A stretch of 64,000 nt of DNA from the NCBI GenBank assembly GCA_019751815.1, contig JAIEMW010000001.1, positions 130,197 to 194,196 on the forward strand, given 5' to 3'. Position 1 is the stretch's first letter. Each line of letters begins with the position of its first letter. The notes beneath the pieces are model-generated. The model had not been told where the DNA came from. It searched no databases and was given only the letters and a program-made list of their open reading frames with translations. Both the position numbers and the translations under genes were made by a program. The DNA is from Cyanobacteriota bacterium. Lineage in GTDB: Bacteria; Cyanobacteriota; Vampirovibrionia; Vampirovibrionales; Vampirovibrionaceae. This document shows positions 1-64,000 of the stretch, piece after piece.

Positions 1-591
1 GCATTTCGACAAGTCTGTGAGTCGCTGACTGCCCTGGGTATTCCCTTTGAGCGAAACCACCGTCTGGTTCGCGGACTCGATTACTATACGCAAACCGTGT
101 TTGAGATTACGTCGAATCACCTGGGCGCACAAAATGCGGTCTGCGGTGGAGGGCGTTACAATCAACTGGTGGAAACGCTCGGTGGACCCCCAACACCTGC
201 GGTTGGGTGGGCGGTGGGTCTGGAACGACTGGCAACCCTTGTCCAAAAGCCGGCTGTTTCCCAAATAAAAGCCTATGTTGTCCATGACGATCTCCCCAGT
301 GCGATTGCATTACAGCAGAGGCTGCTTGGCGAGACCAGCCATGACGAGACCAGCCACGAAGAGTCAAGTCATGAAATTTCCTGCGAAGTCGATTTATCTG
401 GCAAAGGGTTTGGCAAACAGCTGGAGCAGGCGGCCAAGCGGGGGGCGACATTTGCGTTAATTTTGGGCGCACAAGAGCGTGAGAACAAACAGGTTCAAAT
501 CAAGAACCTCACCACAGGTGAGGTGTCTTCGTGTGATTTCGCCGCAATCAAGCCGATGCTTTTGTCGGCAAAGCCGCAGTCAGCACCTTAA
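1..591 (+). CDS. hisS: histidine--tRNA ligase, 3' portion (5' end upstream of window)
   Basis: Frame-1 translation from nt 1 reads ...LVRGLDYYTQTVFEITSNHLGAQNAVCGGGRYNQL...AVGWAVGLERL, which is class II aaRS motif 3 plus a HisRS anticodon-binding domain. Stop TAA at 589-591. Confidence 0.9.
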   Translation, partial: AFRQVCESLTALGIPFERNHRLVRGLDYYTQTVFEITSNHLGAQNAVCGGGRYNQLVETLGGPPTPAVGWAVGLERLATLVQKPAVSQIKAYVVHDDLPSAIALQQRLLGETSHDETSHEESSHEISCEVDLSGKGFGKQLEQAAKRGATFALILGAQERENKQVQIKNLTTGEVSSCDFAAIKPMLLSAKPQSAP

Positions 592-1240
592 TCAGCAGGG
601 TGTTCAACTGGGCCAAAAATTTCTGGGTATTGGCAATGCCGGCATTGCCGTTAAGCACCAAGTCGGCTTTACTGGCTGTGGGCTCCACAAATTCGCTGTG
701 CTTGGCCATGGCGCGGTCATGCATAATTCGGGCCGCTTCGCCGGATAAATTGCGAGAGGCGGCTCTGTCCCACCAGCGCTCTGAACGCACTGGCTCTGTG
801 GCTTGAACAAATACTTTGAGATTAAACAGCTTGGCCAACGGCTCTGGCCGCAAGGCATATAAGCCTTCTACCAGAATAACCGGGGTGGGAACCTTCAGCT
901 GATGCGCGTCTTTGCGGGAAGAGTCTGTGAATTCGTACTGAGGAGTTCGCACAGCTTGCCCGTTCTTGAGTTTAAACACGTGCTGAGTGGCCAGTGGCAT
1001 ATCCAGCCCGTCGGGGGTGTCAATAATAGCGTGGTCACGAAAGAAGGCTGTATCCCCCTTTTCCCGCCGGGCTTTTGCGTAATCAAAAAAATAATGGTCG
1101 AGATTTAGCGCTTGAGCAAAGGGGCCTTGCTCCCTGTTTTTCCAACCAATCAGTTTACCTACTTGTCTTATAAATAGTCGCGTCCAGTGTTCGGTCACGG
1201 TGGATTTTCCTGAAGCCGTCCCCCCAGCAACCCCAATCAT
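548..1240 (-). CDS. uridine kinase / phosphoribulokinase-family P-loop kinase
   Basis: P-loop MIGVAGGTASGKSTV followed by LNLDHYFF...VILVEGLYAL...ERWWDRAASR, the typical Udk/PRK fold. The ORF extends upstream to a TTG at 1579, but that part overlaps malQ and looks non-native. I chose the ATG at 1238-1240; the start is uncertain. Confidence 0.6.
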   Translation of the reverse strand: MIGVAGGTASGKSTVTEHWTRLFIRQVGKLIGWKNREQGPFAQALNLDHYFFDYAKARREKGDTAFFRDHAIIDTPDGLDMPLATQHVFKLKNGQAVRTPQYEFTDSSRKDAHQLKVPTPVILVEGLYALRPEPLAKLFNLKVFVQATEPVRSERWWDRAASRNLSGEAARIMHDRAMAKHSEFVEPTASKADLVLNGNAGIANTQKFLAQLNTLLIKVLTAALPTKASA

Positions 1241-1533
1241 GAACGGGAGTGGCTGATCGATGGGTGTCTGTAGGCGCTGTTTTAAAAATTGATGAACCTG
1301 CGACACTATTTTGCCAATTTTTAGCCTGAGAATAACCGGATTACACGGATTTTCTTGAGTATCTTTGGCCTGCAAAGCCTCTAGACCAGTCTCAAATTCG
1401 CGTGTTCGGGCGTCAAGCCAATCCGTTTCAATGCGAGATGAGTGTGTGCCGAATCGAAGGTGCTCTCTCTGAGCGTGTCGGCTTGTTATCGCATGAATTG
1501 CCACAGTTGATTTCCCACTCCTCTTACCATTGA

Positions 1534-3531
1534 TTAAGCTCCTGGTTGATTGTCCGGGGCTTCTAGAATCTTGGCCCAACGTTCCAAGGCCTGACTCAGG
1601 GCTTGATGTGCTTGGACAAACCCTTGGCCTTTGGCATTGAGCGCTAGTCTCAACACAGCTGGCAGGTTAATGGCCTTTCGGTCTTGAAGCTGTTTGAGGT
1701 AGAAGGCCTCAAATTGAGGCGGCAGCCGAAGGGACCAGTTTTGCTTATCCTTCGTCCCTGGTTTGTTGTAGACAGTATCCATCCCAAAGAGGTCTGCAAA
1801 GAAGATTTGGACGTTTCTGGACGGGCTGGCAAAGAGTTCGGCAATTTTTGCCCGCACCAAGGCAGTGGGATCGCTCAATAGAGAATCCCGCAAGGGGGCT
1901 GGATCTTGATCGGGAGACAGCTCTGCGGCCAGTGCACTGGCATGCGCTTGACGGGGGCCATCACTGGGCAAGGACAAAGCCCAAGCAGAGATAGGGGCAT
2001 TATCATGAGTTCCTGGCGTTATCCAGTGACGGGGTTCTACATTCTTGCCTCGGTATAAATGGTCATTTTGATTGGGATCAGCAAATTGAGTCACCCGAAT
2101 CCCTGGCAGTTGAAGGTTTGCCATCACAGCTTTGACGGGATTGGTCAGCGTCCCCAGGTCTTCACAGATCATCGCTTCTTTGGGGATGCCTTTGGCAGCG
2201 GCTCTGGCAAGAATGAGTTGCACAATCTCGCTGTAGCGAGAAACAGTTGCAGCAGACAGGGCAGACTCTTTGACACGGTGGACATGCTCAGGAGCAACCT
2301 TGTCGTCAATCTCCTGGGTGCTCACTCTGCTATATTTTGATAAAACGGGACTTTCTGGTGATGAATAGAGCCTAGCTCCACCGTCTTCAGGTCGTGCGCC
2401 TTTGCCCTCAGGGTAGACCCAAGGGTCTATCAGCCCCACGATATGGTCAATGCGGACACCACCGGGGTTTTCAGTCAGGATTTTGTCAAACAAACTCTCA
2501 AGCAAAGCTGCGGCGGGGCCCGGTTTTCCGTCTGGGGTAAATAATTGATCGGGATTGAGTACAGGGAAACCCCAAGCCTGCCCAGTTTTAGAGAAGTAAT
2601 CTGGTGGACAGCCCAATTGGTAACCCGGCAGAAATAAGTTCTGATACCCCCAGACGTCACGGTCTGAAAAGGCGACTTGACGATCAGCTAAAAGCTTAAC
2701 CCCATTGGCACTCGCCTGTTTCACAAAGGCGTCTCGTTGCTTGGCAGCTATAAACTGGGTTAGGTAATAGGTCTCTAAGCTACCAGCATGGGTTTGTTTG
2801 AGTTCAGCAATTCTGGTTTTGGCACCAAGCACTTCTGCATCAGAACTTGTATTAAACAAATTTCTATCTTGTGCTGATTTCCACTGAGGCCAGTAATCAC
2901 TGCCGTGAATCTCACTGAGCACCTCGTAGAGGGCATCTCGCTCTAGCCAAGTTTGATTGGCTTTCACAAAAGTGTCTAATTCTTTTACCAGATCTGGTAA
3001 TTGTGCTTTTTTCGCTTGAAAACGAGTGCCGACCTCTGCCAAAGCTTTTTTGGATGCCTGAAAGAAATAACCATAGGCCGTAGAAGCTGTATTTTTGCCC
3101 GGATTATTGTGAATAATTTCTTGCAGCGTTTCTTCGCTCAGCAGTTGATGCCATTGTGGGTCTCGGGCAAGCGCCACCAGGTCAATAAACAATGGGGTGC
3201 TGGAGAAAGACGTACCCATGTAAGGAGAGGGGTCATCGGGCTTGGTAATACCACTGGGCCCCAGTTGCAAACTATTAAAACCCAGGGTTTTTGAAAAATT
3301 AAGCAGTCTTTGCGCTGCGTTTCCGTAAGGTGTTCCGTAGCCCGTGTCGGCATTCTCATCGGCGGGAAAGCTGCTCCCGTGGATAATGAGCGAAAAATGG
3401 TCTTTCCCCAATAGTTGTAGCGCATCACGCATTGTTTGGCTCAGCTGCACCTGTTCATCTGCACTAAGTGCCCGGCCAAAATGGTTTCCAGCATTGGATT
3501 TAGAGGAAAATTGAGAGGGAGAGATAGGCAC
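1534..3531 (-). CDS. malQ: 4-alpha-glucanotransferase (amylomaltase, GH77)
   Basis: 665 aa. Motifs GCPPDYFSKTGQAWGFPVLNP and RIDHIVGL are characteristic of GH77 disproportionating enzyme. Confidence 0.85.
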   Translation of the reverse strand: MPISPSQFSSKSNAGNHFGRALSADEQVQLSQTMRDALQLLGKDHFSLIIHGSSFPADENADTGYGTPYGNAAQRLLNFSKTLGFNSLQLGPSGITKPDDPSPYMGTSFSSTPLFIDLVALARDPQWHQLLSEETLQEIIHNNPGKNTASTAYGYFFQASKKALAEVGTRFQAKKAQLPDLVKELDTFVKANQTWLERDALYEVLSEIHGSDYWPQWKSAQDRNLFNTSSDAEVLGAKTRIAELKQTHAGSLETYYLTQFIAAKQRDAFVKQASANGVKLLADRQVAFSDRDVWGYQNLFLPGYQLGCPPDYFSKTGQAWGFPVLNPDQLFTPDGKPGPAAALLESLFDKILTENPGGVRIDHIVGLIDPWVYPEGKGARPEDGGARLYSSPESPVLSKYSRVSTQEIDDKVAPEHVHRVKESALSAATVSRYSEIVQLILARAAAKGIPKEAMICEDLGTLTNPVKAVMANLQLPGIRVTQFADPNQNDHLYRGKNVEPRHWITPGTHDNAPISAWALSLPSDGPRQAHASALAAELSPDQDPAPLRDSLLSDPTALVRAKIAELFASPSRNVQIFFADLFGMDTVYNKPGTKDKQNWSLRLPPQFEAFYLKQLQDRKAINLPAVLRLALNAKGQGFVQAHQALSQALERWAKILEAPDNQPGA

Positions 3532-3675
3532 AGAGGGGGCTCCAAGGGGTAATCAATAGAATCTTCAGAATCTACACGCACACACACATCACAGCAGCAT
3601 ATTATCTAACAAATAATAAAATAAAGAGAGGCTTGTTATTGCCAAATTGGGTGAAAGATATGTCGCTGTGTAACG

Positions 3676-4437
3676 TTACTGGGTTTTTCCCGCTTTTTGG
3701 GCGCTTCGATAGGCCTCCAATTGTTGGGCGGCCTTATTGCCTTTCTGGTTCATCACCACGGCGGCCAAGAGTACACCAATCAGGATAGGTAGCCCGGTAA
3801 AGGTGCTTGTGAGCATCGTCCTTTCTAGATCCTGAAAATATTGATCCGCCCATTGTTTGGTGCTTTTTAGTTTTTCGGGCTCAATGTGTTTGGAGAGCAC
3901 CGTATCGGCCCATTGATGAAAGACCGCTTTTTCTGCCTGAAATCCTCGGCTATCGGTTTGATTGAGGGTTTTAATCAGGGCCAGTGTGGCGGTTCTGTCT
4001 TCTGGGGTGAGTTGGCTCATCAGGGGTTTGTAAATGTCCGCTTGGTTACTGTGTGATGCAATACCGGCATGCATGCTGGCGATATAGGCAAATAGGCTCG
4101 CCTGCTGGAAAGGCTCTTTCAGATCGCCGGGGAGTTTCTCTGTTTGGTTGAGATTTTGTTGCAGCACAGCCGCTGCTGTGGATAGTTGCTGCATTTGAGA
4201 AACAGTACCCGCATTTTTTCCACTGAGCAGGCCGTTTACTATTAAACCGCTGATCATCACACCAACAGCCCCTAGCCACCAAGTGATTGGCCCAATTCTA
4301 GGGGGCTTAAGCTCGTTACCAAACAAAACAGACTGATGACATCCAGCAAAGGGCGTTAATGTTTGAGGAGACCCTCTATGCGTATACTTTGCCTGGGTAA
4401 ATGTCGCTGATTTCTCAGTTCGAGTCAGTCTGGTCAT
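3676..4437 (-). CDS. hypothetical membrane protein (two predicted TM helices)
   Basis: ORF with a strong SD (AAGGGGGA) before an internal ATG at 4435-4437. The longer form from 4548 would overlap the mutL 3' end. Hydrophobic segments WWLGAVGVMISGLIVNGLL and LPILIGVLLAAVVM. Confidence 0.5.
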   Translation of the reverse strand: MTRLTRTEKSATFTQAKYTHRGSPQTLTPFAGCHQSVLFGNELKPPRIGPITWWLGAVGVMISGLIVNGLLSGKNAGTVSQMQQLSTAAAVLQQNLNQTEKLPGDLKEPFQQASLFAYIASMHAGIASHSNQADIYKPLMSQLTPEDRTATLALIKTLNQTDSRGFQAEKAVFHQWADTVLSKHIEPEKLKSTKQWADQYFQDLERTMLTSTFTGLPILIGVLLAAVVMNQKGNKAAQQLEAYRSAQKAGKTQ

Positions 4438-4477
4438 TATTTCCCCCTTTAGTGTGAATCCCTTTAGCGTTTTTCTT

Positions 4478-6361
4478 TTATGCGTTGACCGGTAGGCTTT
4501 GTCGGTCAAAAAAGCGTTGTATTTCTCCAGAATCAATCGTGTGGGCAATGGGCCGGCCGTGAGGGCAGGTCCATGGCAGGGTGCATTTTAGCCAGTTTTG
4601 AATTACCAAGGTCATTTGTTCATGTTTTAGTACATCGCCGGCGCGAACGGCACGGTGACAGGCCAGTGTGGCAATTAAATGATCCAGATTTAATTTCATG
4701 AGGCCTGTTTCTTGAGGCTGCCCCAACAGGGAGATAAACAAATCTTCGGGATTCCCGCGGTCTACACCCGCTTCATTCAAAACCAGGACAGGCACACTCA
4801 GTAAGGATAAAAGCGCTGGAGAGCCCGTCTGCTCAGTCAGTGAATAGGTGAAGCCAAGGCGGGAAAAAATATCCCGGGATTCTTCCAACAGGGCAGCTTG
4901 CGAGGCAGAAATCCCAATGGGGTCGCTGAAAAGCTTTTTCTGAATGGTCTCGGGTGGCTGATTGAGTTGTTCAGAAAAGCGCTCAAACCAGACGCGTTCA
5001 CTGGCGATGTGCTGATCGACAACCAAAAGACCTTGAGGGGTTTCCACCAAGATATAGGTGTTAAATAATTGTCCAATCACTCGGACAGGCTGCGGGTTGT
5101 ATTCAGACGAGGATATAGGCATGTCTAGAGGTGTTTTTGAATGAGAGCCAGAGCTATTTAAGGCTGTCAGCGGCTTTTGCAGTGCCATGGTAGAGGCGGT
5201 ATCGACGGAAAATAGGGGCATTCTGTTCTTTTGCCCTTGCGCGCTTTGAGAATAAGACAGAACGGGCGGGCTCATGAACGAAGGTGATGAGGAAGATTGC
5301 GGCGAGGCAGCAGGAGAGGGCTGTCTGGCATAGAGGTCTTGTCCTTGTTCAGTCAGAGTTTGCACAACGCCATGGCGAACAAAGCTAAACACTTCATTGG
5401 GTTTGGCGTAACGCACCTCTCTTTTGGTGGGATGTACGTTAACATCCACCGCATCCCCTGGAATGGAAAGCAGAAGAATCGAAACAGGATATCTGCCGTA
5501 AGGCATCAATGACTCAAAACCCGCTTCCACCGCTTTTTGGAAAGTGGCACATTTCACCAGCCGTTGATTCACGTAGTGGATCATCCACCGCTTAGAACTC
5601 TTGGTCACATCTGGGGCGGAAATAACCCCCTCAATACGGCGGTTTGAAATCGGGTCATCAAACGCGACAGGATAGAGAACAATGCCTTCTTTACTAAATT
5701 GAAAGACTTCTTCAACAGCCTGCAGACGGTTACCACTGCCCGAGGTTTTGAGAACAGGCTTGCCGTTTAGGGTGAGAATTAGCTGAACGTCGGGATGGCT
5801 GATAGCAATGGCTTCGACCAGTTCTTGGATATGAGCCATTTCGGTTTGCGGGCGTTTTAAAAATTTGAGCCGGGCCGGGGTGTTAAAAAAGAGATCGTTC
5901 ACCTCCATAATGGTTCCAGGGGCGCATCCTGCTGGTTCAGTAATCGGCTCATGCTCTTCGTTAAAGAGAACGCGTGTCCCTGTCTCACTAGAAATATCAA
6001 CACGACGGGTGAGGCAGACCATTCGAGACACGGCACTGATACTGGCCAGAGCCTCTCCTCGAAATCCCAGAGTCTGCAAGCAGTCTAAATCTTCAATCTG
6101 GTTAATTTTGCTGGTCGCATGGTTGTAAAAAGCCAATTTGGCATCTTCGGGGCTCATGCCCTTGCCATTGTCCGCCACGCGGATGGCACGTCCACCGTCA
6201 CCAATGCTGATATCAATCTTGCTGGCTCCTGCGTCTAAGGCATTTTCCAGCAGCTCTTTTACCACTGAGGCAGGACGTTCGACCACCTCACCAGCCGCAA
6301 TTCGGTTGATTAAATGGGCGGGCAATAGATGGATAGAAGTGTCTTGAGACAAAGCAGACAT
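4478..6361 (-). CDS. mutL: DNA mismatch repair protein MutL
   Basis: N-terminal GHKL ATPase motifs IHLLPAHLINRIAAGEVVERPASVVKELLENALDAGASKIDI; 627 aa. Confidence 0.93.
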   Translation of the reverse strand: MSALSQDTSIHLLPAHLINRIAAGEVVERPASVVKELLENALDAGASKIDISIGDGGRAIRVADNGKGMSPEDAKLAFYNHATSKINQIEDLDCLQTLGFRGEALASISAVSRMVCLTRRVDISSETGTRVLFNEEHEPITEPAGCAPGTIMEVNDLFFNTPARLKFLKRPQTEMAHIQELVEAIAISHPDVQLILTLNGKPVLKTSGSGNRLQAVEEVFQFSKEGIVLYPVAFDDPISNRRIEGVISAPDVTKSSKRWMIHYVNQRLVKCATFQKAVEAGFESLMPYGRYPVSILLLSIPGDAVDVNVHPTKREVRYAKPNEVFSFVRHGVVQTLTEQGQDLYARQPSPAASPQSSSSPSFMSPPVLSYSQSAQGQKNRMPLFSVDTASTMALQKPLTALNSSGSHSKTPLDMPISSSEYNPQPVRVIGQLFNTYILVETPQGLLVVDQHIASERVWFERFSEQLNQPPETIQKKLFSDPIGISASQAALLEESRDIFSRLGFTYSLTEQTGSPALLSLLSVPVLVLNEAGVDRGNPEDLFISLLGQPQETGLMKLNLDHLIATLACHRAVRAGDVLKHEQMTLVIQNWLKCTLPWTCPHGRPIAHTIDSGEIQRFFDRQSLPVNA

Positions 6362-6430
6362 AATTGGACCCCAACGGTATTTCTCTGATCACCAGAGTAA
6401 CAATAACAGTAACAGGGCCTCCCCTAGGTG

Positions 6431-6456
6431 AACAGTGTTTGTAAACAGTGTTTGTA
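6431..6456. repeat. perfect tandem direct repeat AACAGTGTTTGTA x2 in the mutL upstream region
   Basis: Seen directly; about 70-95 nt upstream of the mutL ATG. Confidence 0.8.
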
Positions 6457-6483
6457 CAAAGAAGCGTTAAAGCAAATGTTCTT

Positions 6484-7068
6484 CTATTCGACTGGCTTTA
6501 AATTGGGTCGTGTCAAAGGCTTTTGTACTTCGGTAGGGGCTTGGGTGGCAGCTTTGGCAGTATTGCGATCAAAAATACGTTGATAGTGTGTTTTTTTGGG
6601 CCGTTTCCTAAACCAGAACTTAAGGGTATTGCTAAACCATCCTTTGGTTCTACCAGTCACCATGGCATCACTGACGAGTAGACCCACAACACAAAGCACA
6701 GCAGGAAAAGGCTTTAAAAGACCAATCAGAACAAATAGGCAGAGGGTGAAACTGCCTACGCTGGCGACAATGAGAGAAAACTCAGAACGGTTACACGGGA
6801 AAAACAGAGTAGCAAGGGCGTTTTCGGGTGTGTTTTCAGACGTCAAATAGTCCATCTCTTCTGGATCTGGTTCTTGATCTGGCTCTCGATCAGCACCGGC
6901 AGCTTCGGATAAAACACTCGCTGAATCTTGCTTTAAGACCATTAACCCCGGGGAATTTTCCGGTATGCTAGGGCTATCTTCTGTCCTAACTTTGGGAGTT
7001 TGAACGGGCAGTGTGACCACGTTTTCCATGGGGGTTTCGGCCTGATTGTCTGGGGTGTTAGAACTCAC
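6484..7068 (-). CDS. hypothetical membrane protein (acidic N-terminus, two TM helices)
   Basis: 194-aa ORF 16 nt downstream of the J-domain gene on the same strand. Hydrophobic stretches FSLIVASVGSFTLCLFVLIGLL and AVLCVVGLLV. Confidence 0.45.
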   Translation of the reverse strand: MSSNTPDNQAETPMENVVTLPVQTPKVRTEDSPSIPENSPGLMVLKQDSASVLSEAAGADREPDQEPDPEEMDYLTSENTPENALATLFFPCNRSEFSLIVASVGSFTLCLFVLIGLLKPFPAVLCVVGLLVSDAMVTGRTKGWFSNTLKFWFRKRPKKTHYQRIFDRNTAKAATQAPTEVQKPLTRPNLKPVE

Positions 7069-7084
7069 AATCCGTGTCCTTTAC

Positions 7085-8029
7085 TTAGTCCACTGAATGG
7101 GACAGTGCTTTTAAACGCTCGTAAAGTTCTTTCTCTTGTTGGCTGAGTGTTTTTGGGATGGCTGCTTGCAATGTCAGGAGAAGGTCTCCAGGACTACCGT
7201 CATTATTAGCCGGCAGGCCTTGCCCTTTTAGCCGGATGGTTTTTCCGCTTTGAGAACCGGCTGGAAGGGTAACCTCGAACCGCCCTGACAGGGTTTGGAT
7301 ACTGACAGTCCCGCCAAGAGCCATATCGGCCACAGGGATGTCCATGGTTGCTTTGAGATTGAGACCGTCTACCTGAAATTTGGGGTGAGCCTGGAACTGT
7401 ACCCGCAAAAATAAGTCTGACCCACCAGGGCCTTCACCCCGAAGACGAATTTTGGCACCATCTTTCACCCCTTTGGGGACTTTGACATTGACTGAACGGC
7501 CAGACTGCTGGAGATGAATGGATTTTTCAACGCCCTTAGCCACATCTTCCAGGGTTAAGGGCAAAATCTGCTCAGGTGCAGTTGCCTGCTGTCTGCTTGC
7601 TTGCTGGCTATTTCCTTGCTGCCTTGCCTGTGTCCCTCTGGGAGGGTAACCTGCCTGCTGAGCGCCAAAGCCTTGGCCAAACATGATGTCAAAAAAATCA
7701 GAAAACCCGCCCATGCCAGATCCTCCAGAAAACATGGCGCCCAGATCCTGCATGTTCACACCTTGTGAAAACCCATCAAACCCTGGAGGAGGCTTGAAAT
7801 CACCGCCGTGTCGCCAGTCAGCCCCAAGGCTGTCGTAGCGTTTACGCTTGTCCTTGTCTGAAAGGACTTCGTAGGCTTCATTAATGTCTTTGAATTTTTC
7901 AGTATGAGCTGGATTCACATCAGGATGATATTGCCGGGCGAGTTTGCGAAAGGCAGACTTAATTTCTTTCTCGCTGGCAGTGCGAGAAACGCCCAGAATT
8001 TGATAATAATCCTTGTATTGAATGCTCAT
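7085..8029 (-). CDS. DnaJ-domain co-chaperone (CbpA-like: J domain plus C-terminal substrate-binding domains, no zinc finger)
   Basis: J domain [32 protein letters not shown] with HPD tripeptide. Gly/Gln-rich linker, then DnaJ C-terminal beta domains. 314 aa. Confidence 0.85.
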
Positions 8030-8237
8030 AGCCGGTCTCTTTCGGGTGCTTTTCTCTATTATATATAGCGAGAAATGGGAGAATGTCGATTTTTAAGCAA
8101 TTTGTAATGGTATTGAGGAAGATTTCTGGATATCCCCATTTGTTGGTAACGATTGCTCTTGCTAGAATGCTACGACGTATTTTGCTTCTAAAGGTGTTTT
8201 TATATTGAAGATATTTTCACGGAAGGGTGTGTGCTGA

Positions 8238-9029
8238 ATGGCCTTTCGTTTGAATCGATTTAGCCCTGTTAGCCCTATTAGCTATGTTAGGCGAACTGCT
8301 TTGCTCATTGGCCTGCTTCTGTTTAGCCTGCCTGCTTTTGCAGAGTCTAATACTGAATCTAAACAGGAGTCGCTTTGGCAAAAAATCAAACACAGCGGCT
8401 TTCAATCTGAACAACCTTCTGAAACAACCCCTGCAACAGGGACACCTCAATCCAATAACCCCAACCCCAATACCACCAATAATCAAGTGAGGCCTGCTCT
8501 TTCTCCAGCGGAAGAATTCCGTCAGACCTACCTTCATAAAGTGGCGGTGATGCAGACCCAGCGGGGTGAAATCGCCTTTAAACTGTTTCCTGATGAGGCC
8601 CCCAAAACAGTCGAAAACTTTGTCTCTCTGGTGAAAAAGGGTTTTTACGATGTCCCTTCGATGAAATTTCACCGCGTTGTTCCTGGTTTTGTGGTACAGA
8701 CTGGCGATCCCACAGGGACGGGCTACGGTGGGTCTGGATCACCGATTCAGCTAGAGGCTAAGAACACACTGAGTCACGATAAAATAGGAATCGTGGCTAT
8801 GGCCCGAGGCCCTGCCCCCAATTCGGCGACCAGTCAGTTTTATATCACCCTGAAACCACAGATTAAACTGGACGGGAAGTATGCAATTTTTGGCAAAGTC
8901 ATTAAAGGCCTGAATGTTTTGGATTTGATTCAGCAAGACGACCGGGTTTACGGGATTCAATTTGTGGATGAAGCACAGATACAACCGGACCAGCCCGTAA
9001 AGAAGAAATCTCGTCTGCATATGTTTTAG
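8238..9029 (+). CDS. cyclophilin-type peptidyl-prolyl cis-trans isomerase, secreted
   Basis: Signal peptide LLIGLLLFSLPAFA, a low-complexity linker, then the cyclophilin core GEIAFKLFPDEAPKTVENFVSLVKKGFYD...FHRVVPGFVVQTGDPTGTGYGG. Confidence 0.88.
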   Translation: MAFRLNRFSPVSPISYVRRTALLIGLLLFSLPAFAESNTESKQESLWQKIKHSGFQSEQPSETTPATGTPQSNNPNPNTTNNQVRPALSPAEEFRQTYLHKVAVMQTQRGEIAFKLFPDEAPKTVENFVSLVKKGFYDVPSMKFHRVVPGFVVQTGDPTGTGYGGSGSPIQLEAKNTLSHDKIGIVAMARGPAPNSATSQFYITLKPQIKLDGKYAIFGKVIKGLNVLDLIQQDDRVYGIQFVDEAQIQPDQPVKKKSRLHMF

Positions 9030-9063
9030 TGCACTCGTTGTCTGTCATTTCCTCTTATAATGG

Positions 9064-10239
9064 ATGATGTATGCAAGAAACGGGCAAAATGACTCTGTGA
9101 AACTGGGTATTCAACAAAAAAATAGACGATTTTTGGCTTTGCCTCTGCAAGTAGGGACTCTGGTCGCCTCTGGGCTAATACTGAGTGCGCTTACCCTCAA
9201 TACACTCAGCTTGTCAGGTTGTAAAACAGCTGAAAAACATCAATGGGTCGGCGATGATGAACCGATTGTGATGCCGTCAAGAACACCACCCGCTGTCGAT
9301 TCCCAACAGTATTCTACTGAAAATAACGGCAACCCGATGGACGGGGATTCGACAGCATCCTCCTCCTCTCAGGCCGAGGTTGAGACGGAGAGTAAATCGG
9401 CTATTCGCTTGGATAATCCAGAATTTAAGTCATCAATACCGGTAAAACCCAAAGTAACACCACCGATGTTGCCAAACACGCCACCCACAGGGTTGCTCCA
9501 AAATCCTGCCATGAGAGCACCCACGGTGATTGCCCCCCCGAGAGCAAACAACTTGTACGGAGTAATGCCCACCTTGCCGGTCAAACCCAAACGAGTTGAT
9601 TCGGGAGTGTCGCCCTTACGCCTGCAGCCCATCCTTCAGCCCAGTAAGCCGCAGGCCGCACCTCAGATGGCGCCTGTCAATGTACAGCAAAATTCCACGT
9701 TTCGAACCACTCCGCCCAATGCCAGCGGGATCAATTATGCCCGCGAGCGTGCTGCCAATACACCCAGACCCATGACAGTTCAGCCGGGAAACACAGGCTC
9801 TCCCCAGAGTCAGCCATTACCTCAATCTCAAGCTGTGCCGGCGTCTAACTCTCAACAGGTTCAAAATGCATCGCGTCCAATCAACCTCTCACCCAAAACG
9901 GGTCCTTCCAATTTAGACCCACCGCCCAGACGTCCTGCGCTTTCTTCTCCCCATCCCTTGCCCAATGCCATTCCACATTCAGCCATGCCCCGTCCTATTG
10001 CCCCCAATGGGTCAGCGGCTGCCCCCGTGAGTCAGCCTGTTGCTGAAAAGGCGGAGACGACATCGGGTAAGCCTGCCAAAACATCTCCTTTTTCTGCATT
10101 GCGCTCGATGACATCCAAAGCAGTGGATAAAACCAAGCAATTGGGCCAGAAATTTCACAAAAATGGCAATGCGGCGGATCCCAGTGCAAACAACACGGGG
10201 CGTGCCCGGATCGATCTCCCCGAAGATTCTTCCCGCTGA
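9064..10239 (+). CDS. proline-rich putative lipoprotein, function unknown
   Basis: Lipobox LSLSGC after a hydrophobic signal peptide; the remaining ~330 aa are Pro/Gln/Ser-rich low complexity. Confidence 0.5.
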   Translation: MMYARNGQNDSVKLGIQQKNRRFLALPLQVGTLVASGLILSALTLNTLSLSGCKTAEKHQWVGDDEPIVMPSRTPPAVDSQQYSTENNGNPMDGDSTASSSSQAEVETESKSAIRLDNPEFKSSIPVKPKVTPPMLPNTPPTGLLQNPAMRAPTVIAPPRANNLYGVMPTLPVKPKRVDSGVSPLRLQPILQPSKPQAAPQMAPVNVQQNSTFRTTPPNASGINYARERAANTPRPMTVQPGNTGSPQSQPLPQSQAVPASNSQQVQNASRPINLSPKTGPSNLDPPPRRPALSSPHPLPNAIPHSAMPRPIAPNGSAAAPVSQPVAEKAETTSGKPAKTSPFSALRSMTSKAVDKTKQLGQKFHKNGNAADPSANNTGRARIDLPEDSSR

Positions 10240-10261
10240 CGCTCAGCATGAATATGATTTT

Positions 10262-11602
10262 CTATAAAAAGCTAGATTGCACCGTTTGTAGGTAAAATCG
10301 AGTCACACTGTTGGGTTCTTGTCTGTCTTTTTCAAGCACCAGAATCCCGCTATTCCCAATTTTATTGAACTGAACATTGGGTGTGAGGTAATCTAGCTCG
10401 TTTTGCTTACTGCCATCGGGTTTGTATAAATTCATCACTGGCTTCCAACTGCCGGTATTGAAATAATAGGCCGATTCATTCATCGGTATCACGGCGGGCT
10501 GGTGCGTGTGCCCAAAGGCAATAAAGCGGTAGCCTTTTTCTGCAGCCAGCTTTCGGGCCATATTTAATTGGTATTTATTGGAATGGGTCCGTTTCACCAA
10601 ACTGGTGATCACAAAGGTGACAATCGGCAGTGCTGCGGGCAAATGGACAAACCAGTTGAGGAGTGTTGCCATAAACCGACGCGGTAAATGAAGCTGTTCT
10701 AGTAAGGGTCGAGTGGTATTGGCATCCAATATTTCTGCCAGCACAGATCGAATAATACTGTCGGCTGTCTCGTGCCAGCGACCTGTGAATAGCTTTTGCA
10801 TGGTTTCTGGATGCCCTTGATAGTGATTTGCAATGGTTTGTATCCACAGGGGTACCAAAGAAAGCGGTCTCAAGTATTCGATATCTCGTAATTCTTGCCT
10901 AACGGTTTCTATCAGTTCGGCGCTATAGCCGGCCTCATTCAGCTTTTGGCTGACCATTTCCACAAAACGGTTGATCAGCAAGATATTTATATAATCACCA
11001 AAGGCATGACGCTGTGTGGCTTGAAAGGCAGTAGGGACTGAATTAAATGGGTCAAAGCGATGCCCATGTTCTGCGTAAAACCCCAATTCTAGAAGCTCAA
11101 AACTGTGACTAAAATGAATTTTTTCGGCCAGTGATTCGGGTAAAATATCGGAGTCACTTTGACAAATCCGCTGTTTAATCAATCCCTGTGCAGCAGGTGA
11201 GTGGGCCAACATGCCGTCGTGATTGCCAATCACAAAATGTAAATGGGTGTGCTTATGTCTTAAAAAGGCGTGGAGCTCGTTAATAATTGATTGATTATTA
11301 TTGATAATGCGTTCGATGGTTTTACATAGAATGGGTTCTACCACCTCATCCGTATGCTCCCAGGGTAGCATTGGGCTAAACCAAGACCCGGTGATATCAA
11401 AGACATCCCCGTTTAATAATAATGTTGTTTCTTGATGACTGCTTTTGGCCTCATGATTGAGTCGGGTTAAAAATTCCCGAAAAATTTTCCGCCGTGGATT
11501 TTCGGTAAATTCCGTGCCGTCGTAGTCATGGTCGTTCAGATGGACGTCACTCACAACCACGAGTTTCAGTTGAGAAGGAATTAAATGGGGAGGATGCGTC
11601 AC
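10262..11602 (-). CDS. calcineurin-like metallophosphoesterase with C-terminal extension
   Basis: Metallophosphoesterase motifs VVVSDVHL, GDVFD, GNHD, GHTHQP; 446 aa. Confidence 0.75.
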   Translation of the reverse strand: MTHPPHLIPSQLKLVVVSDVHLNDHDYDGTEFTENPRRKIFREFLTRLNHEAKSSHQETTLLLNGDVFDITGSWFSPMLPWEHTDEVVEPILCKTIERIINNNQSIINELHAFLRHKHTHLHFVIGNHDGMLAHSPAAQGLIKQRICQSDSDILPESLAEKIHFSHSFELLELGFYAEHGHRFDPFNSVPTAFQATQRHAFGDYINILLINRFVEMVSQKLNEAGYSAELIETVRQELRDIEYLRPLSLVPLWIQTIANHYQGHPETMQKLFTGRWHETADSIIRSVLAEILDANTTRPLLEQLHLPRRFMATLLNWFVHLPAALPIVTFVITSLVKRTHSNKYQLNMARKLAAEKGYRFIAFGHTHQPAVIPMNESAYYFNTGSWKPVMNLYKPDGSKQNELDYLTPNVQFNKIGNSGILVLEKDRQEPNSVTRFYLQTVQSSFL

Positions 11603-12186
11603 CGGTGAATACTTCCTAAACGATACTGCTTGTTAATTAAATGTTACTAAATATAGTGTAATCTACTATCGAGTAAGTATCTATGCTGCGATAATCTATA
11701 ATCACCAACTCGAAAGGGAACGGTGCTTCGTAACGAAACACCACAGAAACATTATAAGAAACGTTCTGTATAGATTTCACGATTTATTCTTTCGTTTCTT
11801 TGTTTTTTGGTAGATTGTTACTGGCAGATGGGTGTGAAACCTTCCAGTGGAACACCGAGCGATGCTCCAAAGATTTACTCAGAGGGGTTATGTTTGACAT
11901 CTGCGAAGCAGGAACACAGTGTTTTGGGTTTCCCCAAAATAGTGTGCGTTCAGAAATCTGGTGTAATTCCAGAACAGGCCCCTGCAAAGGGCATTGAGCT
12001 TTCAACAGCCCAATGACACTGCCTCCAGGTAAAGTCCTGGCCCCACCCTTCTCAGTTGGTTTTTTCGTGTCTTTTTTTCAATAAATTATCATGAGAACGG
12101 GCGTGTATTTCTGCGTTTGCTTGTGTCACAATGCTCTCTATTCTCCAATATAAGCTTTATGACACTCAAAAAAAGACGCATTCACC

Positions 12187-13320
12187 ATGCCCCCACAAAT
12201 GCCAGATCTTGGCCCAAAACTCGATTATCCAACAGGCGCAGCGCAATACAGCGAAGCAGGTGTTTCACTGGAGCGGGCTGATCGTGTGGTCGAAATTGCC
12301 AAAGCGCAGGCCGAGCGTACTCAACAATTGGCTCAACAAGGGCAACACAACAGCGCGTCAATTAACCTGTTAAATGCCATTGGGGGTTTTGCCAGTGCCT
12401 TTGAATTGCCCCCTGGCTATACCCAACCTGTGCTGCTGAGCAGCTGTGATGGGGTGGGTACGAAATTAAAATGGGCCCTTGAGTGGGGGGTTCATCAGGC
12501 AGTTGGACAAGACTTGGTGGCGATGAGTGTGAATGATGTGTTGGTGCATGGAGGCCGCCCTTTGGCCTTTTTGGATTATTACGCCACCGGGAGAATTGAG
12601 CCTGATGTCTTTGAGGCTGTCTTAAAGGGGATAGCTGAAGCCTGTACGCTCGCTGGTTGCGCTCTGGTGGGCGGGGAAACCGCGGAAATGCCTGGAATGT
12701 ATGCTCAGCAGGATTATGATTTGGCAGGGTTTTGTCTGGGTATTGTCGAAAAGTCTAAAATGCTGCCAAAAATAAACCAGATTCAGCCGAGCGATGTGTT
12801 GATCGGGCTGACCGCTTCTGGTTTTCATAGCAATGGGTATAGCTTGCTTCGGCATTTATTCCCAGATACCAGCGCGATTCCGGTGGGGATGAAAGAAGCT
12901 TTTATGCGGGCCACCCCCATTTATGTGCCCTGGGTGCAGGCCTGTCTCAAGCAATTTCCAGACGCGATTCTTGCCGCTGCCCATATTACCGGTGGTGGGT
13001 TGCTGGATAACTTACCGCGAGTGCTTCCTGTAGGGGTCAATGCGGTATTTGATTGGGGAAGTTGGCCGTTGCCAGAGGTAATGCAGTGGGTGAGTGAGGA
13101 AAAGCAGCTTTCTCGTGAGACACTAACCCATACCTTTAATGCTGGCCTCGGCTTTGTGCTGATCGTGCGTGAAGCACAGGCGGCAGAACTGCTCGAATTC
13201 TTCTCGGGCTTACTTAGCAAAGACAAAAACGCCAGCCATAACCAAATTAATGCCTACCGGGTTGGCTCTATACAGTCGCAAATCAATTTATCGAGTCCGC
13301 CAGGGGTGATTATTCAGTGA
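12187..13320 (+). CDS. purM: phosphoribosylformylglycinamidine cyclo-ligase (AIR synthetase)
   Basis: SCDGVGTKLKWALE...VAMSVNDVLVHGGRPLAFLDYYATG...GGETAEMPGMY. Confidence 0.92.
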   Translation: MPPQMPDLGPKLDYPTGAAQYSEAGVSLERADRVVEIAKAQAERTQQLAQQGQHNSASINLLNAIGGFASAFELPPGYTQPVLLSSCDGVGTKLKWALEWGVHQAVGQDLVAMSVNDVLVHGGRPLAFLDYYATGRIEPDVFEAVLKGIAEACTLAGCALVGGETAEMPGMYAQQDYDLAGFCLGIVEKSKMLPKINQIQPSDVLIGLTASGFHSNGYSLLRHLFPDTSAIPVGMKEAFMRATPIYVPWVQACLKQFPDAILAAAHITGGGLLDNLPRVLPVGVNAVFDWGSWPLPEVMQWVSEEKQLSRETLTHTFNAGLGFVLIVREAQAAELLEFFSGLLSKDKNASHNQINAYRVGSIQSQINLSSPPGVIIQ

Positions 13321-13985
13321 GCAGCCCCTCCGTTCGTTTGGCTCTGGTAATTTCCGGTCGGGGCAGTAATGCACGGGCGCTTGCAGTCGCTATTCAGTCA
13401 GGTGATATTGCAGCAGGTGATATTCCAGGCGCAGCAATTGTCGCAGAAATTGTCTTGGTAATCTGCAATAATCCCCAGGCCGAAGGGGTGCTGTGGGCTC
13501 AATCGGCGGGATTCCCTGTTGAAATGCTGACCCCTGGTTGTAAAAAAGAGCAGCTGGATGCTGAACTGTCTGCACTGCTGATCCAGTACGGTGTTGATCT
13601 GGTGATACTGGCTGGGTTTGACCGGATTGTGGGACCAAAAACTCTAGATTGTGTCTCTGGGCGGATACTCAATATTCACCCCAGCCTGCTGCCCGCGTTT
13701 GGTGGTAGAGGCATGGTGGGTGATAAAGTGCACCGTGCCGTTCTGGACGCAGGGGTTACAGAAACCGGTTGTACCGTCCATTGGGTGAGCGAAGTGGTCG
13801 ACGGCGGTCCGATTGTGGCTCAGCGCCGTGTCCCGGTGTATCCGGATGATTCGGTTGAGACTCTCTCCAAGAGGGTGTTGAGTGCTGAGCATCTGTTGTA
13901 TAGTGAAGCGGTTCTGCTCGTGCTGAAAAAATGGCCGTCAGAAGCACCCCTATTTAAAACCCCAGAAAAAGAGGCACTCTCTTGA
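13317..13985 (+). CDS. purN: phosphoribosylglycinamide formyltransferase
   Basis: GTG start overlaps the purM stop (GTGA). NIHPSLLPAFGGRGMVGDKVH and the GAR-Tfase fold; 222 aa. Confidence 0.88.
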   Translation: MSSPSVRLALVISGRGSNARALAVAIQSGDIAAGDIPGAAIVAEIVLVICNNPQAEGVLWAQSAGFPVEMLTPGCKKEQLDAELSALLIQYGVDLVILAGFDRIVGPKTLDCVSGRILNIHPSLLPAFGGRGMVGDKVHRAVLDAGVTETGCTVHWVSEVVDGGPIVAQRRVPVYPDDSVETLSKRVLSAEHLLYSEAVLLVLKKWPSEAPLFKTPEKEALS

Positions 13986-14551
13986 GATATTCTTTCCCCA
14001 ATATAAATGCCTCCCGCATTTTTGGCGGGCTTGTGCTGGCTCTTTTTGTGCTCAGTTTGAGTGGCTGTAAGCAGAATATGATTTACGGCCGGGCCGTTCA
14101 GGATCTCAATGTGAAGGCTCAAGAAGCTTTGACACAAGGGGATACAGCTAAAGCGGTCAGTCGACTGGAGGCTGCACTGGATCTCGTCCCGGATGAGCCG
14201 CGCACCCGTTACAACTTAGCGGTCGCTTATCAACAAAACAAGAATTGGGACAAAGCGGTGAAACTGCTCGAGGTACTGGATAAAGATCAGTCAGGCGGAG
14301 AATCCCTTCAAGAGAGCCAAGATGTGGTTCTGAGTCTGGCGAGTGCTTACCAGAATTTGGCAGAAAGCATGCTACCGGAAAAGCCTGGGCAAAAGCTGGA
14401 TGCAGCAAAGCATGCTCAGATAGAGAGTCTCTTTCAAAAGGCACTGGCAGCTTACGACAGGGTAAAGCTGGATAAGCCAGAAAAAAAGGACGAAGTCCAG
14501 TTTCAAAAGCAAGTGATAGAGCGTTTGAGAGCCCGAGCCAATGCCCTTTAA
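13982..14551 (+). CDS. TPR-like lipoprotein, function unknown
   Basis: TTG start overlaps the purN stop. Lipobox LSLSGC; helical TPR-like repeats (AKAVSRLEAALDLVPDEPRTRYNLAVAYQQ). Confidence 0.5.
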   Translation: MRYSFPNINASRIFGGLVLALFVLSLSGCKQNMIYGRAVQDLNVKAQEALTQGDTAKAVSRLEAALDLVPDEPRTRYNLAVAYQQNKNWDKAVKLLEVLDKDQSGGESLQESQDVVLSLASAYQNLAESMLPEKPGQKLDAAKHAQIESLFQKALAAYDRVKLDKPEKKDEVQFQKQVIERLRARANAL

Positions 14552-15617
14552 CCTTGATAACACGATTTCCCAACTTCAACATGGCCGCATCATGGTGGTG
14601 GGCGACGTGGCGATTGATGAAATGACCTATGGCGGCACAGCCCGGCTGTCTCGAGAAGCGCCAGTGCTGATTCTCAATCATCACCACACGGATATTCTTC
14701 TCGGAGCGGCGGGAAATGCAGCACATAACATTGCCAAACTCGGTGCCAAACGGACCGTATTGATTGCGGTAACCGGTCAAGACTATCACTGTTCTTTGCT
14801 CCATGAAGCGATGGAGCGGGACGGGGTTGATACGGTGGGCCTTATTGCTGATCCTGACAGGCCGACCACCACCAAAACCAGAATTTCTGGGATGGTCAAT
14901 CAGTCCATCACTCAGCAAATTGTACGCATCGACCGCGAATCCCGAGAACCGCTGCCTTCAGCGCTTGAGAACAAGTTGCTCGATCAAATGACCCGTATAG
15001 CCAAAGATGGCTGTGACGCGATTTTACTCTCGGATTATGCCCTGGGTGTGGTCAGTGAAAGCGTGATAGACCATTGCCGCGCCTTGGCCAAGCAGCACCA
15101 ATTGTTTTGGGTGGTGGATTCTCAGCAAGATCTTGGCCTGTTTGCAGGGGCCGATGTGGTCACCCCCAACTTACCAGAGGCGGAGCAGACCGTTGGCTTT
15201 GAAATTCAGACACAGGAAGCGCTTCTACAGGCTGGTGAGTGGATTTTAAATAAGAGCAAGGTAAAGAATGCGCTGATTACCCGCAGTAGCGATGGGATGA
15301 TGCTATTTGAGTCTGTGTCTGCTGAAACAAGCGCTATGCAATACACGGATATTCCTGTTTTTAACCGCAGCGATGTGTTTGATGTCACAGGGGCAGGAGA
15401 CACCGTAGTGGGCTCACTCACCCTGGCCTTGGCCACGGGGGCTTCTTTGTTAGAAGCGGCAGTTTTAGGCAATGTCGCAGCCAGTATTGTGGTTCGGCGT
15501 TTTGGGGCTGCCACCACCACGCCTGCAGAAATCCGCCAGACGCTGTCTGAGCTCCCAGAAGCACTCATGCAACAAATAACGACTCACCAGCTTATTTCGA
15601 GTCCTCAGGTATCATAA
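14541..15617 (+). CDS. PfkB-family sugar kinase resembling D-glycero-beta-D-manno-heptose-7-phosphate kinase (RfaE/HldE domain I)
   Basis: N-terminus IMVVGDVAIDEMTYGGTARLSREAPVLIL matches the HldE kinase signature. C-terminal DVTGAGDTVVGSL is the PfkB motif. It overlaps the upstream gene by 11 nt. Confidence 0.7.
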   Translation: MPFNLDNTISQLQHGRIMVVGDVAIDEMTYGGTARLSREAPVLILNHHHTDILLGAAGNAAHNIAKLGAKRTVLIAVTGQDYHCSLLHEAMERDGVDTVGLIADPDRPTTTKTRISGMVNQSITQQIVRIDRESREPLPSALENKLLDQMTRIAKDGCDAILLSDYALGVVSESVIDHCRALAKQHQLFWVVDSQQDLGLFAGADVVTPNLPEAEQTVGFEIQTQEALLQAGEWILNKSKVKNALITRSSDGMMLFESVSAETSAMQYTDIPVFNRSDVFDVTGAGDTVVGSLTLALATGASLLEAAVLGNVAASIVVRRFGAATTTPAEIRQTLSELPEALMQQITTHQLISSPQVS

Positions 15618-15631
15618 AAAGGCAAGCTATT

Positions 15632-16210
15632 TTGTCTAATAACAAGCGACATCGATGGTTTGTACTGAGCGGTATTGCCCTTATTTATGTAGTGGTGATT
15701 GCATATTTCCTTTACAAAAGCGTGGACAGTAGAACTTGGGTGCAGGTTAATGCGGTCGTTATCAAGTCAACTTTGATTTCGCATGACAGGCGTAAAGAAT
15801 TCTTTTTTCTCCCCACGCGCTACCCCTTCAGTTACGAGCCAGTGCTCTCCTATGAATACAGTGTGGCTGGGCAGCGGTATCAATCCCAACAGGTAAGAAT
15901 TGGAGGCAGCCCGGAGTATACTGACAAAAATGTGGCGATCCAGTTTATTTCTCATCATGGAAGTGGCCGACAGGTTGCTGCGTTTTATAATCCACAAAAC
16001 CCTGCTGAGGCAACGCTCAAACCGGGTGAAACCGATGGGGTCTTTTTTCTCTTAAAGCTGACGCTTGTGTTGTTGTGCCTGTCTATTTTTTGGAACTTGC
16101 TTAAGATGCTGAGGATGCTAGTGGGCTTGCCAGGGTACATGTGGCAGTTTTACCAGGATATTAAGTCAGGAAAAGCCTTTGAAATTGAGGATGAGACTGC
16201 AGAGCGGTAA
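15632..16210 (+). CDS. DUF3592-like membrane protein, paralog 1
   Basis: N-terminal TM, beta-rich core, C-terminal TM. Conserved YNPQNPAEATL motif (the YDPxNPxxA hallmark). Confidence 0.55.
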   Translation: MSNNKRHRWFVLSGIALIYVVVIAYFLYKSVDSRTWVQVNAVVIKSTLISHDRRKEFFFLPTRYPFSYEPVLSYEYSVAGQRYQSQQVRIGGSPEYTDKNVAIQFISHHGSGRQVAAFYNPQNPAEATLKPGETDGVFFLLKLTLVLLCLSIFWNLLKMLRMLVGLPGYMWQFYQDIKSGKAFEIEDETAER

Positions 16211-16247
16211 AATGGTGAAGAGTTAGTTTGGGAGATGCAGTATTAAG

Positions 16248-16736
16248 ATGAACCTGATTTTGTCGATGCTTATAGGATTGTGCGGTATGATCGCCAGTCT
16301 TTGGATTGCAATCCCCGGCTGGATAGAGTTTCAAGAAGCAGAAGCCAGCAAGCACTGGCCCTCTGTCAGTGCAAAGATGATTGTTTCTAGATTGACTCAA
16401 GAGAAGCATTGTCCTAGAGCGGACCGGCCTTGTTATTTCGTGTATCGCCCCCATTTTACTTACCAATATACCGTGAACAATATCTCTTATTGGAATAGCA
16501 GAATAGACTTTGGATCCCCGCCAGATTATACCGATAAGGGATTGGCAGACAAGCGTCTTAACGAATATGGGGTGGGTAGCAAGCTGATGGTATATTATGA
16601 TCCAAAAAACCCTCAGAACGCTGTGATGGTGCCAGGAAGAACCTATGGATATATCTGGTGGCAAGCGCCATTGCTTTTCTTTTTAGTTAGTCTCAGTTTT
16701 TTCTTAAATAGCGGAGGACGTTGGAAGAGGTATTAG
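16248..16736 (+). CDS. DUF3592-like membrane protein, paralog 2
   Basis: MVYYDPKNPQNAVMVPG. Highly similar to paralog 3 (GWIEFQEAEASKHWPS vs GWMEVQEAQASQHWPS). Confidence 0.55.
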   Translation: MNLILSMLIGLCGMIASLWIAIPGWIEFQEAEASKHWPSVSAKMIVSRLTQEKHCPRADRPCYFVYRPHFTYQYTVNNISYWNSRIDFGSPPDYTDKGLADKRLNEYGVGSKLMVYYDPKNPQNAVMVPGRTYGYIWWQAPLLFFLVSLSFFLNSGGRWKRY

Positions 16737-16822
16737 ACAATGGTAGTAAAAATCAGTCATAAACCCTGAGCGGTAAAACGGGTTGAGTTAGTTTGGGAGA
16801 GGCTTAGTTTAGGAGAGGCAAT

Positions 16823-17302
16823 GTGATGTTGGGTCGAATTTTCGCGAAACTCTTAGGGTTCTGCGGTGTGATTGCCAGTATTTATCTTGCGTTTGCTGGC
16901 TGGATGGAAGTACAAGAGGCACAAGCGAGTCAACACTGGCCTTCAATCACAGCAAGGATGATTGAATCTAGCTATACTCAGGAAGAACGCTGCTCTAAAC
17001 ACGAACGGTGCCATTTTGTCTATAAACCCCATTTTGTCTACCAATTTTTTGTACACAATACCCGTTATCAAAATAGCAAAATTGATTTTGGAGATCCTCC
17101 AGAGTATCAAGACGAGGCTCTGGTGGTAAGGCATATCGACGAACACCCGATTGATAGCTTGCTGAAGGTTTATTACGACCCCAAAGATCCACACAAAGCG
17201 GTGATGGTGCCTGGAAAAACCTTTGGAAGCCCCTGGTGGCTACTGCCATTTGTGGTGTTTATGTGCAGTCTTGCTGCAATGTTTGGCAAGCCTAAACGGT
17301 GA
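16823..17302 (+). CDS. DUF3592-like membrane protein, paralog 3
   Basis: KVYYDPKDPHKAVMVPG; same architecture as the two upstream genes. Confidence 0.55.
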   Translation: MMLGRIFAKLLGFCGVIASIYLAFAGWMEVQEAQASQHWPSITARMIESSYTQEERCSKHERCHFVYKPHFVYQFFVHNTRYQNSKIDFGDPPEYQDEALVVRHIDEHPIDSLLKVYYDPKDPHKAVMVPGKTFGSPWWLLPFVVFMCSLAAMFGKPKR

Positions 17303-17419
17303 TCATTAACGCTCTGGTGATAGACAAGAAAAGTTACAAACACCCCCAAGCGGCTCTGTTTTAGCGACAATGGCTTTATCTAACTAAAAGAGTGATGATA
17401 AAGAGAGAGAGCCTCCCTG

Positions 17420-17989
17420 ATGTTAAACAACAAGAAAGGCTGGATTTACATCGATGCCTTTGGACGGCTGAACGGCCGGTGGAATGTTCTAGACGCCTTT
17501 GGTGTCGGCTTTGCTGCTGTATTAGTACTTGGCGTGATGCTGGTGCAATCTGGGCTTTACCGGACATCCGGGCAGATGATTAAGGGTGAGACTGACTTGG
17601 AGTACACCGTCTACCTGCGAAATATCAAAACCAGTCAACCCAACCTGATCAAAGAAGGCAATAAGATTTCTCTGTCCATTCGAAATCAGCCTCGCGGAGA
17701 TGTCAGTGTTGTGAGTGTTCGTGTTGCTCCCAGGAAAAAAATTGCACCTAATGCACTGGGAGGTTTTCAGCTGATTGACGACCCGGAAGATCCCAATGGG
17801 TTTGATATGTGGGTGCGTCTAAAGGACCATGCCCAAATCACCGGGGATGGGTATGTTGCTAACGGAATTAAAATCAAAGTGGGCCTGCCAATTGAAGTGG
17901 AAGGCTTCGATTTTCGAGTTACTGGCGTTATTTTTGACATAGCTGCTAACACAGATACTAATAGTGGCCTCCCGGCGGCTGCCAAGTAA
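17420..17989 (+). CDS. DUF4330-like hypothetical protein
   Basis: N-terminus IDAFGRLNGRWNVLDAFGVGFAAVLVLGV resembles the cyanobacterial DUF4330 start (ILDxxGRLFGKxxxLD...). Confidence 0.45.
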   Translation: MLNNKKGWIYIDAFGRLNGRWNVLDAFGVGFAAVLVLGVMLVQSGLYRTSGQMIKGETDLEYTVYLRNIKTSQPNLIKEGNKISLSIRNQPRGDVSVVSVRVAPRKKIAPNALGGFQLIDDPEDPNGFDMWVRLKDHAQITGDGYVANGIKIKVGLPIEVEGFDFRVTGVIFDIAANTDTNSGLPAAAK

Positions 17990-18041
17990 TCTGAGAGAGC
18001 TTTGTGAGAATGATTGAGCGGACGACGACTGCGAAACACCG

Positions 18042-19619
18042 ATGGGCACGTTGAGCCAAATTTTAAGCCATTCACGCCTATTAGGCTGGGCAACTCGCTT
18101 GCTCAGTTATGACGCCTGGGCGGTTGTAGAAGGCTCTTTGATGACACAAAAGTTTCGCAGCCTTCGAGACGGTGTTGCCGGCGTTCTGGATGATATGACT
18201 CATGGTGTCTCAGAACGCTCGTTTGTCAGAAAGATACTCTCGCAGGTGCTGCGCCCCCAGGTCTATTTGGGCCTGACCATGCTACTAATGCTGCTGCTAA
18301 CGCTGACAGATACTGGGATTATTGGATTGTTTACCTGGCTTTTGGCAATAATGGGTGCCTGGTTTTGGTTCAAAAACATCACTGTACGGGATGAGATGCC
18401 ACTGAATCAGGCGGTACAGTGGTCCATGATTGATACCTGTGTGGTGTTGTATTTTTTATCAGCTGTACTGTCTACTGTGTGCTCATCGTATCTGTTTACC
18501 AGCTTGCTTGGGCTCAAAAAAGCGCTCACTTTTGCCGCAGGATACGGGGCCTTTCGTATGGTTGTCTCCATTTGGGGGCGAAGGGGGATCTGGCTGGTGC
18601 TTGGAACCTGGATGCTACTAGGCTTTATTCAAGCCTTAATTGGGTTTTATCAGTACAAATTTAATATACAGCCTCTGGCAACTTGGCAGGATCCGACCTT
18701 GAATCCCGATTGGATGATGACACGGGTGTTTGGGACATTGCAGCCTTCTAACCCTAATTTACTGGCGGGTTTTTTGGTTCCTTGTCTGGCAGCGTCCTTG
18801 GGCTGGGTGGTTATCTGTACCCGTCAAGTGATGCAGGCAACACCTTCGCAACGACTCAGACAAATTATGCACTGGGTCGCGTGTGCCGTTATGAGTGCTG
18901 GTATTGCCGCTGCCTTGGTTTTAACCGGTTCTCGGGGGGGGTATTTGGCCATTGCTGCGATTTCAGCAGGTTTCTTTGCCATGATTGGCCATCTGATTTG
19001 GCACGCCAGAGAGTTCCAAAGCGATACCGTGGGACGCTCAAAGTTGAAAATTGCCTGGGTGTTGATTCTGGTCTTGAGTGTTTCAGCAGCACTCGTGGGT
19101 ATTTTGGGTTCTGAAAAAATTCGACACCGTATTGAATCTATCGGCTCTATGAGGGCGGATAGCAGTATTTCTTATCGACTCAATGTGTATCAAAGTGCGG
19201 TTAAAATGATTGCGCATAATCCCTTGGTGGGGATTGGGCCAGGTAATGAAACATTTAAGCAAGTGTACGGCCTGTATATGATCCCTGGATATAACGCCCT
19301 GGGCACCTATAGCGTGCCGCTGGAAATTTGGGTGGAGCAAGGGGTGATTGGTTTTGGAATTTTTGCCTTATTAATGATTTTGTTGAGCGTGAAAACTATG
19401 TTGCTGATTGACCGGCAGACGTATCCGCTGGAAGAAAAATGGATGATGGCCATCCTGTGGATGATTTTGGTTGGCTCTATGACTTACGGTTTGTTTGATA
19501 CGATTTGGTACCGGCCTGCGGTGCAACTCACCTTCTGGTTTACTGTGGCCGCAATGAGTTCGCTTCATTTGCCAGCCTTGAAAGAGAACAATCTGGCAAC
19601 AGAGAGCAGTCAGGCATGA
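18042..19619 (+). CDS. O-antigen ligase-like (Wzy_C / WaaL family) polytopic membrane protein
   Basis: About 12 TM helices. GSRGGYLAIAAISAGFF matches the Wzy_C signature (SRGxxL). Confidence 0.7.
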   Translation: MGTLSQILSHSRLLGWATRLLSYDAWAVVEGSLMTQKFRSLRDGVAGVLDDMTHGVSERSFVRKILSQVLRPQVYLGLTMLLMLLLTLTDTGIIGLFTWLLAIMGAWFWFKNITVRDEMPLNQAVQWSMIDTCVVLYFLSAVLSTVCSSYLFTSLLGLKKALTFAAGYGAFRMVVSIWGRRGIWLVLGTWMLLGFIQALIGFYQYKFNIQPLATWQDPTLNPDWMMTRVFGTLQPSNPNLLAGFLVPCLAASLGWVVICTRQVMQATPSQRLRQIMHWVACAVMSAGIAAALVLTGSRGGYLAIAAISAGFFAMIGHLIWHAREFQSDTVGRSKLKIAWVLILVLSVSAALVGILGSEKIRHRIESIGSMRADSSISYRLNVYQSAVKMIAHNPLVGIGPGNETFKQVYGLYMIPGYNALGTYSVPLEIWVEQGVIGFGIFALLMILLSVKTMLLIDRQTYPLEEKWMMAILWMILVGSMTYGLFDTIWYRPAVQLTFWFTVAAMSSLHLPALKENNLATESSQA

Positions 19620-20782
19620 GACAGATGAATGTACTGATTTCGCCAGAAAGTATTAAACGCCTGGTGCTGGTGAATTTTGGGGGTATTGGAGACGAGATTT
19701 TATTTTCTCCCGTGATCTCCGAAATCCGTCGCTGTCTGCCAAAGGCTCATATTACCTTGGTTTTAGAAAACCGCAGTGCGGTGGTCAGTGATTTACTGCC
19801 GGAAGTCGATGCGGTGATTGGGGTGGATATTCAAGGTAAACCCCGTGTGCAGATGTTTTTTGAACTCGCAAACTTACTTAAAACCAAATATTTTGATGTG
19901 GTGATTAGTAGCGGCAGTTCCCCGTTTATTTCATTAATGCTGTGGTGGAGCCGTATCCCTTACAGGGTGGGATTTAACACAGGTTGGCTGAGCCAAAAAT
20001 TACTGCAACTTCAAGCCCCATTGCAGCAAAACCGGTATGCGGCAGAAATGTACTTTGCACTGGCGCAAACATTTTTGCAACAGCTCTTTGGTGCCGCGTA
20101 TCATCCACCAGAACCTGTGGTGCCTTTACTGGCTGTCGCGGAAACAGAGCACCCTTCAGAAGCTGAGCGGGTAGGCCGTTTGCTAGAAACACATTTCCCA
20201 GGCCGATCCAGCAGTGAACGTTACCGTTTTTTGGTGCTGATCCATCCCGGGGTGAGTCGCGTGAGTTTGCAAAAAGGGATTGATAAAACCTGGCCTGCTG
20301 AATCTTGGGCTGAGCTGATTTTAACCCTCACTCAGCAAGACTGCGATGTGGCCTTGGTGGGAGGCCCCGATGATGCCCGCGTGGTCAATGATATTTTAGA
20401 GGCCTTGGGCGATAATTTACCCCCTTACTTTGCCAATTTATACGGTCAGACCAAGTCTCTCAAAGAATTGGCTTTGCTGATGAACCGGGTTGATTGTGTG
20501 GTGTCAGTCGATTCCGCCCCAATGCATTGCGCGGTTGGGCTGAAACGACCACTGATTGCTCTGTTTGGCCCTACAGATGAGAAAAAATTATTGCCACGTG
20601 TTTCGTGGGTACGCCCCATGATACGGTCAGAACTGACTTGTAGGCCTTGTCTATGGTCTTACCGAAATCAAAATTGTGAAACGTCCACCTGTTTAAATGT
20701 GGATGTCACGGTGATGAGCAAGGCCGTTATCCATATGTTGCATCAACAACGGCCGTCGGCGCGGTATTTGTCTCAGAGCTGA
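19616..20782 (+). CDS. glycosyltransferase family 9 (ADP-heptose:LPS heptosyltransferase-like)
   Basis: ATG overlaps the ligase stop (ATGA). N-terminus KRLVLVNFGGIGDEILFSPVISEIRR is the GT9 signature. C-terminus SVDSAPMHCAVGLKRPLIALFGPT. Confidence 0.75.
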   Translation: MRQMNVLISPESIKRLVLVNFGGIGDEILFSPVISEIRRCLPKAHITLVLENRSAVVSDLLPEVDAVIGVDIQGKPRVQMFFELANLLKTKYFDVVISSGSSPFISLMLWWSRIPYRVGFNTGWLSQKLLQLQAPLQQNRYAAEMYFALAQTFLQQLFGAAYHPPEPVVPLLAVAETEHPSEAERVGRLLETHFPGRSSSERYRFLVLIHPGVSRVSLQKGIDKTWPAESWAELILTLTQQDCDVALVGGPDDARVVNDILEALGDNLPPYFANLYGQTKSLKELALLMNRVDCVVSVDSAPMHCAVGLKRPLIALFGPTDEKKLLPRVSWVRPMIRSELTCRPCLWSYRNQNCETSTCLNVDVTVMSKAVIHMLHQQRPSARYLSQS

Positions 20783-22688
20783 TTGCGCTTCCAGTAATAT
20801 ATGGAAGCGTGAATGTGGCCTCAAAGCGAGAATAAACGGGGTCAAAAGAAAGTTGAATTTCTCCGCCCATGGCCTCAACCAAGCCTTTGGTAATAAATAG
20901 TCCAAGCCCACTGCCCCGTGTGGTTCGGGTCATGGTATCGTCGAGTCTCTTAAATTTTTCAAATAATGTATTTAAGCTATTTTCGGGTAAATATTCAGAT
21001 TGATTCTGAATCCGAATCCGAACGAACTGCATGCCGACAGTGTTCGGCTTGGGGGCTTCTACGTAAAGATCGATCGGCGTATCACTGATGGAGTATTTCA
21101 CCGCATTGTCCAATAAATTTAACAGTACCTGCTCCAGTCGATCTGGGTCAGCTAGCACGGTGATTTCTTGATTGCCATCCTGATTAGGAGGCAAATGGCG
21201 AATGATGTCTCGGTGTTCTTTCTGCTGAATGAACTGGACAGCACTCTCAAGCGCAGGAAACAGTGCCACATGATCGGGAAAAACCCGGATACCCCCTGTT
21301 TCTAGATCAGGAATCACCAGCAAATCATCCACCAAGCGTGTTAATCGATCGGCTTGCTGTTTAATCACTTTCAAACTTTTGATACGGGTGTCTGTGTCCA
21401 ATGTTTGATCGTAGCGAATTAAGCGAGACGTATATCCCTTGATACTCGTCAGTGGCGTGCGTAATTCATGGCTGACAGTATCAATCAGGTTTGATTTGAG
21501 ATCATCGAGTTTTGCAAGTTGATCGTTGGCGGTGCGGAGTTCTTGATTTAATACCTGACTCTCTTCCCAGGCCTCCGACATTTGCCGGGCCATCCGGTTA
21601 AATTCACCCGCGAGAACCACAATTTCAACTGGGGTTGCTGAATTGGTAATTAACCGAATGCGCCGAGAATAATTGCCTTCAGCGACAGCCTTAATCCCCT
21701 TGATGAGTTGACGAAAGTTGCGGTTAATACCCAACACGTAGGTGATTGCCAAAATAATAATCAGAATAAAGGCTGCCCCCATCAAGATCAGGGTTTGGTT
21801 TCGGGCGCGTTTGATAAATTTTTGTCGAACATGATACGGTGACTCAATCACAATGCCGACGTTCAGCGCGGGAAGTTTCACCAAGACCTTATCAATGTTG
21901 GGTACCGTGTCATTATCGTTGAAATCATCTTCAGCTTGGCTGACCCCTTCGGTCATGCCCTGGAAGCGCTGTAAAATATCAGTACTCACCATAGTTTGCT
22001 GCTGCACCATGGCAGGTGTTATCCCAGGGCCCGTCAGGATATGTCCTGCAGAATCAACCATGTAAAAACCGTTGTACAGGGTCTTCTGATAACTTTTTAC
22101 CAGATGTGTGAGTGGGTCAAAACGCTTGTAAAACAGGACATAGCCATGATAAATGGGATGAATGATCTGTAAATAGTAGTCACCCTTTTCCAAGTAGAGC
22201 AAGGCAAATTGGAGGTGTGTTATTTTTCTGGCGGGGAGTGATTTGGGTGCAATTTTCTCAAAAACAGAGGCCGTGCTCACTAAAGGGAGTGTGTGTATCT
22301 GCTTTCCCTGAGCGTTATAGAGTGCGGCGTATTCTGTATGCGGGACCAATTGCTCGACGCGTTTTGCGATGGTGTCAAAACGTTGTTTGCTGATTGACAT
22401 GCCTGAATGGGGATTGGAAAAAGAAGATTCTTGAATCACCACACTGACGACGCGTTGCTGCTCATTCTGCCAGTCCATCATGCTGGTGATGTCATTGAAA
22501 AGGGTATCTGCCGTGTGCTCTGTAAATTTAACGAGCTCTTTTTTCAGTGCCTTTTGGTTAATGTTGTAAATTAAAATGCTCACGCCCATGAGCGGCAGCA
22601 GAACAGCAATCACAAAATAGATGATAATCTGCTGGTATAGCTTAAAACGAGGGGCCTTGAAGCCCGGCCAGGCACGAAATAACCGCAT
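20727..22688 (-). CDS. sensor histidine kinase (extracytoplasmic sensing domain, HAMP, HisKA, HATPase_c)
   Basis: Two TM segments. H-box SHELRTPLTSIKGY; N/G boxes LLNLLDNAVKYS and GSGLGLFITKGLVEAMGG. The 3' end overlaps the GT9 gene convergently by 56 nt. Confidence 0.85.
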   Translation of the reverse strand: MRLFRAWPGFKAPRFKLYQQIIIYFVIAVLLPLMGVSILIYNINQKALKKELVKFTEHTADTLFNDITSMMDWQNEQQRVVSVVIQESSFSNPHSGMSISKQRFDTIAKRVEQLVPHTEYAALYNAQGKQIHTLPLVSTASVFEKIAPKSLPARKITHLQFALLYLEKGDYYLQIIHPIYHGYVLFYKRFDPLTHLVKSYQKTLYNGFYMVDSAGHILTGPGITPAMVQQQTMVSTDILQRFQGMTEGVSQAEDDFNDNDTVPNIDKVLVKLPALNVGIVIESPYHVRQKFIKRARNQTLILMGAAFILIIILAITYVLGINRNFRQLIKGIKAVAEGNYSRRIRLITNSATPVEIVVLAGEFNRMARQMSEAWEESQVLNQELRTANDQLAKLDDLKSNLIDTVSHELRTPLTSIKGYTSRLIRYDQTLDTDTRIKSLKVIKQQADRLTRLVDDLLVIPDLETGGIRVFPDHVALFPALESAVQFIQQKEHRDIIRHLPPNQDGNQEITVLADPDRLEQVLLNLLDNAVKYSISDTPIDLYVEAPKPNTVGMQFVRIRIQNQSEYLPENSLNTLFEKFKRLDDTMTRTTRGSGLGLFITKGLVEAMGGEIQLSFDPVYSRFEATFTLPYITGSAISSETNTAPTAVVDATYG

Positions 22689-22690
22689 TG

Positions 22691-23449
22691 TTAGGGAGAC
22701 CCTGCTGGCAGGCTGGAAGCGTCTAGTGAAGAAGTAGCGCGGATTTCCGTGTTGAGTCGGTAGCCCACGTGGGTCACTGTTTCCAGATACAGCGGTTTCT
22801 TGTGATCGCTTTCGACCTTCTGACGAAGCCCGCCCATATGAACGCGTAACATCCGCACATCTTCATCGGCGTCATATCCCCAGACCTCTTGTAAGATGGT
22901 GGCCAAGGGGACAGCCTCATTGGCGTGTTGCATTAAACAATAGAGTATTTCAAATTCGGTGGGGGTGAGCTTCATCACGCGGTCTTGTAAAATCACTTCC
23001 AGTGAGGCAGGGAGCAATTTAAAATCCCCATTTTGTAAGATTTCTTCTTTGTTACTGGACGCCTGTGTTTTCTGTGCGGCCCCTGTCCGACGAAACAGCG
23101 CGCGCATTCTCACCATTAATTCTTGAAACTCGAAGGGTTTGACCAGATAATCATCTGCTCCGGCATTAAAGCCACGAACTTTATCGCCGAGCGTACCTTT
23201 GGCGGTGAGAAGAATAATGGGTGTTTGGGCGGCTTGTCGACTGGCCCGAATTTTTTTGCAGGCCTCGTACCCGTCCAATTTGGGCATCATCACGTCCAGG
23301 ATAATCAAATCATAGCGCTTATTCTCGGCTTTTTTCACGCCCCCCATGCCGTCATGGGCGTGATCGACCTGAAAGCCCATTAATTCGAGATCCAGGCGCA
23401 AGAGATCCACGATTTCTGGATCATCGTCCACAATCAGTATATCGACCAT
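22691..23449 (-). CDS. OmpR-family response regulator
   Basis: REC domain ILIVDDDPEIVDLL...LIILDVMMPKLDG with a winged-helix DNA-binding C-terminus (LTPTEFEILYCLMQHANEAV...GYRL). It ends 2 nt after the kinase start. Confidence 0.9.
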   Translation of the reverse strand: MVDILIVDDDPEIVDLLRLDLELMGFQVDHAHDGMGGVKKAENKRYDLIILDVMMPKLDGYEACKKIRASRQAAQTPIILLTAKGTLGDKVRGFNAGADDYLVKPFEFQELMVRMRALFRRTGAAQKTQASSNKEEILQNGDFKLLPASLEVILQDRVMKLTPTEFEILYCLMQHANEAVPLATILQEVWGYDADEDVRMLRVHMGGLRQKVESDHKKPLYLETVTHVGYRLNTEIRATSSLDASSLPAGSP

Positions 23450-23497
23450 TCAAATGCCCTCTATTGAAATGCCTTGGGGGTGAAATGCCTTGGGGGG
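23450..23497. repeat. tandem 16-bp repeat TGAAATGCCTTGGGGG x2 plus a partial third copy, in the 5' leader of the OmpR-type regulator gene
   Basis: Seen directly. On the coding (minus) strand it reads CCCCCAAGGCATTTCA x2 immediately upstream of the SD (AGAGGG) and ATG. Confidence 0.8.
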
Positions 23498-23644
23498 ATT
23501 AATCATGTGAGCATTTTACTACAAAGGCATCAGGATTTATTGTTCCAGCCTTTCTGGGTTTGCAGGCGATAAAATCTTGGCTGTGAAATAATGAAAACAG
23601 AAGCCAAAATAGATGGCCTTATAGACAAAAAGGGTTTGTCACTC

Positions 23645-24034
23645 ATGTTAAAAGCAGTTCGAGGTGCGACCACGATTCCGACCGCGACCCCTCTTGAGGG
23701 CGATCCGCGGCAAGTATACCGTGATGCTTTGCTCAGCTTGGTGAAAATCTTACTCGAGAAGAATCACATTGCCTCTGAGCAAATCCTCAGTGTGTTTTTC
23801 ACCGTCACACCTGATTTGACGGCTTACTCTCCTGCCAAAATTGTTCGAGAAGCAATGGGGTGGGACACTGTTGCCATTATGTGTGCCCAAGAACCTGTTA
23901 TTGAAGATTTTCCCGATCGATGTGTGCGCATCCTGATCCAGTGGGAACCCTCATCCCAAGAGGCCGCCGCGCAGCCCGTGTCCCATGCGTACCTCAATAA
24001 TGCCGCTGGCTTAAGACCGGATTGGTCTTCTTAA
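23645..24034 (+). CDS. aroH: chorismate mutase, AroH class
   Basis: MLKAVRGATTIP...ILSVFFTVTPDLTAYSPAKIVREAMGWDTVAIMCAQE matches monofunctional AroH-type CM. About 129 aa from this ATG; an upstream ATG at 23591 is also possible. Confidence 0.75.
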   Translation: MLKAVRGATTIPTATPLEGDPRQVYRDALLSLVKILLEKNHIASEQILSVFFTVTPDLTAYSPAKIVREAMGWDTVAIMCAQEPVIEDFPDRCVRILIQWEPSSQEAAAQPVSHAYLNNAAGLRPDWSS

Positions 24035-24108
24035 ACCCGGACCAGAAAACTTACTAGCATCAAAACCCAAATTATCGGTTTTATATTTTTAGGAATATGT
24101 GATCGATT

Positions 24109-25236
24109 TTGAGCACGATCGCACATATCGCCTTGAATGGGCACTGGGGATACATAAGGCGTATTGACGGGATGTCGACAATGACACCAATTGGAATGCT
24201 ACCGAATGGGACGGGATTTATGCAGGGCACAGGCCAGTATAATCCCCAACAATCAAGTTTTTCACCGGCGGGTTTTCCTCCACAGGGACTGGCAGTGAAC
24301 GGTCCGGTGGATATTTTGGTGCCAAAACCGATGCCCGGTATGCCGGCCTCATCGATGCCGCCCGTGATGATTCGGCCCAGCCAGCAAGGGGCTTATCCTG
24401 CCAGTGGCTTACCGCCACTGCCAGCACCATCTTACTCAATGGGTCCAGTGAATTACGCACAATCGATTCCAATGGCGGCATTACCGGATATTCCGCCGCC
24501 CCACCTGGTGGCACCCAACTTGTTCAGACCCAACTGGGTGAACGTACCGCCCAACACGGGACGTATTGGGGATATCCAGAATAACTTCTATAACAACCAA
24601 AGCGGTTATCCACCCGTGCCATACACACCTGCTTGGCCGGGATACCCTAATATGGCACCCTATCCGGGGATGCAACCCCCGCAAGGGCCTGCAGCGGCCC
24701 CACTCCCAAAGCCGCCTGAAAATATGCCGCCTGCTCCAGCACAGCCTGCACCGCCGGCCGTGCCAGAACAGAAGGGTCCCTCCTCTACAGCATTCCCTGT
24801 AGGCGGGCTCGATGATGCCACGGTCCGAAGTTTGAACGAACGGCTCAATAATGCCGTGCCTGGCGTCAGAGGCAAGGCGGGGATGGATCTCTTTAACATT
24901 CTCAGTGCCAATCCAGCACTGGCCACAGATCCACAGACCAAACCGTATGTCGATGCTTTCGTCCAAAAAATTATGAGCGATCCAGACTCATTGGTCCGTC
25001 AGTCCATGATTTTGGCCATGGATATGGGCATCATCAAGCAGGTCCCAGATACGGTGATTCAGCGTATGAGACAACTGCAGAGTCAGGAAGGCATGTATGG
25101 GTTGGAAAAAGGCGATATCGCTAAAATTCTCCCAACCTTAAATTTACCAACGGAAAATCAATTAATCCCGCCAGCGGCCAACGCCAATAGCAACGCCCCA
25201 GCGGGACAACGCTTAAATGTGGTTAGCCATAGTTAG
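24109..25236 (+). CDS. proline-rich hypothetical protein with ~150-aa globular C-terminal domain
   Basis: 375-aa ORF, the N-terminal two-thirds Pro/Gly/Met-rich. No recognisable domain; the true start may be downstream (MSTMTPIGM). Confidence 0.4.
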   Translation: MSTIAHIALNGHWGYIRRIDGMSTMTPIGMLPNGTGFMQGTGQYNPQQSSFSPAGFPPQGLAVNGPVDILVPKPMPGMPASSMPPVMIRPSQQGAYPASGLPPLPAPSYSMGPVNYAQSIPMAALPDIPPPHLVAPNLFRPNWVNVPPNTGRIGDIQNNFYNNQSGYPPVPYTPAWPGYPNMAPYPGMQPPQGPAAAPLPKPPENMPPAPAQPAPPAVPEQKGPSSTAFPVGGLDDATVRSLNERLNNAVPGVRGKAGMDLFNILSANPALATDPQTKPYVDAFVQKIMSDPDSLVRQSMILAMDMGIIKQVPDTVIQRMRQLQSQEGMYGLEKGDIAKILPTLNLPTENQLIPPAANANSNAPAGQRLNVVSHS

Positions 25237-25248
25237 GGAAACAGACAA

Positions 25249-25872
25249 ATGGCCTCAAATATTGGAATCAAAATAGCCGGGATCGCTGCCGCTGCAATTG
25301 CAGGGTGGATGGTGAAAGACCGCTATAACGGCAATGCCGGGAAATGGATGCAGCAATATAACGCCCACGAGATGGAGCTAGAATATGACTACATGAAATA
25401 TGGCTTTGGCCATTATTCGGGCCGTCCTGGTATGGACGGCATGGCCCATGGGCTTAAACGACAAAGCTTGTTTGGCCCCGGTGGGGTTCTATCCATCTAC
25501 AGCCGGATTAAGACCCAGGTGGAAGGGTTTGTAAACGACGTTCTCCTGACCCCTGAGGCTGCCATAACGGCCGGTGGTTTATATATGGCCTTGGGTAAAA
25601 AGCTGTTTACGCCCTTTAAGTTTATTGGGCGCGTGATTAAAGATTCTGTCACTAAGCCGACCGGCTTGGTGCGAATGGCCGGTAAGGGGATCATGAGTCT
25701 CTTGGGCAAAATCAAGTTTGGGAATCCAGGGGCACTCATCGCCAAAATGGGCTGGGGAGCCCCCTTGGTAGCCTTAGCACTGGGTTACTTTGCCTACACG
25801 TTCTACCGAGTGAACTCGCACGAGGAACAACATGACTACTGGCGTGACTTTACGTCGGGTGCAAGCCACTAG
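25249..25872 (+). CDS. hypothetical membrane protein
   Basis: 13 nt after the previous gene. N-terminal GIKIAGIAAAAIAGWMV and C-terminal GAPLVALALGYFAYTFY hydrophobic helices. Followed by a rho-independent terminator. Confidence 0.45.
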   Translation: MASNIGIKIAGIAAAAIAGWMVKDRYNGNAGKWMQQYNAHEMELEYDYMKYGFGHYSGRPGMDGMAHGLKRQSLFGPGGVLSIYSRIKTQVEGFVNDVLLTPEAAITAGGLYMALGKKLFTPFKFIGRVIKDSVTKPTGLVRMAGKGIMSLLGKIKFGNPGALIAKMGWGAPLVALALGYFAYTFYRVNSHEEQHDYWRDFTSGASH

Positions 25873-25880
25873 ATAAACAA

Positions 25881-25916
25881 AGCCCTCCAAGCAATACCTT
25901 GCTGGAGGGCTTTTAA
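25881..25916 (+). terminator. rho-independent terminator after hypothetical gene 25249-25872
   Basis: aGCCCTCCAAGCAAtaccTTGCTGGAGGGCtttt. Confidence 0.75.
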
Positions 25917-25931
25917 GTAATTTAAGTCAAT

Positions 25932-25993
25932 GGCTACTGACGCTATTAGTAACAGGCTACTGGACGTCGTTTGTAAATGGGCTACTGGACGTA
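25932..25993. repeat. three spaced copies of GGCTACTG(G)ACG; the last copy overlaps the final codons of the sigma factor gene
   Basis: ggctactgacgc, ggctactggacgtcg, ggctactggacgtag at roughly 23-bp spacing. Confidence 0.7.
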
Positions 25994-26686
25994 GCCCTTA
26001 CGCGTCAATTCCAATTTAATCTTGTCCAGACCAGACTGTACGATGCGTGAAATCCGAGACGGTGAGATATTAAAGGCATCACCAATCTCACGCATTTTCA
26101 TGTTCTTGTAGAAGCGGGCTTCAATGATCTGACGCTCCCGCTCAGGCAGCTTGGTAATGGCTTCGCGGACCAGTTTCGCCATTTCCTTCAATTCACTGCG
26201 TTCTTCCGGCGTATAAGAACCATCCCGAATCTCGTGCGGGTTTTCCGCATCCATCATGCTGTCAACAGACAAAATGGTCTCGTACACAGCTTCACGCACT
26301 TGGGTTTTTTCCGCTTCAAAACCGTCTCCGGCGACACTGCTGTCAGTGGCCGTGGCGTCATCATCTTTGGAACCGTCCATGCTCACCTGTTTGAGGGCAT
26401 ACCATTTGTAACGGTACCGTAATTCGTTGCGGATCGCCCATTTAATGGCCGTGGATAAATAGGTAACGTTATATTCTGTGTTGGGATTGGACGTCAGCAA
26501 GACGTGAACAGCAATCGCCCCGATATTCACCAGTTCGCTGTGATCGATCAAGTGATTGGGCAGCCGGCTGTATTCCACCCGCGCGACCGTTTCAATCAGA
26601 TCAACATAGTCGTTGACCGTGCGCTGGGGTTTATTGGGACTTGATGACGATTTACCGGTAGTCATAGGAACAGTCTGTACGCTCAT
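25982..26686 (-). CDS. RNA polymerase sigma factor, sigma-70 family group 3 (FliA/SigF-like)
   Basis: ATG at 26684-26686 with GGAG 7 nt upstream. Region 2 ELVNIGAIAVHVLL...YLSTAIKWAIRNELRYR; region 4 LPERERQIIEARFYKNMKMREIGDAFNISPSRISRIVQSGLDKIK. Confidence 0.85.
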   Translation of the reverse strand: MSVQTVPMTTGKSSSSPNKPQRTVNDYVDLIETVARVEYSRLPNHLIDHSELVNIGAIAVHVLLTSNPNTEYNVTYLSTAIKWAIRNELRYRYKWYALKQVSMDGSKDDDATATDSSVAGDGFEAEKTQVREAVYETILSVDSMMDAENPHEIRDGSYTPEERSELKEMAKLVREAITKLPERERQIIEARFYKNMKMREIGDAFNISPSRISRIVQSGLDKIKLELTRKGYVQ

Positions 26687-26803
26687 TCGTAACTCCACTC
26701 TAAAAATTGTACACTGAAAGGCCGAAAAGCCTAAAATGTAATCGAAACCGTGCTTAGGGCACACACACCCGTGTGATCATATAACCTCCATCCTCGTGAC
26801 TCA

Positions 26804-26821
26804 TAGCTATCGAACGATAGC
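26804..26821. promoter_or_regulatory. palindrome AGCTATCG-AA-CGATAGC upstream of the sigma factor gene (candidate operator)
   Basis: 7-bp perfect arms about 120 nt upstream of the ATG at 26686. Confidence 0.35.
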
Positions 26822-27262
26822 ATCCCCTGATAATGACTTCTTGATAAGAAAAATTGAGACCGTTAGTGAGAACGCACTAATCCAAAAAGTTGGCTTAATC
26901 CAAAAAATTAGATTGATGCGCTTGGCCCATCAGCAGCCGAATATCGAGTATTCGATGACTCAACTGTGAGACGCCACCATAGCGGACCCGTTTCCTGGCG
27001 CCAGGCTTCGGTGGATTGGCTGTTTTACGGTCAAAATCCATCAGATTGATATCGATTGGAGGATGATCCATAGTGCGTTTTCCAAACTCCCGAAATGACC
27101 TAACTTGCAGGATATAAATCCGGCTACTTACCCAAATAAAAACAAACGATCATCCTGAATTGATCGTTTTGCGATTTTTATCCCTCCTTCTGTTGCAATC
27201 TGTTACATCAGGAAGCAAAACACCCGCGTTGTCTATGGAGTCAGTACAATGGATGTAAGATA

Positions 27263-27274
27263 TTGACGCGTCAA
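27263..27274. promoter_or_regulatory. perfect 12-bp palindrome TTGACGCGTCAA immediately upstream of the ybaB RBS
   Basis: Seen directly; it ends 5 nt before AAGGAG. Confidence 0.35.
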
Positions 27275-27293
27275 ACAAGGAGACACTCGCCCA

Positions 27294-27617
27294 ATGATTG
27301 GTTTTGATATCCAGAAAATGATGAAACAAGCCCAAAAAATGCAGGACGATATGAATTCTGTTCAGGCAGAACTCGAACGCTTAGAAGTGCAAGGTTCTGC
27401 AGGCGGCTGGGCAGTTACCGTTTACTGTAACGGGAAACAAGAGTTTAGCCGGGTTAAAATCACAAAAGAAGCTCTGGAAGACAGCGAGATGCTTGAAGAT
27501 TTAGTACTGGCTGCCTTAAAAGATGCCAATCAAAAAGTCGCTGATGCCACTCGCGAGCGGATGGCCTCTGTGACTGCTGGGCTAAATATTCCTGGGCTAA
27601 ATCTCCCTGGTTTTTAA
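27294..27617 (+). CDS. ybaB: nucleoid-associated protein YbaB/EbfC
   Basis: MMKQAQKMQDDMNSVQAELERLEVQGSAGGWAVTVYCNGKQEF...; AAGGAG RBS 13 nt upstream. Confidence 0.9.
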   Translation: MIGFDIQKMMKQAQKMQDDMNSVQAELERLEVQGSAGGWAVTVYCNGKQEFSRVKITKEALEDSEMLEDLVLAALKDANQKVADATRERMASVTAGLNIPGLNLPGF

Positions 27618-27636
27618 CAAGAGGACCTGACACACA

Positions 27637-28239
27637 ATGAGCATGACCTTGCCGCTGGTGCGGTTGATTGAGGCCTTTCAAAAGCTTCCCGGAGTGGGGC
27701 CAAAATCCGCACAACGTCTGGCCTTTCATGTGTTGAAACAGTCCAGTGATGATGTGGGCCAATTTGCAGAAATCCTCAAAGAGGCTAAAGCCCAAATTAG
27801 AGAGTGTCCTGAGTGTTTTAACTTGTCAGGCCAGTCTCCGTGTGAGATTTGCCGAAATAAAAGTCGGGATGCCAATACATTGTGTGTGGTGGCTGAGCCT
27901 TCAGACATCTTTGCCCTCGAGCGAACAGGGGAGTTTCGCGGTCTGTACCATGTGCTGCACGGTCTGATTTCTCCCTTACATGGGATTCAGCCAGAAGATC
28001 TCAAAATTCGTCCTCTGCTGGCCCGCCTGGGAGAAGCCAATCCTATTCGGGAAATTATTTTGGCCCTGCCGCCTTCGATCGAAGGGGATACTACCAGCCT
28101 GTACTTATCCCGTATTATCCAGCCCCTGGGGATTTCTCTGACCCGCATTGCGTTTGGTCTGCCCGTGGGAGGGGATTTGGATTATGCCGATAACCTCACC
28201 ATTAGTCGGGCCTTGGCCGGTCGGGTGCCAATTTCATAA
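27637..28239 (+). CDS. recR: recombination protein RecR
   Basis: HhH (LPGVGPKSAQRLAFHVL), C4 zinc finger (CPECFNLSGQSPCEIC), Toprim domain. Confidence 0.93.
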   Translation: MSMTLPLVRLIEAFQKLPGVGPKSAQRLAFHVLKQSSDDVGQFAEILKEAKAQIRECPECFNLSGQSPCEICRNKSRDANTLCVVAEPSDIFALERTGEFRGLYHVLHGLISPLHGIQPEDLKIRPLLARLGEANPIREIILALPPSIEGDTTSLYLSRIIQPLGISLTRIAFGLPVGGDLDYADNLTISRALAGRVPIS

Positions 28240-28611
28240 AAAATATAACAAGAAGAAAAAGCAGAGGCTCCGGCCAAGAATCGCGTTTGAGTTGAGCGTC
28301 TTCACGATAGATGGGAACCGGAGCCAGTTACGTGTGTTAGTATCCACCGATCATTGCTGATCGAATTACCACCCGCTTCATGTGTTGTATTTACCAAACA
28401 TCGTTAGTTTAGTGGGTTTCGAGGTGAGTTTCGACCTGTGTTTGGAGGAAATACGGCGTGTATCCCCCTCTTTTTCTCATCTATATAGAGGATATTTGGG
28501 GTTTTTGATTCAAGCCCTTCAGTAGCACAAAAAACGCCCAAAACACGTTTATGCATGTATCGATATTGATCGAGATTTTTTTACGGGGACACAGACAAGG
28601 ACACGGGCGAT

Positions 28612-30357
28612 TTGGCGAACGCTGGACAACCCATACCAGGGCAATTTATGCCGGGGCAGCCTAATTCGGGAATGCCTTTTTATCCTGGACAAATGCCGAT
28701 GCCTCCTGGTGGCTATATGCAACCCGGTGCTGTAGCCTTAGATCCTCGTTTGCAGCAACAGTCTAGACTCGCAGCACAGCAAGCGCTGGCGAATGGAACG
28801 CCACCTGATAAGTTTGAATCTCCCTTTCCATCACCGTCACAAATGCTGATGGGTGGAGCTGCCGGTATCGGGCTTGCAGAACTGATTCGACTACCGTTTA
28901 ACCGCGATAACCACGCGTTAATTCGAGCTGCCCAGTGGTTAGATCATTTGCCTGGTATCCGTTGGGCGAACAAACATATTGCCAGTGGTCAGTCCTGGTT
29001 GCTCAAGTCAACCAACAATAGTCCGTGGACCAAGCAGTTTTTGTATCAAATACCACCAGAAGCTGCCGAAAAACTGGCGATTCAGCAAACTGTGCAGGGC
29101 TTCATCAAACAGTTACCCGCAGACCTTTTGAAGCAACCCGCCGTGGGCCCCCTGCAAAAGGCAGCGACCAAGGAACAATTGGATACGGCTCTGGTTATTC
29201 TGCGGCGTCATTTTTCACGCGCGCAAGAGCCTGCTATTGTCGATTCGCTTCTGAAGAAAACCACCGTTTCTCCCAGAATCGCCACATCACTGGCCGGGAA
29301 AACCATTCCACAAGCAGAACGGGTGATAGCGGGTCTTAAAAAGCTGACTCCATCTGAGTTGGAAGCCCTGCAAGGACTTCTGAAAACGGCATCTCGCCAT
29401 GCTGACAAAGCGGCAGAAGTGGCCATGAAGCAGGCCAGTAAAAAGCTTCCCAAGCAAGTCTTGGGACTGTCCAAGCGAATTGAAGGTCTGAACAACCACT
29501 TCTTCCCGGTCTACCGGGAACAATTCCACTTGATGGATCAGCTGACCCGTACCACGGCGAAAGGGGCGAAACCGATTGGGCCTATTGGTCGTTTCTTCGC
29601 GGGCACGATGAACTATATCCGCCGGATCTTTGGAGGGGACAGTCTCACCAGCTATGTGGGATCGTCGGCTAAAAAAGCCGCCGGGCAAGAAGGGATTCTC
29701 GGTCGTCTGATGGGGCCCTTTATGGTAGGGGCTCTGGCAATTGGACAATCGTTTAGTGAGGCACACAAAGCAGAAAAAGGCGAAAAGGTAAAAACCTTCT
29801 TCCATGATTTTCTGGGCACCGGGATTGGCAGTTTTGTCGGCTGGGAGATTGGTCGCAGTTTGTTAAACCGCACCGGGGTCGTCTCCAAACTGATGGGCAG
29901 TTTTGGCAGTAAATTTATCCGCGTTTTACCTCGCTTTATTCCAGGCATTGGTGGTTGGGGCTTCACCCTAGCCGGTGCCGCCGTCGAACTTCTCTCCATG
30001 TTCGTGATTGCCATTCCCTTTCAGCGTGCCGGTGAGTGGATTGCCCACCGACTTTTTGGGAAACCCAACAAGGTCCTCGAAGAGGACCTTAAAGAAAAAG
30101 GCATCGTGCTGGCAAAACCATTGCCCGCTGGGGGCGATCAGCAGCAGCGACTCCGTCGGCCAAGTCGTTTTGAAGGTTTCCATCAGGCCAGAGCGCATCA
30201 TGTGCAAGCGCCTTCCGCAACACCGAATATTTCCTATTCACTCTCACCAGAGGATATTGCCCGCAGTGAGGCAACGGCCTCTGCCCAGCAGCAAGAAAAA
30301 GCCCTGTTGGATCAGATCAAAAACTTTGGCTCCCCGATGCAGGCATATCACGACTAA
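28612..30357 (+). CDS. hypothetical protein: Pro/Gln-rich N-terminus, helical middle, Gly-zipper-rich hydrophobic C-terminal region
   Basis: 581-aa ORF (TTG at 28612, alternative ATG at 28648). The C-terminus has repeated GxxxG/small-xxx-small segments (GPFMVGALAIGQSF, GTGIGSFVGWEIG, IPGIGGWGFTLAGAAV). Confidence 0.45.
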   Translation: MANAGQPIPGQFMPGQPNSGMPFYPGQMPMPPGGYMQPGAVALDPRLQQQSRLAAQQALANGTPPDKFESPFPSPSQMLMGGAAGIGLAELIRLPFNRDNHALIRAAQWLDHLPGIRWANKHIASGQSWLLKSTNNSPWTKQFLYQIPPEAAEKLAIQQTVQGFIKQLPADLLKQPAVGPLQKAATKEQLDTALVILRRHFSRAQEPAIVDSLLKKTTVSPRIATSLAGKTIPQAERVIAGLKKLTPSELEALQGLLKTASRHADKAAEVAMKQASKKLPKQVLGLSKRIEGLNNHFFPVYREQFHLMDQLTRTTAKGAKPIGPIGRFFAGTMNYIRRIFGGDSLTSYVGSSAKKAAGQEGILGRLMGPFMVGALAIGQSFSEAHKAEKGEKVKTFFHDFLGTGIGSFVGWEIGRSLLNRTGVVSKLMGSFGSKFIRVLPRFIPGIGGWGFTLAGAAVELLSMFVIAIPFQRAGEWIAHRLFGKPNKVLEEDLKEKGIVLAKPLPAGGDQQQRLRRPSRFEGFHQARAHHVQAPSATPNISYSLSPEDIARSEATASAQQQEKALLDQIKNFGSPMQAYHD

Positions 30358-30521
30358 AAACCAAAATTTTCTTTAAGGAATCTGGGTTTTCGCCAGTGAC
30401 GGTTTATATTAAGAGTAGCAATTGAGTTGTCTGTTCAATTAAATACTATTTTTAAAAAGTCACTTGGGGATTTTTGCCGTTTCCATCTTGTTCATTAAGA
30501 TAATTGCGTGAGGATGATTCG

Positions 30522-31166
30522 ATGTCTGTTGGGTTGAACGCAGCGTATGCGTTTGGAATGCCTTTGTCTGCTGGGAATAACCAAAATAATATTTCTGGCG
30601 GTGTTAGCGGTGTTAATAATACAGGTAATGTCAGTACTCAGCCCAATCAGGCTGATAATCGTGCTGAAAACCCGAAAAAGTCTGAACCCAAAATTGCTGT
30701 AACTGCTGGCCATGGCAGTGGATGCGGACACTGTGTTGGGATGAATTCTGGCCTGGTATCACCAGCAAAACTAGAAACCCTGAAAGCAGAGAGATACAGT
30801 GCGATTATGTCTCATGAACAAGCCCACGCCAGTGCCGCTGGTGGCTTTGGGGGTGGTATTCATATTGATTATGACAGCAACGGGATAGCCATTGGTGGGC
30901 ATGTGCCCATTAGTATCCCTGGGCTTGATAGGGCCAATCCAGAGACCTCTTTGGCGGCATACCACACGATTCGATCCGCGGCGCTGGCCCCCAGTGATCC
31001 GTCAGGACAGGATATGAGTGTGGCAGCCCGTGCCGATAGCCTTATTGGCAGAGCACAGGAAGCGATTAGCCAGAAAGCAGACAAAGCACTAAAACCTGAT
31101 AAGCCAGACAGACCTGATAACAGGCATAAACCCGCGACTAAAAAGCCTTTTTCAGTAACGGCCTAA
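30522..31166 (+). CDS. hypothetical protein with HExxH motif (possible zinc metallopeptidase-like)
   Basis: ATG with GAGGA SD 7 nt upstream. Gly/Asn-rich N-terminus, CGHC pair, SHEQAHASAAGGFGGG (HExxH). No confident family assignment. Confidence 0.45.
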   Translation: MSVGLNAAYAFGMPLSAGNNQNNISGGVSGVNNTGNVSTQPNQADNRAENPKKSEPKIAVTAGHGSGCGHCVGMNSGLVSPAKLETLKAERYSAIMSHEQAHASAAGGFGGGIHIDYDSNGIAIGGHVPISIPGLDRANPETSLAAYHTIRSAALAPSDPSGQDMSVAARADSLIGRAQEAISQKADKALKPDKPDRPDNRHKPATKKPFSVTA

Positions 31167-31189
31167 ATAAATCGCTTGAAACAGTGAGG

Positions 31190-31582
31190 CTACTCGGCGC
31201 TGGTCGTTTTGGGATCCAATACCGCGCGTGTGTCCACAGGCTTCTTTAAATTGGCTTTCCAGCTCGTGGCTGAGTTTTTTTGTTCAAAAAAGCGATCAAA
31301 GTTTTTCTGGCAGGCCCGGTCCACCTGGTGCAAGTTTAATGGCTTCATCAACTCAATCAGTGCTTTCAATTCTGTTGCACGTTGGTTGGAGGCAATTTTG
31401 AGGGGGCTGGTCTTTGGCTTCGGTGCTGACATATTACCCGGCAGGTTAGAAGCGTCATTGACAGCGGCAAATACTGTAGAACCCAACAAAGACAACATCA
31501 TGAAAGACAAGACCAGGGCCAAAGCTAGAGCACCCAGATAATTTGAGCATACTTTTTTGATAGCGATGGGTTTCATCATCAT
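31190..31582 (-). CDS. small secreted hypothetical protein
   Basis: 130 aa. Signal peptide LGALALALVLSFMMLSLLGSTVFA, then a hydrophilic domain. Confidence 0.45.
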   Translation of the reverse strand: MMMKPIAIKKVCSNYLGALALALVLSFMMLSLLGSTVFAAVNDASNLPGNMSAPKPKTSPLKIASNQRATELKALIELMKPLNLHQVDRACQKNFDRFFEQKNSATSWKANLKKPVDTRAVLDPKTTSAE

Positions 31583-31825
31583 GAATCTCAGCCAATCGAT
31601 TTTCTGAAGGGAATTAATAGAAAAAAAACGAGTGCGTCGGTAAAATTGCCCGTTTGAAACAAACAGTAATAGACTGTATATTTCTATACCGATACGAACA
31701 AGTATTACGATACTACAACCTTCACGACGTTGTCTGGGCAGAAGGTTCCCTGTTGAGCAGGATTGTTACAAATAAGCGTAATCACAGAATAGCGATGTGA
31801 TATGGGCCCGATTCGGGAACCCTTG

Positions 31826-31833
31826 CTATAATT
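31826..31833 (+). promoter_or_regulatory. candidate extended -10 element (TGcTATAAT) for the NarL-type regulator gene
   Basis: tgctataat about 60 nt upstream of the ATG at 31893; no convincing -35. Confidence 0.3.
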
Positions 31834-31892
31834 GGGAAAAGCGCTTAAATGCGGCGGCCTTAAAATAGCTGCTTTGGTAAAGGATTTTTACA

Positions 31893-32585
31893 ATGACCAC
31901 TCGGATTCTGCTAGTAGAAGATCATCAAATGACACTGATGGGACTAAAAATGCTCCTTGAGCGTGAGGAAGACATTACTGTCGTGGGAGAAGCAGACAAC
32001 GGCCTCACCGCTGTGTCTCTGGCAGAATCACTCAACCCAGATATGATTTTGATGGACATCGGACTTCCGCAGATGGACGGGATTGAGGCCACGCAACGGA
32101 TTAAAAAACAGCATCCGGCCATTCGAATCATCATGCTCACCTCAAAAGACAGTGAACAAGACGTCTTTGCCGCACTGGCTGCCGGGGCAGATGCTTACTG
32201 TATGAAGGGCATTTCTCCTAAAAATCTCTCCACCGCAATTGAAGCTGTTAATGAAGGCATTGCTTGGTTAGATCCTGCGGTGGCACGAACGGTGCTGAGC
32301 CGTTTTCAGCAACCTGTGTCGGCCTCACGCTCCGCCTTAGGAGCTCACCCAGAGAACGCCTCTGGGGATAAGCCCGCCGCTCGCAGAGAAGACTGTCCCT
32401 TAACCGATCGAGAGATGGAAGTGCTCAAGCTGATTGTTGACGGTCTTTCAAACCCCGAAATAGCGGAAGAATTGGTGATTACCAAGGCCACCGCAAAGGC
32501 TCACGTCCATAGCATTCTCCAAAAACTGTGTGTCGATGACAGAACACAGGCCGCAGTGCTGGCGATGCGGCAAGGGTTTGTTTAG
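31893..32585 (+). CDS. NarL/FixJ-family response regulator (REC + LuxR-type HTH), orphan
   Basis: ILLVEDHQMTLMGLKMLL...MILMDIGLPQMDG; C-terminal LTDREMEVLKLIVDGLSNPEIAEELVITKATAKAHVHSILQKL. Confidence 0.9.
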   Translation: MTTRILLVEDHQMTLMGLKMLLEREEDITVVGEADNGLTAVSLAESLNPDMILMDIGLPQMDGIEATQRIKKQHPAIRIIMLTSKDSEQDVFAALAAGADAYCMKGISPKNLSTAIEAVNEGIAWLDPAVARTVLSRFQQPVSASRSALGAHPENASGDKPAARREDCPLTDREMEVLKLIVDGLSNPEIAEELVITKATAKAHVHSILQKLCVDDRTQAAVLAMRQGFV

Positions 32586-32589
32586 TAAT

Positions 32590-32657
32590 TTAATCCAGAC
32601 GCAGCCATTCGGCCGCGAATACTAACGTTATTAATCCAGACGCAGCCATTCGGCCGC
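32590..32657. repeat. direct duplication of the hemB 3' end (28-bp unit TTAATCCAGACGCAGCCATTCGGCCGCG x2, 12-bp spacer)
   Basis: Copy 2 encodes the last 8 codons plus stop of hemB. Copy 1 lies in the 45-nt gap between the regulator stop and the hemB stop. Confidence 0.85.
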
Positions 32658-33647
32658 GTCTAGTGCCGAATACGTAATCACCCTGTCTGCTCCCGCTCGC
32701 TTGATGCTCGTCAAGGTCTCAAGTACCACCGCCTGCTCGTCAATCCAACCCGCTTCCGCAGCGGCCTTTATCATACTGTATTCTCCCGAGACGCTATAGG
32801 CAAATAGCGGGAGATTCACCGCTTGGCGGATCCGGTAAATCACATCCAGATAGGACAACGCAGGTTTTACCATCACCATATCCGCCCCCTCAATTAAGTC
32901 CAGTTCCGTCTCAATTAAAGCTTCTCGGGCGTTTCGAGGATCCATTTGGTACGTCTTTCTGTCCCCAAAAGCCGGTGCAGAGTCGGCTGCATCGCGAAAC
33001 GGCGCGTAAAAGGCACTGGCATACTTGGCGGAATACGACAAAATTGGGATATCATCATACCCCGCGTCATCGAGCGACTGTCGAATCCAAGCCACTCGTC
33101 CGTCCATCATATCTGATGGGGCAATAATATCGGCTCCCGCTTCTGCTTGACTGACCGCTGTCCGAGCTAAGATATCTAACGTCGGGTCGTTTAGTACTTT
33201 GCCGTCCATCACAATCCCACAATGCCCATGATTCATATACTCGCACAAGCAGGTATCGGCTATCACCACCACGTCAGAAGCAAATTGATTTTTGATGGCT
33301 TGAATCGCTTTTTGCACAACCCCAGCCTCACTCCATGCACTGGTCGCTTCGGCATCTTTCTCATCGGGAATCCCAAACAGCAAGAGTTGTTTTACCCCAA
33401 GATTCAAGGCACTTTCCACAGTACGTAAGGCATAATCAATGGATTCTTGATAAATCCCCGGCATAGAAGATACGGCCACCCGGTCATGAACCTGATCGTT
33501 AATAAACATTGGGTAGACCAAGTCTGCGGCAGTCAACCTGGTTTCTGCTGCCAGTTCTCTTAAGGCCGCACTCTTGCGCAGCCGCCTCATCCGAATCAAA
33601 GGAAAACTCATAGAAATTATCAAACCATCAAGCACTTTCTTTAGCAA
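32631..33647 (-). CDS. hemB: porphobilinogen synthase (delta-aminolevulinic acid dehydratase)
   Basis: Active-site region [27 protein letters not shown], and the Cys/metal-binding segment [14 protein letters not shown]. Confidence 0.92.
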
Positions 33648-33736
33648 GCACTCTCGTTAACAAGCACCCTTGTAAGCAAGCGTCACTCTGTCAGACAATA
33701 GATAGAACTCTTTGTAATTTTAATCCTTTCGCAGAC

Positions 33737-34744
33737 TTGGAGTCTCTCATTCCCACGATGCCAAACCCACACTCGATATCAACGGCGTTGACTTCGTCAA
33801 CCGAAGAAAGTTCTGACATGACGGTGACCCTCCCTCTGAGAAAGTCGGAGCTTACCCTTCAACAAAAAATCGTCTCGATTCGACAGGCCTTTGACTTCTG
33901 GTGCCGTTATACAAGCAAAGGCTTTCCCTGGTCTTTATTGTCCGTTTTAAGCCCCAAAGAGAGAGCCACCGAAAAAGCCTACTCTTATCAAGCGTGGACT
34001 TTTTCGATGGATAAAAAAACCGGCACCGAACTCGAAACGCTGATCGCATTTTGGCAGTGGCTGTATGAGAAACATTGCCTGCCAGATTACCGAATAAACG
34101 ACTCCAATTTTGCCGATTTAGCCGTTTTAAAGGTATTAGACGTGGGCACCAAAAACGGCTTGCTGCCGCTTGCCGGTGGTATTTTTTGGACGATGAACCA
34201 GGATCATTTAATAAACATTGAGCTTGAAGGCATAGAAATCGATCCCTACCGGCTCGTATGGGATGCATTTTCTCAGAAACCGTTAACACGTCAGCAGCAG
34301 GCACTGCGATGGTTCCAGGAATTTTCGGCAGTAAATACGCAATCTCCATTGTGTAGGTTAACGTTCCATACTGGCAATATTCTAAAATTTTCGCCCTCTC
34401 AAGCGCCGACTTCTCAGACAAAACAATATCCCTTCATCACCCATATTCTCCCCTTTGTTTTGCCAGAACCTTGTTTGGCCTGGGGGCTCCCGCTGTCCTT
34501 GTTTCAGCCAGAAGCTATCTTCCAAAAATTATTGTCCTTATTGTCACCGGAAGGCTGTTTAATCATTGTCAATCAGGGTGAGATTGAAACCCAAGCCCAA
34601 GAAGCGATTTTTCAGCACGTGAAACGGATTTCTTCCCGTGAATTTGAATATCATTTTTTAGGCCCTGTGCCCGATCCATTGTTGCTGTGGCAATATCCAC
34701 GTTTTGCCTGGAAAATTAACTTAATTGATAATGAGCGTGAGTGA
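33737..34744 (+). CDS. hypothetical protein with a degenerate class I SAM-methyltransferase-like fold
   Basis: VLDVGTKNG (motif I-like, with G-x-G altered), GIEID (acidic post-I), LLSPEGCLIIVN (motif III-like). Confidence 0.4.
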   Translation: MESLIPTMPNPHSISTALTSSTEESSDMTVTLPLRKSELTLQQKIVSIRQAFDFWCRYTSKGFPWSLLSVLSPKERATEKAYSYQAWTFSMDKKTGTELETLIAFWQWLYEKHCLPDYRINDSNFADLAVLKVLDVGTKNGLLPLAGGIFWTMNQDHLINIELEGIEIDPYRLVWDAFSQKPLTRQQQALRWFQEFSAVNTQSPLCRLTFHTGNILKFSPSQAPTSQTKQYPFITHILPFVLPEPCLAWGLPLSLFQPEAIFQKLLSLLSPEGCLIIVNQGEIETQAQEAIFQHVKRISSREFEYHFLGPVPDPLLLWQYPRFAWKINLIDNERE

Positions 34745-34755
34745 AATATGATGTC

Positions 34756-35532
34756 ATGACAAAAAAACCGATCGTGGTCTGGGTGGCCAGTACAAACCCT
34801 CATAAATTAAACGAGCTTCAGGTTATCTTGCGACTGCTAAAACTTGAGCAAGAAATGGTGTTCAATATCCCGGATAATTTGGTGGATGTGCCTGAAACGG
34901 GCCTGACTTTTCTGGACAATGCCAGAATCAAAGCCGAACATTTTGTTGAGAGATTGAGAAATATAAACGCTGATAATCATGACTGGATTCTGGCGGAAGA
35001 CTCCGGGCTGATTGTTCCTGCACTGAATGATATGTACGGATATGATCCCTTTCCGGGTGTTTTTTCTAACCGTTGGATGACCCCCACTATTCGGGATGAG
35101 TTGCTCACAGCACCAATGAACTCAGACATTCCCTCCTATATTGATTCACCAAAAATAACGGATATAGATAAAAACTGCGGTATATTGGCCTTGTTAAACC
35201 ATAAAATGCTTAATGGTAAAGACGTGAGTCGAGAAGCTCGCTATGCTTGCGCTATGTCACTCTGGAATCTGAAGACTGAAATCGCGACCGCATACGGGGA
35301 AATGTCTTTGCAGGTTCGAGAGCTAAACGAGCATACTTTTTTAAATGAGTCTGCACAAGCAGAAAAAAATGATCTCCCCCGTGGCTTTGGGTATGATCCC
35401 ATTATGCTTTCTGTGCCCAGTATGCGGTGCTTAAGCCAGATGAGTATTGAGGAAAAATCTGCCATCAGCCACCGGGCCAATGCATTTAGGCAACTCATCG
35501 CCTTAACTAAACGGGGCCCCGCCCATAATTAA
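34756..35532 (+). CDS. rdgB: non-canonical purine NTP pyrophosphatase (Ham1/RdgB family) with an internal insertion
   Basis: VWVASTNPHKLNELQ (N-terminal K motif), AEDSGL, PRGFGYDPIM, EEKSAISHRANAFRQL. About 250 aa versus the typical ~200. Confidence 0.75.
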   Translation: MTKKPIVVWVASTNPHKLNELQVILRLLKLEQEMVFNIPDNLVDVPETGLTFLDNARIKAEHFVERLRNINADNHDWILAEDSGLIVPALNDMYGYDPFPGVFSNRWMTPTIRDELLTAPMNSDIPSYIDSPKITDIDKNCGILALLNHKMLNGKDVSREARYACAMSLWNLKTEIATAYGEMSLQVRELNEHTFLNESAQAEKNDLPRGFGYDPIMLSVPSMRCLSQMSIEEKSAISHRANAFRQLIALTKRGPAHN

Positions 35533-36246
35533 ATAACTTTGGGTGTTATGCGTTAAATAGGCTTTACGACCGTATTTTTGAGAGATACTGTCTGTGTATC
35601 CACCGCCATTGACTTCGGGGTATACCACAAGCGTGTTAATTTTTAGTCTCACAATGGGTGCGGTGATATCATCACCGGTGACTCCGTTCGTTGGGTTCCC
35701 GGTCGTATTGTAGGCTTGAAAACAAGCATTTGACCGAGTTGCCGAATCATACACCGTTGAAGAAAAATTGCCACAGCGGACTTTAAACGTGACCGCATTG
35801 GCTGGTCCGATGGAAAAGGCGTCGCGTCGGTTTAAATTGCTCTGAGCTTTGGAGGGAGAACTTCCGGGACAATTTGTATTGGTGGTGATTGCGGGATTCA
35901 CATTGTTCCATGAGCAGCGTGTGATGGTTTTGTTGGTATCATCAACAATATACTTAACCGTGTGTAGCTGAGACCCTCCTAAAAAATCATTGGTATCTAA
36001 CACCACGATATCGCTGTCATTGATCGAACTGGTTTTGATATTTCGGGCATACTGAAAATCTTGACGCATCCAATCCAATACATTGGAAAGAATGGTCTGA
36101 GAGTAAGTATACACCCGATCTGTATTTTGACCGTTCAGCATTCCGCTGGCAACAGAAGAGACAGCGGCAGACAGGGCAAGAAACATCACCAGGGTCACGG
36201 CAATCTCTATGAGACTAAAACCAGTTCTTCGGGGCTGAGCCAACAC
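35503..36246 (-). CDS. prepilin-type N-terminal cleavage/methylation domain protein (type IV pilin-like), paralog B2
   Basis: Leader MLAQPRRTG | FSLIEIAVTLV, with Gly-1 and Glu+5. Its 3' end overlaps rdgB convergently by 30 nt. Confidence 0.8.
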   Translation of the reverse strand: MLAQPRRTGFSLIEIAVTLVMFLALSAAVSSVASGMLNGQNTDRVYTYSQTILSNVLDWMRQDFQYARNIKTSSINDSDIVVLDTNDFLGGSQLHTVKYIVDDTNKTITRCSWNNVNPAITTNTNCPGSSPSKAQSNLNRRDAFSIGPANAVTFKVRCGNFSSTVYDSATRSNACFQAYNTTGNPTNGVTGDDITAPIVRLKINTLVVYPEVNGGGYTDSISQKYGRKAYLTHNTQSYLIMGGAPFS

Positions 36247-36271
36247 AATTCGTCCTGTAATATCGTCCTGT

Positions 36272-37060
36272 TTAACCGTAAGGTGTATCCGCTAATATGG
36301 CATAGCTTTCAGAGGCATGAGTGTAATAAGGAATTCTTCGATACTTTTGAGACACAGTATCGGTGTATCTATTGGTGCGGTTGTTAACCAGGGGGTAAAC
36401 GACAATCGTATTAATTTGCAGGCGCGATATGGCGTTAGTGGGATCATAAGCACCCCACCAATTATTACCCAGTTTAGCTTCTCCATTAGTGTTATAGCCG
36501 TTAAAGCAGTAACCATTTTTCGCGGCTGTATTGTAATTCGATGTTGAAAAACGTCCACATCGAACCCTAAATTGGACCATATTGCTAGGCCCGATACTCA
36601 ACGGACGCTGTGCCATCGCACTGAGACTGGGATTATATGCGCCAAAAGCGTTTACGCTTGTATAACGCCAGTTTTCGGTATATTCCCAACGGGTAAGATA
36701 TTTTGTCGCGCCCCAATCATAGACGGAATAAATAACAATTCTCTCTGGTGTTGATCCCCCGGAAGAATTGGGGATACTGGTTTTAAGCATGATCTGCTCA
36801 TAAGAGCGTGTTTGCCAAGGTATAAAAACATCTTTGGCATACTGAAAGTCAAGCCGCATTTGATCGAGCATATTATTCATTATGACTTGGTTGTAGCTAT
36901 AAACCTGATCTGTCGTTTTGTTGGCGAGCATGGTGGTAATTGCGCTGGCAACAGTGGCTGACATAATGGTGAACAGCACCAAGCCAACCGCCATCTCCAT
37001 CAGAGAGAAGCCTCTACTCAGTTGCAGGGCTCTTGAGTTGGCATCATTGATTTGAGACAT
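36272..37060 (-). CDS. prepilin-type N-terminal cleavage/methylation domain protein, paralog B1
   Basis: ...QLSRG | FSLMEMAVGLVLF. Shares blocks with the downstream gene (DQMRLDFQYAKD / FRVRCGRFS / INTIVVYP). Confidence 0.8.
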   Translation of the reverse strand: MSQINDANSRALQLSRGFSLMEMAVGLVLFTIMSATVASAITTMLANKTTDQVYSYNQVIMNNMLDQMRLDFQYAKDVFIPWQTRSYEQIMLKTSIPNSSGGSTPERIVIYSVYDWGATKYLTRWEYTENWRYTSVNAFGAYNPSLSAMAQRPLSIGPSNMVQFRVRCGRFSTSNYNTAAKNGYCFNGYNTNGEAKLGNNWWGAYDPTNAISRLQINTIVVYPLVNNRTNRYTDTVSQKYRRIPYYTHASESYAILADTPYG

Positions 37061-37161
37061 AAGTTTAAAAAGCTTTCTATTCTGGTCACTTCAATAACTG
37101 CCTCTTGGGCTGTCTCTAGTTACTAATTATAGGAGGTTATTTGCAGTGTTAGTGTTGGACT

Positions 37162-37845
37162 TTATAGGGCCGCTGCTGTATTGGAAAATGCCGCGGCATC
37201 AACTGTAGCGAATCGATCACCAAGCTTGGAAATAGGGAGATCCCAATCCGCTGCGGCTAAGCACGACACCTTATATTTACCGAACCCACCTGTACATTTG
37301 GGTTTGGGAGGTTGGCTGGGCCCCACTTCTACGATTCGTTGTAAATTGGCAGGACCGGCCAGTGTAAACGAGTTTGCAACAGCCTCCGAGTTAATATTGG
37401 TTGCATTCACACCCCCGTTGGAGAGTAGGTTCATTTTGGCTATATTTCGTCCCCCAACAGTGACGGTAATTTCTTTGGTGTCAGGATTGGTCACTGAGAG
37501 GACTAAATTACTGGATGAAGAACCTGAAACCATATCCAAAACAGCATTTAAATCACCGTTGGTAAAATCAACGGTCTGCTTGTCCAAGGTGTTGGATACT
37601 TGAGAAAACGCTTTTTCCAATGCCCCTTGTGCCACTGCTGCCGCAAAACCATTGGCTTTAGGGATACCCATTGACATTTTACTGTAACTTACGCCCATGA
37701 GAACAGCCACAAGTACTGAAGTTACGGCAATCTCTAACATCGTGAGGCCTCGTTCGGCTTTGGGGGCAATGAATGCCTGTTTTATTTTTCTGCTGATGTT
37801 AGCAATCATAAACTTTAATCCCTCTAATTCTCTCTGCCGAATCAA
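37162..37845 (-). CDS. prepilin-type N-terminal cleavage/methylation domain protein, paralog A2 (C-terminal Cys pair)
   Basis: ...KAERG | LTMLEIAVTSVLVAV. C-terminus KCTGGFGKYKVSC, a possible disulfide loop. GAGGGA SD before the ATG. Confidence 0.75.
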   Translation of the reverse strand: MIRQRELEGLKFMIANISRKIKQAFIAPKAERGLTMLEIAVTSVLVAVLMGVSYSKMSMGIPKANGFAAAVAQGALEKAFSQVSNTLDKQTVDFTNGDLNAVLDMVSGSSSSNLVLSVTNPDTKEITVTVGGRNIAKMNLLSNGGVNATNINSEAVANSFTLAGPANLQRIVEVGPSQPPKPKCTGGFGKYKVSCLAAADWDLPISKLGDRFATVDAAAFSNTAAAL

Positions 37846-38022
37846 AGTTGACTATCACAGTGTTACTTTTTACGGCTTACTTCTTATGGGGTGGCATCGA
37901 CAAAAAAACGCGTCTCTAAACCGAGCTCCTTCATTTTGTTACAAATGTATAAGTAATCCCTCTCTGTCTTCGCTTCTGCTGGTCTTTCGATAGGACCTTG
38001 GCACGGGTTAGTTTTCGTCTGA

Positions 38023-38059
38023 GCAAAAAAGCCTTTCAAAAACTTGAAAGGCTTTTTTA
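38023..38059 (-). terminator. rho-independent terminator (bidirectional hairpin) after the first pilin-like gene
   Basis: aaaaaaGCCTTTCAAaaacTTGAAAGGCtttttt: perfect 10-11-bp stem, 4-nt loop, flanking A and T runs. Confidence 0.8.
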
Positions 38060-38111
38060 GAAAAATGATTAGAAACAATCTTCTCTGAAGAGGGTCTCCT
38101 TGCGTTTAAGT

Positions 38112-38702
38112 TTAAGCAGGAGGCAAAGCACTAGCCCAGGCGGCAGCAGTGCTTTCAGGAAAGCGCCCGCCCATGGGAACTGGATCAGGGATCGCTCTGC
38201 CCCGTCTACCGCGTCCTCCTGTCGGTCCTATTTCGATAATCCGGGCAAGCGTTGCATCGGGTGTAATGGTAAATTGTGATGTGAGAGAGGGATCGATACC
38301 CAGGGCTTTAATGCTACCGTTGGGTTGAATTTGATATGACGCTAAGCGAGGGAAGCCGGGAGCACTTAAAACAAATTTTTTATTGGTAACATCCGTCACA
38401 GAGAGTACCAAGTTGCCACTCGAAGAGCTGGATACCAGATCGAGTGCGGTATTGAGGTCATTAAAAGTTAGCCCGTCAGGTCCATTAACCGGTTTATCCA
38501 GCGTATTGGTAACCTTGATAATGGCCTGCTCCACAGCCGCTTGGGTGGTGGCTGCCATCAGTCCGTTGGCTTTGGTGGGTGCTTGGTTATACTTAGCGTA
38601 AGCAAAGGCAGAAAGTGTTGCTACGAGAACCATACAAACAGCCATTTCGACCATAGAAAATCCCAAGGTCTTAAGCCGTGTCGGTGTAAAGGCATTGGGC
38701 AT
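38112..38702 (-). CDS. prepilin-type N-terminal cleavage/methylation domain protein, paralog A1 (candidate major pilin)
   Basis: MPNAFTPTRLKTLG | FSMVEMAVCMVLV, a 14-aa leader from the ATG. An upstream TTG at 38720 is unlikely to be the start. Followed directly by the strong terminator. Confidence 0.75.
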   Translation of the reverse strand: MPNAFTPTRLKTLGFSMVEMAVCMVLVATLSAFAYAKYNQAPTKANGLMAATTQAAVEQAIIKVTNTLDKPVNGPDGLTFNDLNTALDLVSSSSSGNLVLSVTDVTNKKFVLSAPGFPRLASYQIQPNGSIKALGIDPSLTSQFTITPDATLARIIEIGPTGGRGRRGRAIPDPVPMGGRFPESTAAAWASALPPA

Positions 38703-38998
38703 CGAAATTAATTTATTCAAATGTTAACTCCTTCTTAGAAAAATCTCTCAGATCTCTAAAATCTCTCGTGGTGTTTTTTCCTCTCGGTGGATTGATATCA
38801 CCAAACAGCAATTAAGGTCTTATCGACACCTTCCTGAAAATCTAAACAGAAACAACATAATTTGTTACATTGCGTGTTTGAGACCTCCCTTTGGTGAGGC
38901 CCTTCTGTGATCCCGCACGGAATCCGTCTGTATCCGGTGTTAAAATGAAGATTCAGGCCCTTTTTCAAAGAGAGTTATTGTAGAGAGTCACTCCTTCT

Positions 38999-39448
38999 AT
39001 GCCAGAACAATTTGTTCGATGGTACGACCAGGATCCCCTGTTATCGCGGGCTTTTGCCGCGATGCAGCAACTTCCCTTGGATGTCTTGTTGATTATGGCA
39101 AAACTGCTACTAACCACCGAAGAAGGGGTGAAACTGGACCAAAAACGTTCATCCCAGCTCCGTTCATTGGGTGTAGATAGAACGGTGGGGCTGATTAAGT
39201 CCAAGCAGAGAAATCGCTGGTATGACAAAGACCCCCTACTACACCGGGCGGTCAACTTTATCTACGTGTGTAATCCGACCATGAGGCATATTCTGGCGGA
39301 ACAATTAAATTCGTTGATTAATGCCTATGACCTCTATTTGGATACGTGCCAGAGCAAGGGAAAAAGTGTGGACTTACGGGATGTTGAGAATTTGTTTCAG
39401 TACGTCTACCAGCGGAATTTTGAATCGCTCGAAGAGTCACCAGAATGA
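38999..39448 (+). CDS. hypothetical protein with internal repeat (RWYDxDPLLxRA x2)
   Basis: 149-aa ORF; the repeat appears at residues ~7 and ~85. Confidence 0.4.
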   Translation: MPEQFVRWYDQDPLLSRAFAAMQQLPLDVLLIMAKLLLTTEEGVKLDQKRSSQLRSLGVDRTVGLIKSKQRNRWYDKDPLLHRAVNFIYVCNPTMRHILAEQLNSLINAYDLYLDTCQSKGKSVDLRDVENLFQYVYQRNFESLEESPE

Positions 39449-39551
39449 AATGTGTCATGAGAGTCGTTTTTTAAAGCCTAATTTTTAAGGACTTCTAAAG
39501 ATTTGCATCACTGCTAGCATCAACTGAGGGCCAGGATGTTTTTATATCAAT

Positions 39552-39842
39552 ATGGGGAAACACCGTAACCGTGTCAGCAAGTCTGGCCGGGTGGGATATA
39601 GGCAAACTCTGGGGTTATATATTTGGGGCTTTTTTGGGGGTACCGTGAGTAAATACGGGGATCTGGAGCGTCACCTTGGTGAAAAATATGCCAAGGACCT
39701 CGGCGCACTGAAAGAATTACACGAGGCGCGCAGCAACTGTGATGATTTGCTGAACCGCAGTATGAACGTGCTGGCAATGCTGAGCAAAGCCAACATCGTC
39801 ATCCAGCAAAGCCATGCACAGCAACAGACAGCCGGACGCTAA
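39552..39842 (+). CDS. small hypothetical protein
   Basis: 96-aa ORF; no recognisable motif. Confidence 0.3.
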   Translation: MGKHRNRVSKSGRVGYRQTLGLYIWGFFGGTVSKYGDLERHLGEKYAKDLGALKELHEARSNCDDLLNRSMNVLAMLSKANIVIQQSHAQQQTAGR

Positions 39843-39861
39843 ATATTGGTAGCTAACGTAG

Positions 39862-40116
39862 CTACTCGATGCTCACAGCATCGAGGCTAGCATCTTCTTC
39901 GCGTGCGGCCAAATCCAGTGCCTGATACACAAAAAATCCGGCCATAATCACTGCCTTGGGATCTTGGGAACGCTGGGCCAAATCAACCAAAATCGTGTTG
40001 ACTTCTGGATTCTCTTCTTTGATATAGTGGATCATCTGCTTTTTCCAGGCGTCAGGATCCTCTTCCAATAGCGCTTCAAGGGCTTTTCGATTCGCTTCGC
40101 TGACGACGGGTAGCAT
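39862..40116 (-). CDS. small acidic hypothetical protein
   Basis: 84-aa ORF convergent with the previous gene; no recognisable motif. Confidence 0.3.
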   Translation of the reverse strand: MLPVVSEANRKALEALLEEDPDAWKKQMIHYIKEENPEVNTILVDLAQRSQDPKAVIMAGFFVYQALDLAAREEDASLDAVSIE

Positions 40117-40202
40117 TGTTTGATCTCGTGTCCTAATCTTTCTCGTAACGAGTATTTTAAGTATTTATCGGATTTTAGCATATTCGTATATTATAAAAGA
40201 CT

Positions 40203-43200
40203 ATGGATGTGGAAAATTCACCGCTCAGGCTTGCAGAAGGTCCCACGGGATCTGGAAAGACGCAGTGGCTAATACAAAACGCCTGCGATTTTCTTGCCCC
40301 CCCGCAAGCGAACCCCTCAAGCCATCCCTCGATCAATCCCTCAAGCAATTCCGATCAATTGCTGATTCTCACCAGTAATCGCGCCCGGCAATTGGCCTTT
40401 CGCAATGCGCTGACAAACAAACTAGCTGATACAGGAAGCAACATACAGGGCGGGGCCCTCGGCGGTTTGATGATCTACACCTTCTCTGGCTGGGTGCGCA
40501 CACAACTCCAGAACTACTGGCCTTTGGTGGAAGAAGCAATTGCACGTCAGATGGGAAGCGGCGAAGCCAGCATTCGTCCTTTGCAGCTGGCAGGTTATGA
40601 ACAGACAGAGTTATGGCTGAATGAACTTTGGCAATGGGGTTGCCAGCAGCATCCAGAATTGGCACCTGTCATTAAGGGCAGTGCACGGATGTATGTGAGC
40701 CAGCTGGTACGGCGAGCCCGCTTGCGTTCAGAGAACAATCTAACCAGGTCTGAGTTTTATCATCGTGATGGCCTTCTTGAAAATCCACTTCAGACCATGG
40801 TGAAAGAGATTGAGCAGACATGTGACCGTTGGAGCTATGTGCTTAGAGCCTTAGATCCTAATAAGCAGCTGGACATGTTCTCTTGGCTGCTGAAACATTC
40901 TGAAATTTTTCAAAAAGCCTGTGGTTTCCCCGCCATTCAGGCGGTTCTGGTGGATGATGTGGATGAAACCCACCCTGCGCAACAGGCTTACGTCGAATGG
41001 TTGCTTCCACAAGTTGATTTTCTGGCAATGGCGGCTGATCCAGAAGGTGGGTCCCGCCGCGGTTATCTCAATGCCTACCCCGCAGGGTGGCAGGTGCTCA
41101 AATCAAAGAATCCACAAGTCCCAGTGCTGCAGCTTCCCCCCATTACGGAACACGGAAACTTAGACAACGCCAATCGGCTTTTGCGAAACTGGCAATCTGC
41201 TTACGGTCCCTTTGAATGCATGTCTCCTGATGGGGTGAGAGTCCATAATTCTCAACTTACACGGGTGGAAATGTTTGAGGCAGTGGCCAACCGAATAGAG
41301 GAAGATGCAACGCATAGCCCTGAGCAAATCGTATTGGTGTTGCCCAAAGCAGATCGCCTCAGTAAAACGGCCCTTTCCTTGTGTTTAAACCGTCGGCGAA
41401 TTCCTCATTTTTGGTTGACAGGGACACTCAGGCCGGTTGATGATCCTCTGTGTCGTGGCTTTGTGTCGCTGATTCAAATACGATACAGCGCCTTATGGCA
41501 ATGGCCCTTATCGCGAATGGAATGGCACCATGTGTTTCACGTGGCCTTGAATATTCCTCAGTTTCGCGGGGATAAGGTGAGTGATGCCCTCCATTTGCTG
41601 ATTGAAAAACTCGTGCAAGGTGTTATTTCTCCTCTTGAGTTAGACTCCTCTGAGCTGTGGCGAGAGATCAACCTCTCTGATACTGCAGCGCAAGCGCGTT
41701 TAACTCACCTTGCAGGCTGGCTAAAGGATATGGGGGAGAGTGACGACACGACATTCACCTTTGAAGACTTGTTGTACCGTGCTTTTCATGATGTGGTTCG
41801 TGTTTATGCAACAGACGAAACTTTGTTTGAGTCTGTTGAGCGTGTGATACAGAATTATCAAAGCTATTGTACGGTTCAGCGGGCTCGCCGAAAGTGGGTT
41901 CAAGGGGTTGCGTCATCGGTTCAGGGAAATTTATGGGAGCACAGTCTGACACAGGATTCTCAAGATGCCAAGCGCTGGCTGGAGCAACTGAAGCAAGGCA
42001 CCGTTGCCGATACCCCGGCTGAGATGCCAGACATTCCCCAGGGAGTGGTTGTGATTGCCACACCACAAAAATTGATAGACCTGGAAATGACAAGGCCAGT
42101 GCAGTATTGGCTGGATGCCACTTCACGAGAATGGGCCCGCAGCGACGACGCAGCCCTGTACAATAGCTGGGTATTTTCTCCCAATTGGGACGGAAAAACG
42201 GTTCAGTTAGGCGAAGCGCAAGCACAAGCGCTTATTCGAGAAAGGGCCGGTCATGTTTGCAGACAGTTGATGCTGCTGGCCACAGAGAGTGTCGAAGTGT
42301 TTACCAGCGACTTGGATGACTACGGTTTCTCTCAGCATGGCCCTCTTCTGTCTAGAATGCTGCCCGTTCAAGAGGCGTTGGATATTCCCACAGAAGAGAG
42401 TTTGCTCAAGCAACTCAGGGAAGATCAAAAATCGGTTCTGGATTATCAAAGCGGCACGATGGCGATTACAGCCGTACCTGGTGCCGGAAAAACATACGTT
42501 AATGTGGTTTTGGTGCAGGCCCTGGTTGCCCGTGGTATTCCACCGGATGCGATTTTGCTTTTGACATACATGGATGCGGCGGCCAAAACGCTACTTACTC
42601 GCTTAAAGACAAGACTCAATTGGACTAAGGGGAAACTGCCTGTTGTTTCTACCCTTCATAGCTTGGCATTTCGGGTACTGATGGAGCACGATCATGCGGT
42701 AAAGTTGGGATACGATCCAGATGAAATGAAGATTATGGATGATTTTGAGAGCGATACGCTGCTCAATGAGGTGGTTTCACATACCTTGATTGAGGGAGAG
42801 CATGAAAACACTTGGCGAAAGCTGGTTGCAGCAGGAATTAAACATGCCAAAACCTTGGAACTAATGCCAGATAAGCTTGAACAGGCGCTCTCACAGCTCA
42901 AGGTGCAAGAAAACAAGCTTTATCCCAAGCTGCGTCGCTTCTTAAATGCTTACCATCTTTACGAAAACCGGAAACAACAAGCCGGGTTATGGGACTTTAA
43001 CGATCTCATTTTGAAGGCAATCCAGTTGCTGGAGCAAGAAGCATCGATTCTGGTCTATTATCAAGCCCAATTTCAGGTGATTATTGAAGATGAAGCCCAA
43101 GATTCTTCCTTGTTGATGCAACGTTTTATTGGGTTATTGGGCGGTAACACACCCAATCTGATTCGGACCGGGGATACCAACCAGTCCATCACCACCACAT

Positions 43201-44510
43201 TCAATGCGGCAGACCCCCAGGTGTTTCGAGATTTTATTGCCAGTAGTCAGCACCAGGTTGTGATGCGGCAAAGTGCCCGCTCTGCCCCGGAAATTATTAC
43301 CTTGGCCAATCAATGGCTGGATACGATCACAGGTACGCCTGGTCTTGAAAACACCTTTTCCCCGGTTGCGATGCAGCCCGTTACCACAGTGAGTGGTGAA
43401 ATCCAAAACCCAACGCTGATTGAACCCATTGTTACGACCCTCTATAACACGTATGAAGATGAAATCACCGACTTGGTCCAAACTGTTCAGCGTCTGAGAC
43501 GACACTATCCGGACAAGCAGGTGGCTGTCTTAACCTTTACCAATGAACAGGTGCTGGACTTGGCAAGGCGGTTTCAAGCGTCTGGTCTGATGGCGGTGAG
43601 TTTGACGGATAAAGCCGACTCACAACCGGTTTACCAGGTCTTGTTCCATTATTTATCTTGGTTAGAGTCTCCAGGACAGTGTGAGAGGCAGTTGGCATTT
43701 TTTGATGCCTATCAGAAAACCAGAGATGGCGCGCAGACTGTGCCCGCAAATTTCACCGAAGACATTCCTGAGGAAACCCCACATAAAAGGGCACTGAGGC
43801 AGCGAGAGTATCTCGCATCAACGGTCCTTATCCATCAACGACCAGACTGGATAGAAGATGCCACCCTGCTGCAGTGGTTCTTCGATCTCGCCGATGATAC
43901 CCGCCTGGTGTCCGACCGCAATATGACCCAAGTCATTGTGCGTGCGACGAACCGTCTGTTTGAAACGCCTGAGGCGCGAAGTCAAGGCTATTTATTTGCG
44001 CTTCAGATAGAAGAAATCCAGCGGCAGCTGAAAGAGGTCGTGACACTCATGCCCCTTGAAGCCCTGATTGAAAGATTAAGCTGGTTGATGAGCAAAGGCT
44101 TTCGCCATAATAGCTTTAATTCCGATGATTCTCTGAAAAATCCAGACGTGATCCAGGTGATGACGCTCCATAAATCCAAGGGACAAGAGTTTGACTTCGT
44201 GTTGATCCCGTTCTTACAAAAAAAAGAGTTTAAAAGCAAAGATCCCGACAAACTGGTTTACTGGTTGGACGGGCTAGCTGCCAGAGTTGACACTGCTTTA
44301 GGCCCTATCAATGAGTTGATTGAAGATCCCATGGCAGTGGCTAAGCAAGAAGAACGGGCACGACTTATCTATGTGGGCATCACTCGCGCGCGCCAGGGCT
44401 TGTTTATTTCTGCCCATGAAAAGAAAATACCTCCCTCCGTGGCTTTTACCGAACTGAAACGGCTGACGGAAAGCTTGAATATAGCTAAAGAGGGTGTCCA
44501 TGCCAACTGA
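40203..44510 (+). CDS. tandem SF1 helicase: AddB-like N-terminal ATPase/helicase-like half fused to a UvrD/AddA-like helicase, without a C-terminal nuclease
   Basis: The N-terminal half has Walker A GPTGSGKT, IYTFSGW and a degenerate motif II VLVDDVDETHP. The C-terminal half has AVPGAGKTY (motif I), LWDFNDLI, VIIEDEAQDSS (motif II), VMTLHKSKGQEFDFVLIP (motif V) and LIYVGITRARQGLFIS (motif VI). The ORF ends right after motif VI. Confidence 0.8.
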   Translation: MDVENSPLRLAEGPTGSGKTQWLIQNACDFLAPPQANPSSHPSINPSSNSDQLLILTSNRARQLAFRNALTNKLADTGSNIQGGALGGLMIYTFSGWVRTQLQNYWPLVEEAIARQMGSGEASIRPLQLAGYEQTELWLNELWQWGCQQHPELAPVIKGSARMYVSQLVRRARLRSENNLTRSEFYHRDGLLENPLQTMVKEIEQTCDRWSYVLRALDPNKQLDMFSWLLKHSEIFQKACGFPAIQAVLVDDVDETHPAQQAYVEWLLPQVDFLAMAADPEGGSRRGYLNAYPAGWQVLKSKNPQVPVLQLPPITEHGNLDNANRLLRNWQSAYGPFECMSPDGVRVHNSQLTRVEMFEAVANRIEEDATHSPEQIVLVLPKADRLSKTALSLCLNRRRIPHFWLTGTLRPVDDPLCRGFVSLIQIRYSALWQWPLSRMEWHHVFHVALNIPQFRGDKVSDALHLLIEKLVQGVISPLELDSSELWREINLSDTAAQARLTHLAGWLKDMGESDDTTFTFEDLLYRAFHDVVRVYATDETLFESVERVIQNYQSYCTVQRARRKWVQGVASSVQGNLWEHSLTQDSQDAKRWLEQLKQGTVADTPAEMPDIPQGVVVIATPQKLIDLEMTRPVQYWLDATSREWARSDDAALYNSWVFSPNWDGKTVQLGEAQAQALIRERAGHVCRQLMLLATESVEVFTSDLDDYGFSQHGPLLSRMLPVQEALDIPTEESLLKQLREDQKSVLDYQSGTMAITAVPGAGKTYVNVVLVQALVARGIPPDAILLLTYMDAAAKTLLTRLKTRLNWTKGKLPVVSTLHSLAFRVLMEHDHAVKLGYDPDEMKIMDDFESDTLLNEVVSHTLIEGEHENTWRKLVAAGIKHAKTLELMPDKLEQALSQLKVQENKLYPKLRRFLNAYHLYENRKQQAGLWDFNDLILKAIQLLEQEASILVYYQAQFQVIIEDEAQDSSLLMQRFIGLLGGNTPNLIRTGDTNQSITTTFNAADPQVFRDFIASSQHQVVMRQSARSAPEIITLANQWLDTITGTPGLENTFSPVAMQPVTTVSGEIQNPTLIEPIVTTLYNTYEDEITDLVQTVQRLRRHYPDKQVAVLTFTNEQVLDLARRFQASGLMAVSLTDKADSQPVYQVLFHYLSWLESPGQCERQLAFFDAYQKTRDGAQTVPANFTEDIPEETPHKRALRQREYLASTVLIHQRPDWIEDATLLQWFFDLADDTRLVSDRNMTQVIVRATNRLFETPEARSQGYLFALQIEEIQRQLKEVVTLMPLEALIERLSWLMSKGFRHNSFNSDDSLKNPDVIQVMTLHKSKGQEFDFVLIPFLQKKEFKSKDPDKLVYWLDGLAARVDTALGPINELIEDPMAVAKQEERARLIYVGITRARQGLFISAHEKKIPPSVAFTELKRLTESLNIAKEGVHAN

Positions 44511-45240
44511 TGGATCGTTCCAAGCAATCACTGCGGATCGCTTAAAATCCTGGTCTCGCTGCCAAAAGCAGTATGAGTTTCAGTATGTAAAAGCCCTCCA
44601 CTGGCCCACGGATACGCGCTCTTTTGCATTGGGAAAAGATATTCACAAACTTCTCGATTACCAGGCCCGCGGGCTGGATGTCACACAGGTGGTTCAGACA
44701 GCCTCTCCCTTGATTCAGCAGATGTGGGCTGCCTTGTCAGACTATCCCTTGGTAACGATGCCTGCCTTAAGAAGCGAGTGGGCCTTTCATATTGATCTAG
44801 ATCATGATCATGATTTAACGAGTGGATTATGGCTTACCGGCAGGGTAGACCGGATTGTCTGGCTGGAGCAACAAGAAATGCTCTGTATTGTTGACTGGAA
44901 GACAGGGACTGCGGTGCCAAAAGACCCTGAAAACGACTGGCAGACGCAAGTATATTTGTATGCTGTCTATGAAGCCAGGCACCAGCTTGCATTGCCAGAA
45001 AACATTACCCATGAACAGCTTTGTTTTAAGTATGTTGAGGTGCCTACCCAGAAACAGTCTGACCAGAAGCAACCTATCCAGATAAAAGAAAAAACGGTGG
45101 TGTACTCAGGCGAAAAGCATCGATTGGCCAAGCAGCGGCTTCTGGATACGGCACTCAAGCTCCAAAATTCGACAGAATATGTGTTGCCCAAGCGTTGTCC
45201 AGACAAGTATTGCGCCTATTCTTCGGTTTGCGGCATCTAA
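44500..45240 (+). CDS. PD-(D/E)XK nuclease with Cys cluster (Cas4/AddB-nuclease-like, probable Fe-S)
   Basis: ATG with AAGAGGG SD overlaps the helicase stop by 11 nt. GRVDRIVWLEQQEMLCIVDWKTG (D...E.K core). One N-terminal Cys plus CPDKYCAYSSVCG at the C-terminus. Confidence 0.75.
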   Translation: MPTDGSFQAITADRLKSWSRCQKQYEFQYVKALHWPTDTRSFALGKDIHKLLDYQARGLDVTQVVQTASPLIQQMWAALSDYPLVTMPALRSEWAFHIDLDHDHDLTSGLWLTGRVDRIVWLEQQEMLCIVDWKTGTAVPKDPENDWQTQVYLYAVYEARHQLALPENITHEQLCFKYVEVPTQKQSDQKQPIQIKEKTVVYSGEKHRLAKQRLLDTALKLQNSTEYVLPKRCPDKYCAYSSVCGI

Positions 45241-46164
45241 CTAGTCGGCGTCAATAAAATCCATTCCCAGATCGAGTGCTTGGGCGCCCATGGTGATTTG
45301 GCTGGTTGAAATGATGTCCACACCTGTACGGGCATAATCTCGAACATTTTCCAGGCGAATACCCCCACTGGATTCAATGAAAATTGCCTTGCCGGACTGT
45401 CGAATCAGGCTGACCGCTTCTTTTGTCTGTTCCACCGAGAAATTATCGAGCAGAACCGCATTCGCTCCAGACGCTAGGACGGCGGGAATCTGGCTGATAT
45501 CGTCCACTTCAACTGTGATGGTTGCAGTATGGGAGAGTCTCTCTCGAAGACGCTGAACAGCGCCGGTAATATCCATCGGGCTTGCCAATTGAGACAACGC
45601 AAAGAGATGATTGTCTTTTAGCATCGCAGAAGTCCCCAAATGGAGCCGGTGAGAATGTCCACCTCCGTGGATAACAGCATGTTTTTCCAGCAAGCGAAGC
45701 CCAGGTAACGTCTTCCGGGTGTCTGTAATCCGAACATTTAGGCCAGAAACGGCTTGGGTCCACTGTGCGGTGGTGCTGGCAATCCCGCTCAGGTGCTGCA
45801 AAAAATTGAGTGCCACTCGCTCACCCTTTAGCAGTGTACTGGCAGGGGCAACAATCTCAGCAATCACAGCCCCCTGGCAAAGAGCGGCTCCGTCAAAGAG
45901 CACAGGATGAAAACTGACATTGGGGTCAATGGAGTGAAACACAGCTTCTGCAATAGTAAGACCGCTTAAAACCCCGGCGGAGCGGCTCATTAGTCTGGCA
46001 GAGATAGGTGTATCAGAAAATGGTAAGTTATCGGTGGTGATATCGCCTGCGATCAGATCTTCTTCCACGGCGATTTGCACACAGCGGTTTAAATAACCTG
46101 GTGGAAAGCAGTGTGGGTTTGATATCATCAGTGTTTGCGAAGTTTTTGTCTCTAGGGAGTACAT
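45241..46164 (-). CDS. nadC: nicotinate-nucleotide diphosphorylase (carboxylating), quinolinate phosphoribosyltransferase
   Basis: TRKTLPGLRLLEKHAVIHGGGHSHRLHLGTSAMLKDNH is the QPRTase signature. Confidence 0.9.
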   Translation of the reverse strand: MYSLETKTSQTLMISNPHCFPPGYLNRCVQIAVEEDLIAGDITTDNLPFSDTPISARLMSRSAGVLSGLTIAEAVFHSIDPNVSFHPVLFDGAALCQGAVIAEIVAPASTLLKGERVALNFLQHLSGIASTTAQWTQAVSGLNVRITDTRKTLPGLRLLEKHAVIHGGGHSHRLHLGTSAMLKDNHLFALSQLASPMDITGAVQRLRERLSHTATITVEVDDISQIPAVLASGANAVLLDNFSVEQTKEAVSLIRQSGKAIFIESSGGIRLENVRDYARTGVDIISTSQITMGAQALDLGMDFIDAD

Positions 46165-47888
46165 AGTAAAGACTTCTCCGAGGTCGTTTCCGTTTTGTCA
46201 TAGACGGGGGTGGGGCTGTCTGAGCGGAAGTGGGCACCGATACTGTTTTCGCGTTTTAAAGCTGCACTGACCAAAGCTTGGGCGGTTTGAAGTTGCTGCC
46301 AGTAGGAGGCACCCAACGGTAAAGAAGCATTCCATCCTTTTTGGAGACAGTGACTTTTCCAATGGGTGATTTTCTCAATCAGCTGCTGGAGCTGCATCCC
46401 GTCTCGAACGATGCCGGCATCCTGCCACATGGCAGTGTGAAATGTATCTAAGGCTTTTAGAATTTCAGGGGCGTTCTGCTCAGTTTCAAACAGACTGGGG
46501 GTAAAATCGCTGGCCAACTGTTCTAAGGCAAAGGCAGGAGGGAGCTTTTTGGCTTCTGAGGACAAGATTCTTTGAGCAACACGACGAGCCAGCACACAGC
46601 ATTCCAAAAGCGAATTACTGGCCAGACGGTTAGCCCCATGAAGTCCGGTGTGTGCCACTTCGCCTACTGCGTAAAGATAGGGTGCGGTGGTTTCGCCGAA
46701 GTCGTTAACGGAAACCCCGCCCATAATGTAATGTGCTGCGGGGGCCACCGGGATAAGATCGGTGCGGATATCTACCCCAAAGCCGTGGCATAGTTTTAAA
46801 ATCGTGGGAAAACGGGTTTCTAGTAATGCTGCAGAGAGGTGCCGCATATCCAGCCAGACATGAGGCAGTTGCAAGGACAAATCTAAGTCTGATTCCAGGC
46901 CATGACACTGGGTTTGAATCTCTTGAAAAATGGCTCGGGTCACTATATCTCGAGGAGCCAGCTCTCCAGAGGGGTGATACTTCTTGGCAAAGGCTTCTAG
47001 ACGAGAGTTTCGTAGGATTCCACCTTCTCCTCGCAGTGCTTCAGAGATTAAAAACCGGGTTTGACCTTCTAAAAACAAGGCTGTTGGATGAAATTGGACA
47101 AATTCCATATCATTTAGGGTGGCCCCCAGGCTTAATGCCAGTGCGAAACCATCACCGGTTGCACCCGCAGGATTGGTACTTTGGGCGTAGAGTCTTCCCA
47201 ATCCCCCTGTTGCCAGGACGACATGACTGGCATCTATGAGCCAGTCGGTTTGATGCCTGAGATCAACGGCATGGCACCGGATAGCACCAGACTCCACTCG
47301 ATCTAATGCTCGAACTTGGTAAAATTCCTGGGTAACGATATTGGGGTGGGCTAAAACCTTATTGAGCAGAGTCAGTTCAACTTCTTGTCCGGTGGCATCG
47401 CCTCCCGCATGGATAATCCGCCGCACACTGTGTCCGCCTTCAAGTGTTAACTCCAGTTGGCCTGTTGGTTTTTTATCAAAAGGAACCCCATAATCAAGCA
47501 AATCACTAATCGCTTCAAAGGCTTCTGCCAAAATAGACTTGGCTGCAGGCTGATTGCACAAGCCTGCCCCTGCAACCAGGGTATCTTTTAGATGGAGATC
47601 CAAGGAATCTTCCGCATTTTGAGGCAGTACAGCAGCTATCCCTCCCTGAGCATAGCGAGAATTATTCTCTTCCAAGGTGTTTTTAGTGATCAGCATCACC
47701 TGGACACCGGATTCTGCCAATTTTAGGGCGGTGAATAAACCTGAAATGCCGGTCCCAATAATGAGCACGTTGGTATTCACAAAATGGGGTCCAGGTCCCT
47801 CTGCAGGTTCCTCAGGATGATGAGACGTGTTTTTATGAGGCTGAGGTTCACCAGAAGAATGCATAGAAGAGGGCATAAAAGAGTGCAT
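46152..47888 (-). CDS. nadB: L-aspartate oxidase
   Basis: FAD-binding VLIIGTGISGLFTALKLAESG; succinate dehydrogenase/fumarate reductase-like flavoprotein fold; RAQGGIAAV. Overlaps the nadC start by 13 nt. Confidence 0.88.
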   Translation of the reverse strand: MHSFMPSSMHSSGEPQPHKNTSHHPEEPAEGPGPHFVNTNVLIIGTGISGLFTALKLAESGVQVMLITKNTLEENNSRYAQGGIAAVLPQNAEDSLDLHLKDTLVAGAGLCNQPAAKSILAEAFEAISDLLDYGVPFDKKPTGQLELTLEGGHSVRRIIHAGGDATGQEVELTLLNKVLAHPNIVTQEFYQVRALDRVESGAIRCHAVDLRHQTDWLIDASHVVLATGGLGRLYAQSTNPAGATGDGFALALSLGATLNDMEFVQFHPTALFLEGQTRFLISEALRGEGGILRNSRLEAFAKKYHPSGELAPRDIVTRAIFQEIQTQCHGLESDLDLSLQLPHVWLDMRHLSAALLETRFPTILKLCHGFGVDIRTDLIPVAPAAHYIMGGVSVNDFGETTAPYLYAVGEVAHTGLHGANRLASNSLLECCVLARRVAQRILSSEAKKLPPAFALEQLASDFTPSLFETEQNAPEILKALDTFHTAMWQDAGIVRDGMQLQQLIEKITHWKSHCLQKGWNASLPLGASYWQQLQTAQALVSAALKRENSIGAHFRSDSPTPVYDKTETTSEKSLLCTP

Positions 47889-48079
47889 AGCGAGACCTAT
47901 TTCAGGGTTATTGCGGGCTGTGATGATACCATAAAATCAACTCTTGTAGCAGATAAAACCCGCAGATAATACACTTGATTAGCGTATTCTTGCTAACTGT
48001 CTTAAAGTGCGTTTGGAATTGCTTTTTGCTGGGATTTTATCTTTAATTTTTGGAGATTGTTTTTGAATAGGAGTCACTT

Positions 48080-50128
48080 TTGCACGTTATAGAGACCACA
48101 GTGGCACTGTTAGGTTTGGCAACCATTATGGCCTTTGGTTTTCAGCGGTTTCGACTTCCTTCACTTCTGGGTTATATTGCAACGGGCTGCTTAATTGGAC
48201 CCAAAGGCATCGGCTGGATTTCTGATACCGCCTGGGTTTCTGAATTCTCTCATTTAGGGGTGCTTTTTTTGCTCTTTATCGTGGGTTTAGAGCTTTCTGT
48301 AGATGAACTCCGGCATCTGGAAAGACGAATTCCGCTGATGGGGGTGCTACAGCTGGGAATGACAACCCTGGTGTTTTCTGTGGCGTTTAAGTTTCTGGGA
48401 CTACCTTGGGGGTTGAGTATCTTGCTGGGTGGGATTTTGTCCCTCAGTAGCACGTCTATTGTGCTCAAGAGTTTGGAAGATTTAAACGAGCTGGAGACGG
48501 TTCAGGGACGGCAGATTTTAGGCGTCTTGTTGATGCAGGATCTCGCAATAGTTCCCTTAATGGCGATGCTTCCCCTGTTAAGTCAGCCAGTGGGACCGAG
48601 CTATGCGGTGGATCTTATCTGGACGTTGGCTAAAGCAGCTGCATTTCTGGTTGTGGCATTGTGGATTAGTATGAAAGTGATGCCCGTGATTCTGGAGCGA
48701 ATGATGGCCCGTCACAATGCCGAAATTATGATGCTCTGCGTGGTCACCATCAGCTTGGGAATGGCAGCACTCACAGGGTTGATGGGTCTCTCGTATGAGG
48801 CGGGTGCATTTATCGCCGGTCTTGCCTTGAGTGGGACGCTCTTTAGCAGACATATAGCGACAGAAAGCCGCCCCTTTAGGGATGTGTTTGCCAGTCTGTT
48901 TTTTGTCTCAGTCGGGATGATGCTGGATCCCCATTATTTATGGGCCCATATGGGCCAAGTGCTTTTGGTGACAATGGTAATCATTACCGTCAAAGCTTTG
49001 TTGGCTTATAGCGCAGGACTCATTTCTGGGACACACCGCTGGAATGCCCTTTGGTTGGGGGCCACAATTTTTCAAGTGGGAGAATTCTCCTTTGTGATGT
49101 TAGCCAGGCTGATGGAAACGGTTCATGTTGAGTCGTCTTCTTCAGCCTTATTGATGTCCTGGGTTCCTGTGTTAATCAATGCAACGGTTTTGTCGATGTT
49201 TATGACCCCACTGCTGCTGAAGCTATTACCGGACTGGGTGATGAAAATGAAATTAAGGTCCCTGCAAGGTTCCACAGTGCCGTCAGACAGTCCAGAATCG
49301 ACTTTGCTAGATACCGAAACCTTTTATAGTGGCCTGAAAGATCACGCGATTATAGCCGGATACGGACCTGTTGCCCGTCAGTTGGTGAAAGCCCTGTCCT
49401 TAAAATGTATTCCCTACGTGGTGGTGGATATGAATCTCACCACGGTGAAACGTTTGCAACACGACGGGTTTCCGATTATCTACGGGGACGTCTCTCACCG
49501 AGATGTGCTCAATGCGGTGGGAGTGACACGCGCTCGTCTTTTTATCTTGACGATTCCAGATATCCGCGCAGCAGAGGTGGCTATCCAGCTGGTCAAGTCG
49601 ATTAATCCAGCATTGCCCTGCATCGCACGTTCTCGCTACCGTCCTTATGTAAAGCACTTGATTGCCGCGGGTGCGGATGATGTTTTGTACGAAGAGTTTC
49701 AGATTGCTCTCAGCTTCATAGATAAGGCCTTGGCGCGTTTTGATTTTTCAGTAAACGAGACCAATGACCTCATTCAGAGTATTCGACAACGAGAACAATC
49801 CAAACGAGAGCGTCGTCTGCCTTTAGTGGAGAAGCAACCAATAGAGCTGAGTGAAAATCCGGTATTTGGGCGTCTCAGTCTGATGGATCAACTTAAGATG
49901 GAATGGGTGGCGCTCAATGCAGAGTCTCCGTGTGTGGGGAAAACGCTCGAAGAATCAGAAATCCGCTTAAAAACAGGTGTGACAGTGATAGCCCTGATTA
50001 AGCCTAATGGAGAACGAGAGGTCAACCCTGTGGGACAAAGCAGGCTAGAGGCCAAAGATGTGATAGTGGTGATGGGAACCCCGGCGCAGTTGGCCTCACT
50101 GGAAGGCATGTTGAATTTGTCGGCATAA
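48080..50128 (+). CDS. monovalent cation:proton antiporter-2 (Kef-type) with RCK/TrkA-N and TrkA-C domains
   Basis: About 12 TM helices, an Na+/H+ exchanger-family N-terminus, a Rossmann IIAGYGPVARQLVKAL, and a C-terminal TrkA-C-like domain. Confidence 0.8.
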   Translation: MHVIETTVALLGLATIMAFGFQRFRLPSLLGYIATGCLIGPKGIGWISDTAWVSEFSHLGVLFLLFIVGLELSVDELRHLERRIPLMGVLQLGMTTLVFSVAFKFLGLPWGLSILLGGILSLSSTSIVLKSLEDLNELETVQGRQILGVLLMQDLAIVPLMAMLPLLSQPVGPSYAVDLIWTLAKAAAFLVVALWISMKVMPVILERMMARHNAEIMMLCVVTISLGMAALTGLMGLSYEAGAFIAGLALSGTLFSRHIATESRPFRDVFASLFFVSVGMMLDPHYLWAHMGQVLLVTMVIITVKALLAYSAGLISGTHRWNALWLGATIFQVGEFSFVMLARLMETVHVESSSSALLMSWVPVLINATVLSMFMTPLLLKLLPDWVMKMKLRSLQGSTVPSDSPESTLLDTETFYSGLKDHAIIAGYGPVARQLVKALSLKCIPYVVVDMNLTTVKRLQHDGFPIIYGDVSHRDVLNAVGVTRARLFILTIPDIRAAEVAIQLVKSINPALPCIARSRYRPYVKHLIAAGADDVLYEEFQIALSFIDKALARFDFSVNETNDLIQSIRQREQSKRERRLPLVEKQPIELSENPVFGRLSLMDQLKMEWVALNAESPCVGKTLEESEIRLKTGVTVIALIKPNGEREVNPVGQSRLEAKDVIVVMGTPAQLASLEGMLNLSA

Positions 50129-50189
50129 ATCAGGCTTGGCAAATCTGTGTTTGTGTTAATATCTCGTGTAGCTTCTTGAATATGATCAA

Positions 50190-50219
50190 TGAAGTGGGTT
50201 CCTGAAGCCCACTTTTTTT
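50190..50219 (+). terminator. rho-independent terminator after the Kef-type transporter gene
   Basis: aAGTGGGttcctgaagCCCACTttttttt: stem-loop followed by a T7 run. Confidence 0.65.
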
Positions 50220-50343
50220 GCTAATTAGGGTGTTTTCATTCAGTCATCGATTAAGGGTGTTTCATTCAGTGGCCAAGGCTAAAATCCCCACTACCGCAAA
50301 AAATGTGCTGACCCCAGATCAGATCATTCTGGTAGAGACATCC

Positions 50344-50916
50344 ATGCTCGAAGCGATTGATGTTTGGATTACCGATTGGGTTAAACAAGCGGGCACAGAA
50401 GAAACGTTTCACCCTCTGGCTGTGCAGTTTGAGCGTGAACTGGGTTATTGGTATCTCCGGCTGTTTATTGAACGTGGAGACGGGCATATAGCCCTGAGTG
50501 ATTGTGAAGTGATCAGTCGTTTCTTGGACGAGCCGGTTGACGCCCAGATGGTTTCCTTGCTTGCTTCTTTTTCCATTAAAGAGTTGCCTTATTCGTTTGA
50601 AGTCAGCTCACCAGGGCTGTTTCGAGAACTGAAGACCTCCCGCGAATTAGAGTTTTTCCTGGGTGAACCCGTCGAAGTCTCTCGTGAGGTAGCGTCTGAG
50701 AGTAAAAACACAGTGAAAAAAAATGAAATTCCAGAAAGAATCCTTCTTGCAACAGGAATCTTAGAAGGATATCAGCCGGGAGCTGTCATTATTAGGACAG
50801 ATTCAGGTGATCTGGCAACGTTTAATCCCCAAGAGCCGGGTCTGTCGATTCGACTCAACCCCACGATTGAAGAAAATCCCCTATTTTTAAGTAAGGAGTC
50901 TGACAACTATGATTAA
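50344..50916 (+). CDS. rimP: ribosome maturation factor RimP
   Basis: FEVSSPGLFRELKTSRELEFFLGEPVEV is the RimP core. Start uncertain (ORF opens at 50218; GTG at 50305 and ATG at 50344 are candidates). Confidence 0.7.
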   Translation: MLEAIDVWITDWVKQAGTEETFHPLAVQFERELGYWYLRLFIERGDGHIALSDCEVISRFLDEPVDAQMVSLLASFSIKELPYSFEVSSPGLFRELKTSRELEFFLGEPVEVSREVASESKNTVKKNEIPERILLATGILEGYQPGAVIIRTDSGDLATFNPQEPGLSIRLNPTIEENPLFLSKESDNYD

Positions 50917-52255
50917 AATTGGTCCAGCTTTGATAGAACACGTTGATCAGCTAGAGCGTGAACGCGGTATCCCCAAAGACGTTACTTTGAGCTCTTTAAA
51001 AGAGGCTATGGTGGCGGCTTACAAGCGTTATGCCAAATTAAACGATACCCATGGTTATGAGTGCAAACTGCTGGAGCGAACCGGAGAGATTGGTGTTTTC
51101 CAACTGCTGGATGTGGTGAAAGAAGTGAAGGTGAAGCCTGTTCTGAGTGAAGAAGAGCTGGCTGAAATTGAAGCCGCTAAGCTGGAAGCGGGCCCCGTGG
51201 AGCCTGAACTCGATGATGAGGGTAACCCAATTGAAGAGATCCGTCCCCTGGAGCAGATTTCGCTCAAGGATGCCCGCAAGATTAAGGCAGACATCGAACT
51301 GGGTGAAATTCTGGAAATTGAAGTGACCCCGGATGAGTTTGGCCGAATCGCTGCCCAATCTGCTAAGCAGGTGATTATGCAGCGGATTCGCGAAGCTGAA
51401 AAAATGTTGGTGCAACGAGAGTTTGAAGAAAAACGCGGTCAGGTGACCACCGGTATTGTGCAACGGATTGAGGGCCGCAACGTGGTCGTCAATATTGGCA
51501 AAAGTGAAGCCATTCTGCCGCCTCGTGAACAGTTACCTGGTGAGTACTACCGGGTGGGTAATAAGTTGAGAGTCTTTGTTTCAGATTTGCGTGATTCCGG
51601 TCGTGTGCCGCAAATTATTGTGTCTCAAGCTCACCCCGCCATGGTCCGCGAAGTGTTTGAGCTGGAAGTGCCTGAAATTGAAGATAACATCGTCGAAATC
51701 AAGAGCATTGCCAGAGAAGCGGGCTACCGAACCAAGGTGGCTGTTACTTCCAACGATCCCGATGTCGATCCACAGGGCGCCTGTATTGGTTCTCGGGGTA
51801 GTCGGATTCAGGCGATTGTGAATGAATTGAAGAACGAAAAAATTGATATTATTCGTTGGTCCGAAGACCCGGTGCAGTTTATTACCCACGCCTTGGCACC
51901 GGCAAAAATTGTGCGAGTTGAAATTGATGCCGAAAATCCCAATTTCCCCCGCGCGTTTGTGATTGTCCCAGACGATCAACTGAGTCTGGCCATTGGTCGG
52001 GAAGGTCAGAATGTTCGACTGGCTGCCAAGCTCACAGGTTACAAGCTGGATATCAAGAGCTTGAGTCAAGTGCCAGCGCCTGAAGAGCAGCAAAGCTATC
52101 CTGAAGAGTTTCATCAGGAAGAAGTTCCTCAATCTGCTGAATTTGCAGGCGAATTCCAGCCTGAAGAATTAGCAAGCACTGAACAAGCATTTGAAGAATC
52201 AGTTGAACACGCAGTGACAGAAGAACAGCCCGCGGCCGAAGAGACCCCCGCATAG
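50909..52255 (+). CDS. nusA: transcription termination/antitermination factor NusA
   Basis: N-terminal domain, S1 and KH domains (IGREGQNVRLAAKLTGYKLDIK), acidic C-terminal tail. Confidence 0.93.
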   Translation: MIKIGPALIEHVDQLERERGIPKDVTLSSLKEAMVAAYKRYAKLNDTHGYECKLLERTGEIGVFQLLDVVKEVKVKPVLSEEELAEIEAAKLEAGPVEPELDDEGNPIEEIRPLEQISLKDARKIKADIELGEILEIEVTPDEFGRIAAQSAKQVIMQRIREAEKMLVQREFEEKRGQVTTGIVQRIEGRNVVVNIGKSEAILPPREQLPGEYYRVGNKLRVFVSDLRDSGRVPQIIVSQAHPAMVREVFELEVPEIEDNIVEIKSIAREAGYRTKVAVTSNDPDVDPQGACIGSRGSRIQAIVNELKNEKIDIIRWSEDPVQFITHALAPAKIVRVEIDAENPNFPRAFVIVPDDQLSLAIGREGQNVRLAAKLTGYKLDIKSLSQVPAPEEQQSYPEEFHQEEVPQSAEFAGEFQPEELASTEQAFEESVEHAVTEEQPAAEETPA

Positions 52256-52283
52256 TTTTCTGCGATTTCGCCTGTTTATTAAG

Positions 52284-52562
52284 ATGTGCATCCGCATGTG
52301 TGTTGCTTGCCGGCAGGAGTTTCCTCGGGAAACGCTGCTCAGGCTCACCTTGACTCCAGACGGGGTGGTTCTTAATCTGGGGCCAGAAACTGGACCAGAA
52401 AGCCGGCATTTTCAAGGACGATCTGCGTATGTGTGTCGCGAGCAAACGTGTCGGACACAGGCTATTCGAGGTAAAAAGCTACAGCGTGCGTTGAAAAAGC
52501 CGATCCCGGATGCTATAGTGAAAGCCCTTGAATCTATCCCGCTGGATAACCCCAAATCTTGA
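52284..52562 (+). CDS. ylxR: YlxR family protein (DUF448), putative RNA-binding
   Basis: CVACRQEFPRETLLRLTLTPDGVV...; the conserved nusA-ylxR-infB position. Confidence 0.8.
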   Translation: MCIRMCVACRQEFPRETLLRLTLTPDGVVLNLGPETGPESRHFQGRSAYVCREQTCRTQAIRGKKLQRALKKPIPDAIVKALESIPLDNPKS

Positions 52563-52616
52563 TAACCCATTTTGTGATCACCTCAAACATTCTCTCAGCA
52601 AAGGAAGTCCCCTCAC

Positions 52617-55127
52617 GTGACAGCCACCAAAATTCGCGTCTATGAACTCTCCAAACTGTTGGACCTTTCCAATAAAGAGGTCATCGATCTCTTGCAGTCT
52701 CAATTTCAGCTTGAGATCAAAAGCCACTCAAGTTCGATCGATCAAGCGGTGGCCGACAAATTGGTTGCCTCAGTAAAGGGCAAGGCAACCCCGGAAAAAA
52801 GCACAGAAAAACCCGCGCCGGCTAAACCCATACCGGCTAAATCAGAAGAGCCTAAAACACCGCAGGCCTTCAGTCGTCCAGCGCCAACCCCTGCGCCAGC
52901 TCCTCAAGTTCAAGCCCCTCAAGCTCAAGCTCCGCGGGTACAAGCGCCTCAAGCTCAAGCGCCGCGGGCACAAGCCCCTCAGGCTCAAGCGCCTCAAGCT
53001 CAAGCGCCAAGACCTGCACAGCAGGCTTCGCCTCAACAATCCTCAACACCAGTGCCAACGCAACGACCAGCCCAACATCCATCTCAACACGCTCAAAGAC
53101 CTGGGCAACATCAAAGACCTTCTCAGCAACAAAGACCTTCTCAGCCGGCTCAAAATCCCTCATCACCATCACAGCCTGTACAGCGGCCTGCTGCACAGCA
53201 AGTGCCACCTCAAGCTCAAGCCCCTGCTCCTCAGGCTGGCATGACTAAACCGCTAGCTGGCGGCAAACAACCGGCTGCTGAAGAAGAAGCTGAGATCAAG
53301 ACCGTTCGTCTGGATGATTCCATCACCATCCGTGATTTGGCAATCCTGCTCGATGTCCGAGAAACTGAGATTATCAAATGCGTTTTTATGAAAGGCGTGA
53401 TGGTCACTGTAAATCAAACAGTGGACACTGCCTTTGCCCGCTCTATTGCCAAAGAATTTGGGTTTGAGATAGAAGAAAAAGCGGCAGATAGCAAAAGTAC
53501 CGAAGAATACAGCACAACCGCGACTTTTGAGAAGAAAAAACTGGATGAAACCCAGTTTAGTCATCTCTTAGAACGTTCTCCCGTGGTCTCAATTATGGGA
53601 CACGTTGATCATGGCAAGACCTCGTTACTGGATGCGATTCGGCAGACTCGACACAAGATTGTGGACGGGGAAGCTGGCGGGATTACCCAGAGCATTGGGG
53701 CCTACACCGTTGAGAAAGACGGTAACCGGATTGTGTTTCTCGATACACCGGGTCACGAAGCCTTCACCGCAATGCGGATGCGCGGGGCAAAATCAACGGA
53801 TATTGCCATTCTGGTGGTTGCTGCCGATGACGGGGTGATGCCGCAAACGATTGAAGCCATTAACCACGCCAAAGCGGCCCAAATTCCCATCATTGTGGCC
53901 GTCAATAAAATTGACAAGGCCGATGCTGATCCCGATAAAGTGCTTGTACAGCTCTCTGAACACGGTCTTGTGGCTGAGAAATGGGGTGGAGAGACACTGA
54001 CTGTTGAAGTCAGCGCCCTACAAAAGCTGGGACTGGAAGATGTGCTGGAAACCATTATTTTGGTCTCAGAACTCTTGAATCTGAAAGCAGATAAAACGGT
54101 TCCGGCCGAAGGCGTCATTATTGAGGCGCGTTTGGATAAACGTAAAGGGCCTGTGGCAACCGCGTTGGTTCAAAACGGTACCCTGAGTGTTGGTGAAAAC
54201 GTATTGATTGGCTCTGTGGGTGGTCGCGTTCGTGCATTGCTGAATGACAGCGGTGAACGTGTTAATAGTGCCGGTCCTTCCACACCCGTGGAAATTCTTG
54301 GCCTGAGTGAAGTCCCCAATGCGGGTGATATCTTTACAGTGATTCGAGATGAGAAGGTGTTTAAACAGCGCCTGAACGAAGAACGCCTGAAAGATAGAGA
54401 GCAAAGAATGACCAACCGCTCGATTATTCCAGGGATCAGCGCTCCAACAGACCGTATGGGCATTGAGGACGAGCAAAAAGAGTTTAATATTATCGTGAAA
54501 GCCGACACACAAGGCTCTGCGGAAGCGGTGACAGACGCCTTAATCGCACTGAGCACGGATGAAATCCAAATTAAAATTATTCACTCCGGCACGGGCAACA
54601 TCACGGATGCGGATTTAATGCTGGGATCTGCCAGTAAGGCTCTCGTGATTGGTTTTGGCATCAAAGAAGATGTGGCCATTGCCCAAGCAGCTGAAAATTA
54701 CGGGCTGAAGATTAAAATCTATGACATCATCTACCGGATGACTGAAGAAGTTGAAAAAATGATGCTGGGTGAACTCTCTCCAGAACGCTCTGAAGTGGAA
54801 GTAGGTCAGGCAGAAGTCCGACAAATCTTTACCGCCGGTAAAAGCGTGATTGCAGGCTGTATGGTCCAAAAAGGCAAAATGCTACGAGGATCTAAAGCTG
54901 TGGTCACACGTGCTGGTAAAGAAGTCTTCTCCGGTGATTTGAGTCAACTCAAGCGTTTCAAGGATGATGCTAAAGAAGTTGCCAGTGGCTACGAGTGCGG
55001 TATCTCTTTTGATAAATTCAATGATATTCAGGTCGGCGATCTGATCACCGTCTTCACCGTAGAAGAGACGGAGCGGACCAGCTTTAACGTGAACCGTACC
55101 CCGGTCAACTCTTCTAACCAAAACTAA
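52617..55127 (+). CDS. infB: translation initiation factor IF-2
   Basis: G domain VVSIMGHVDHGKTSLLDAIR...DTPGHEAFTAMR...NKIDK; the N-terminal region has QAPQAQAPR tandem low-complexity repeats. Confidence 0.95.
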   Translation: MTATKIRVYELSKLLDLSNKEVIDLLQSQFQLEIKSHSSSIDQAVADKLVASVKGKATPEKSTEKPAPAKPIPAKSEEPKTPQAFSRPAPTPAPAPQVQAPQAQAPRVQAPQAQAPRAQAPQAQAPQAQAPRPAQQASPQQSSTPVPTQRPAQHPSQHAQRPGQHQRPSQQQRPSQPAQNPSSPSQPVQRPAAQQVPPQAQAPAPQAGMTKPLAGGKQPAAEEEAEIKTVRLDDSITIRDLAILLDVRETEIIKCVFMKGVMVTVNQTVDTAFARSIAKEFGFEIEEKAADSKSTEEYSTTATFEKKKLDETQFSHLLERSPVVSIMGHVDHGKTSLLDAIRQTRHKIVDGEAGGITQSIGAYTVEKDGNRIVFLDTPGHEAFTAMRMRGAKSTDIAILVVAADDGVMPQTIEAINHAKAAQIPIIVAVNKIDKADADPDKVLVQLSEHGLVAEKWGGETLTVEVSALQKLGLEDVLETIILVSELLNLKADKTVPAEGVIIEARLDKRKGPVATALVQNGTLSVGENVLIGSVGGRVRALLNDSGERVNSAGPSTPVEILGLSEVPNAGDIFTVIRDEKVFKQRLNEERLKDREQRMTNRSIIPGISAPTDRMGIEDEQKEFNIIVKADTQGSAEAVTDALIALSTDEIQIKIIHSGTGNITDADLMLGSASKALVIGFGIKEDVAIAQAAENYGLKIKIYDIIYRMTEEVEKMMLGELSPERSEVEVGQAEVRQIFTAGKSVIAGCMVQKGKMLRGSKAVVTRAGKEVFSGDLSQLKRFKDDAKEVASGYECGISFDKFNDIQVGDLITVFTVEETERTSFNVNRTPVNSSNQN

Positions 55128-55145
55128 TAAAGGACTTTTCTCAAC

Positions 55146-55514
55146 ATGGTGAGCCGCCAAGAGTTTGGTCGTATAGACAGGGTCCGTAAGGCGATGATCC
55201 GTGAAGTCAGTAGTATTATCGCTACAGAACTCCAAGACCCCCGACTAGAAGGACGAATCGTCTCTGTCACCGATGTTGAAATGACCAATGATCTTCGCTA
55301 CGCCAAAATCTTTGTCAGTGTGCTCGGAGATGAGCCCAGTAAAGAAGCGGTGATGGAAGCCCTTCTCGAAAAAACCCCTCAGGTCCGTAGTCAAGTCGGC
55401 CGTCGCATTCGACTGAGATACACCCCTGAAGTGCACTTCTTTATGGATGATTCATTGGAGCGTGGGGACCGGGTCAGTGAGCTGCTGAAGCAAATTGCTC
55501 GCGAGGATCGGTAA
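55146..55514 (+). CDS. rbfA: ribosome-binding factor A
   Basis: RVRKAMIREVSSIIATELQDPRL...VSVTDVEMTNDLRYAKIFVSVLG. Confidence 0.9.
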   Translation: MVSRQEFGRIDRVRKAMIREVSSIIATELQDPRLEGRIVSVTDVEMTNDLRYAKIFVSVLGDEPSKEAVMEALLEKTPQVRSQVGRRIRLRYTPEVHFFMDDSLERGDRVSELLKQIAREDR

Positions 55515-56547
55515 GATCGCCAGTAAAATCATCAGTAAGAGTCTCAAGACCGGTTTGATAAAGCTGATGAGCACACACAAGCGCTTGAAGAAGGCTTTCT
55601 GCTGAGGCAATCCCTTGTCCTGCAATATCAAAGGCGGTTCCATGGCTCACAGAGGTGCGGATAAAGGGGAGACCAATGGTGACATTCACCGCCCGATAAC
55701 CGGCCACGAGTTTGAAGGGGATTAGCCCCTGATCGTGATACGCGGCAATATAAGCATCGTAGGGAGGGGAAAGAGGGGTTTCAAGAGGATCAAAGCCACG
55801 AAACACAGCGTCTCCAGGCAGAGGACCGGCAATTTTGACAGTTTGCTGCCCCAGGATTTGCTGAATTGCAGGGACCAGAATGGTTCTTTCTTCGGTGCCG
55901 TCTATTTCTGCCGCATGGGGATTCACACCCAGCATACACAAATGAGGTGTATCAATACCACAGTAGGTCTTCAGAAACTGAATGGTGTTATTGAGTGTTG
56001 CAACCGTATTGTTGATAGAAAGTGTGTGGCTAACATCTCTCAGTGGGACGTGCCGGGTGAGTAGCATCATTCTAAATTGCTGGTATAAAAACAACATATC
56101 TGCCTTATAAGGCTGTGAGTGAGCATAATTCTGATTTGCCAGTGTTTCCAGTATCTCTGTGTGCCCGTGATAGTTAAAACCACTTTGATAGAGAGCCTCT
56201 TTGGCAATGGGGCCAGTAATCAGAGCCTGTGCCTGTCCGCCATGTATCAATGCCGTAGAAATATTGAGAGCTTCAACAGCGATTTTTCCGGCCTCTGATT
56301 CTGGATTGCCTGGGATATCAATCCATTCAATGCGGGGGTCTTCACTGGGCAAGGGTAGATTGAGCGCTTGGGCCGTTTTGGCGATGGTGGGGAAGTGGCC
56401 AATAATTTTGAGCTGGAATGCCAAGTCGAAGGACGTGTGTTCCTGCGAGAGAGTTTGTAAAAGCTTGAGCACAATTTCTGGGCCTATCCCTCGCGGGTCA
56501 CCGGGAGTGATGCAGTAAGTCGGGAGTGTTGATGATGTCTGGGTCAT
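55474..56547 (-). CDS. pdxA: 4-hydroxythreonine-4-phosphate dehydrogenase family (PdxA / PdxA2)
   Basis: YCITPGDPRGIGPEIVLKLL N-terminus; GYRAVNVTIGLPFIRTSVSHGTAFDIAGQGIA C-terminal signature. Convergent overlap of 41 nt with rbfA. Confidence 0.85.
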   Translation of the reverse strand: MTQTSSTLPTYCITPGDPRGIGPEIVLKLLQTLSQEHTSFDLAFQLKIIGHFPTIAKTAQALNLPLPSEDPRIEWIDIPGNPESEAGKIAVEALNISTALIHGGQAQALITGPIAKEALYQSGFNYHGHTEILETLANQNYAHSQPYKADMLFLYQQFRMMLLTRHVPLRDVSHTLSINNTVATLNNTIQFLKTYCGIDTPHLCMLGVNPHAAEIDGTEERTILVPAIQQILGQQTVKIAGPLPGDAVFRGFDPLETPLSPPYDAYIAAYHDQGLIPFKLVAGYRAVNVTIGLPFIRTSVSHGTAFDIAGQGIASAESLLQALVCAHQLYQTGLETLTDDFTGDLTDPREQFASAAH

Positions 56548-56571
56548 GATAATCGTTTCAAAATTGCTTTT

Positions 56572-57969
56572 TCAGTTAGTTTCAAGGTCTTGTAAACGGT
56601 GTTCGTGCGCTTTGAGGAAGCGGACAATATGAATTAAGGCCTGAGGTCCGCCAAAATTTCCTGATTTGGTGACGAGATAGCCAGATTTTGGGTGAGAACC
56701 TTCTGCATGGTATCGCAGTAGGGGGATAGAGGGCTCGGCTTCGGCCTGAATATCGAGTTGTTGGATATTGAGTACTTTGCAGAGTTGTGTGGCTGTCTCC
56801 CCGCCAGAGAGAATCAGTTTGACGGGTTGCTGAGTCAGTATTTGCAGACAGAGTTGGCTCAGTGCTTTTTCTACGAGGCGAGGAACTTGGCCAATATCAA
56901 TGCCCACTTCTTCGGCCACGGCTTGTGTGTCCCCCAAACTGGTGTCATAGGGGCAGGTAGTTAAGATAACGGTGCGTTTGGACTCGAGCCGCTCTAAGAC
57001 AGCAGCAGTAAAGTTATTTGTAGGAGTTTGTCCGAGTAGAATATCGGCCGGTACGGCAAACACGTCAAAAGGATGCTCAACATCAAAGCCCTGGAAGGCT
57101 TCCTGGAATTTTTGAATCTGATGGCGGGTGGTTTTGGTGCTGGTGCCAATCACCATTAAAATCGGATGTTCAGGCAGCGTGGTTGAAGCCCGATTAGCGC
57201 TCAGGCTGCTTGGAGCTTCCTTTTTCTCTGGAATCCAAAGTTGAGCGAGTGATTGTGCCAGTCCAGCAGAGCCACAAGGCAGGATATTGGCGTTTCTTCT
57301 GGCTTTTTCCAGCGCCAAAGCAATCTGGTCCAAGTCCACTTGGGTACAGGCATCAATGACAACCAGTTTTTTGCCTGCTTCCAGCAACGCCTGAAGCGCC
57401 TGTAAAATTGGTCCAGCCCCGTGTAGGACAGTGGACAATTCAATATGCCCAACAATTTCAGGTCGAGACGATTCAGCCAGCAACGTGGGAAGGTGTGTTT
57501 GCCGAATTGGGAAAAGGGGATCTCTGGCCACATCCGTCTGTTCTAGCGGGGTGCCGTGCACCAGGTGATAGCCCCCCACGGTACGTCGGCCTTGTTGAGG
57601 GAAAGCGGGAACCACCACCGCGCAATCCCAGCGGAGTTCATCCAGCGCTGCCAGACATTCTTGAGCCACATGGCCTCGCAGTGTTGAATCGATTTTCTTG
57701 TAGAAGTTCTCAACCCCGTAGCGGTCTCTCAGTGCAACAAAACAGTGTCTCACGGCAGAAATGGCATCTCGAACATCCATATGCCGAGACCCACTATTGA
57801 TAGACCAAACCCCGGTTTGCAAGGGTGTCTCTGGGTGCAGTTCTGGCGGATTGTGGTAGTCCAAAATAATGGAGGCAGCAGCGCCGCGGTTGAAGAACGG
57901 CAATGCCGTGTCGTTGGCCCCGGTGAGGTCATCGGCAACAATGCCAATGGTCAATCCTGGAAGTTGCAT
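56572..57969 (-). CDS. DUF1537-family four-carbon acid sugar kinase (OtnK/DtnK/4-hydroxythreonine kinase-like)
   Basis: N-terminus TIGIVADDLTGANDTALPF is the DUF1537 signature; about 465 aa. Sits directly upstream of pdxA on the same strand. Confidence 0.7.
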   Translation of the reverse strand: MQLPGLTIGIVADDLTGANDTALPFFNRGAAASIILDYHNPPELHPETPLQTGVWSINSGSRHMDVRDAISAVRHCFVALRDRYGVENFYKKIDSTLRGHVAQECLAALDELRWDCAVVVPAFPQQGRRTVGGYHLVHGTPLEQTDVARDPLFPIRQTHLPTLLAESSRPEIVGHIELSTVLHGAGPILQALQALLEAGKKLVVIDACTQVDLDQIALALEKARRNANILPCGSAGLAQSLAQLWIPEKKEAPSSLSANRASTTLPEHPILMVIGTSTKTTRHQIQKFQEAFQGFDVEHPFDVFAVPADILLGQTPTNNFTAAVLERLESKRTVILTTCPYDTSLGDTQAVAEEVGIDIGQVPRLVEKALSQLCLQILTQQPVKLILSGGETATQLCKVLNIQQLDIQAEAEPSIPLLRYHAEGSHPKSGYLVTKSGNFGGPQALIHIVRFLKAHEHRLQDLETN

Positions 57970-58008
57970 GGCGTATAGTTATCCTGGTTATATCGTTATT
58001 GGGGTTGG

Positions 58009-58368
58009 CTAAAAGCTGGTTGAACCCGCAAAGGAACCACTGGTCGCATTGTCGCGCTTGCTGCCTTCCAGTCTGATATCTGTGGCGCGAATGCTGGGGA
58101 ATTCTTTGGGGTTTCCTGCCTGGTCATTCCAACGCTGACAGTCGAGTTGCCCGGTGACAGAGAGAGAAGTGCCTTTTTTCACCCACTCTCCGACGAATTC
58201 GGCTTGCTTTCCCCACACCTCAATGTTGAACCAATCGGTGATCTTGTTTTCTTTAGAGAAATTCCGGTCAACCGCCATGGAGAACTTGGCCTTCACGCTG
58301 CCAGAGTCAAAATATTTAATCTCAGGATCTTGGCCAACACGCCCGACAATCACCACGGAGTTTACCAT
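58009..58368 (-). CDS. ssb: single-stranded DNA-binding protein
   Basis: ATG at 58366-58368 with AAGGATGGG SD. MVNSVVIVGRVGQDPEIKYFDSGSVKAKFSMAV...WFNIEVWGKQAE OB fold. Confidence 0.85.
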   Translation of the reverse strand: MVNSVVIVGRVGQDPEIKYFDSGSVKAKFSMAVDRNFSKENKITDWFNIEVWGKQAEFVGEWVKKGTSLSVTGQLDCQRWNDQAGNPKEFPSIRATDIRLEGSKRDNATSGSFAGSTSF

Positions 58369-58518
58369 TACTATCCCATCCTTCTTGTCTATCACAAAGC
58401 AATGCAGCATATTATACCCCAGTCATAAAAAGCGACAAAAAAAGCCCTGTAACGAATGCGGTTACAGGGCAAAATATTAAAGAGAGCGAGTATTAGAGTG
58501 CGAGTATGTGGGTGTGAT

Positions 58519-59625
58519 TTACTTTTTGGCTGTTTCGGTCACATTTTTTTTCAAAAACCGAAGCATATCATTGGCGATTTGTGGGCCGTACTCTTCGAGG
58601 GCAAAGTGTCCCGTGTTGAGCAGATGGAACTCCACGTTTTTGAGATCCCGTTTGTAGGGATACGCGCCTTCTGCGGGGAAGATTGCGTCATTTTTTCCCC
58701 ACTCAATCAATGTTGGTGGTTGGTATTGACGAAAATACGCCTGCCATTCTGGGTAGTGTCCTGGGTTGGTTCCGTAGGATTTAAATAACTGGATTTGGAT
58801 GTCTTTATTTCCAGGACGGTCCAGGCCGGCTTGGTCAATCACCCAGGTATCTGGGCTAATTAAACTGGGGTTTTGGGCGCCGTTGACATACTGCCAGCGT
58901 GTACCGTCTTGCGTTAAAAAGGCACGCAGTGGTTTTTCATTGTCAGCACTGGGGTCTTTCCACAGTTTTTTCAGCGGATCCCAGAAGGAGTTTGCAATCC
59001 CTTCATCATAGGCATTGCCGTTTTGCACAATCAATGCCTGCAGTTGCCCGGGGCGTTTTGTCATCAGCCGGTAACCCACAGGAGCACCATAGTCCATCAC
59101 GTACATGCTGAATTTTTTGACGTTGAGGGTGTCCAAAAATTCAGACATCAGCCCGGCCAGGTGATCAAAGCTGTAGTCAAATTCACTCACCGAAGGTGTG
59201 GCGCTGTTGCCGTAGCCAGGGTAATCCGGGGCAATCACATGGAAGTCTTTGGCAAGGACAGGGATGATATTGCGGAACATGTGAGAGGACGTGGGAAAGC
59301 CGTGAAGCAAGAGCACGGTTGGTTTATCCGCAGAACCTGCTTCGCGGTAGAAGATATTGACGCCCTGAACGGTGACAGTTTTATACTGGACCGCAGTGTT
59401 GACGTTACGGGAAACAGCCGACTGAGTGGGGACTGTGTTTTCGGTGTGTTTGGAAACAGTTTCAGCACTGGCTGCGGGAAACGCGTTACTGGCGAGCAGG
59501 CTTAGGCTGAGAACAGTGGAGAGTAACGGAGAGAGTAGGGGGCTAGATAATACGGGCTTAAATAATGCCTTTGGCGAAACAGCAATAGGGCGAGGCGTAG
59601 GGCGATATTCACGGTGAAACATCAT
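58519..59625 (-). CDS. secreted alpha/beta-hydrolase fold protein (haloalkane dehalogenase/epoxide hydrolase-like)
   Basis: Signal peptide, then VLLLHGFPTSSHMFRNIIPVLAKDFHVIAPDYPGYGNS. Confidence 0.75.
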   Translation of the reverse strand: MMFHREYRPTPRPIAVSPKALFKPVLSSPLLSPLLSTVLSLSLLASNAFPAASAETVSKHTENTVPTQSAVSRNVNTAVQYKTVTVQGVNIFYREAGSADKPTVLLLHGFPTSSHMFRNIIPVLAKDFHVIAPDYPGYGNSATPSVSEFDYSFDHLAGLMSEFLDTLNVKKFSMYVMDYGAPVGYRLMTKRPGQLQALIVQNGNAYDEGIANSFWDPLKKLWKDPSADNEKPLRAFLTQDGTRWQYVNGAQNPSLISPDTWVIDQAGLDRPGNKDIQIQLFKSYGTNPGHYPEWQAYFRQYQPPTLIEWGKNDAIFPAEGAYPYKRDLKNVEFHLLNTGHFALEEYGPQIANDMLRFLKKNVTETAKK

Positions 59626-59899
59626 GGGAGGATTCCTTCTTTTTACGTTTTTTTGACTTTGAGTGTGTAACTATCTAAAAGTTATATTGGTAGTTAATCA
59701 TTGCAATCTAATCTTGTCAATCTCTCAAGAGGGAATGAATATATATGAATCATGTTAATTTACTGCTCGTTTTTCAGGATCACTATAGCATAATGAAACA
59801 CTTGCTAAAATATACTAAGAAGGTTACAATGCTGATAATGATAGCCAATGATTTCGCTGCTCATTTTCCTGTTTTTTTATTCACGCAGGAGCCCCCTTT

Positions 59900-60562
59900 A
59901 TGCTTGTTAAAAGCTCCCCCTCACCTCTTAAAGGGTTAACTGATTTCCCGCCCGGATTCCTGTTCTTGTCCAACCATCCGGCTTTGGACCTGCTTAACAC
60001 CGAACTGAATTTTCAAGACAGTGGGTTTGATCTGATTCAAACCCCAGAAGAGTTGTTGCGGTGGCTGCTTGAATCCAAGCTAGTGACACCAGAGACATAT
60101 CAGGAAACCTCTCAGCAGTTGGGCATACTCAGCGAGGTCCAGAAGTCCTGCCTGATGAATCATTTTGCGACCTGCCGCCGTCTATTTAGAGACGTGCTTC
60201 AGTCTGAGGGGGCGGAACCTGCTTTGTCCGACTTTAACCGCTTTATTCAGGATTTCCCTCTCACCAAGTCCTTGGTGTTAGCCAACGACACGACCGAACA
60301 CGTTGCTGGGGTGAGCATTCAAGAGACCAGTACGCTCCCGTTTCCGATGAATTTGCTCCATCTGGTGATTGCTGCTTGCCTGGATTGCCTGACGCGAGTG
60401 GCGCTTTCTCGGATACATCAGTGTGAGAATGAGGCCTGCGTCTTACTTTTTTGGGACACATCCAAAAACCAGACCCGTCGTTGGTGCAGCATGGACCTGT
60501 GCGGAAACCGGATGAAAGTGGCCGCCTTTCGCGAGCGGCATAAATCGCCCAGGAAAAAATAA
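59900..60562 (+). CDS. ABATE-domain / CGNR zinc-finger protein
   Basis: C-terminal RWCSMDLCGNRMKVAAFRERH is the zf-CGNR signature; N-terminal ABATE-like ...LDLLNT. Confidence 0.7.
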   Translation: MLVKSSPSPLKGLTDFPPGFLFLSNHPALDLLNTELNFQDSGFDLIQTPEELLRWLLESKLVTPETYQETSQQLGILSEVQKSCLMNHFATCRRLFRDVLQSEGAEPALSDFNRFIQDFPLTKSLVLANDTTEHVAGVSIQETSTLPFPMNLLHLVIAACLDCLTRVALSRIHQCENEACVLLFWDTSKNQTRRWCSMDLCGNRMKVAAFRERHKSPRKK

Positions 60563-60584
60563 GCTTGTTGCCACACCCTGATTG

Positions 60585-61487
60585 CTATTGCCAAACCAGT
60601 GTGGGTTTTTTGGCGATAATTTCAATCATTGCCCGGTGCAGTGAGCTGTTGCCAGCGGCGACGATATCAATCCGCTCTTGCGCAAGGGCATATGGCGTAT
60701 TATCCATCGCGGTCACTTTACCGCCTGCTTCTGAAACCAACAGACAGCCGGCAGCCACATCCCAGGGGGATAATTTGCGCTCCCAAAAACCGTCTAAGCG
60801 GCCACTGGCTACATAGGCCAGATCGAGTGCCGCTGCCCCGGGCCTCCGAATGCCATGGCATTGTTCTAAAAAGGCGGCAACCGTGCCCAGGTTTTCCAGG
60901 GGATCCTGGTGAGACGTATAGGGGAAGCCTGTTGCCAAAAGCGCCTGATTGAGAGTTGATGTTTTACTGGCAAAGAGTCTTTTCCCGTTGAGATAAGCGC
61001 CATGCCCCTTTACAGCCCAGAACATTTCGTTCCGGCTGACATCAAAGACAATCCCAATCACGGGATGACCGTTTTCCAAATAGGCAATGGAGACGGCAAA
61101 ATGGGGAAAGCCGTGCGCAAAATTGGTGGTGCCGTCCAGGGGATCGACCACCCAACAGTCTTTACCGTTGAGGGCAGAGAGTTCTGAAGCGTTCTGAATC
61201 GTTTCTTCGGTAATAATGGCTTTCGGCGTTAAATTTTCGCGCGAAAGCATACCAGATAAGACGTGTTGAATGACGGCATCACTGTCTCGGTCGATTTGCG
61301 TGACCAAATCAATGCTGGAGGACTTCACATCCACGCCCAAGTTGCTGCGATCCACCTGCTGCTGTACCTGTCCTGCTCGCCGTGCCGCAGTTTGAGCAAT
61401 TTCCAGACGCATCATCAAAGGCTCTGGAATCCCCAGCGGGGAGAAGGACGCAGATAGGGTTTGCGTGGGTGAGGCAGTATTTTCCAT
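60585..61487 (-). CDS. inositol monophosphatase family protein
   Basis: WVVDPLDGTTNFAHGFPHFAVSIA and WDVAAG motifs. Confidence 0.85.
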   Translation of the reverse strand: MENTASPTQTLSASFSPLGIPEPLMMRLEIAQTAARRAGQVQQQVDRSNLGVDVKSSSIDLVTQIDRDSDAVIQHVLSGMLSRENLTPKAIITEETIQNASELSALNGKDCWVVDPLDGTTNFAHGFPHFAVSIAYLENGHPVIGIVFDVSRNEMFWAVKGHGAYLNGKRLFASKTSTLNQALLATGFPYTSHQDPLENLGTVAAFLEQCHGIRRPGAAALDLAYVASGRLDGFWERKLSPWDVAAGCLLVSEAGGKVTAMDNTPYALAQERIDIVAAGNSSLHRAMIEIIAKKPTLVWQ

Positions 61488-61588
61488 GGCAATATCTTTG
61501 CATATCCAAGCGGCTCTGGCTAGAATAAGCTCGTGTCAAAATCAGACATAAAAACAAATAGTTATCACAGGGATCCCGGCAAACACCG

Positions 61589-62680
61589 ATGACAGAATTT
61601 AGTACAGCCAGTAATGAAGTGCAGACTCACGCACATACTTACTCAACAGGTGAGGCATTCTCGATTGGACCGGTCTCAATCAACAGTCGGGTGATGCTCG
61701 CCCCCATGGCTGGGGTGACTGATGTGGTTTTCCGCAGTCTGGTTCGGCAATGGGCCCCGACATCGCTTATCTGCACCGAGATGATCAGCTCAAACGGGCT
61801 GGTGTATTCCAAGCAACGACAGGCCCGTATTCTTGACAAGGTGGAGAGTGACCATCCCATTGCCTATCAGCTCGCCGCCAATAAAGTCGATGTATTACTA
61901 GAAGCTGCTGAGGCGATTATTGAAGACCGAAACCCAGATACCATCGATATCAATATGGGCTGTCCGGTCAAAAAAATTACGGGAAACTTCGAGGGCTGCT
62001 CTTTGATGAAGGAGCCGGATCGTGCGTTTGAGCTAATATCCAAGCTGGTAGCCCATATTGATAAGCCTGTGACGGTCAAGTTTCGCCTGGGTTGGGATAG
62101 CAACAGTATGAACTATTTGGAATTTGGCCAAATGTGCCAGGACGCAGGCGCTCAGATGGTGACACTCCATGCCCGAACCCGTGCCCAGGGATATCAGCCC
62201 GGATGTAAGTGGGAAGCTTTTGGAGAACTCAAATCCGCACTCAATATCCCTGTCATTGCCAATGGAGATATAGAAACTCTGGCGGACGTACAGCATATCC
62301 TGAGTACTTATGGGGTGGATGGGGTGATGATTGGGCGGGGTTGTCTTGGGCAGCCGTGGTTGCTTGGAGAAATGGACAGAGCATTGAAAACCGGGGATGC
62401 CACGCCGATGATGGACCGAGAAACTCAGCTCGAAATAGCGCTCCTTCATGCGCAAAAACATTGTGAATACCGTGGGGTGGATATTGGTATTCGAGAAATC
62501 CGAAAACATCTGGCCTGGTATGCCAAAGGGTTTCCTGGAGCCAGTCAGTACAGACACCGACTGACACAGGTGCAGTCTTTGGAAGAAGTAGAGCAATTGG
62601 TGCGTGCCATGCAGGTAGATTGTCGGTCTCGGGAACAAGACACAATGCGTCAAGACCCTACCCTTCAAGTGGCTGTTTAA
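61589..62680 (+). CDS. dusB: tRNA-dihydrouridine synthase
   Basis: VMLAPMAGVTDVVFRSLVR, IDINMGCPVKKITG, the FMN-binding TIM barrel. The start may be downstream of 61589. Confidence 0.85.
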   Translation: MTEFSTASNEVQTHAHTYSTGEAFSIGPVSINSRVMLAPMAGVTDVVFRSLVRQWAPTSLICTEMISSNGLVYSKQRQARILDKVESDHPIAYQLAANKVDVLLEAAEAIIEDRNPDTIDINMGCPVKKITGNFEGCSLMKEPDRAFELISKLVAHIDKPVTVKFRLGWDSNSMNYLEFGQMCQDAGAQMVTLHARTRAQGYQPGCKWEAFGELKSALNIPVIANGDIETLADVQHILSTYGVDGVMIGRGCLGQPWLLGEMDRALKTGDATPMMDRETQLEIALLHAQKHCEYRGVDIGIREIRKHLAWYAKGFPGASQYRHRLTQVQSLEEVEQLVRAMQVDCRSREQDTMRQDPTLQVAV

Positions 62681-62710
62681 CGTGGTAAATAGTCTGTGGT
62701 TACTATTGTG

Positions 62711-64000
62711 ATGGGCGGGATAAAGAATTTTCAACGACTCTTTCAACGACTCGTTGAAAAGCGGATCCAAAGGCTGATTATTTGTGGCCTCTGGACAGCG
62801 GCGACTCTCAGCGAAATCTCTGTACTCGCCGGTATTCCTGTTAATGACCAAACAGCCAATGCTTATCCGGTGATTAATCCCATTATCCCCGTAAATGCCG
62901 TGATTCAATCACCCAGACTCGTTACCAAGGCTCGCTACCAGATTATGACTACCGGGGCTGAGGAGTTAACCCGTTGGTGGGTTGAAGGTCTTAATTCGGC
63001 TCCCTTACATCAAAAACGCTTGGAAAAAGACATTACAGGTCGCTTTGAACTACAGGTCCTCCAGGACCAACAGCCTGTTTATGCGACATTTCCGAAACTC
63101 ACTGAACTTCAAGCCTATTTAGGGTCAGATTCACTGCTGAACTTTAGTGCGGCCGAACTGAGGCGGCGCTATCCATTACTGGACAATCCTTCGACTTCTG
63201 GCAGCCGCTCGATTTCTGAGTTGGTCTCGGCGGTCTCGCGATCAGCTCAGCAAGAAGTGACCTTAGACCCCCGTGAGTGGCAATTTAGAGGTGTTTCCGA
63301 CATTCTGAGAGACGGACGAGGGAGTACCTTGGACCGGGCAATCCTTGCTGTGTCCCTGCTGCGTTCAGCCAATATTCCCTCTCGTCTTGTGTTTGGCCTG
63401 GTTTTCCAGACAAACGGACTCTCCGGGCAAGGTGGTTTAATGCTGCATCCCTGGGTGGAGTATGCAGCTGCTCTCAGTCAGGATTTTTCTGGGTCAAAGA
63501 ATATTATCTGGCTTGGGGTTGATCCCAATGACACAAACACAACCCTCGACGCTACCCATATTCGCCTGTTCTCGTGTGACGCTGAGACAGCCAGTGACTG
63601 CGGTCAAAAAATATCCCAGTGGAAAGAAACCTTTTCAAGTACTGAGATCAAGGTGTTAGAGGTGTCTGGACGGCAGAGCAGTACGATTAGTCTTGCTGGA
63701 CGCGAAGAGGAAAACGCCAAACAGATTCCTGTGCTTTCAATAGAGCCCGGTAATAGCAACCAGATGACGGTCCAGAAAACCGGGATTGAAGCCAACAGCC
63801 GTCAAGACGATCCGGTGTTTTCTCTCGACCCCTCTGAGCAGAATCCCGGGGTCTTGGTGCCGGAAAAACGCTTCTACAAAGGGGTTGAAAAATTCTATCA
63901 AGGAAATATTGATGAAGCGCGACAGATCTTCGAGAGTTGTTCGGTGGATGATCCCAGTCCTGTGGCACGCCTCAATCTTGCAATTCAACTTCAAGCCCTG
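62711..64000 (+). CDS. transglutaminase-like / TPR-containing protein, 5' portion (runs off window end)
   Basis: Open frame from the ATG at 62711 to the window end with no stop (not in the ORF track because it is incomplete). TLDRAILAVSLLRSANIPSRLVFG...HPWVEY resembles a transglutaminase-like core with a degenerate catalytic Cys. Confidence 0.5.
   Translation, partial: MGGIKNFQRLFQRLVEKRIQRLIICGLWTAATLSEISVLAGIPVNDQTANAYPVINPIIPVNAVIQSPRLVTKARYQIMTTGAEELTRWWVEGLNSAPLHQKRLEKDITGRFELQVLQDQQPVYATFPKLTELQAYLGSDSLLNFSAAELRRRYPLLDNPSTSGSRSISELVSAVSRSAQQEVTLDPREWQFRGVSDILRDGRGSTLDRAILAVSLLRSANIPSRLVFGLVFQTNGLSGQGGLMLHPWVEYAAALSQDFSGSKNIIWLGVDPNDTNTTLDATHIRLFSCDAETASDCGQKISQWKETFSSTEIKVLEVSGRQSSTISLAGREEENAKQIPVLSIEPGNSNQMTVQKTGIEANSRQDDPVFSLDPSEQNPGVLVPEKRFYKGVEKFYQGNIDEARQIFESCSVDDPSPVARLNLAIQLQAL

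Follow-up and report, generated by a model that had tools for sequence, protein, structure and literature searches.

A predicted dead-helicase–motor fusion with a coupled Fe-S-type nuclease in Vampirovibrionia, a candidate DNA end-resection module

A stretch of 64,000 nt from a Cyanobacteriota bacterium (GCA_019751815.1, contig JAIEMW010000001.1, positions 130,197–194,196 of the forward strand), hereafter referred to as the window, encodes a 1435-aa helicase-like protein and a small nuclease in overlapping genes. The following features were located, with coordinates given as positions in the window:

40203..44510, + strand: gene of the fused protein, 1435 aa (open reading frame and translation), with a degenerate helicase-like module and a predicted live SF1A motor
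40203..42347, + strand: N-terminal module, aa 1–715, with a UvrD/Rep fold and degenerate catalytic motifs
40239..40262, + strand: Walker A motif (P-loop) GPTGSGKT, aa 13–20, retained in the N-terminal module
40953..40967, + strand: degenerate motif II, DDVDE, aa 251–255, with the Walker B Asp kept and the catalytic Glu replaced by Asp
41037..41066, + strand: degenerate motif III region, DPEGGSRRGY, aa 279–288, with the motif III Asn-Gln replaced by Gly-Gly
42399..44432, + strand: C-terminal SF1A motor of the UvrD/PcrA type, aa ~733–1410, assigned by Pfam and complete motifs
44490..44510, + strand: putative translational-coupling junction, with a Shine-Dalgarno sequence GAGGG (44490–44494), the nuclease ATG (44500) and the helicase TGA (44508–44510)
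44500..45240, + strand: gene of a RecB/AddB/Cas4-family nuclease, 246 aa (PDDEXK_1, 1e-19)
44776..44955, + strand: nuclease active-site motifs E93, D117, D132-x-K134 and Q148-x3-Y152, invariant in 43 homologs
44560..45231, + strand: four Cys in an iron-staple layout, C21 (44560–44562) and C233-x4-C238-x5-C244 (45196–45231), from alignments

The long protein is identical to the NCBI MAG protein P0001 (1433 aa), which carries the name 'ATP-dependent helicase'. As proposed in the original prediction, which was made from the DNA sequence without database searches, two helicase-like modules share one chain, as judged by the open reading frame, the fold and Pfam. The helicase and nuclease genes overlap by 11 nt, the nuclease ATG preceding the helicase stop codon by 8 nt and its Shine-Dalgarno sequence lying within the helicase gene. 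Starting instead at GTG 44494 would give a nuclease of 248 aa, but the ATG is the likely start, since GAGGG is found 5 nt upstream of it and the homologs share an MP... N-terminus. Overlaps of 4–17 nt were also found at the homologous loci L001, L004 and L005. The GC content of the gene (0.493) is not atypical compared to that of the window (0.486), and a scan for promoters and terminators performed no better than on shuffled sequence.

Pfam searches of the long protein returned UvrD-helicase (4e-46) and UvrD_C (1.4e-18) exclusively within aa 739–1406, in agreement with the expected placement of these domains in the C-terminal half, and no nuclease domain. The SF1A motifs were found to be complete (Q742, GAGKT 760–764, DEAQD 963–967, GDTNQ 990–994, R1026, R1395), their residues being invariant across fused and unfused homologs, and by the presence of all seven motifs this half is a member of SF1A. 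The UvrD/PcrA-type motors of this superfamily translocate 3'→5' on ssDNA. The solved sequences closest to the motor were PcrA and UvrD (2e-21), but it scored 112–132 bits against the UvrD, PcrA and Rep equivalog models, whose cut-offs are 911–1168, and is thus not an ortholog of any of them. Motif VI (YVGITRAR, containing R1395) is situated about 35–40 aa before the C-terminus of the 1435-aa chain, and as the chain ends so soon after it, the motor carries no AddA-type nuclease, a point on which Pfam and the residue map bear out the original prediction.

The N-terminal module proved more difficult to place by sequence. No Pfam match was obtained for aa 1–730, neither Pfam nor NCBIfam holds a model for the module, and a phmmer search with it against PDB sequences gave no match; a profile of the module reached UvrD with an E-value of 4e-4. 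The anticipated helicase fold is present, as aa 1–715 showed an SF1A fold with high confidence. AddB was the top Foldseek match, but the fold is at least as near to Rep, PcrA, UvrD and AdnA as to AddB. A profile–profile comparison with the adjacent motor (hhalign, 99.4%) identifies the module as a paralog of that motor at the level of sequence. In neither sequence nor fold is the module specifically similar to AddB; it is a degenerate UvrD/Rep-like module, and the term 'AddB-like' first applied to it can therefore be kept only as a functional analogy.

The retention of Walker A and the altered motif II (aa 13–20 and 251–255, respectively) had been recognized correctly. Among 38 fused proteins, D251, D252, D254 and E255 were invariant and G13, S17, G18 and K19 nearly so, and the P-loop residues G13, G16, G18 and K19 were nearly invariant across fused and unfused homologs. 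DDVDE aligned to EDEAQD of the motor and VDEFQD of UvrD; its second residue is nearly always Asp in the fused forms and mostly Asn in the unfused ones. The region at aa 279–288 aligned to GDxNQSI of the motor, with D279, G282, G283, R285, R286, G287 and Y288 invariant in the fused family. In the profile–profile alignment to the motor, no counterpart of the motif III Gln or the motif IV Arg was found, and an alignment to UvrD agreed on the loss of catalytic residues. R687 is invariant in the fused family but not conserved in unfused forms. From this pattern, the module probably binds nucleotide without hydrolyzing it; weak ATPase activity may persist in the fused form, given the invariant D252 and R687.

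The 246-aa protein was predicted by AlphaFold with a pLDDT of 90.6, and Foldseek matched the model to RecE (8e-8), the AdnA nuclease (5e-7, TM 0.61–0.64), the Cas4-family ACE1 (3e-6) and AddB (TM 0.60–0.62). Its best sequence-profile match was the AdnB nuclease, and its profile aligned weakly to the C-terminal Cys cluster region of AddB (1108–1140; E 0.05). Active-site order and spacing, with all six residues invariant, equal those of AddB E915, D944, D961, K963, Q981 and Y985 (PMC3321194). The description of a stand-alone, coupled PD-(D/E)XK nuclease of the Fe-S type holds with respect to the separate, overlapping gene; the count of four Cys had to be revised, as the protein has six, of which C21, C233, C238 and C244 are invariant in two alignments. 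Taken by its sequence, the protein belongs to the RecB family of nucleases; its active site is intact, and a four-Cys Fe-S iron staple is predicted.

Approximately 58 full-length fused homologs were found in Vampirovibrionia at 28–41% identity, and the conservation of all listed features among them indicates that these did not arise by chance. The pair is conserved across the class, V. chlorellavorus included, as a single conserved locus, and the fused form occurs in 27/27 GTDB species loci. The suggested co-occurrence was likewise found, the nuclease lying directly downstream in 21 of the 23 informative loci; fused loci without an adjacent nuclease are L002, L032 and L035. Together with the gene overlap, this points to translationally coupled genes that are co-inherited across the class. 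An annotation artefact or frameshift fusion was rejected, since the fused state is shared by all 27 species loci and by 96 proteins, and the fused forms are monophyletic. The neighboring genes are of housekeeping type (nadB, nadC, kef, rimP-nusA-infB, csrA/fliW, ahcY), and their synteny is kept between distant genomes. No recJ was found within 9 kb in the 27 fused species loci or in the whole of the window (64 kb), and the loci inspected contained no cas genes, the immediate neighbors of the nuclease being the helicase gene, nadC and nadB. No relatives were detected in plasmid and phage collections (tblastn with the N-terminal module) or in a viral-contig scan.

In Clostridia (e.g. Anaerosolibacter carboniphilus and Clostridium aciditolerans), Chloroflexota and Sericytochromatia, the dead helicase, the motor and the nuclease are encoded by three separate genes, and this unfused module was present in 6/7 contexts looked up. 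The window pair corresponds to it in that all three parts are homologous and the genes adjacent; BLASTP of the window parts against Sericytochromatia genes gave E-values of 4e-17 (dead helicase), 1e-49 (motor) and 2e-15 (nuclease). Among the best 150 representatives in a profile search, 79 were unfused and 57 fused. A metagenome sample provided 62 distinct unfused loci, for which counts were based on informative cases only: the motor was adjacent in 32/33 and the nuclease followed in 21/29 (8/29 having no adjacent nuclease), with recJ, its identity confirmed by Pfam, located after the nuclease in 19/20. The unfused module is usually found in an operon with recJ in the three lineages. Since the fused forms were monophyletic in a neighbour-joining tree, the 1435-aa gene is, on sequence grounds, the product of a one-time, lineage-specific fusion that joined the module's first two genes, and the fusion indicates that dead module and motor work in 1:1 contact. 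Clostridia generally carry AddAB, and for this reason the unfused module may supplement another, primary resection system in these bacteria.

A Clostridiales operon that combines a pfam12705 nuclease gene with the gene of a UvrD-like helicase was noted in one sentence by Hudaiberdiev et al. 2017 (PMC5704561), where this UvrD + Cas4-like operon was judged non-defence and a repair role suggested. Most likely this operon represents the module in its unfused, three-gene state, and the account given of it there includes neither the dead-helicase gene, the recJ link nor the fused form of Vampirovibrionia. Literature searches for Melainabacteria or Vampirovibrio with AddAB or RecBCD, and for a helicase-nuclease in an operon with RecJ, returned no description of the system. 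New in the present work are the derivation of the long gene by fusion from a three-gene module and the recJ link of the unfused form.

The layout was compared to the described end-resection machines. With AddAB of the Bacillus subtilis type (PDB 3U44, 4CEJ), the pair shares one live SF1A motor, one inactivated helicase-like module retaining Walker A, and a RecB-family nuclease with a four-Cys iron-staple layout and the E-D-D-K-Q-Y order, here deduced from sequence and fold. In AddB, Walker A binds but does not hydrolyze nucleotide, the inactivated helicase is the Chi locus and the Fe-S nuclease cuts the 5' strand (PMC3321194). The parts are however distributed differently, as the Fe-S nuclease of AddAB is fused to the dead module of AddB, whereas here the motor is the fusion partner of the dead module and the Fe-S nuclease forms a 246-aa protein of its own. 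The AddA motor furthermore carries a nuclease of its own, giving two in total, while the motor described here has none, leaving one in total, and the Cys spacing is CX4CX5C. With the best AddA model (TIGR02785) the score was 96.8 bits, the cut-off being 707.65, and the AddB model (TIGR02786) matched only the nuclease, with 21.7 bits against 486.5. A standard AddAB pair was rejected on both domain partition and HMM cut-offs: the genes are conserved in the lineage, yet they are neither annotated as AddAB nor arranged in the standard AddAB/RecB manner.

AdnAB from mycobacteria (PDB 6PPJ, 6PPR, 7SJR, 9NP6) likewise has two paralogous UvrD-like modules, one of which drives translocation, and the nuclease domain of AdnA ranks with the closest structures to the small protein. 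Each AdnAB subunit consists of a motor and a C-terminal nuclease, giving two nucleases, in contrast to the single chain with both helicase modules and the single free-standing nuclease seen here, and with this different domain distribution the pair is not AdnAB. RecBCD is similar in that it has one nuclease only and that its SF1A motor, RecB, works beside a dead helicase, RecC, which provides a scaffold and scans the DNA. It differs in its RecD-type SF1B second motor, which is absent here, and in RecC, which has lost all helicase motifs and has a dead nuclease-like domain, whereas the N-terminal module retains its P-loop and lacks a domain of that kind. Against the RecB model the score was 78 bits (cut-off 696), and membership in RecBCD was rejected as the layout of RecB motor and nuclease, RecC and RecD is absent. 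A CRISPR Cas4 was also rejected (TIGR00372, 25.6 bits versus a cut-off of 65; no cas context). UvrD/RecQ + RecJ resection (RecFOR) resembles the system in coupling a UvrD-type 3'→5' helicase to RecJ, in the same operon in the unfused lineages; the classical RecFOR-type pathway is not known to include a dedicated dead-helicase subunit or an Fe-S nuclease, nor are its genes known to be gathered in one operon. The arrangement differs from those described for AddAB, RecBCD and AdnAB, and with NCBIfam scores far below cut-offs and no description returned by the literature searches, the earlier statement that this is not a described end-resection architecture stands.

We favor, with moderate confidence, the view that the pair forms a two-subunit helicase-nuclease processing DNA ends for RecA-dependent repair, similar to AddAB in its working but with the parts redistributed. 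Dead module, motor and nuclease would form one complex at a duplex end, where the live motor would pull the 3' strand and the dead module, like AddB and RecC, would provide a scaffold and guide the strands, and might also be a sequence-sensing or nucleotide-gated regulator. By analogy to AddB, AdnA and Cas4, we infer that the nuclease acts on the 5' strand; it would cut this strand as it is displaced, on its own in Vampirovibrionia and jointly with RecJ where the module is unfused, leaving a 3' tail for RecA. As there is only one nuclease, the 3' strand would need no protection by a Chi-type switch.

A repair role that does not start at double-strand ends, such as strand excision in mismatch repair or gap and fork processing of the RecFOR type, is rather unlikely in our assessment, even if several observations fit it. 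The UvrD-type helicase would then feed ssDNA to RecJ, with the Fe-S nuclease trimming flaps or ends in the manner of Dna2. The motor is indeed closest to UvrD/PcrA and not to AddA/RecB, Clostridia usually have AddAB already, and the strongest functional link is to recJ, whose product is a known partner of UvrD in mismatch-repair excision and of RecQ or UvrD in RecFOR-type resection. A mutL gene is present in the same window (4478–6361), although 34 kb away. However, recJ is unlinked in the fused lineage, no tie of the pair to mutS or mutL operons was found, and the presence of an iron-staple nuclease next to a live SF1A motor and a dead helicase is the hallmark of the end-resection machines AddAB, RecBCD and AdnAB. 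A tandem dual-motor enzyme in the manner of AdnAB or RecBCD, with both helicase modules active as ATPases, appears improbable: the fused N-terminal module has an intact P-loop and the invariant acidic pair D251-D252, and its R285, R286 and R687 could contact phosphate, but in place of the catalytic Glu the fused proteins have Asp and their unfused homologs mostly Asn, neither the motif III Gln nor the motif IV Arg has a counterpart, and R687 is not conserved in unfused forms. AddB similarly retains Walker A without hydrolysis (PMC3321194).

The original prediction had held a defence-type helicase-nuclease to be equally plausible, which the evidence does not support. An anti-phage or anti-plasmid system of the Gabija, Hachiman or UvrD-Cas4 type is suggested by PADLOC, in which the GajB and RTasHel models match the motor half with E-values down to 1e-41 and Cas4 models match the nuclease weakly, and UvrD-Cas4 fusions are reported in association with defence loci (PMC5704561). 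The PADLOC matches cover only the generic UvrD core, with scores no better than those of Pfam UvrD, and membership in Gabija (GajB) or other defence systems was rejected on these generic hits and the housekeeping context. No partner defence genes such as GajA are found nearby, where nadB, nadC, kef and rimP-nusA-infB are syntenic even in distant genomes. The single conserved locus throughout the class, the ordinary GC content, the lack of plasmid, phage or viral relatives in the collections searched and the recJ operon of the unfused form all argue in the same direction, as does the non-defence verdict on the unfused UvrD + Cas4-like operon in the account of Hudaiberdiev et al. (PMC5704561). 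A defence role is therefore unlikely, to a degree that we regard the chance of it as very small.

In a survey of 5563 genomes, 88% were found to encode RecBCD, AddAB or AdnAB (PMC6452273), the three designs by which break resection is now explained, and the module described here is a candidate for the remaining genomes. It uses the same building blocks, i.e. a live SF1A motor, a dead helicase and an iron-staple nuclease, in a different partition, its distribution spans three or more phyla (Bacillota, Chloroflexota and Cyanobacteriota, the last with the non-photosynthetic classes Sericytochromatia and Vampirovibrionia), and it is tied to recJ by its operon. We tentatively propose that it might constitute a fourth bacterial end-resection class, defined by a live SF1A motor, a nucleotide-binding dead helicase and an Fe-S nuclease, with ancestrally three subunits encoded in a recJ operon, of which the first two became fused in Vampirovibrionia, where it would be the sole such machine. 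If true, this class would explain some of the 12% of bacterial genomes without RecBCD, AddAB or AdnAB (PMC6452273). It would also make testable whether a machine with a single nuclease and a single motor needs a Chi-type switch, what role the retained P-loop has in a dead helicase, a question shared with AddB, and how resection machines are reshuffled by fusion and fission of subunits, with the Vampirovibrionia fusion providing a natural experiment on the contact between dead module and motor.

The helicase and nuclease genes lie in tandem on the forward strand, and the features of the pair are as follows.

40203–44510, +, long helicase gene, an ATG-initiated ORF of 1435 aa
GAGGG, 5 nt upstream of ATG 44500, +, Shine-Dalgarno sequence of the nuclease gene, within the helicase gene
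44500–45240, +, nuclease gene, likely start ATG 44500, 246 aa, in a frame differing from that of the helicase ORF
44508–44510, +, TGA stop codon of the helicase gene, read from the sequence

From the positions of the helicase TGA and the nuclease ATG, the two genes overlap by 11 nt. Gene GC content (0.493) matches that of the window (0.486). The source is a MAG of the class Vampirovibrionia (Melainabacteria), non-photosynthetic Cyanobacteriota, and a protein identical to the 1435-aa product is found at NCBI, its sole name there being "ATP-dependent helicase". Pfam matches to the long protein (UvrD-helicase, 4e-46; UvrD_C, 1.4e-18) were both confined to aa 739–1406, with no match in aa 1–730, and the small protein matched PDDEXK_1 (1e-19). 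The long protein ends only 40 aa past the motif VI Arg (R1395) and thus has no nuclease domain. The original prediction had described a UvrD-like half ending soon after motif VI without an AddA-type nuclease, and a separate PD-(D/E)XK protein whose ATG overlaps the helicase stop, both of which are borne out.

Every SF1A motif is present in the C-terminal half (Q742, GAGKT 760–764, DEAQD 963–967, GDTNQ 990–994, R1026 and R1395), and these residues are invariant in fused and unfused homologs alike. When compared to solved sequences, PcrA and UvrD were nearest (2e-21), followed by AddA (8e-10) and AdnA/AdnB (2e-8), and every NCBIfam equivalog model scored far under its cut-off. The C-terminal half is accordingly predicted to be a live 3'→5'-type SF1A motor.

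Direct sequence searches with the N-terminal 715 aa gave no match. An AlphaFold model built from 37 homologs was confident (pLDDT 86.7, pTM 0.88) and displayed a complete UvrD-like fold, with AddB (4e-17) and UvrD (6e-17) retrieved by Foldseek; a six-sequence profile of the module also reached a UvrD sequence (E 4e-4). The expected two helicase-like modules in a single 1435-aa chain were thereby recovered, the N-terminal one having a helicase fold. Profile–profile comparison aligned the module with the motor half at 99.4% probability across 385 columns.

Motif positions in the two halves of the long protein, from the profile–profile alignment
P-loop: motor GAGKT; N-terminal module GPTGSGKT, kept
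Walker B Asp: motor D963; N-terminal module D251, kept
Catalytic Glu: motor E964; N-terminal module Asp, D252
Motif III Asn-Gln: motor N993-Q994; N-terminal module Gly-Gly, G282-G283
Motif IV Arg: motor R1026; N-terminal module, no counterpart

The retained Walker A and altered motif II noted earlier are thus confirmed. As the catalytic Glu, the motif III Asn-Gln and the motif IV Arg are lost, and the catalytic-Glu position is mostly Asn in unfused relatives, the module is best read as a predicted nucleotide-binding, catalytically dead helicase, the same status as that of AddB (PMC3321194). In all fused loci the HMM of the N-terminal module also matches the protein's own motor half (profile positions ~170–308, the motif II–III region), direct evidence that the two halves are ancient paralogs; the reverse match, of the motor HMM to the N-terminal module, was absent in the fused loci. 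The "AddB-like" label hence stands as a description of role and fails as one of ancestry, the module being, by profile, a paralog of its own neighbouring motor.

The nuclease residues E93, D117, D132-x-K134 and Q148-x3-Y152 are invariant in 43 homologs, as are four cysteines, C21 followed by C233-x4-C238-x5-C244. The former mirror E915, D944, D961, K963, Q981 and Y985 of AddB in order and spacing, and the one-plus-three cysteine layout is common to the AddB "iron staple" (PMC3321194). The AlphaFold model (pLDDT 90.6) was nearest to RecE, the AdnA nuclease domain (TM 0.61–0.64 for this domain), Cas4-family ACE1, RecB nuclease, Cas4 and AddB nuclease (TM 0.60–0.62 for the last), and Cas4 and AddB HMM scores were under their cut-offs. 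The small protein is thus predicted to be an intact RecB-family nuclease with a putative iron-staple Fe-S cluster, in keeping with the Cas4/AddB-type Fe-S nuclease originally proposed. A nuclease subgroup (P0179, P0185, P0189 and P0193) carries a Lys-rich C-terminal extension of 40–55 aa (columns 500–556 of the homolog alignment) with a conserved terminal SPFDWF/SPFDLF tail, which resembles a short peptide for docking a partner; the nuclease of the window is without this extension.

Homologs numbered ~58 for the full-length helicase and 76 for the nuclease, and those with a taxon name were nearly all from Vampirovibrio, Vampirovibrionales or Melainabacteria; one nuclease homolog, P0138, is labelled Coleofasciculaceae. 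Taking one genome per GTDB species gave 27 loci for HMM scanning, including V. chlorellavorus NCIMB 11383 (LAPX01) and one Gastranaerophilales MAG. Assembly GCA_041737375.1 is another carrier of the fused form. The helicase modules were fused in one ORF in all 27, and of the 23 loci extending far enough, 21 had the nuclease immediately downstream, so that the pair does co-occur across related genomes; an adjacent nuclease was absent from three fused loci (L002, L032 and L035). The two genes are co-inherited and translationally coupled. Two MAGs labelled as photosynthetic cyanobacteria, Oculatellaceae (L013, DATNQC010000015.1) and Coleofasciculaceae (L022, DATNPJ010000015.1), carry a Vampirovibrionales-type fused gene with 38–39% identity to that of the window, which points to mislabelling or chimerism of the bins more than to a fused gene in Oxyphotobacteria; L037, labelled Gammaproteobacteria, has the same labelling problem.

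Elsewhere in the window, mutL (DNA_mis_repair, MutL_C, HATPase_c_3) is found at 4478–6361 (−), 34 kb upstream of the pair, and a 446-aa calcineurin-like phosphoesterase (Metallophos) at 10262–11602 (−), probably not SbcD since no SbcC-sized ORF is adjacent. Pfam gave nothing at E ≤ 1e-5 for a 581-aa ORF at 28612–30357 (+). The ORFs at 36272–37060 (−) and 38112–38720 (−) bear weak N-terminal methylation (pseudopilin-type) motifs, in a stretch where ORFs including 35503–36246 and 37162–37845 lack Pfam matches; these ORFs just upstream of the helicase gene may form a cluster of minor-pilin genes for type II secretion or a type IV pilus.

The N-terminal-module profile, searched against 1.84 billion representative proteins, gave 768 matches at E ≤ 1e-3, of which 179 reached E ≤ 1e-30. 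Among the best 150 of the 768, 57 were fused (at least 1150 aa) and 79 free-standing (600–830 aa, the match spanning the whole module). Free-standing dead helicases occur in Candidatus Sericytochromatia, Chloroflexota (Flexilinea flocculi GCA_001192795.1, Anaerolineae MAGs) and Bacillota (Anaerosolibacter carboniphilus, Clostridium aciditolerans). A UvrD-like helicase gene (~735–775 aa) and a PDDEXK_1 gene (~260–290 aa) come after it in six of the seven contexts looked up, the stop and start codons frequently overlapping, and one three-gene locus is ordered dead helicase, nuclease, motor. All three parts of the window's system are homologous to the Sericytochromatia genes (E 4e-17 for the N-terminal module, 1e-49 for the motor, 2e-15 for the nuclease). 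Neighbour-joining of 216 N-terminal modules placed the 96 fused sequences in one clade, sister to the 116 unfused ones, so that the 1435-aa gene goes back to one ancestral event that fused genes 1 and 2 of the three-gene module. Four short sequences within the fused clade look truncated (P0233 is annotated "partial" and clusters with a 1278-aa protein). One Chloroflexota locus (L007, P0344) encodes a solitary 701-aa dead-helicase homolog adjoining FHA-domain and response-regulator genes, and within 7 kb of it there is neither a motor nor a nuclease nor recJ.

RecJ is the exonuclease that degrades ssDNA 5'→3' when ends and gaps are processed in recombination. A metagenome scan that took unfused modules as seeds returned 69 loci (62 distinct), in which, among informative loci, the motor was beside the dead helicase in 32 of 33, the nuclease after the motor in 21 of 29, and recJ directly after the nuclease in 19 of 20, its identity backed by Pfam (DHH, DHHA1 and RecJ_OB domains). 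recJ was also adjacent in four of six looked-up three-gene contexts. The fused lineage has lost this link: the HMM scan found no recJ within 9 kb of the fused gene in the 27 species loci. Several unfused loci (L063, L064, L066, L069 and L075; also L060, L072 and L073) have dead helicase and motor with no nuclease or recJ directly downstream, and may represent a subfamily without the nuclease or a scattered gene order; L073 does encode a nuclease homolog, 5 kb off on the opposite strand. Three metagenome loci (L044–L046) have a further UvrD-like helicase of 1040–1054 aa (~2727–5890, +; UvrD-helicase and UvrD_C, no nuclease domain) ~2 kb upstream of the four-gene operon.

We lean towards the pair being an end-resection complex, in which the three parts would assemble as one and load at a duplex end. 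The motor would pull the 3' strand, the dead module would act as scaffold and strand guide on the model of AddB and RecC, perhaps also as a sensor of nucleotide or sequence, and the predicted Fe-S nuclease would cut the displaced 5' strand, with RecJ possibly helping or replacing it where recJ is in the operon. The product would be a 3' tail for RecA. With a single nuclease the 3' strand would always be spared, and the complex might therefore do without a Chi-type switch.

A role outside double-strand break repair, with a UvrD-type helicase feeding RecJ, for example in mismatch excision or the processing of gaps and forks, is a less likely explanation. That the enzyme has two motors, the N-terminal ATPase being active as well, is more doubtful still. 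The original prediction held that the pair could equally be a defence-type system, which we now regard as very improbable. PADLOC gave only generic UvrD-core and weak Cas4 matches, and no relatives of the N-terminal module were found in 72,556 plasmids, 50,697 phage genomes or a viral-contig collection. The fused gene has housekeeping neighbours (nadB, nadC, a Kef-type antiporter, rimP-nusA-infB, csrA/fliW, ahcY) in a neighbourhood partly syntenic across distant genomes. Together these argue against a defence island or mobile element, and the recJ operon ties the module to DNA repair rather than defence.

The helicase-nuclease is real, conserved and uncharacterised. A single sentence of Hudaiberdiev et al. 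2017 (PMC5704561) notes an unfused operon of UvrD and Cas4-like genes, "mostly Clostridiales", whose context is non-defence and whose role may be in repair; the paper mentions neither the dead-helicase gene nor recJ nor the fused form, and no literature trace beyond it was found. Should the carriers of the end-resection complex favoured here lack RecBCD, AddAB and AdnAB, it would be a fourth class of bacterial end-resection machine, and could, if true, account for part of the 12% of genomes that carry none of the three systems (PMC6452273).
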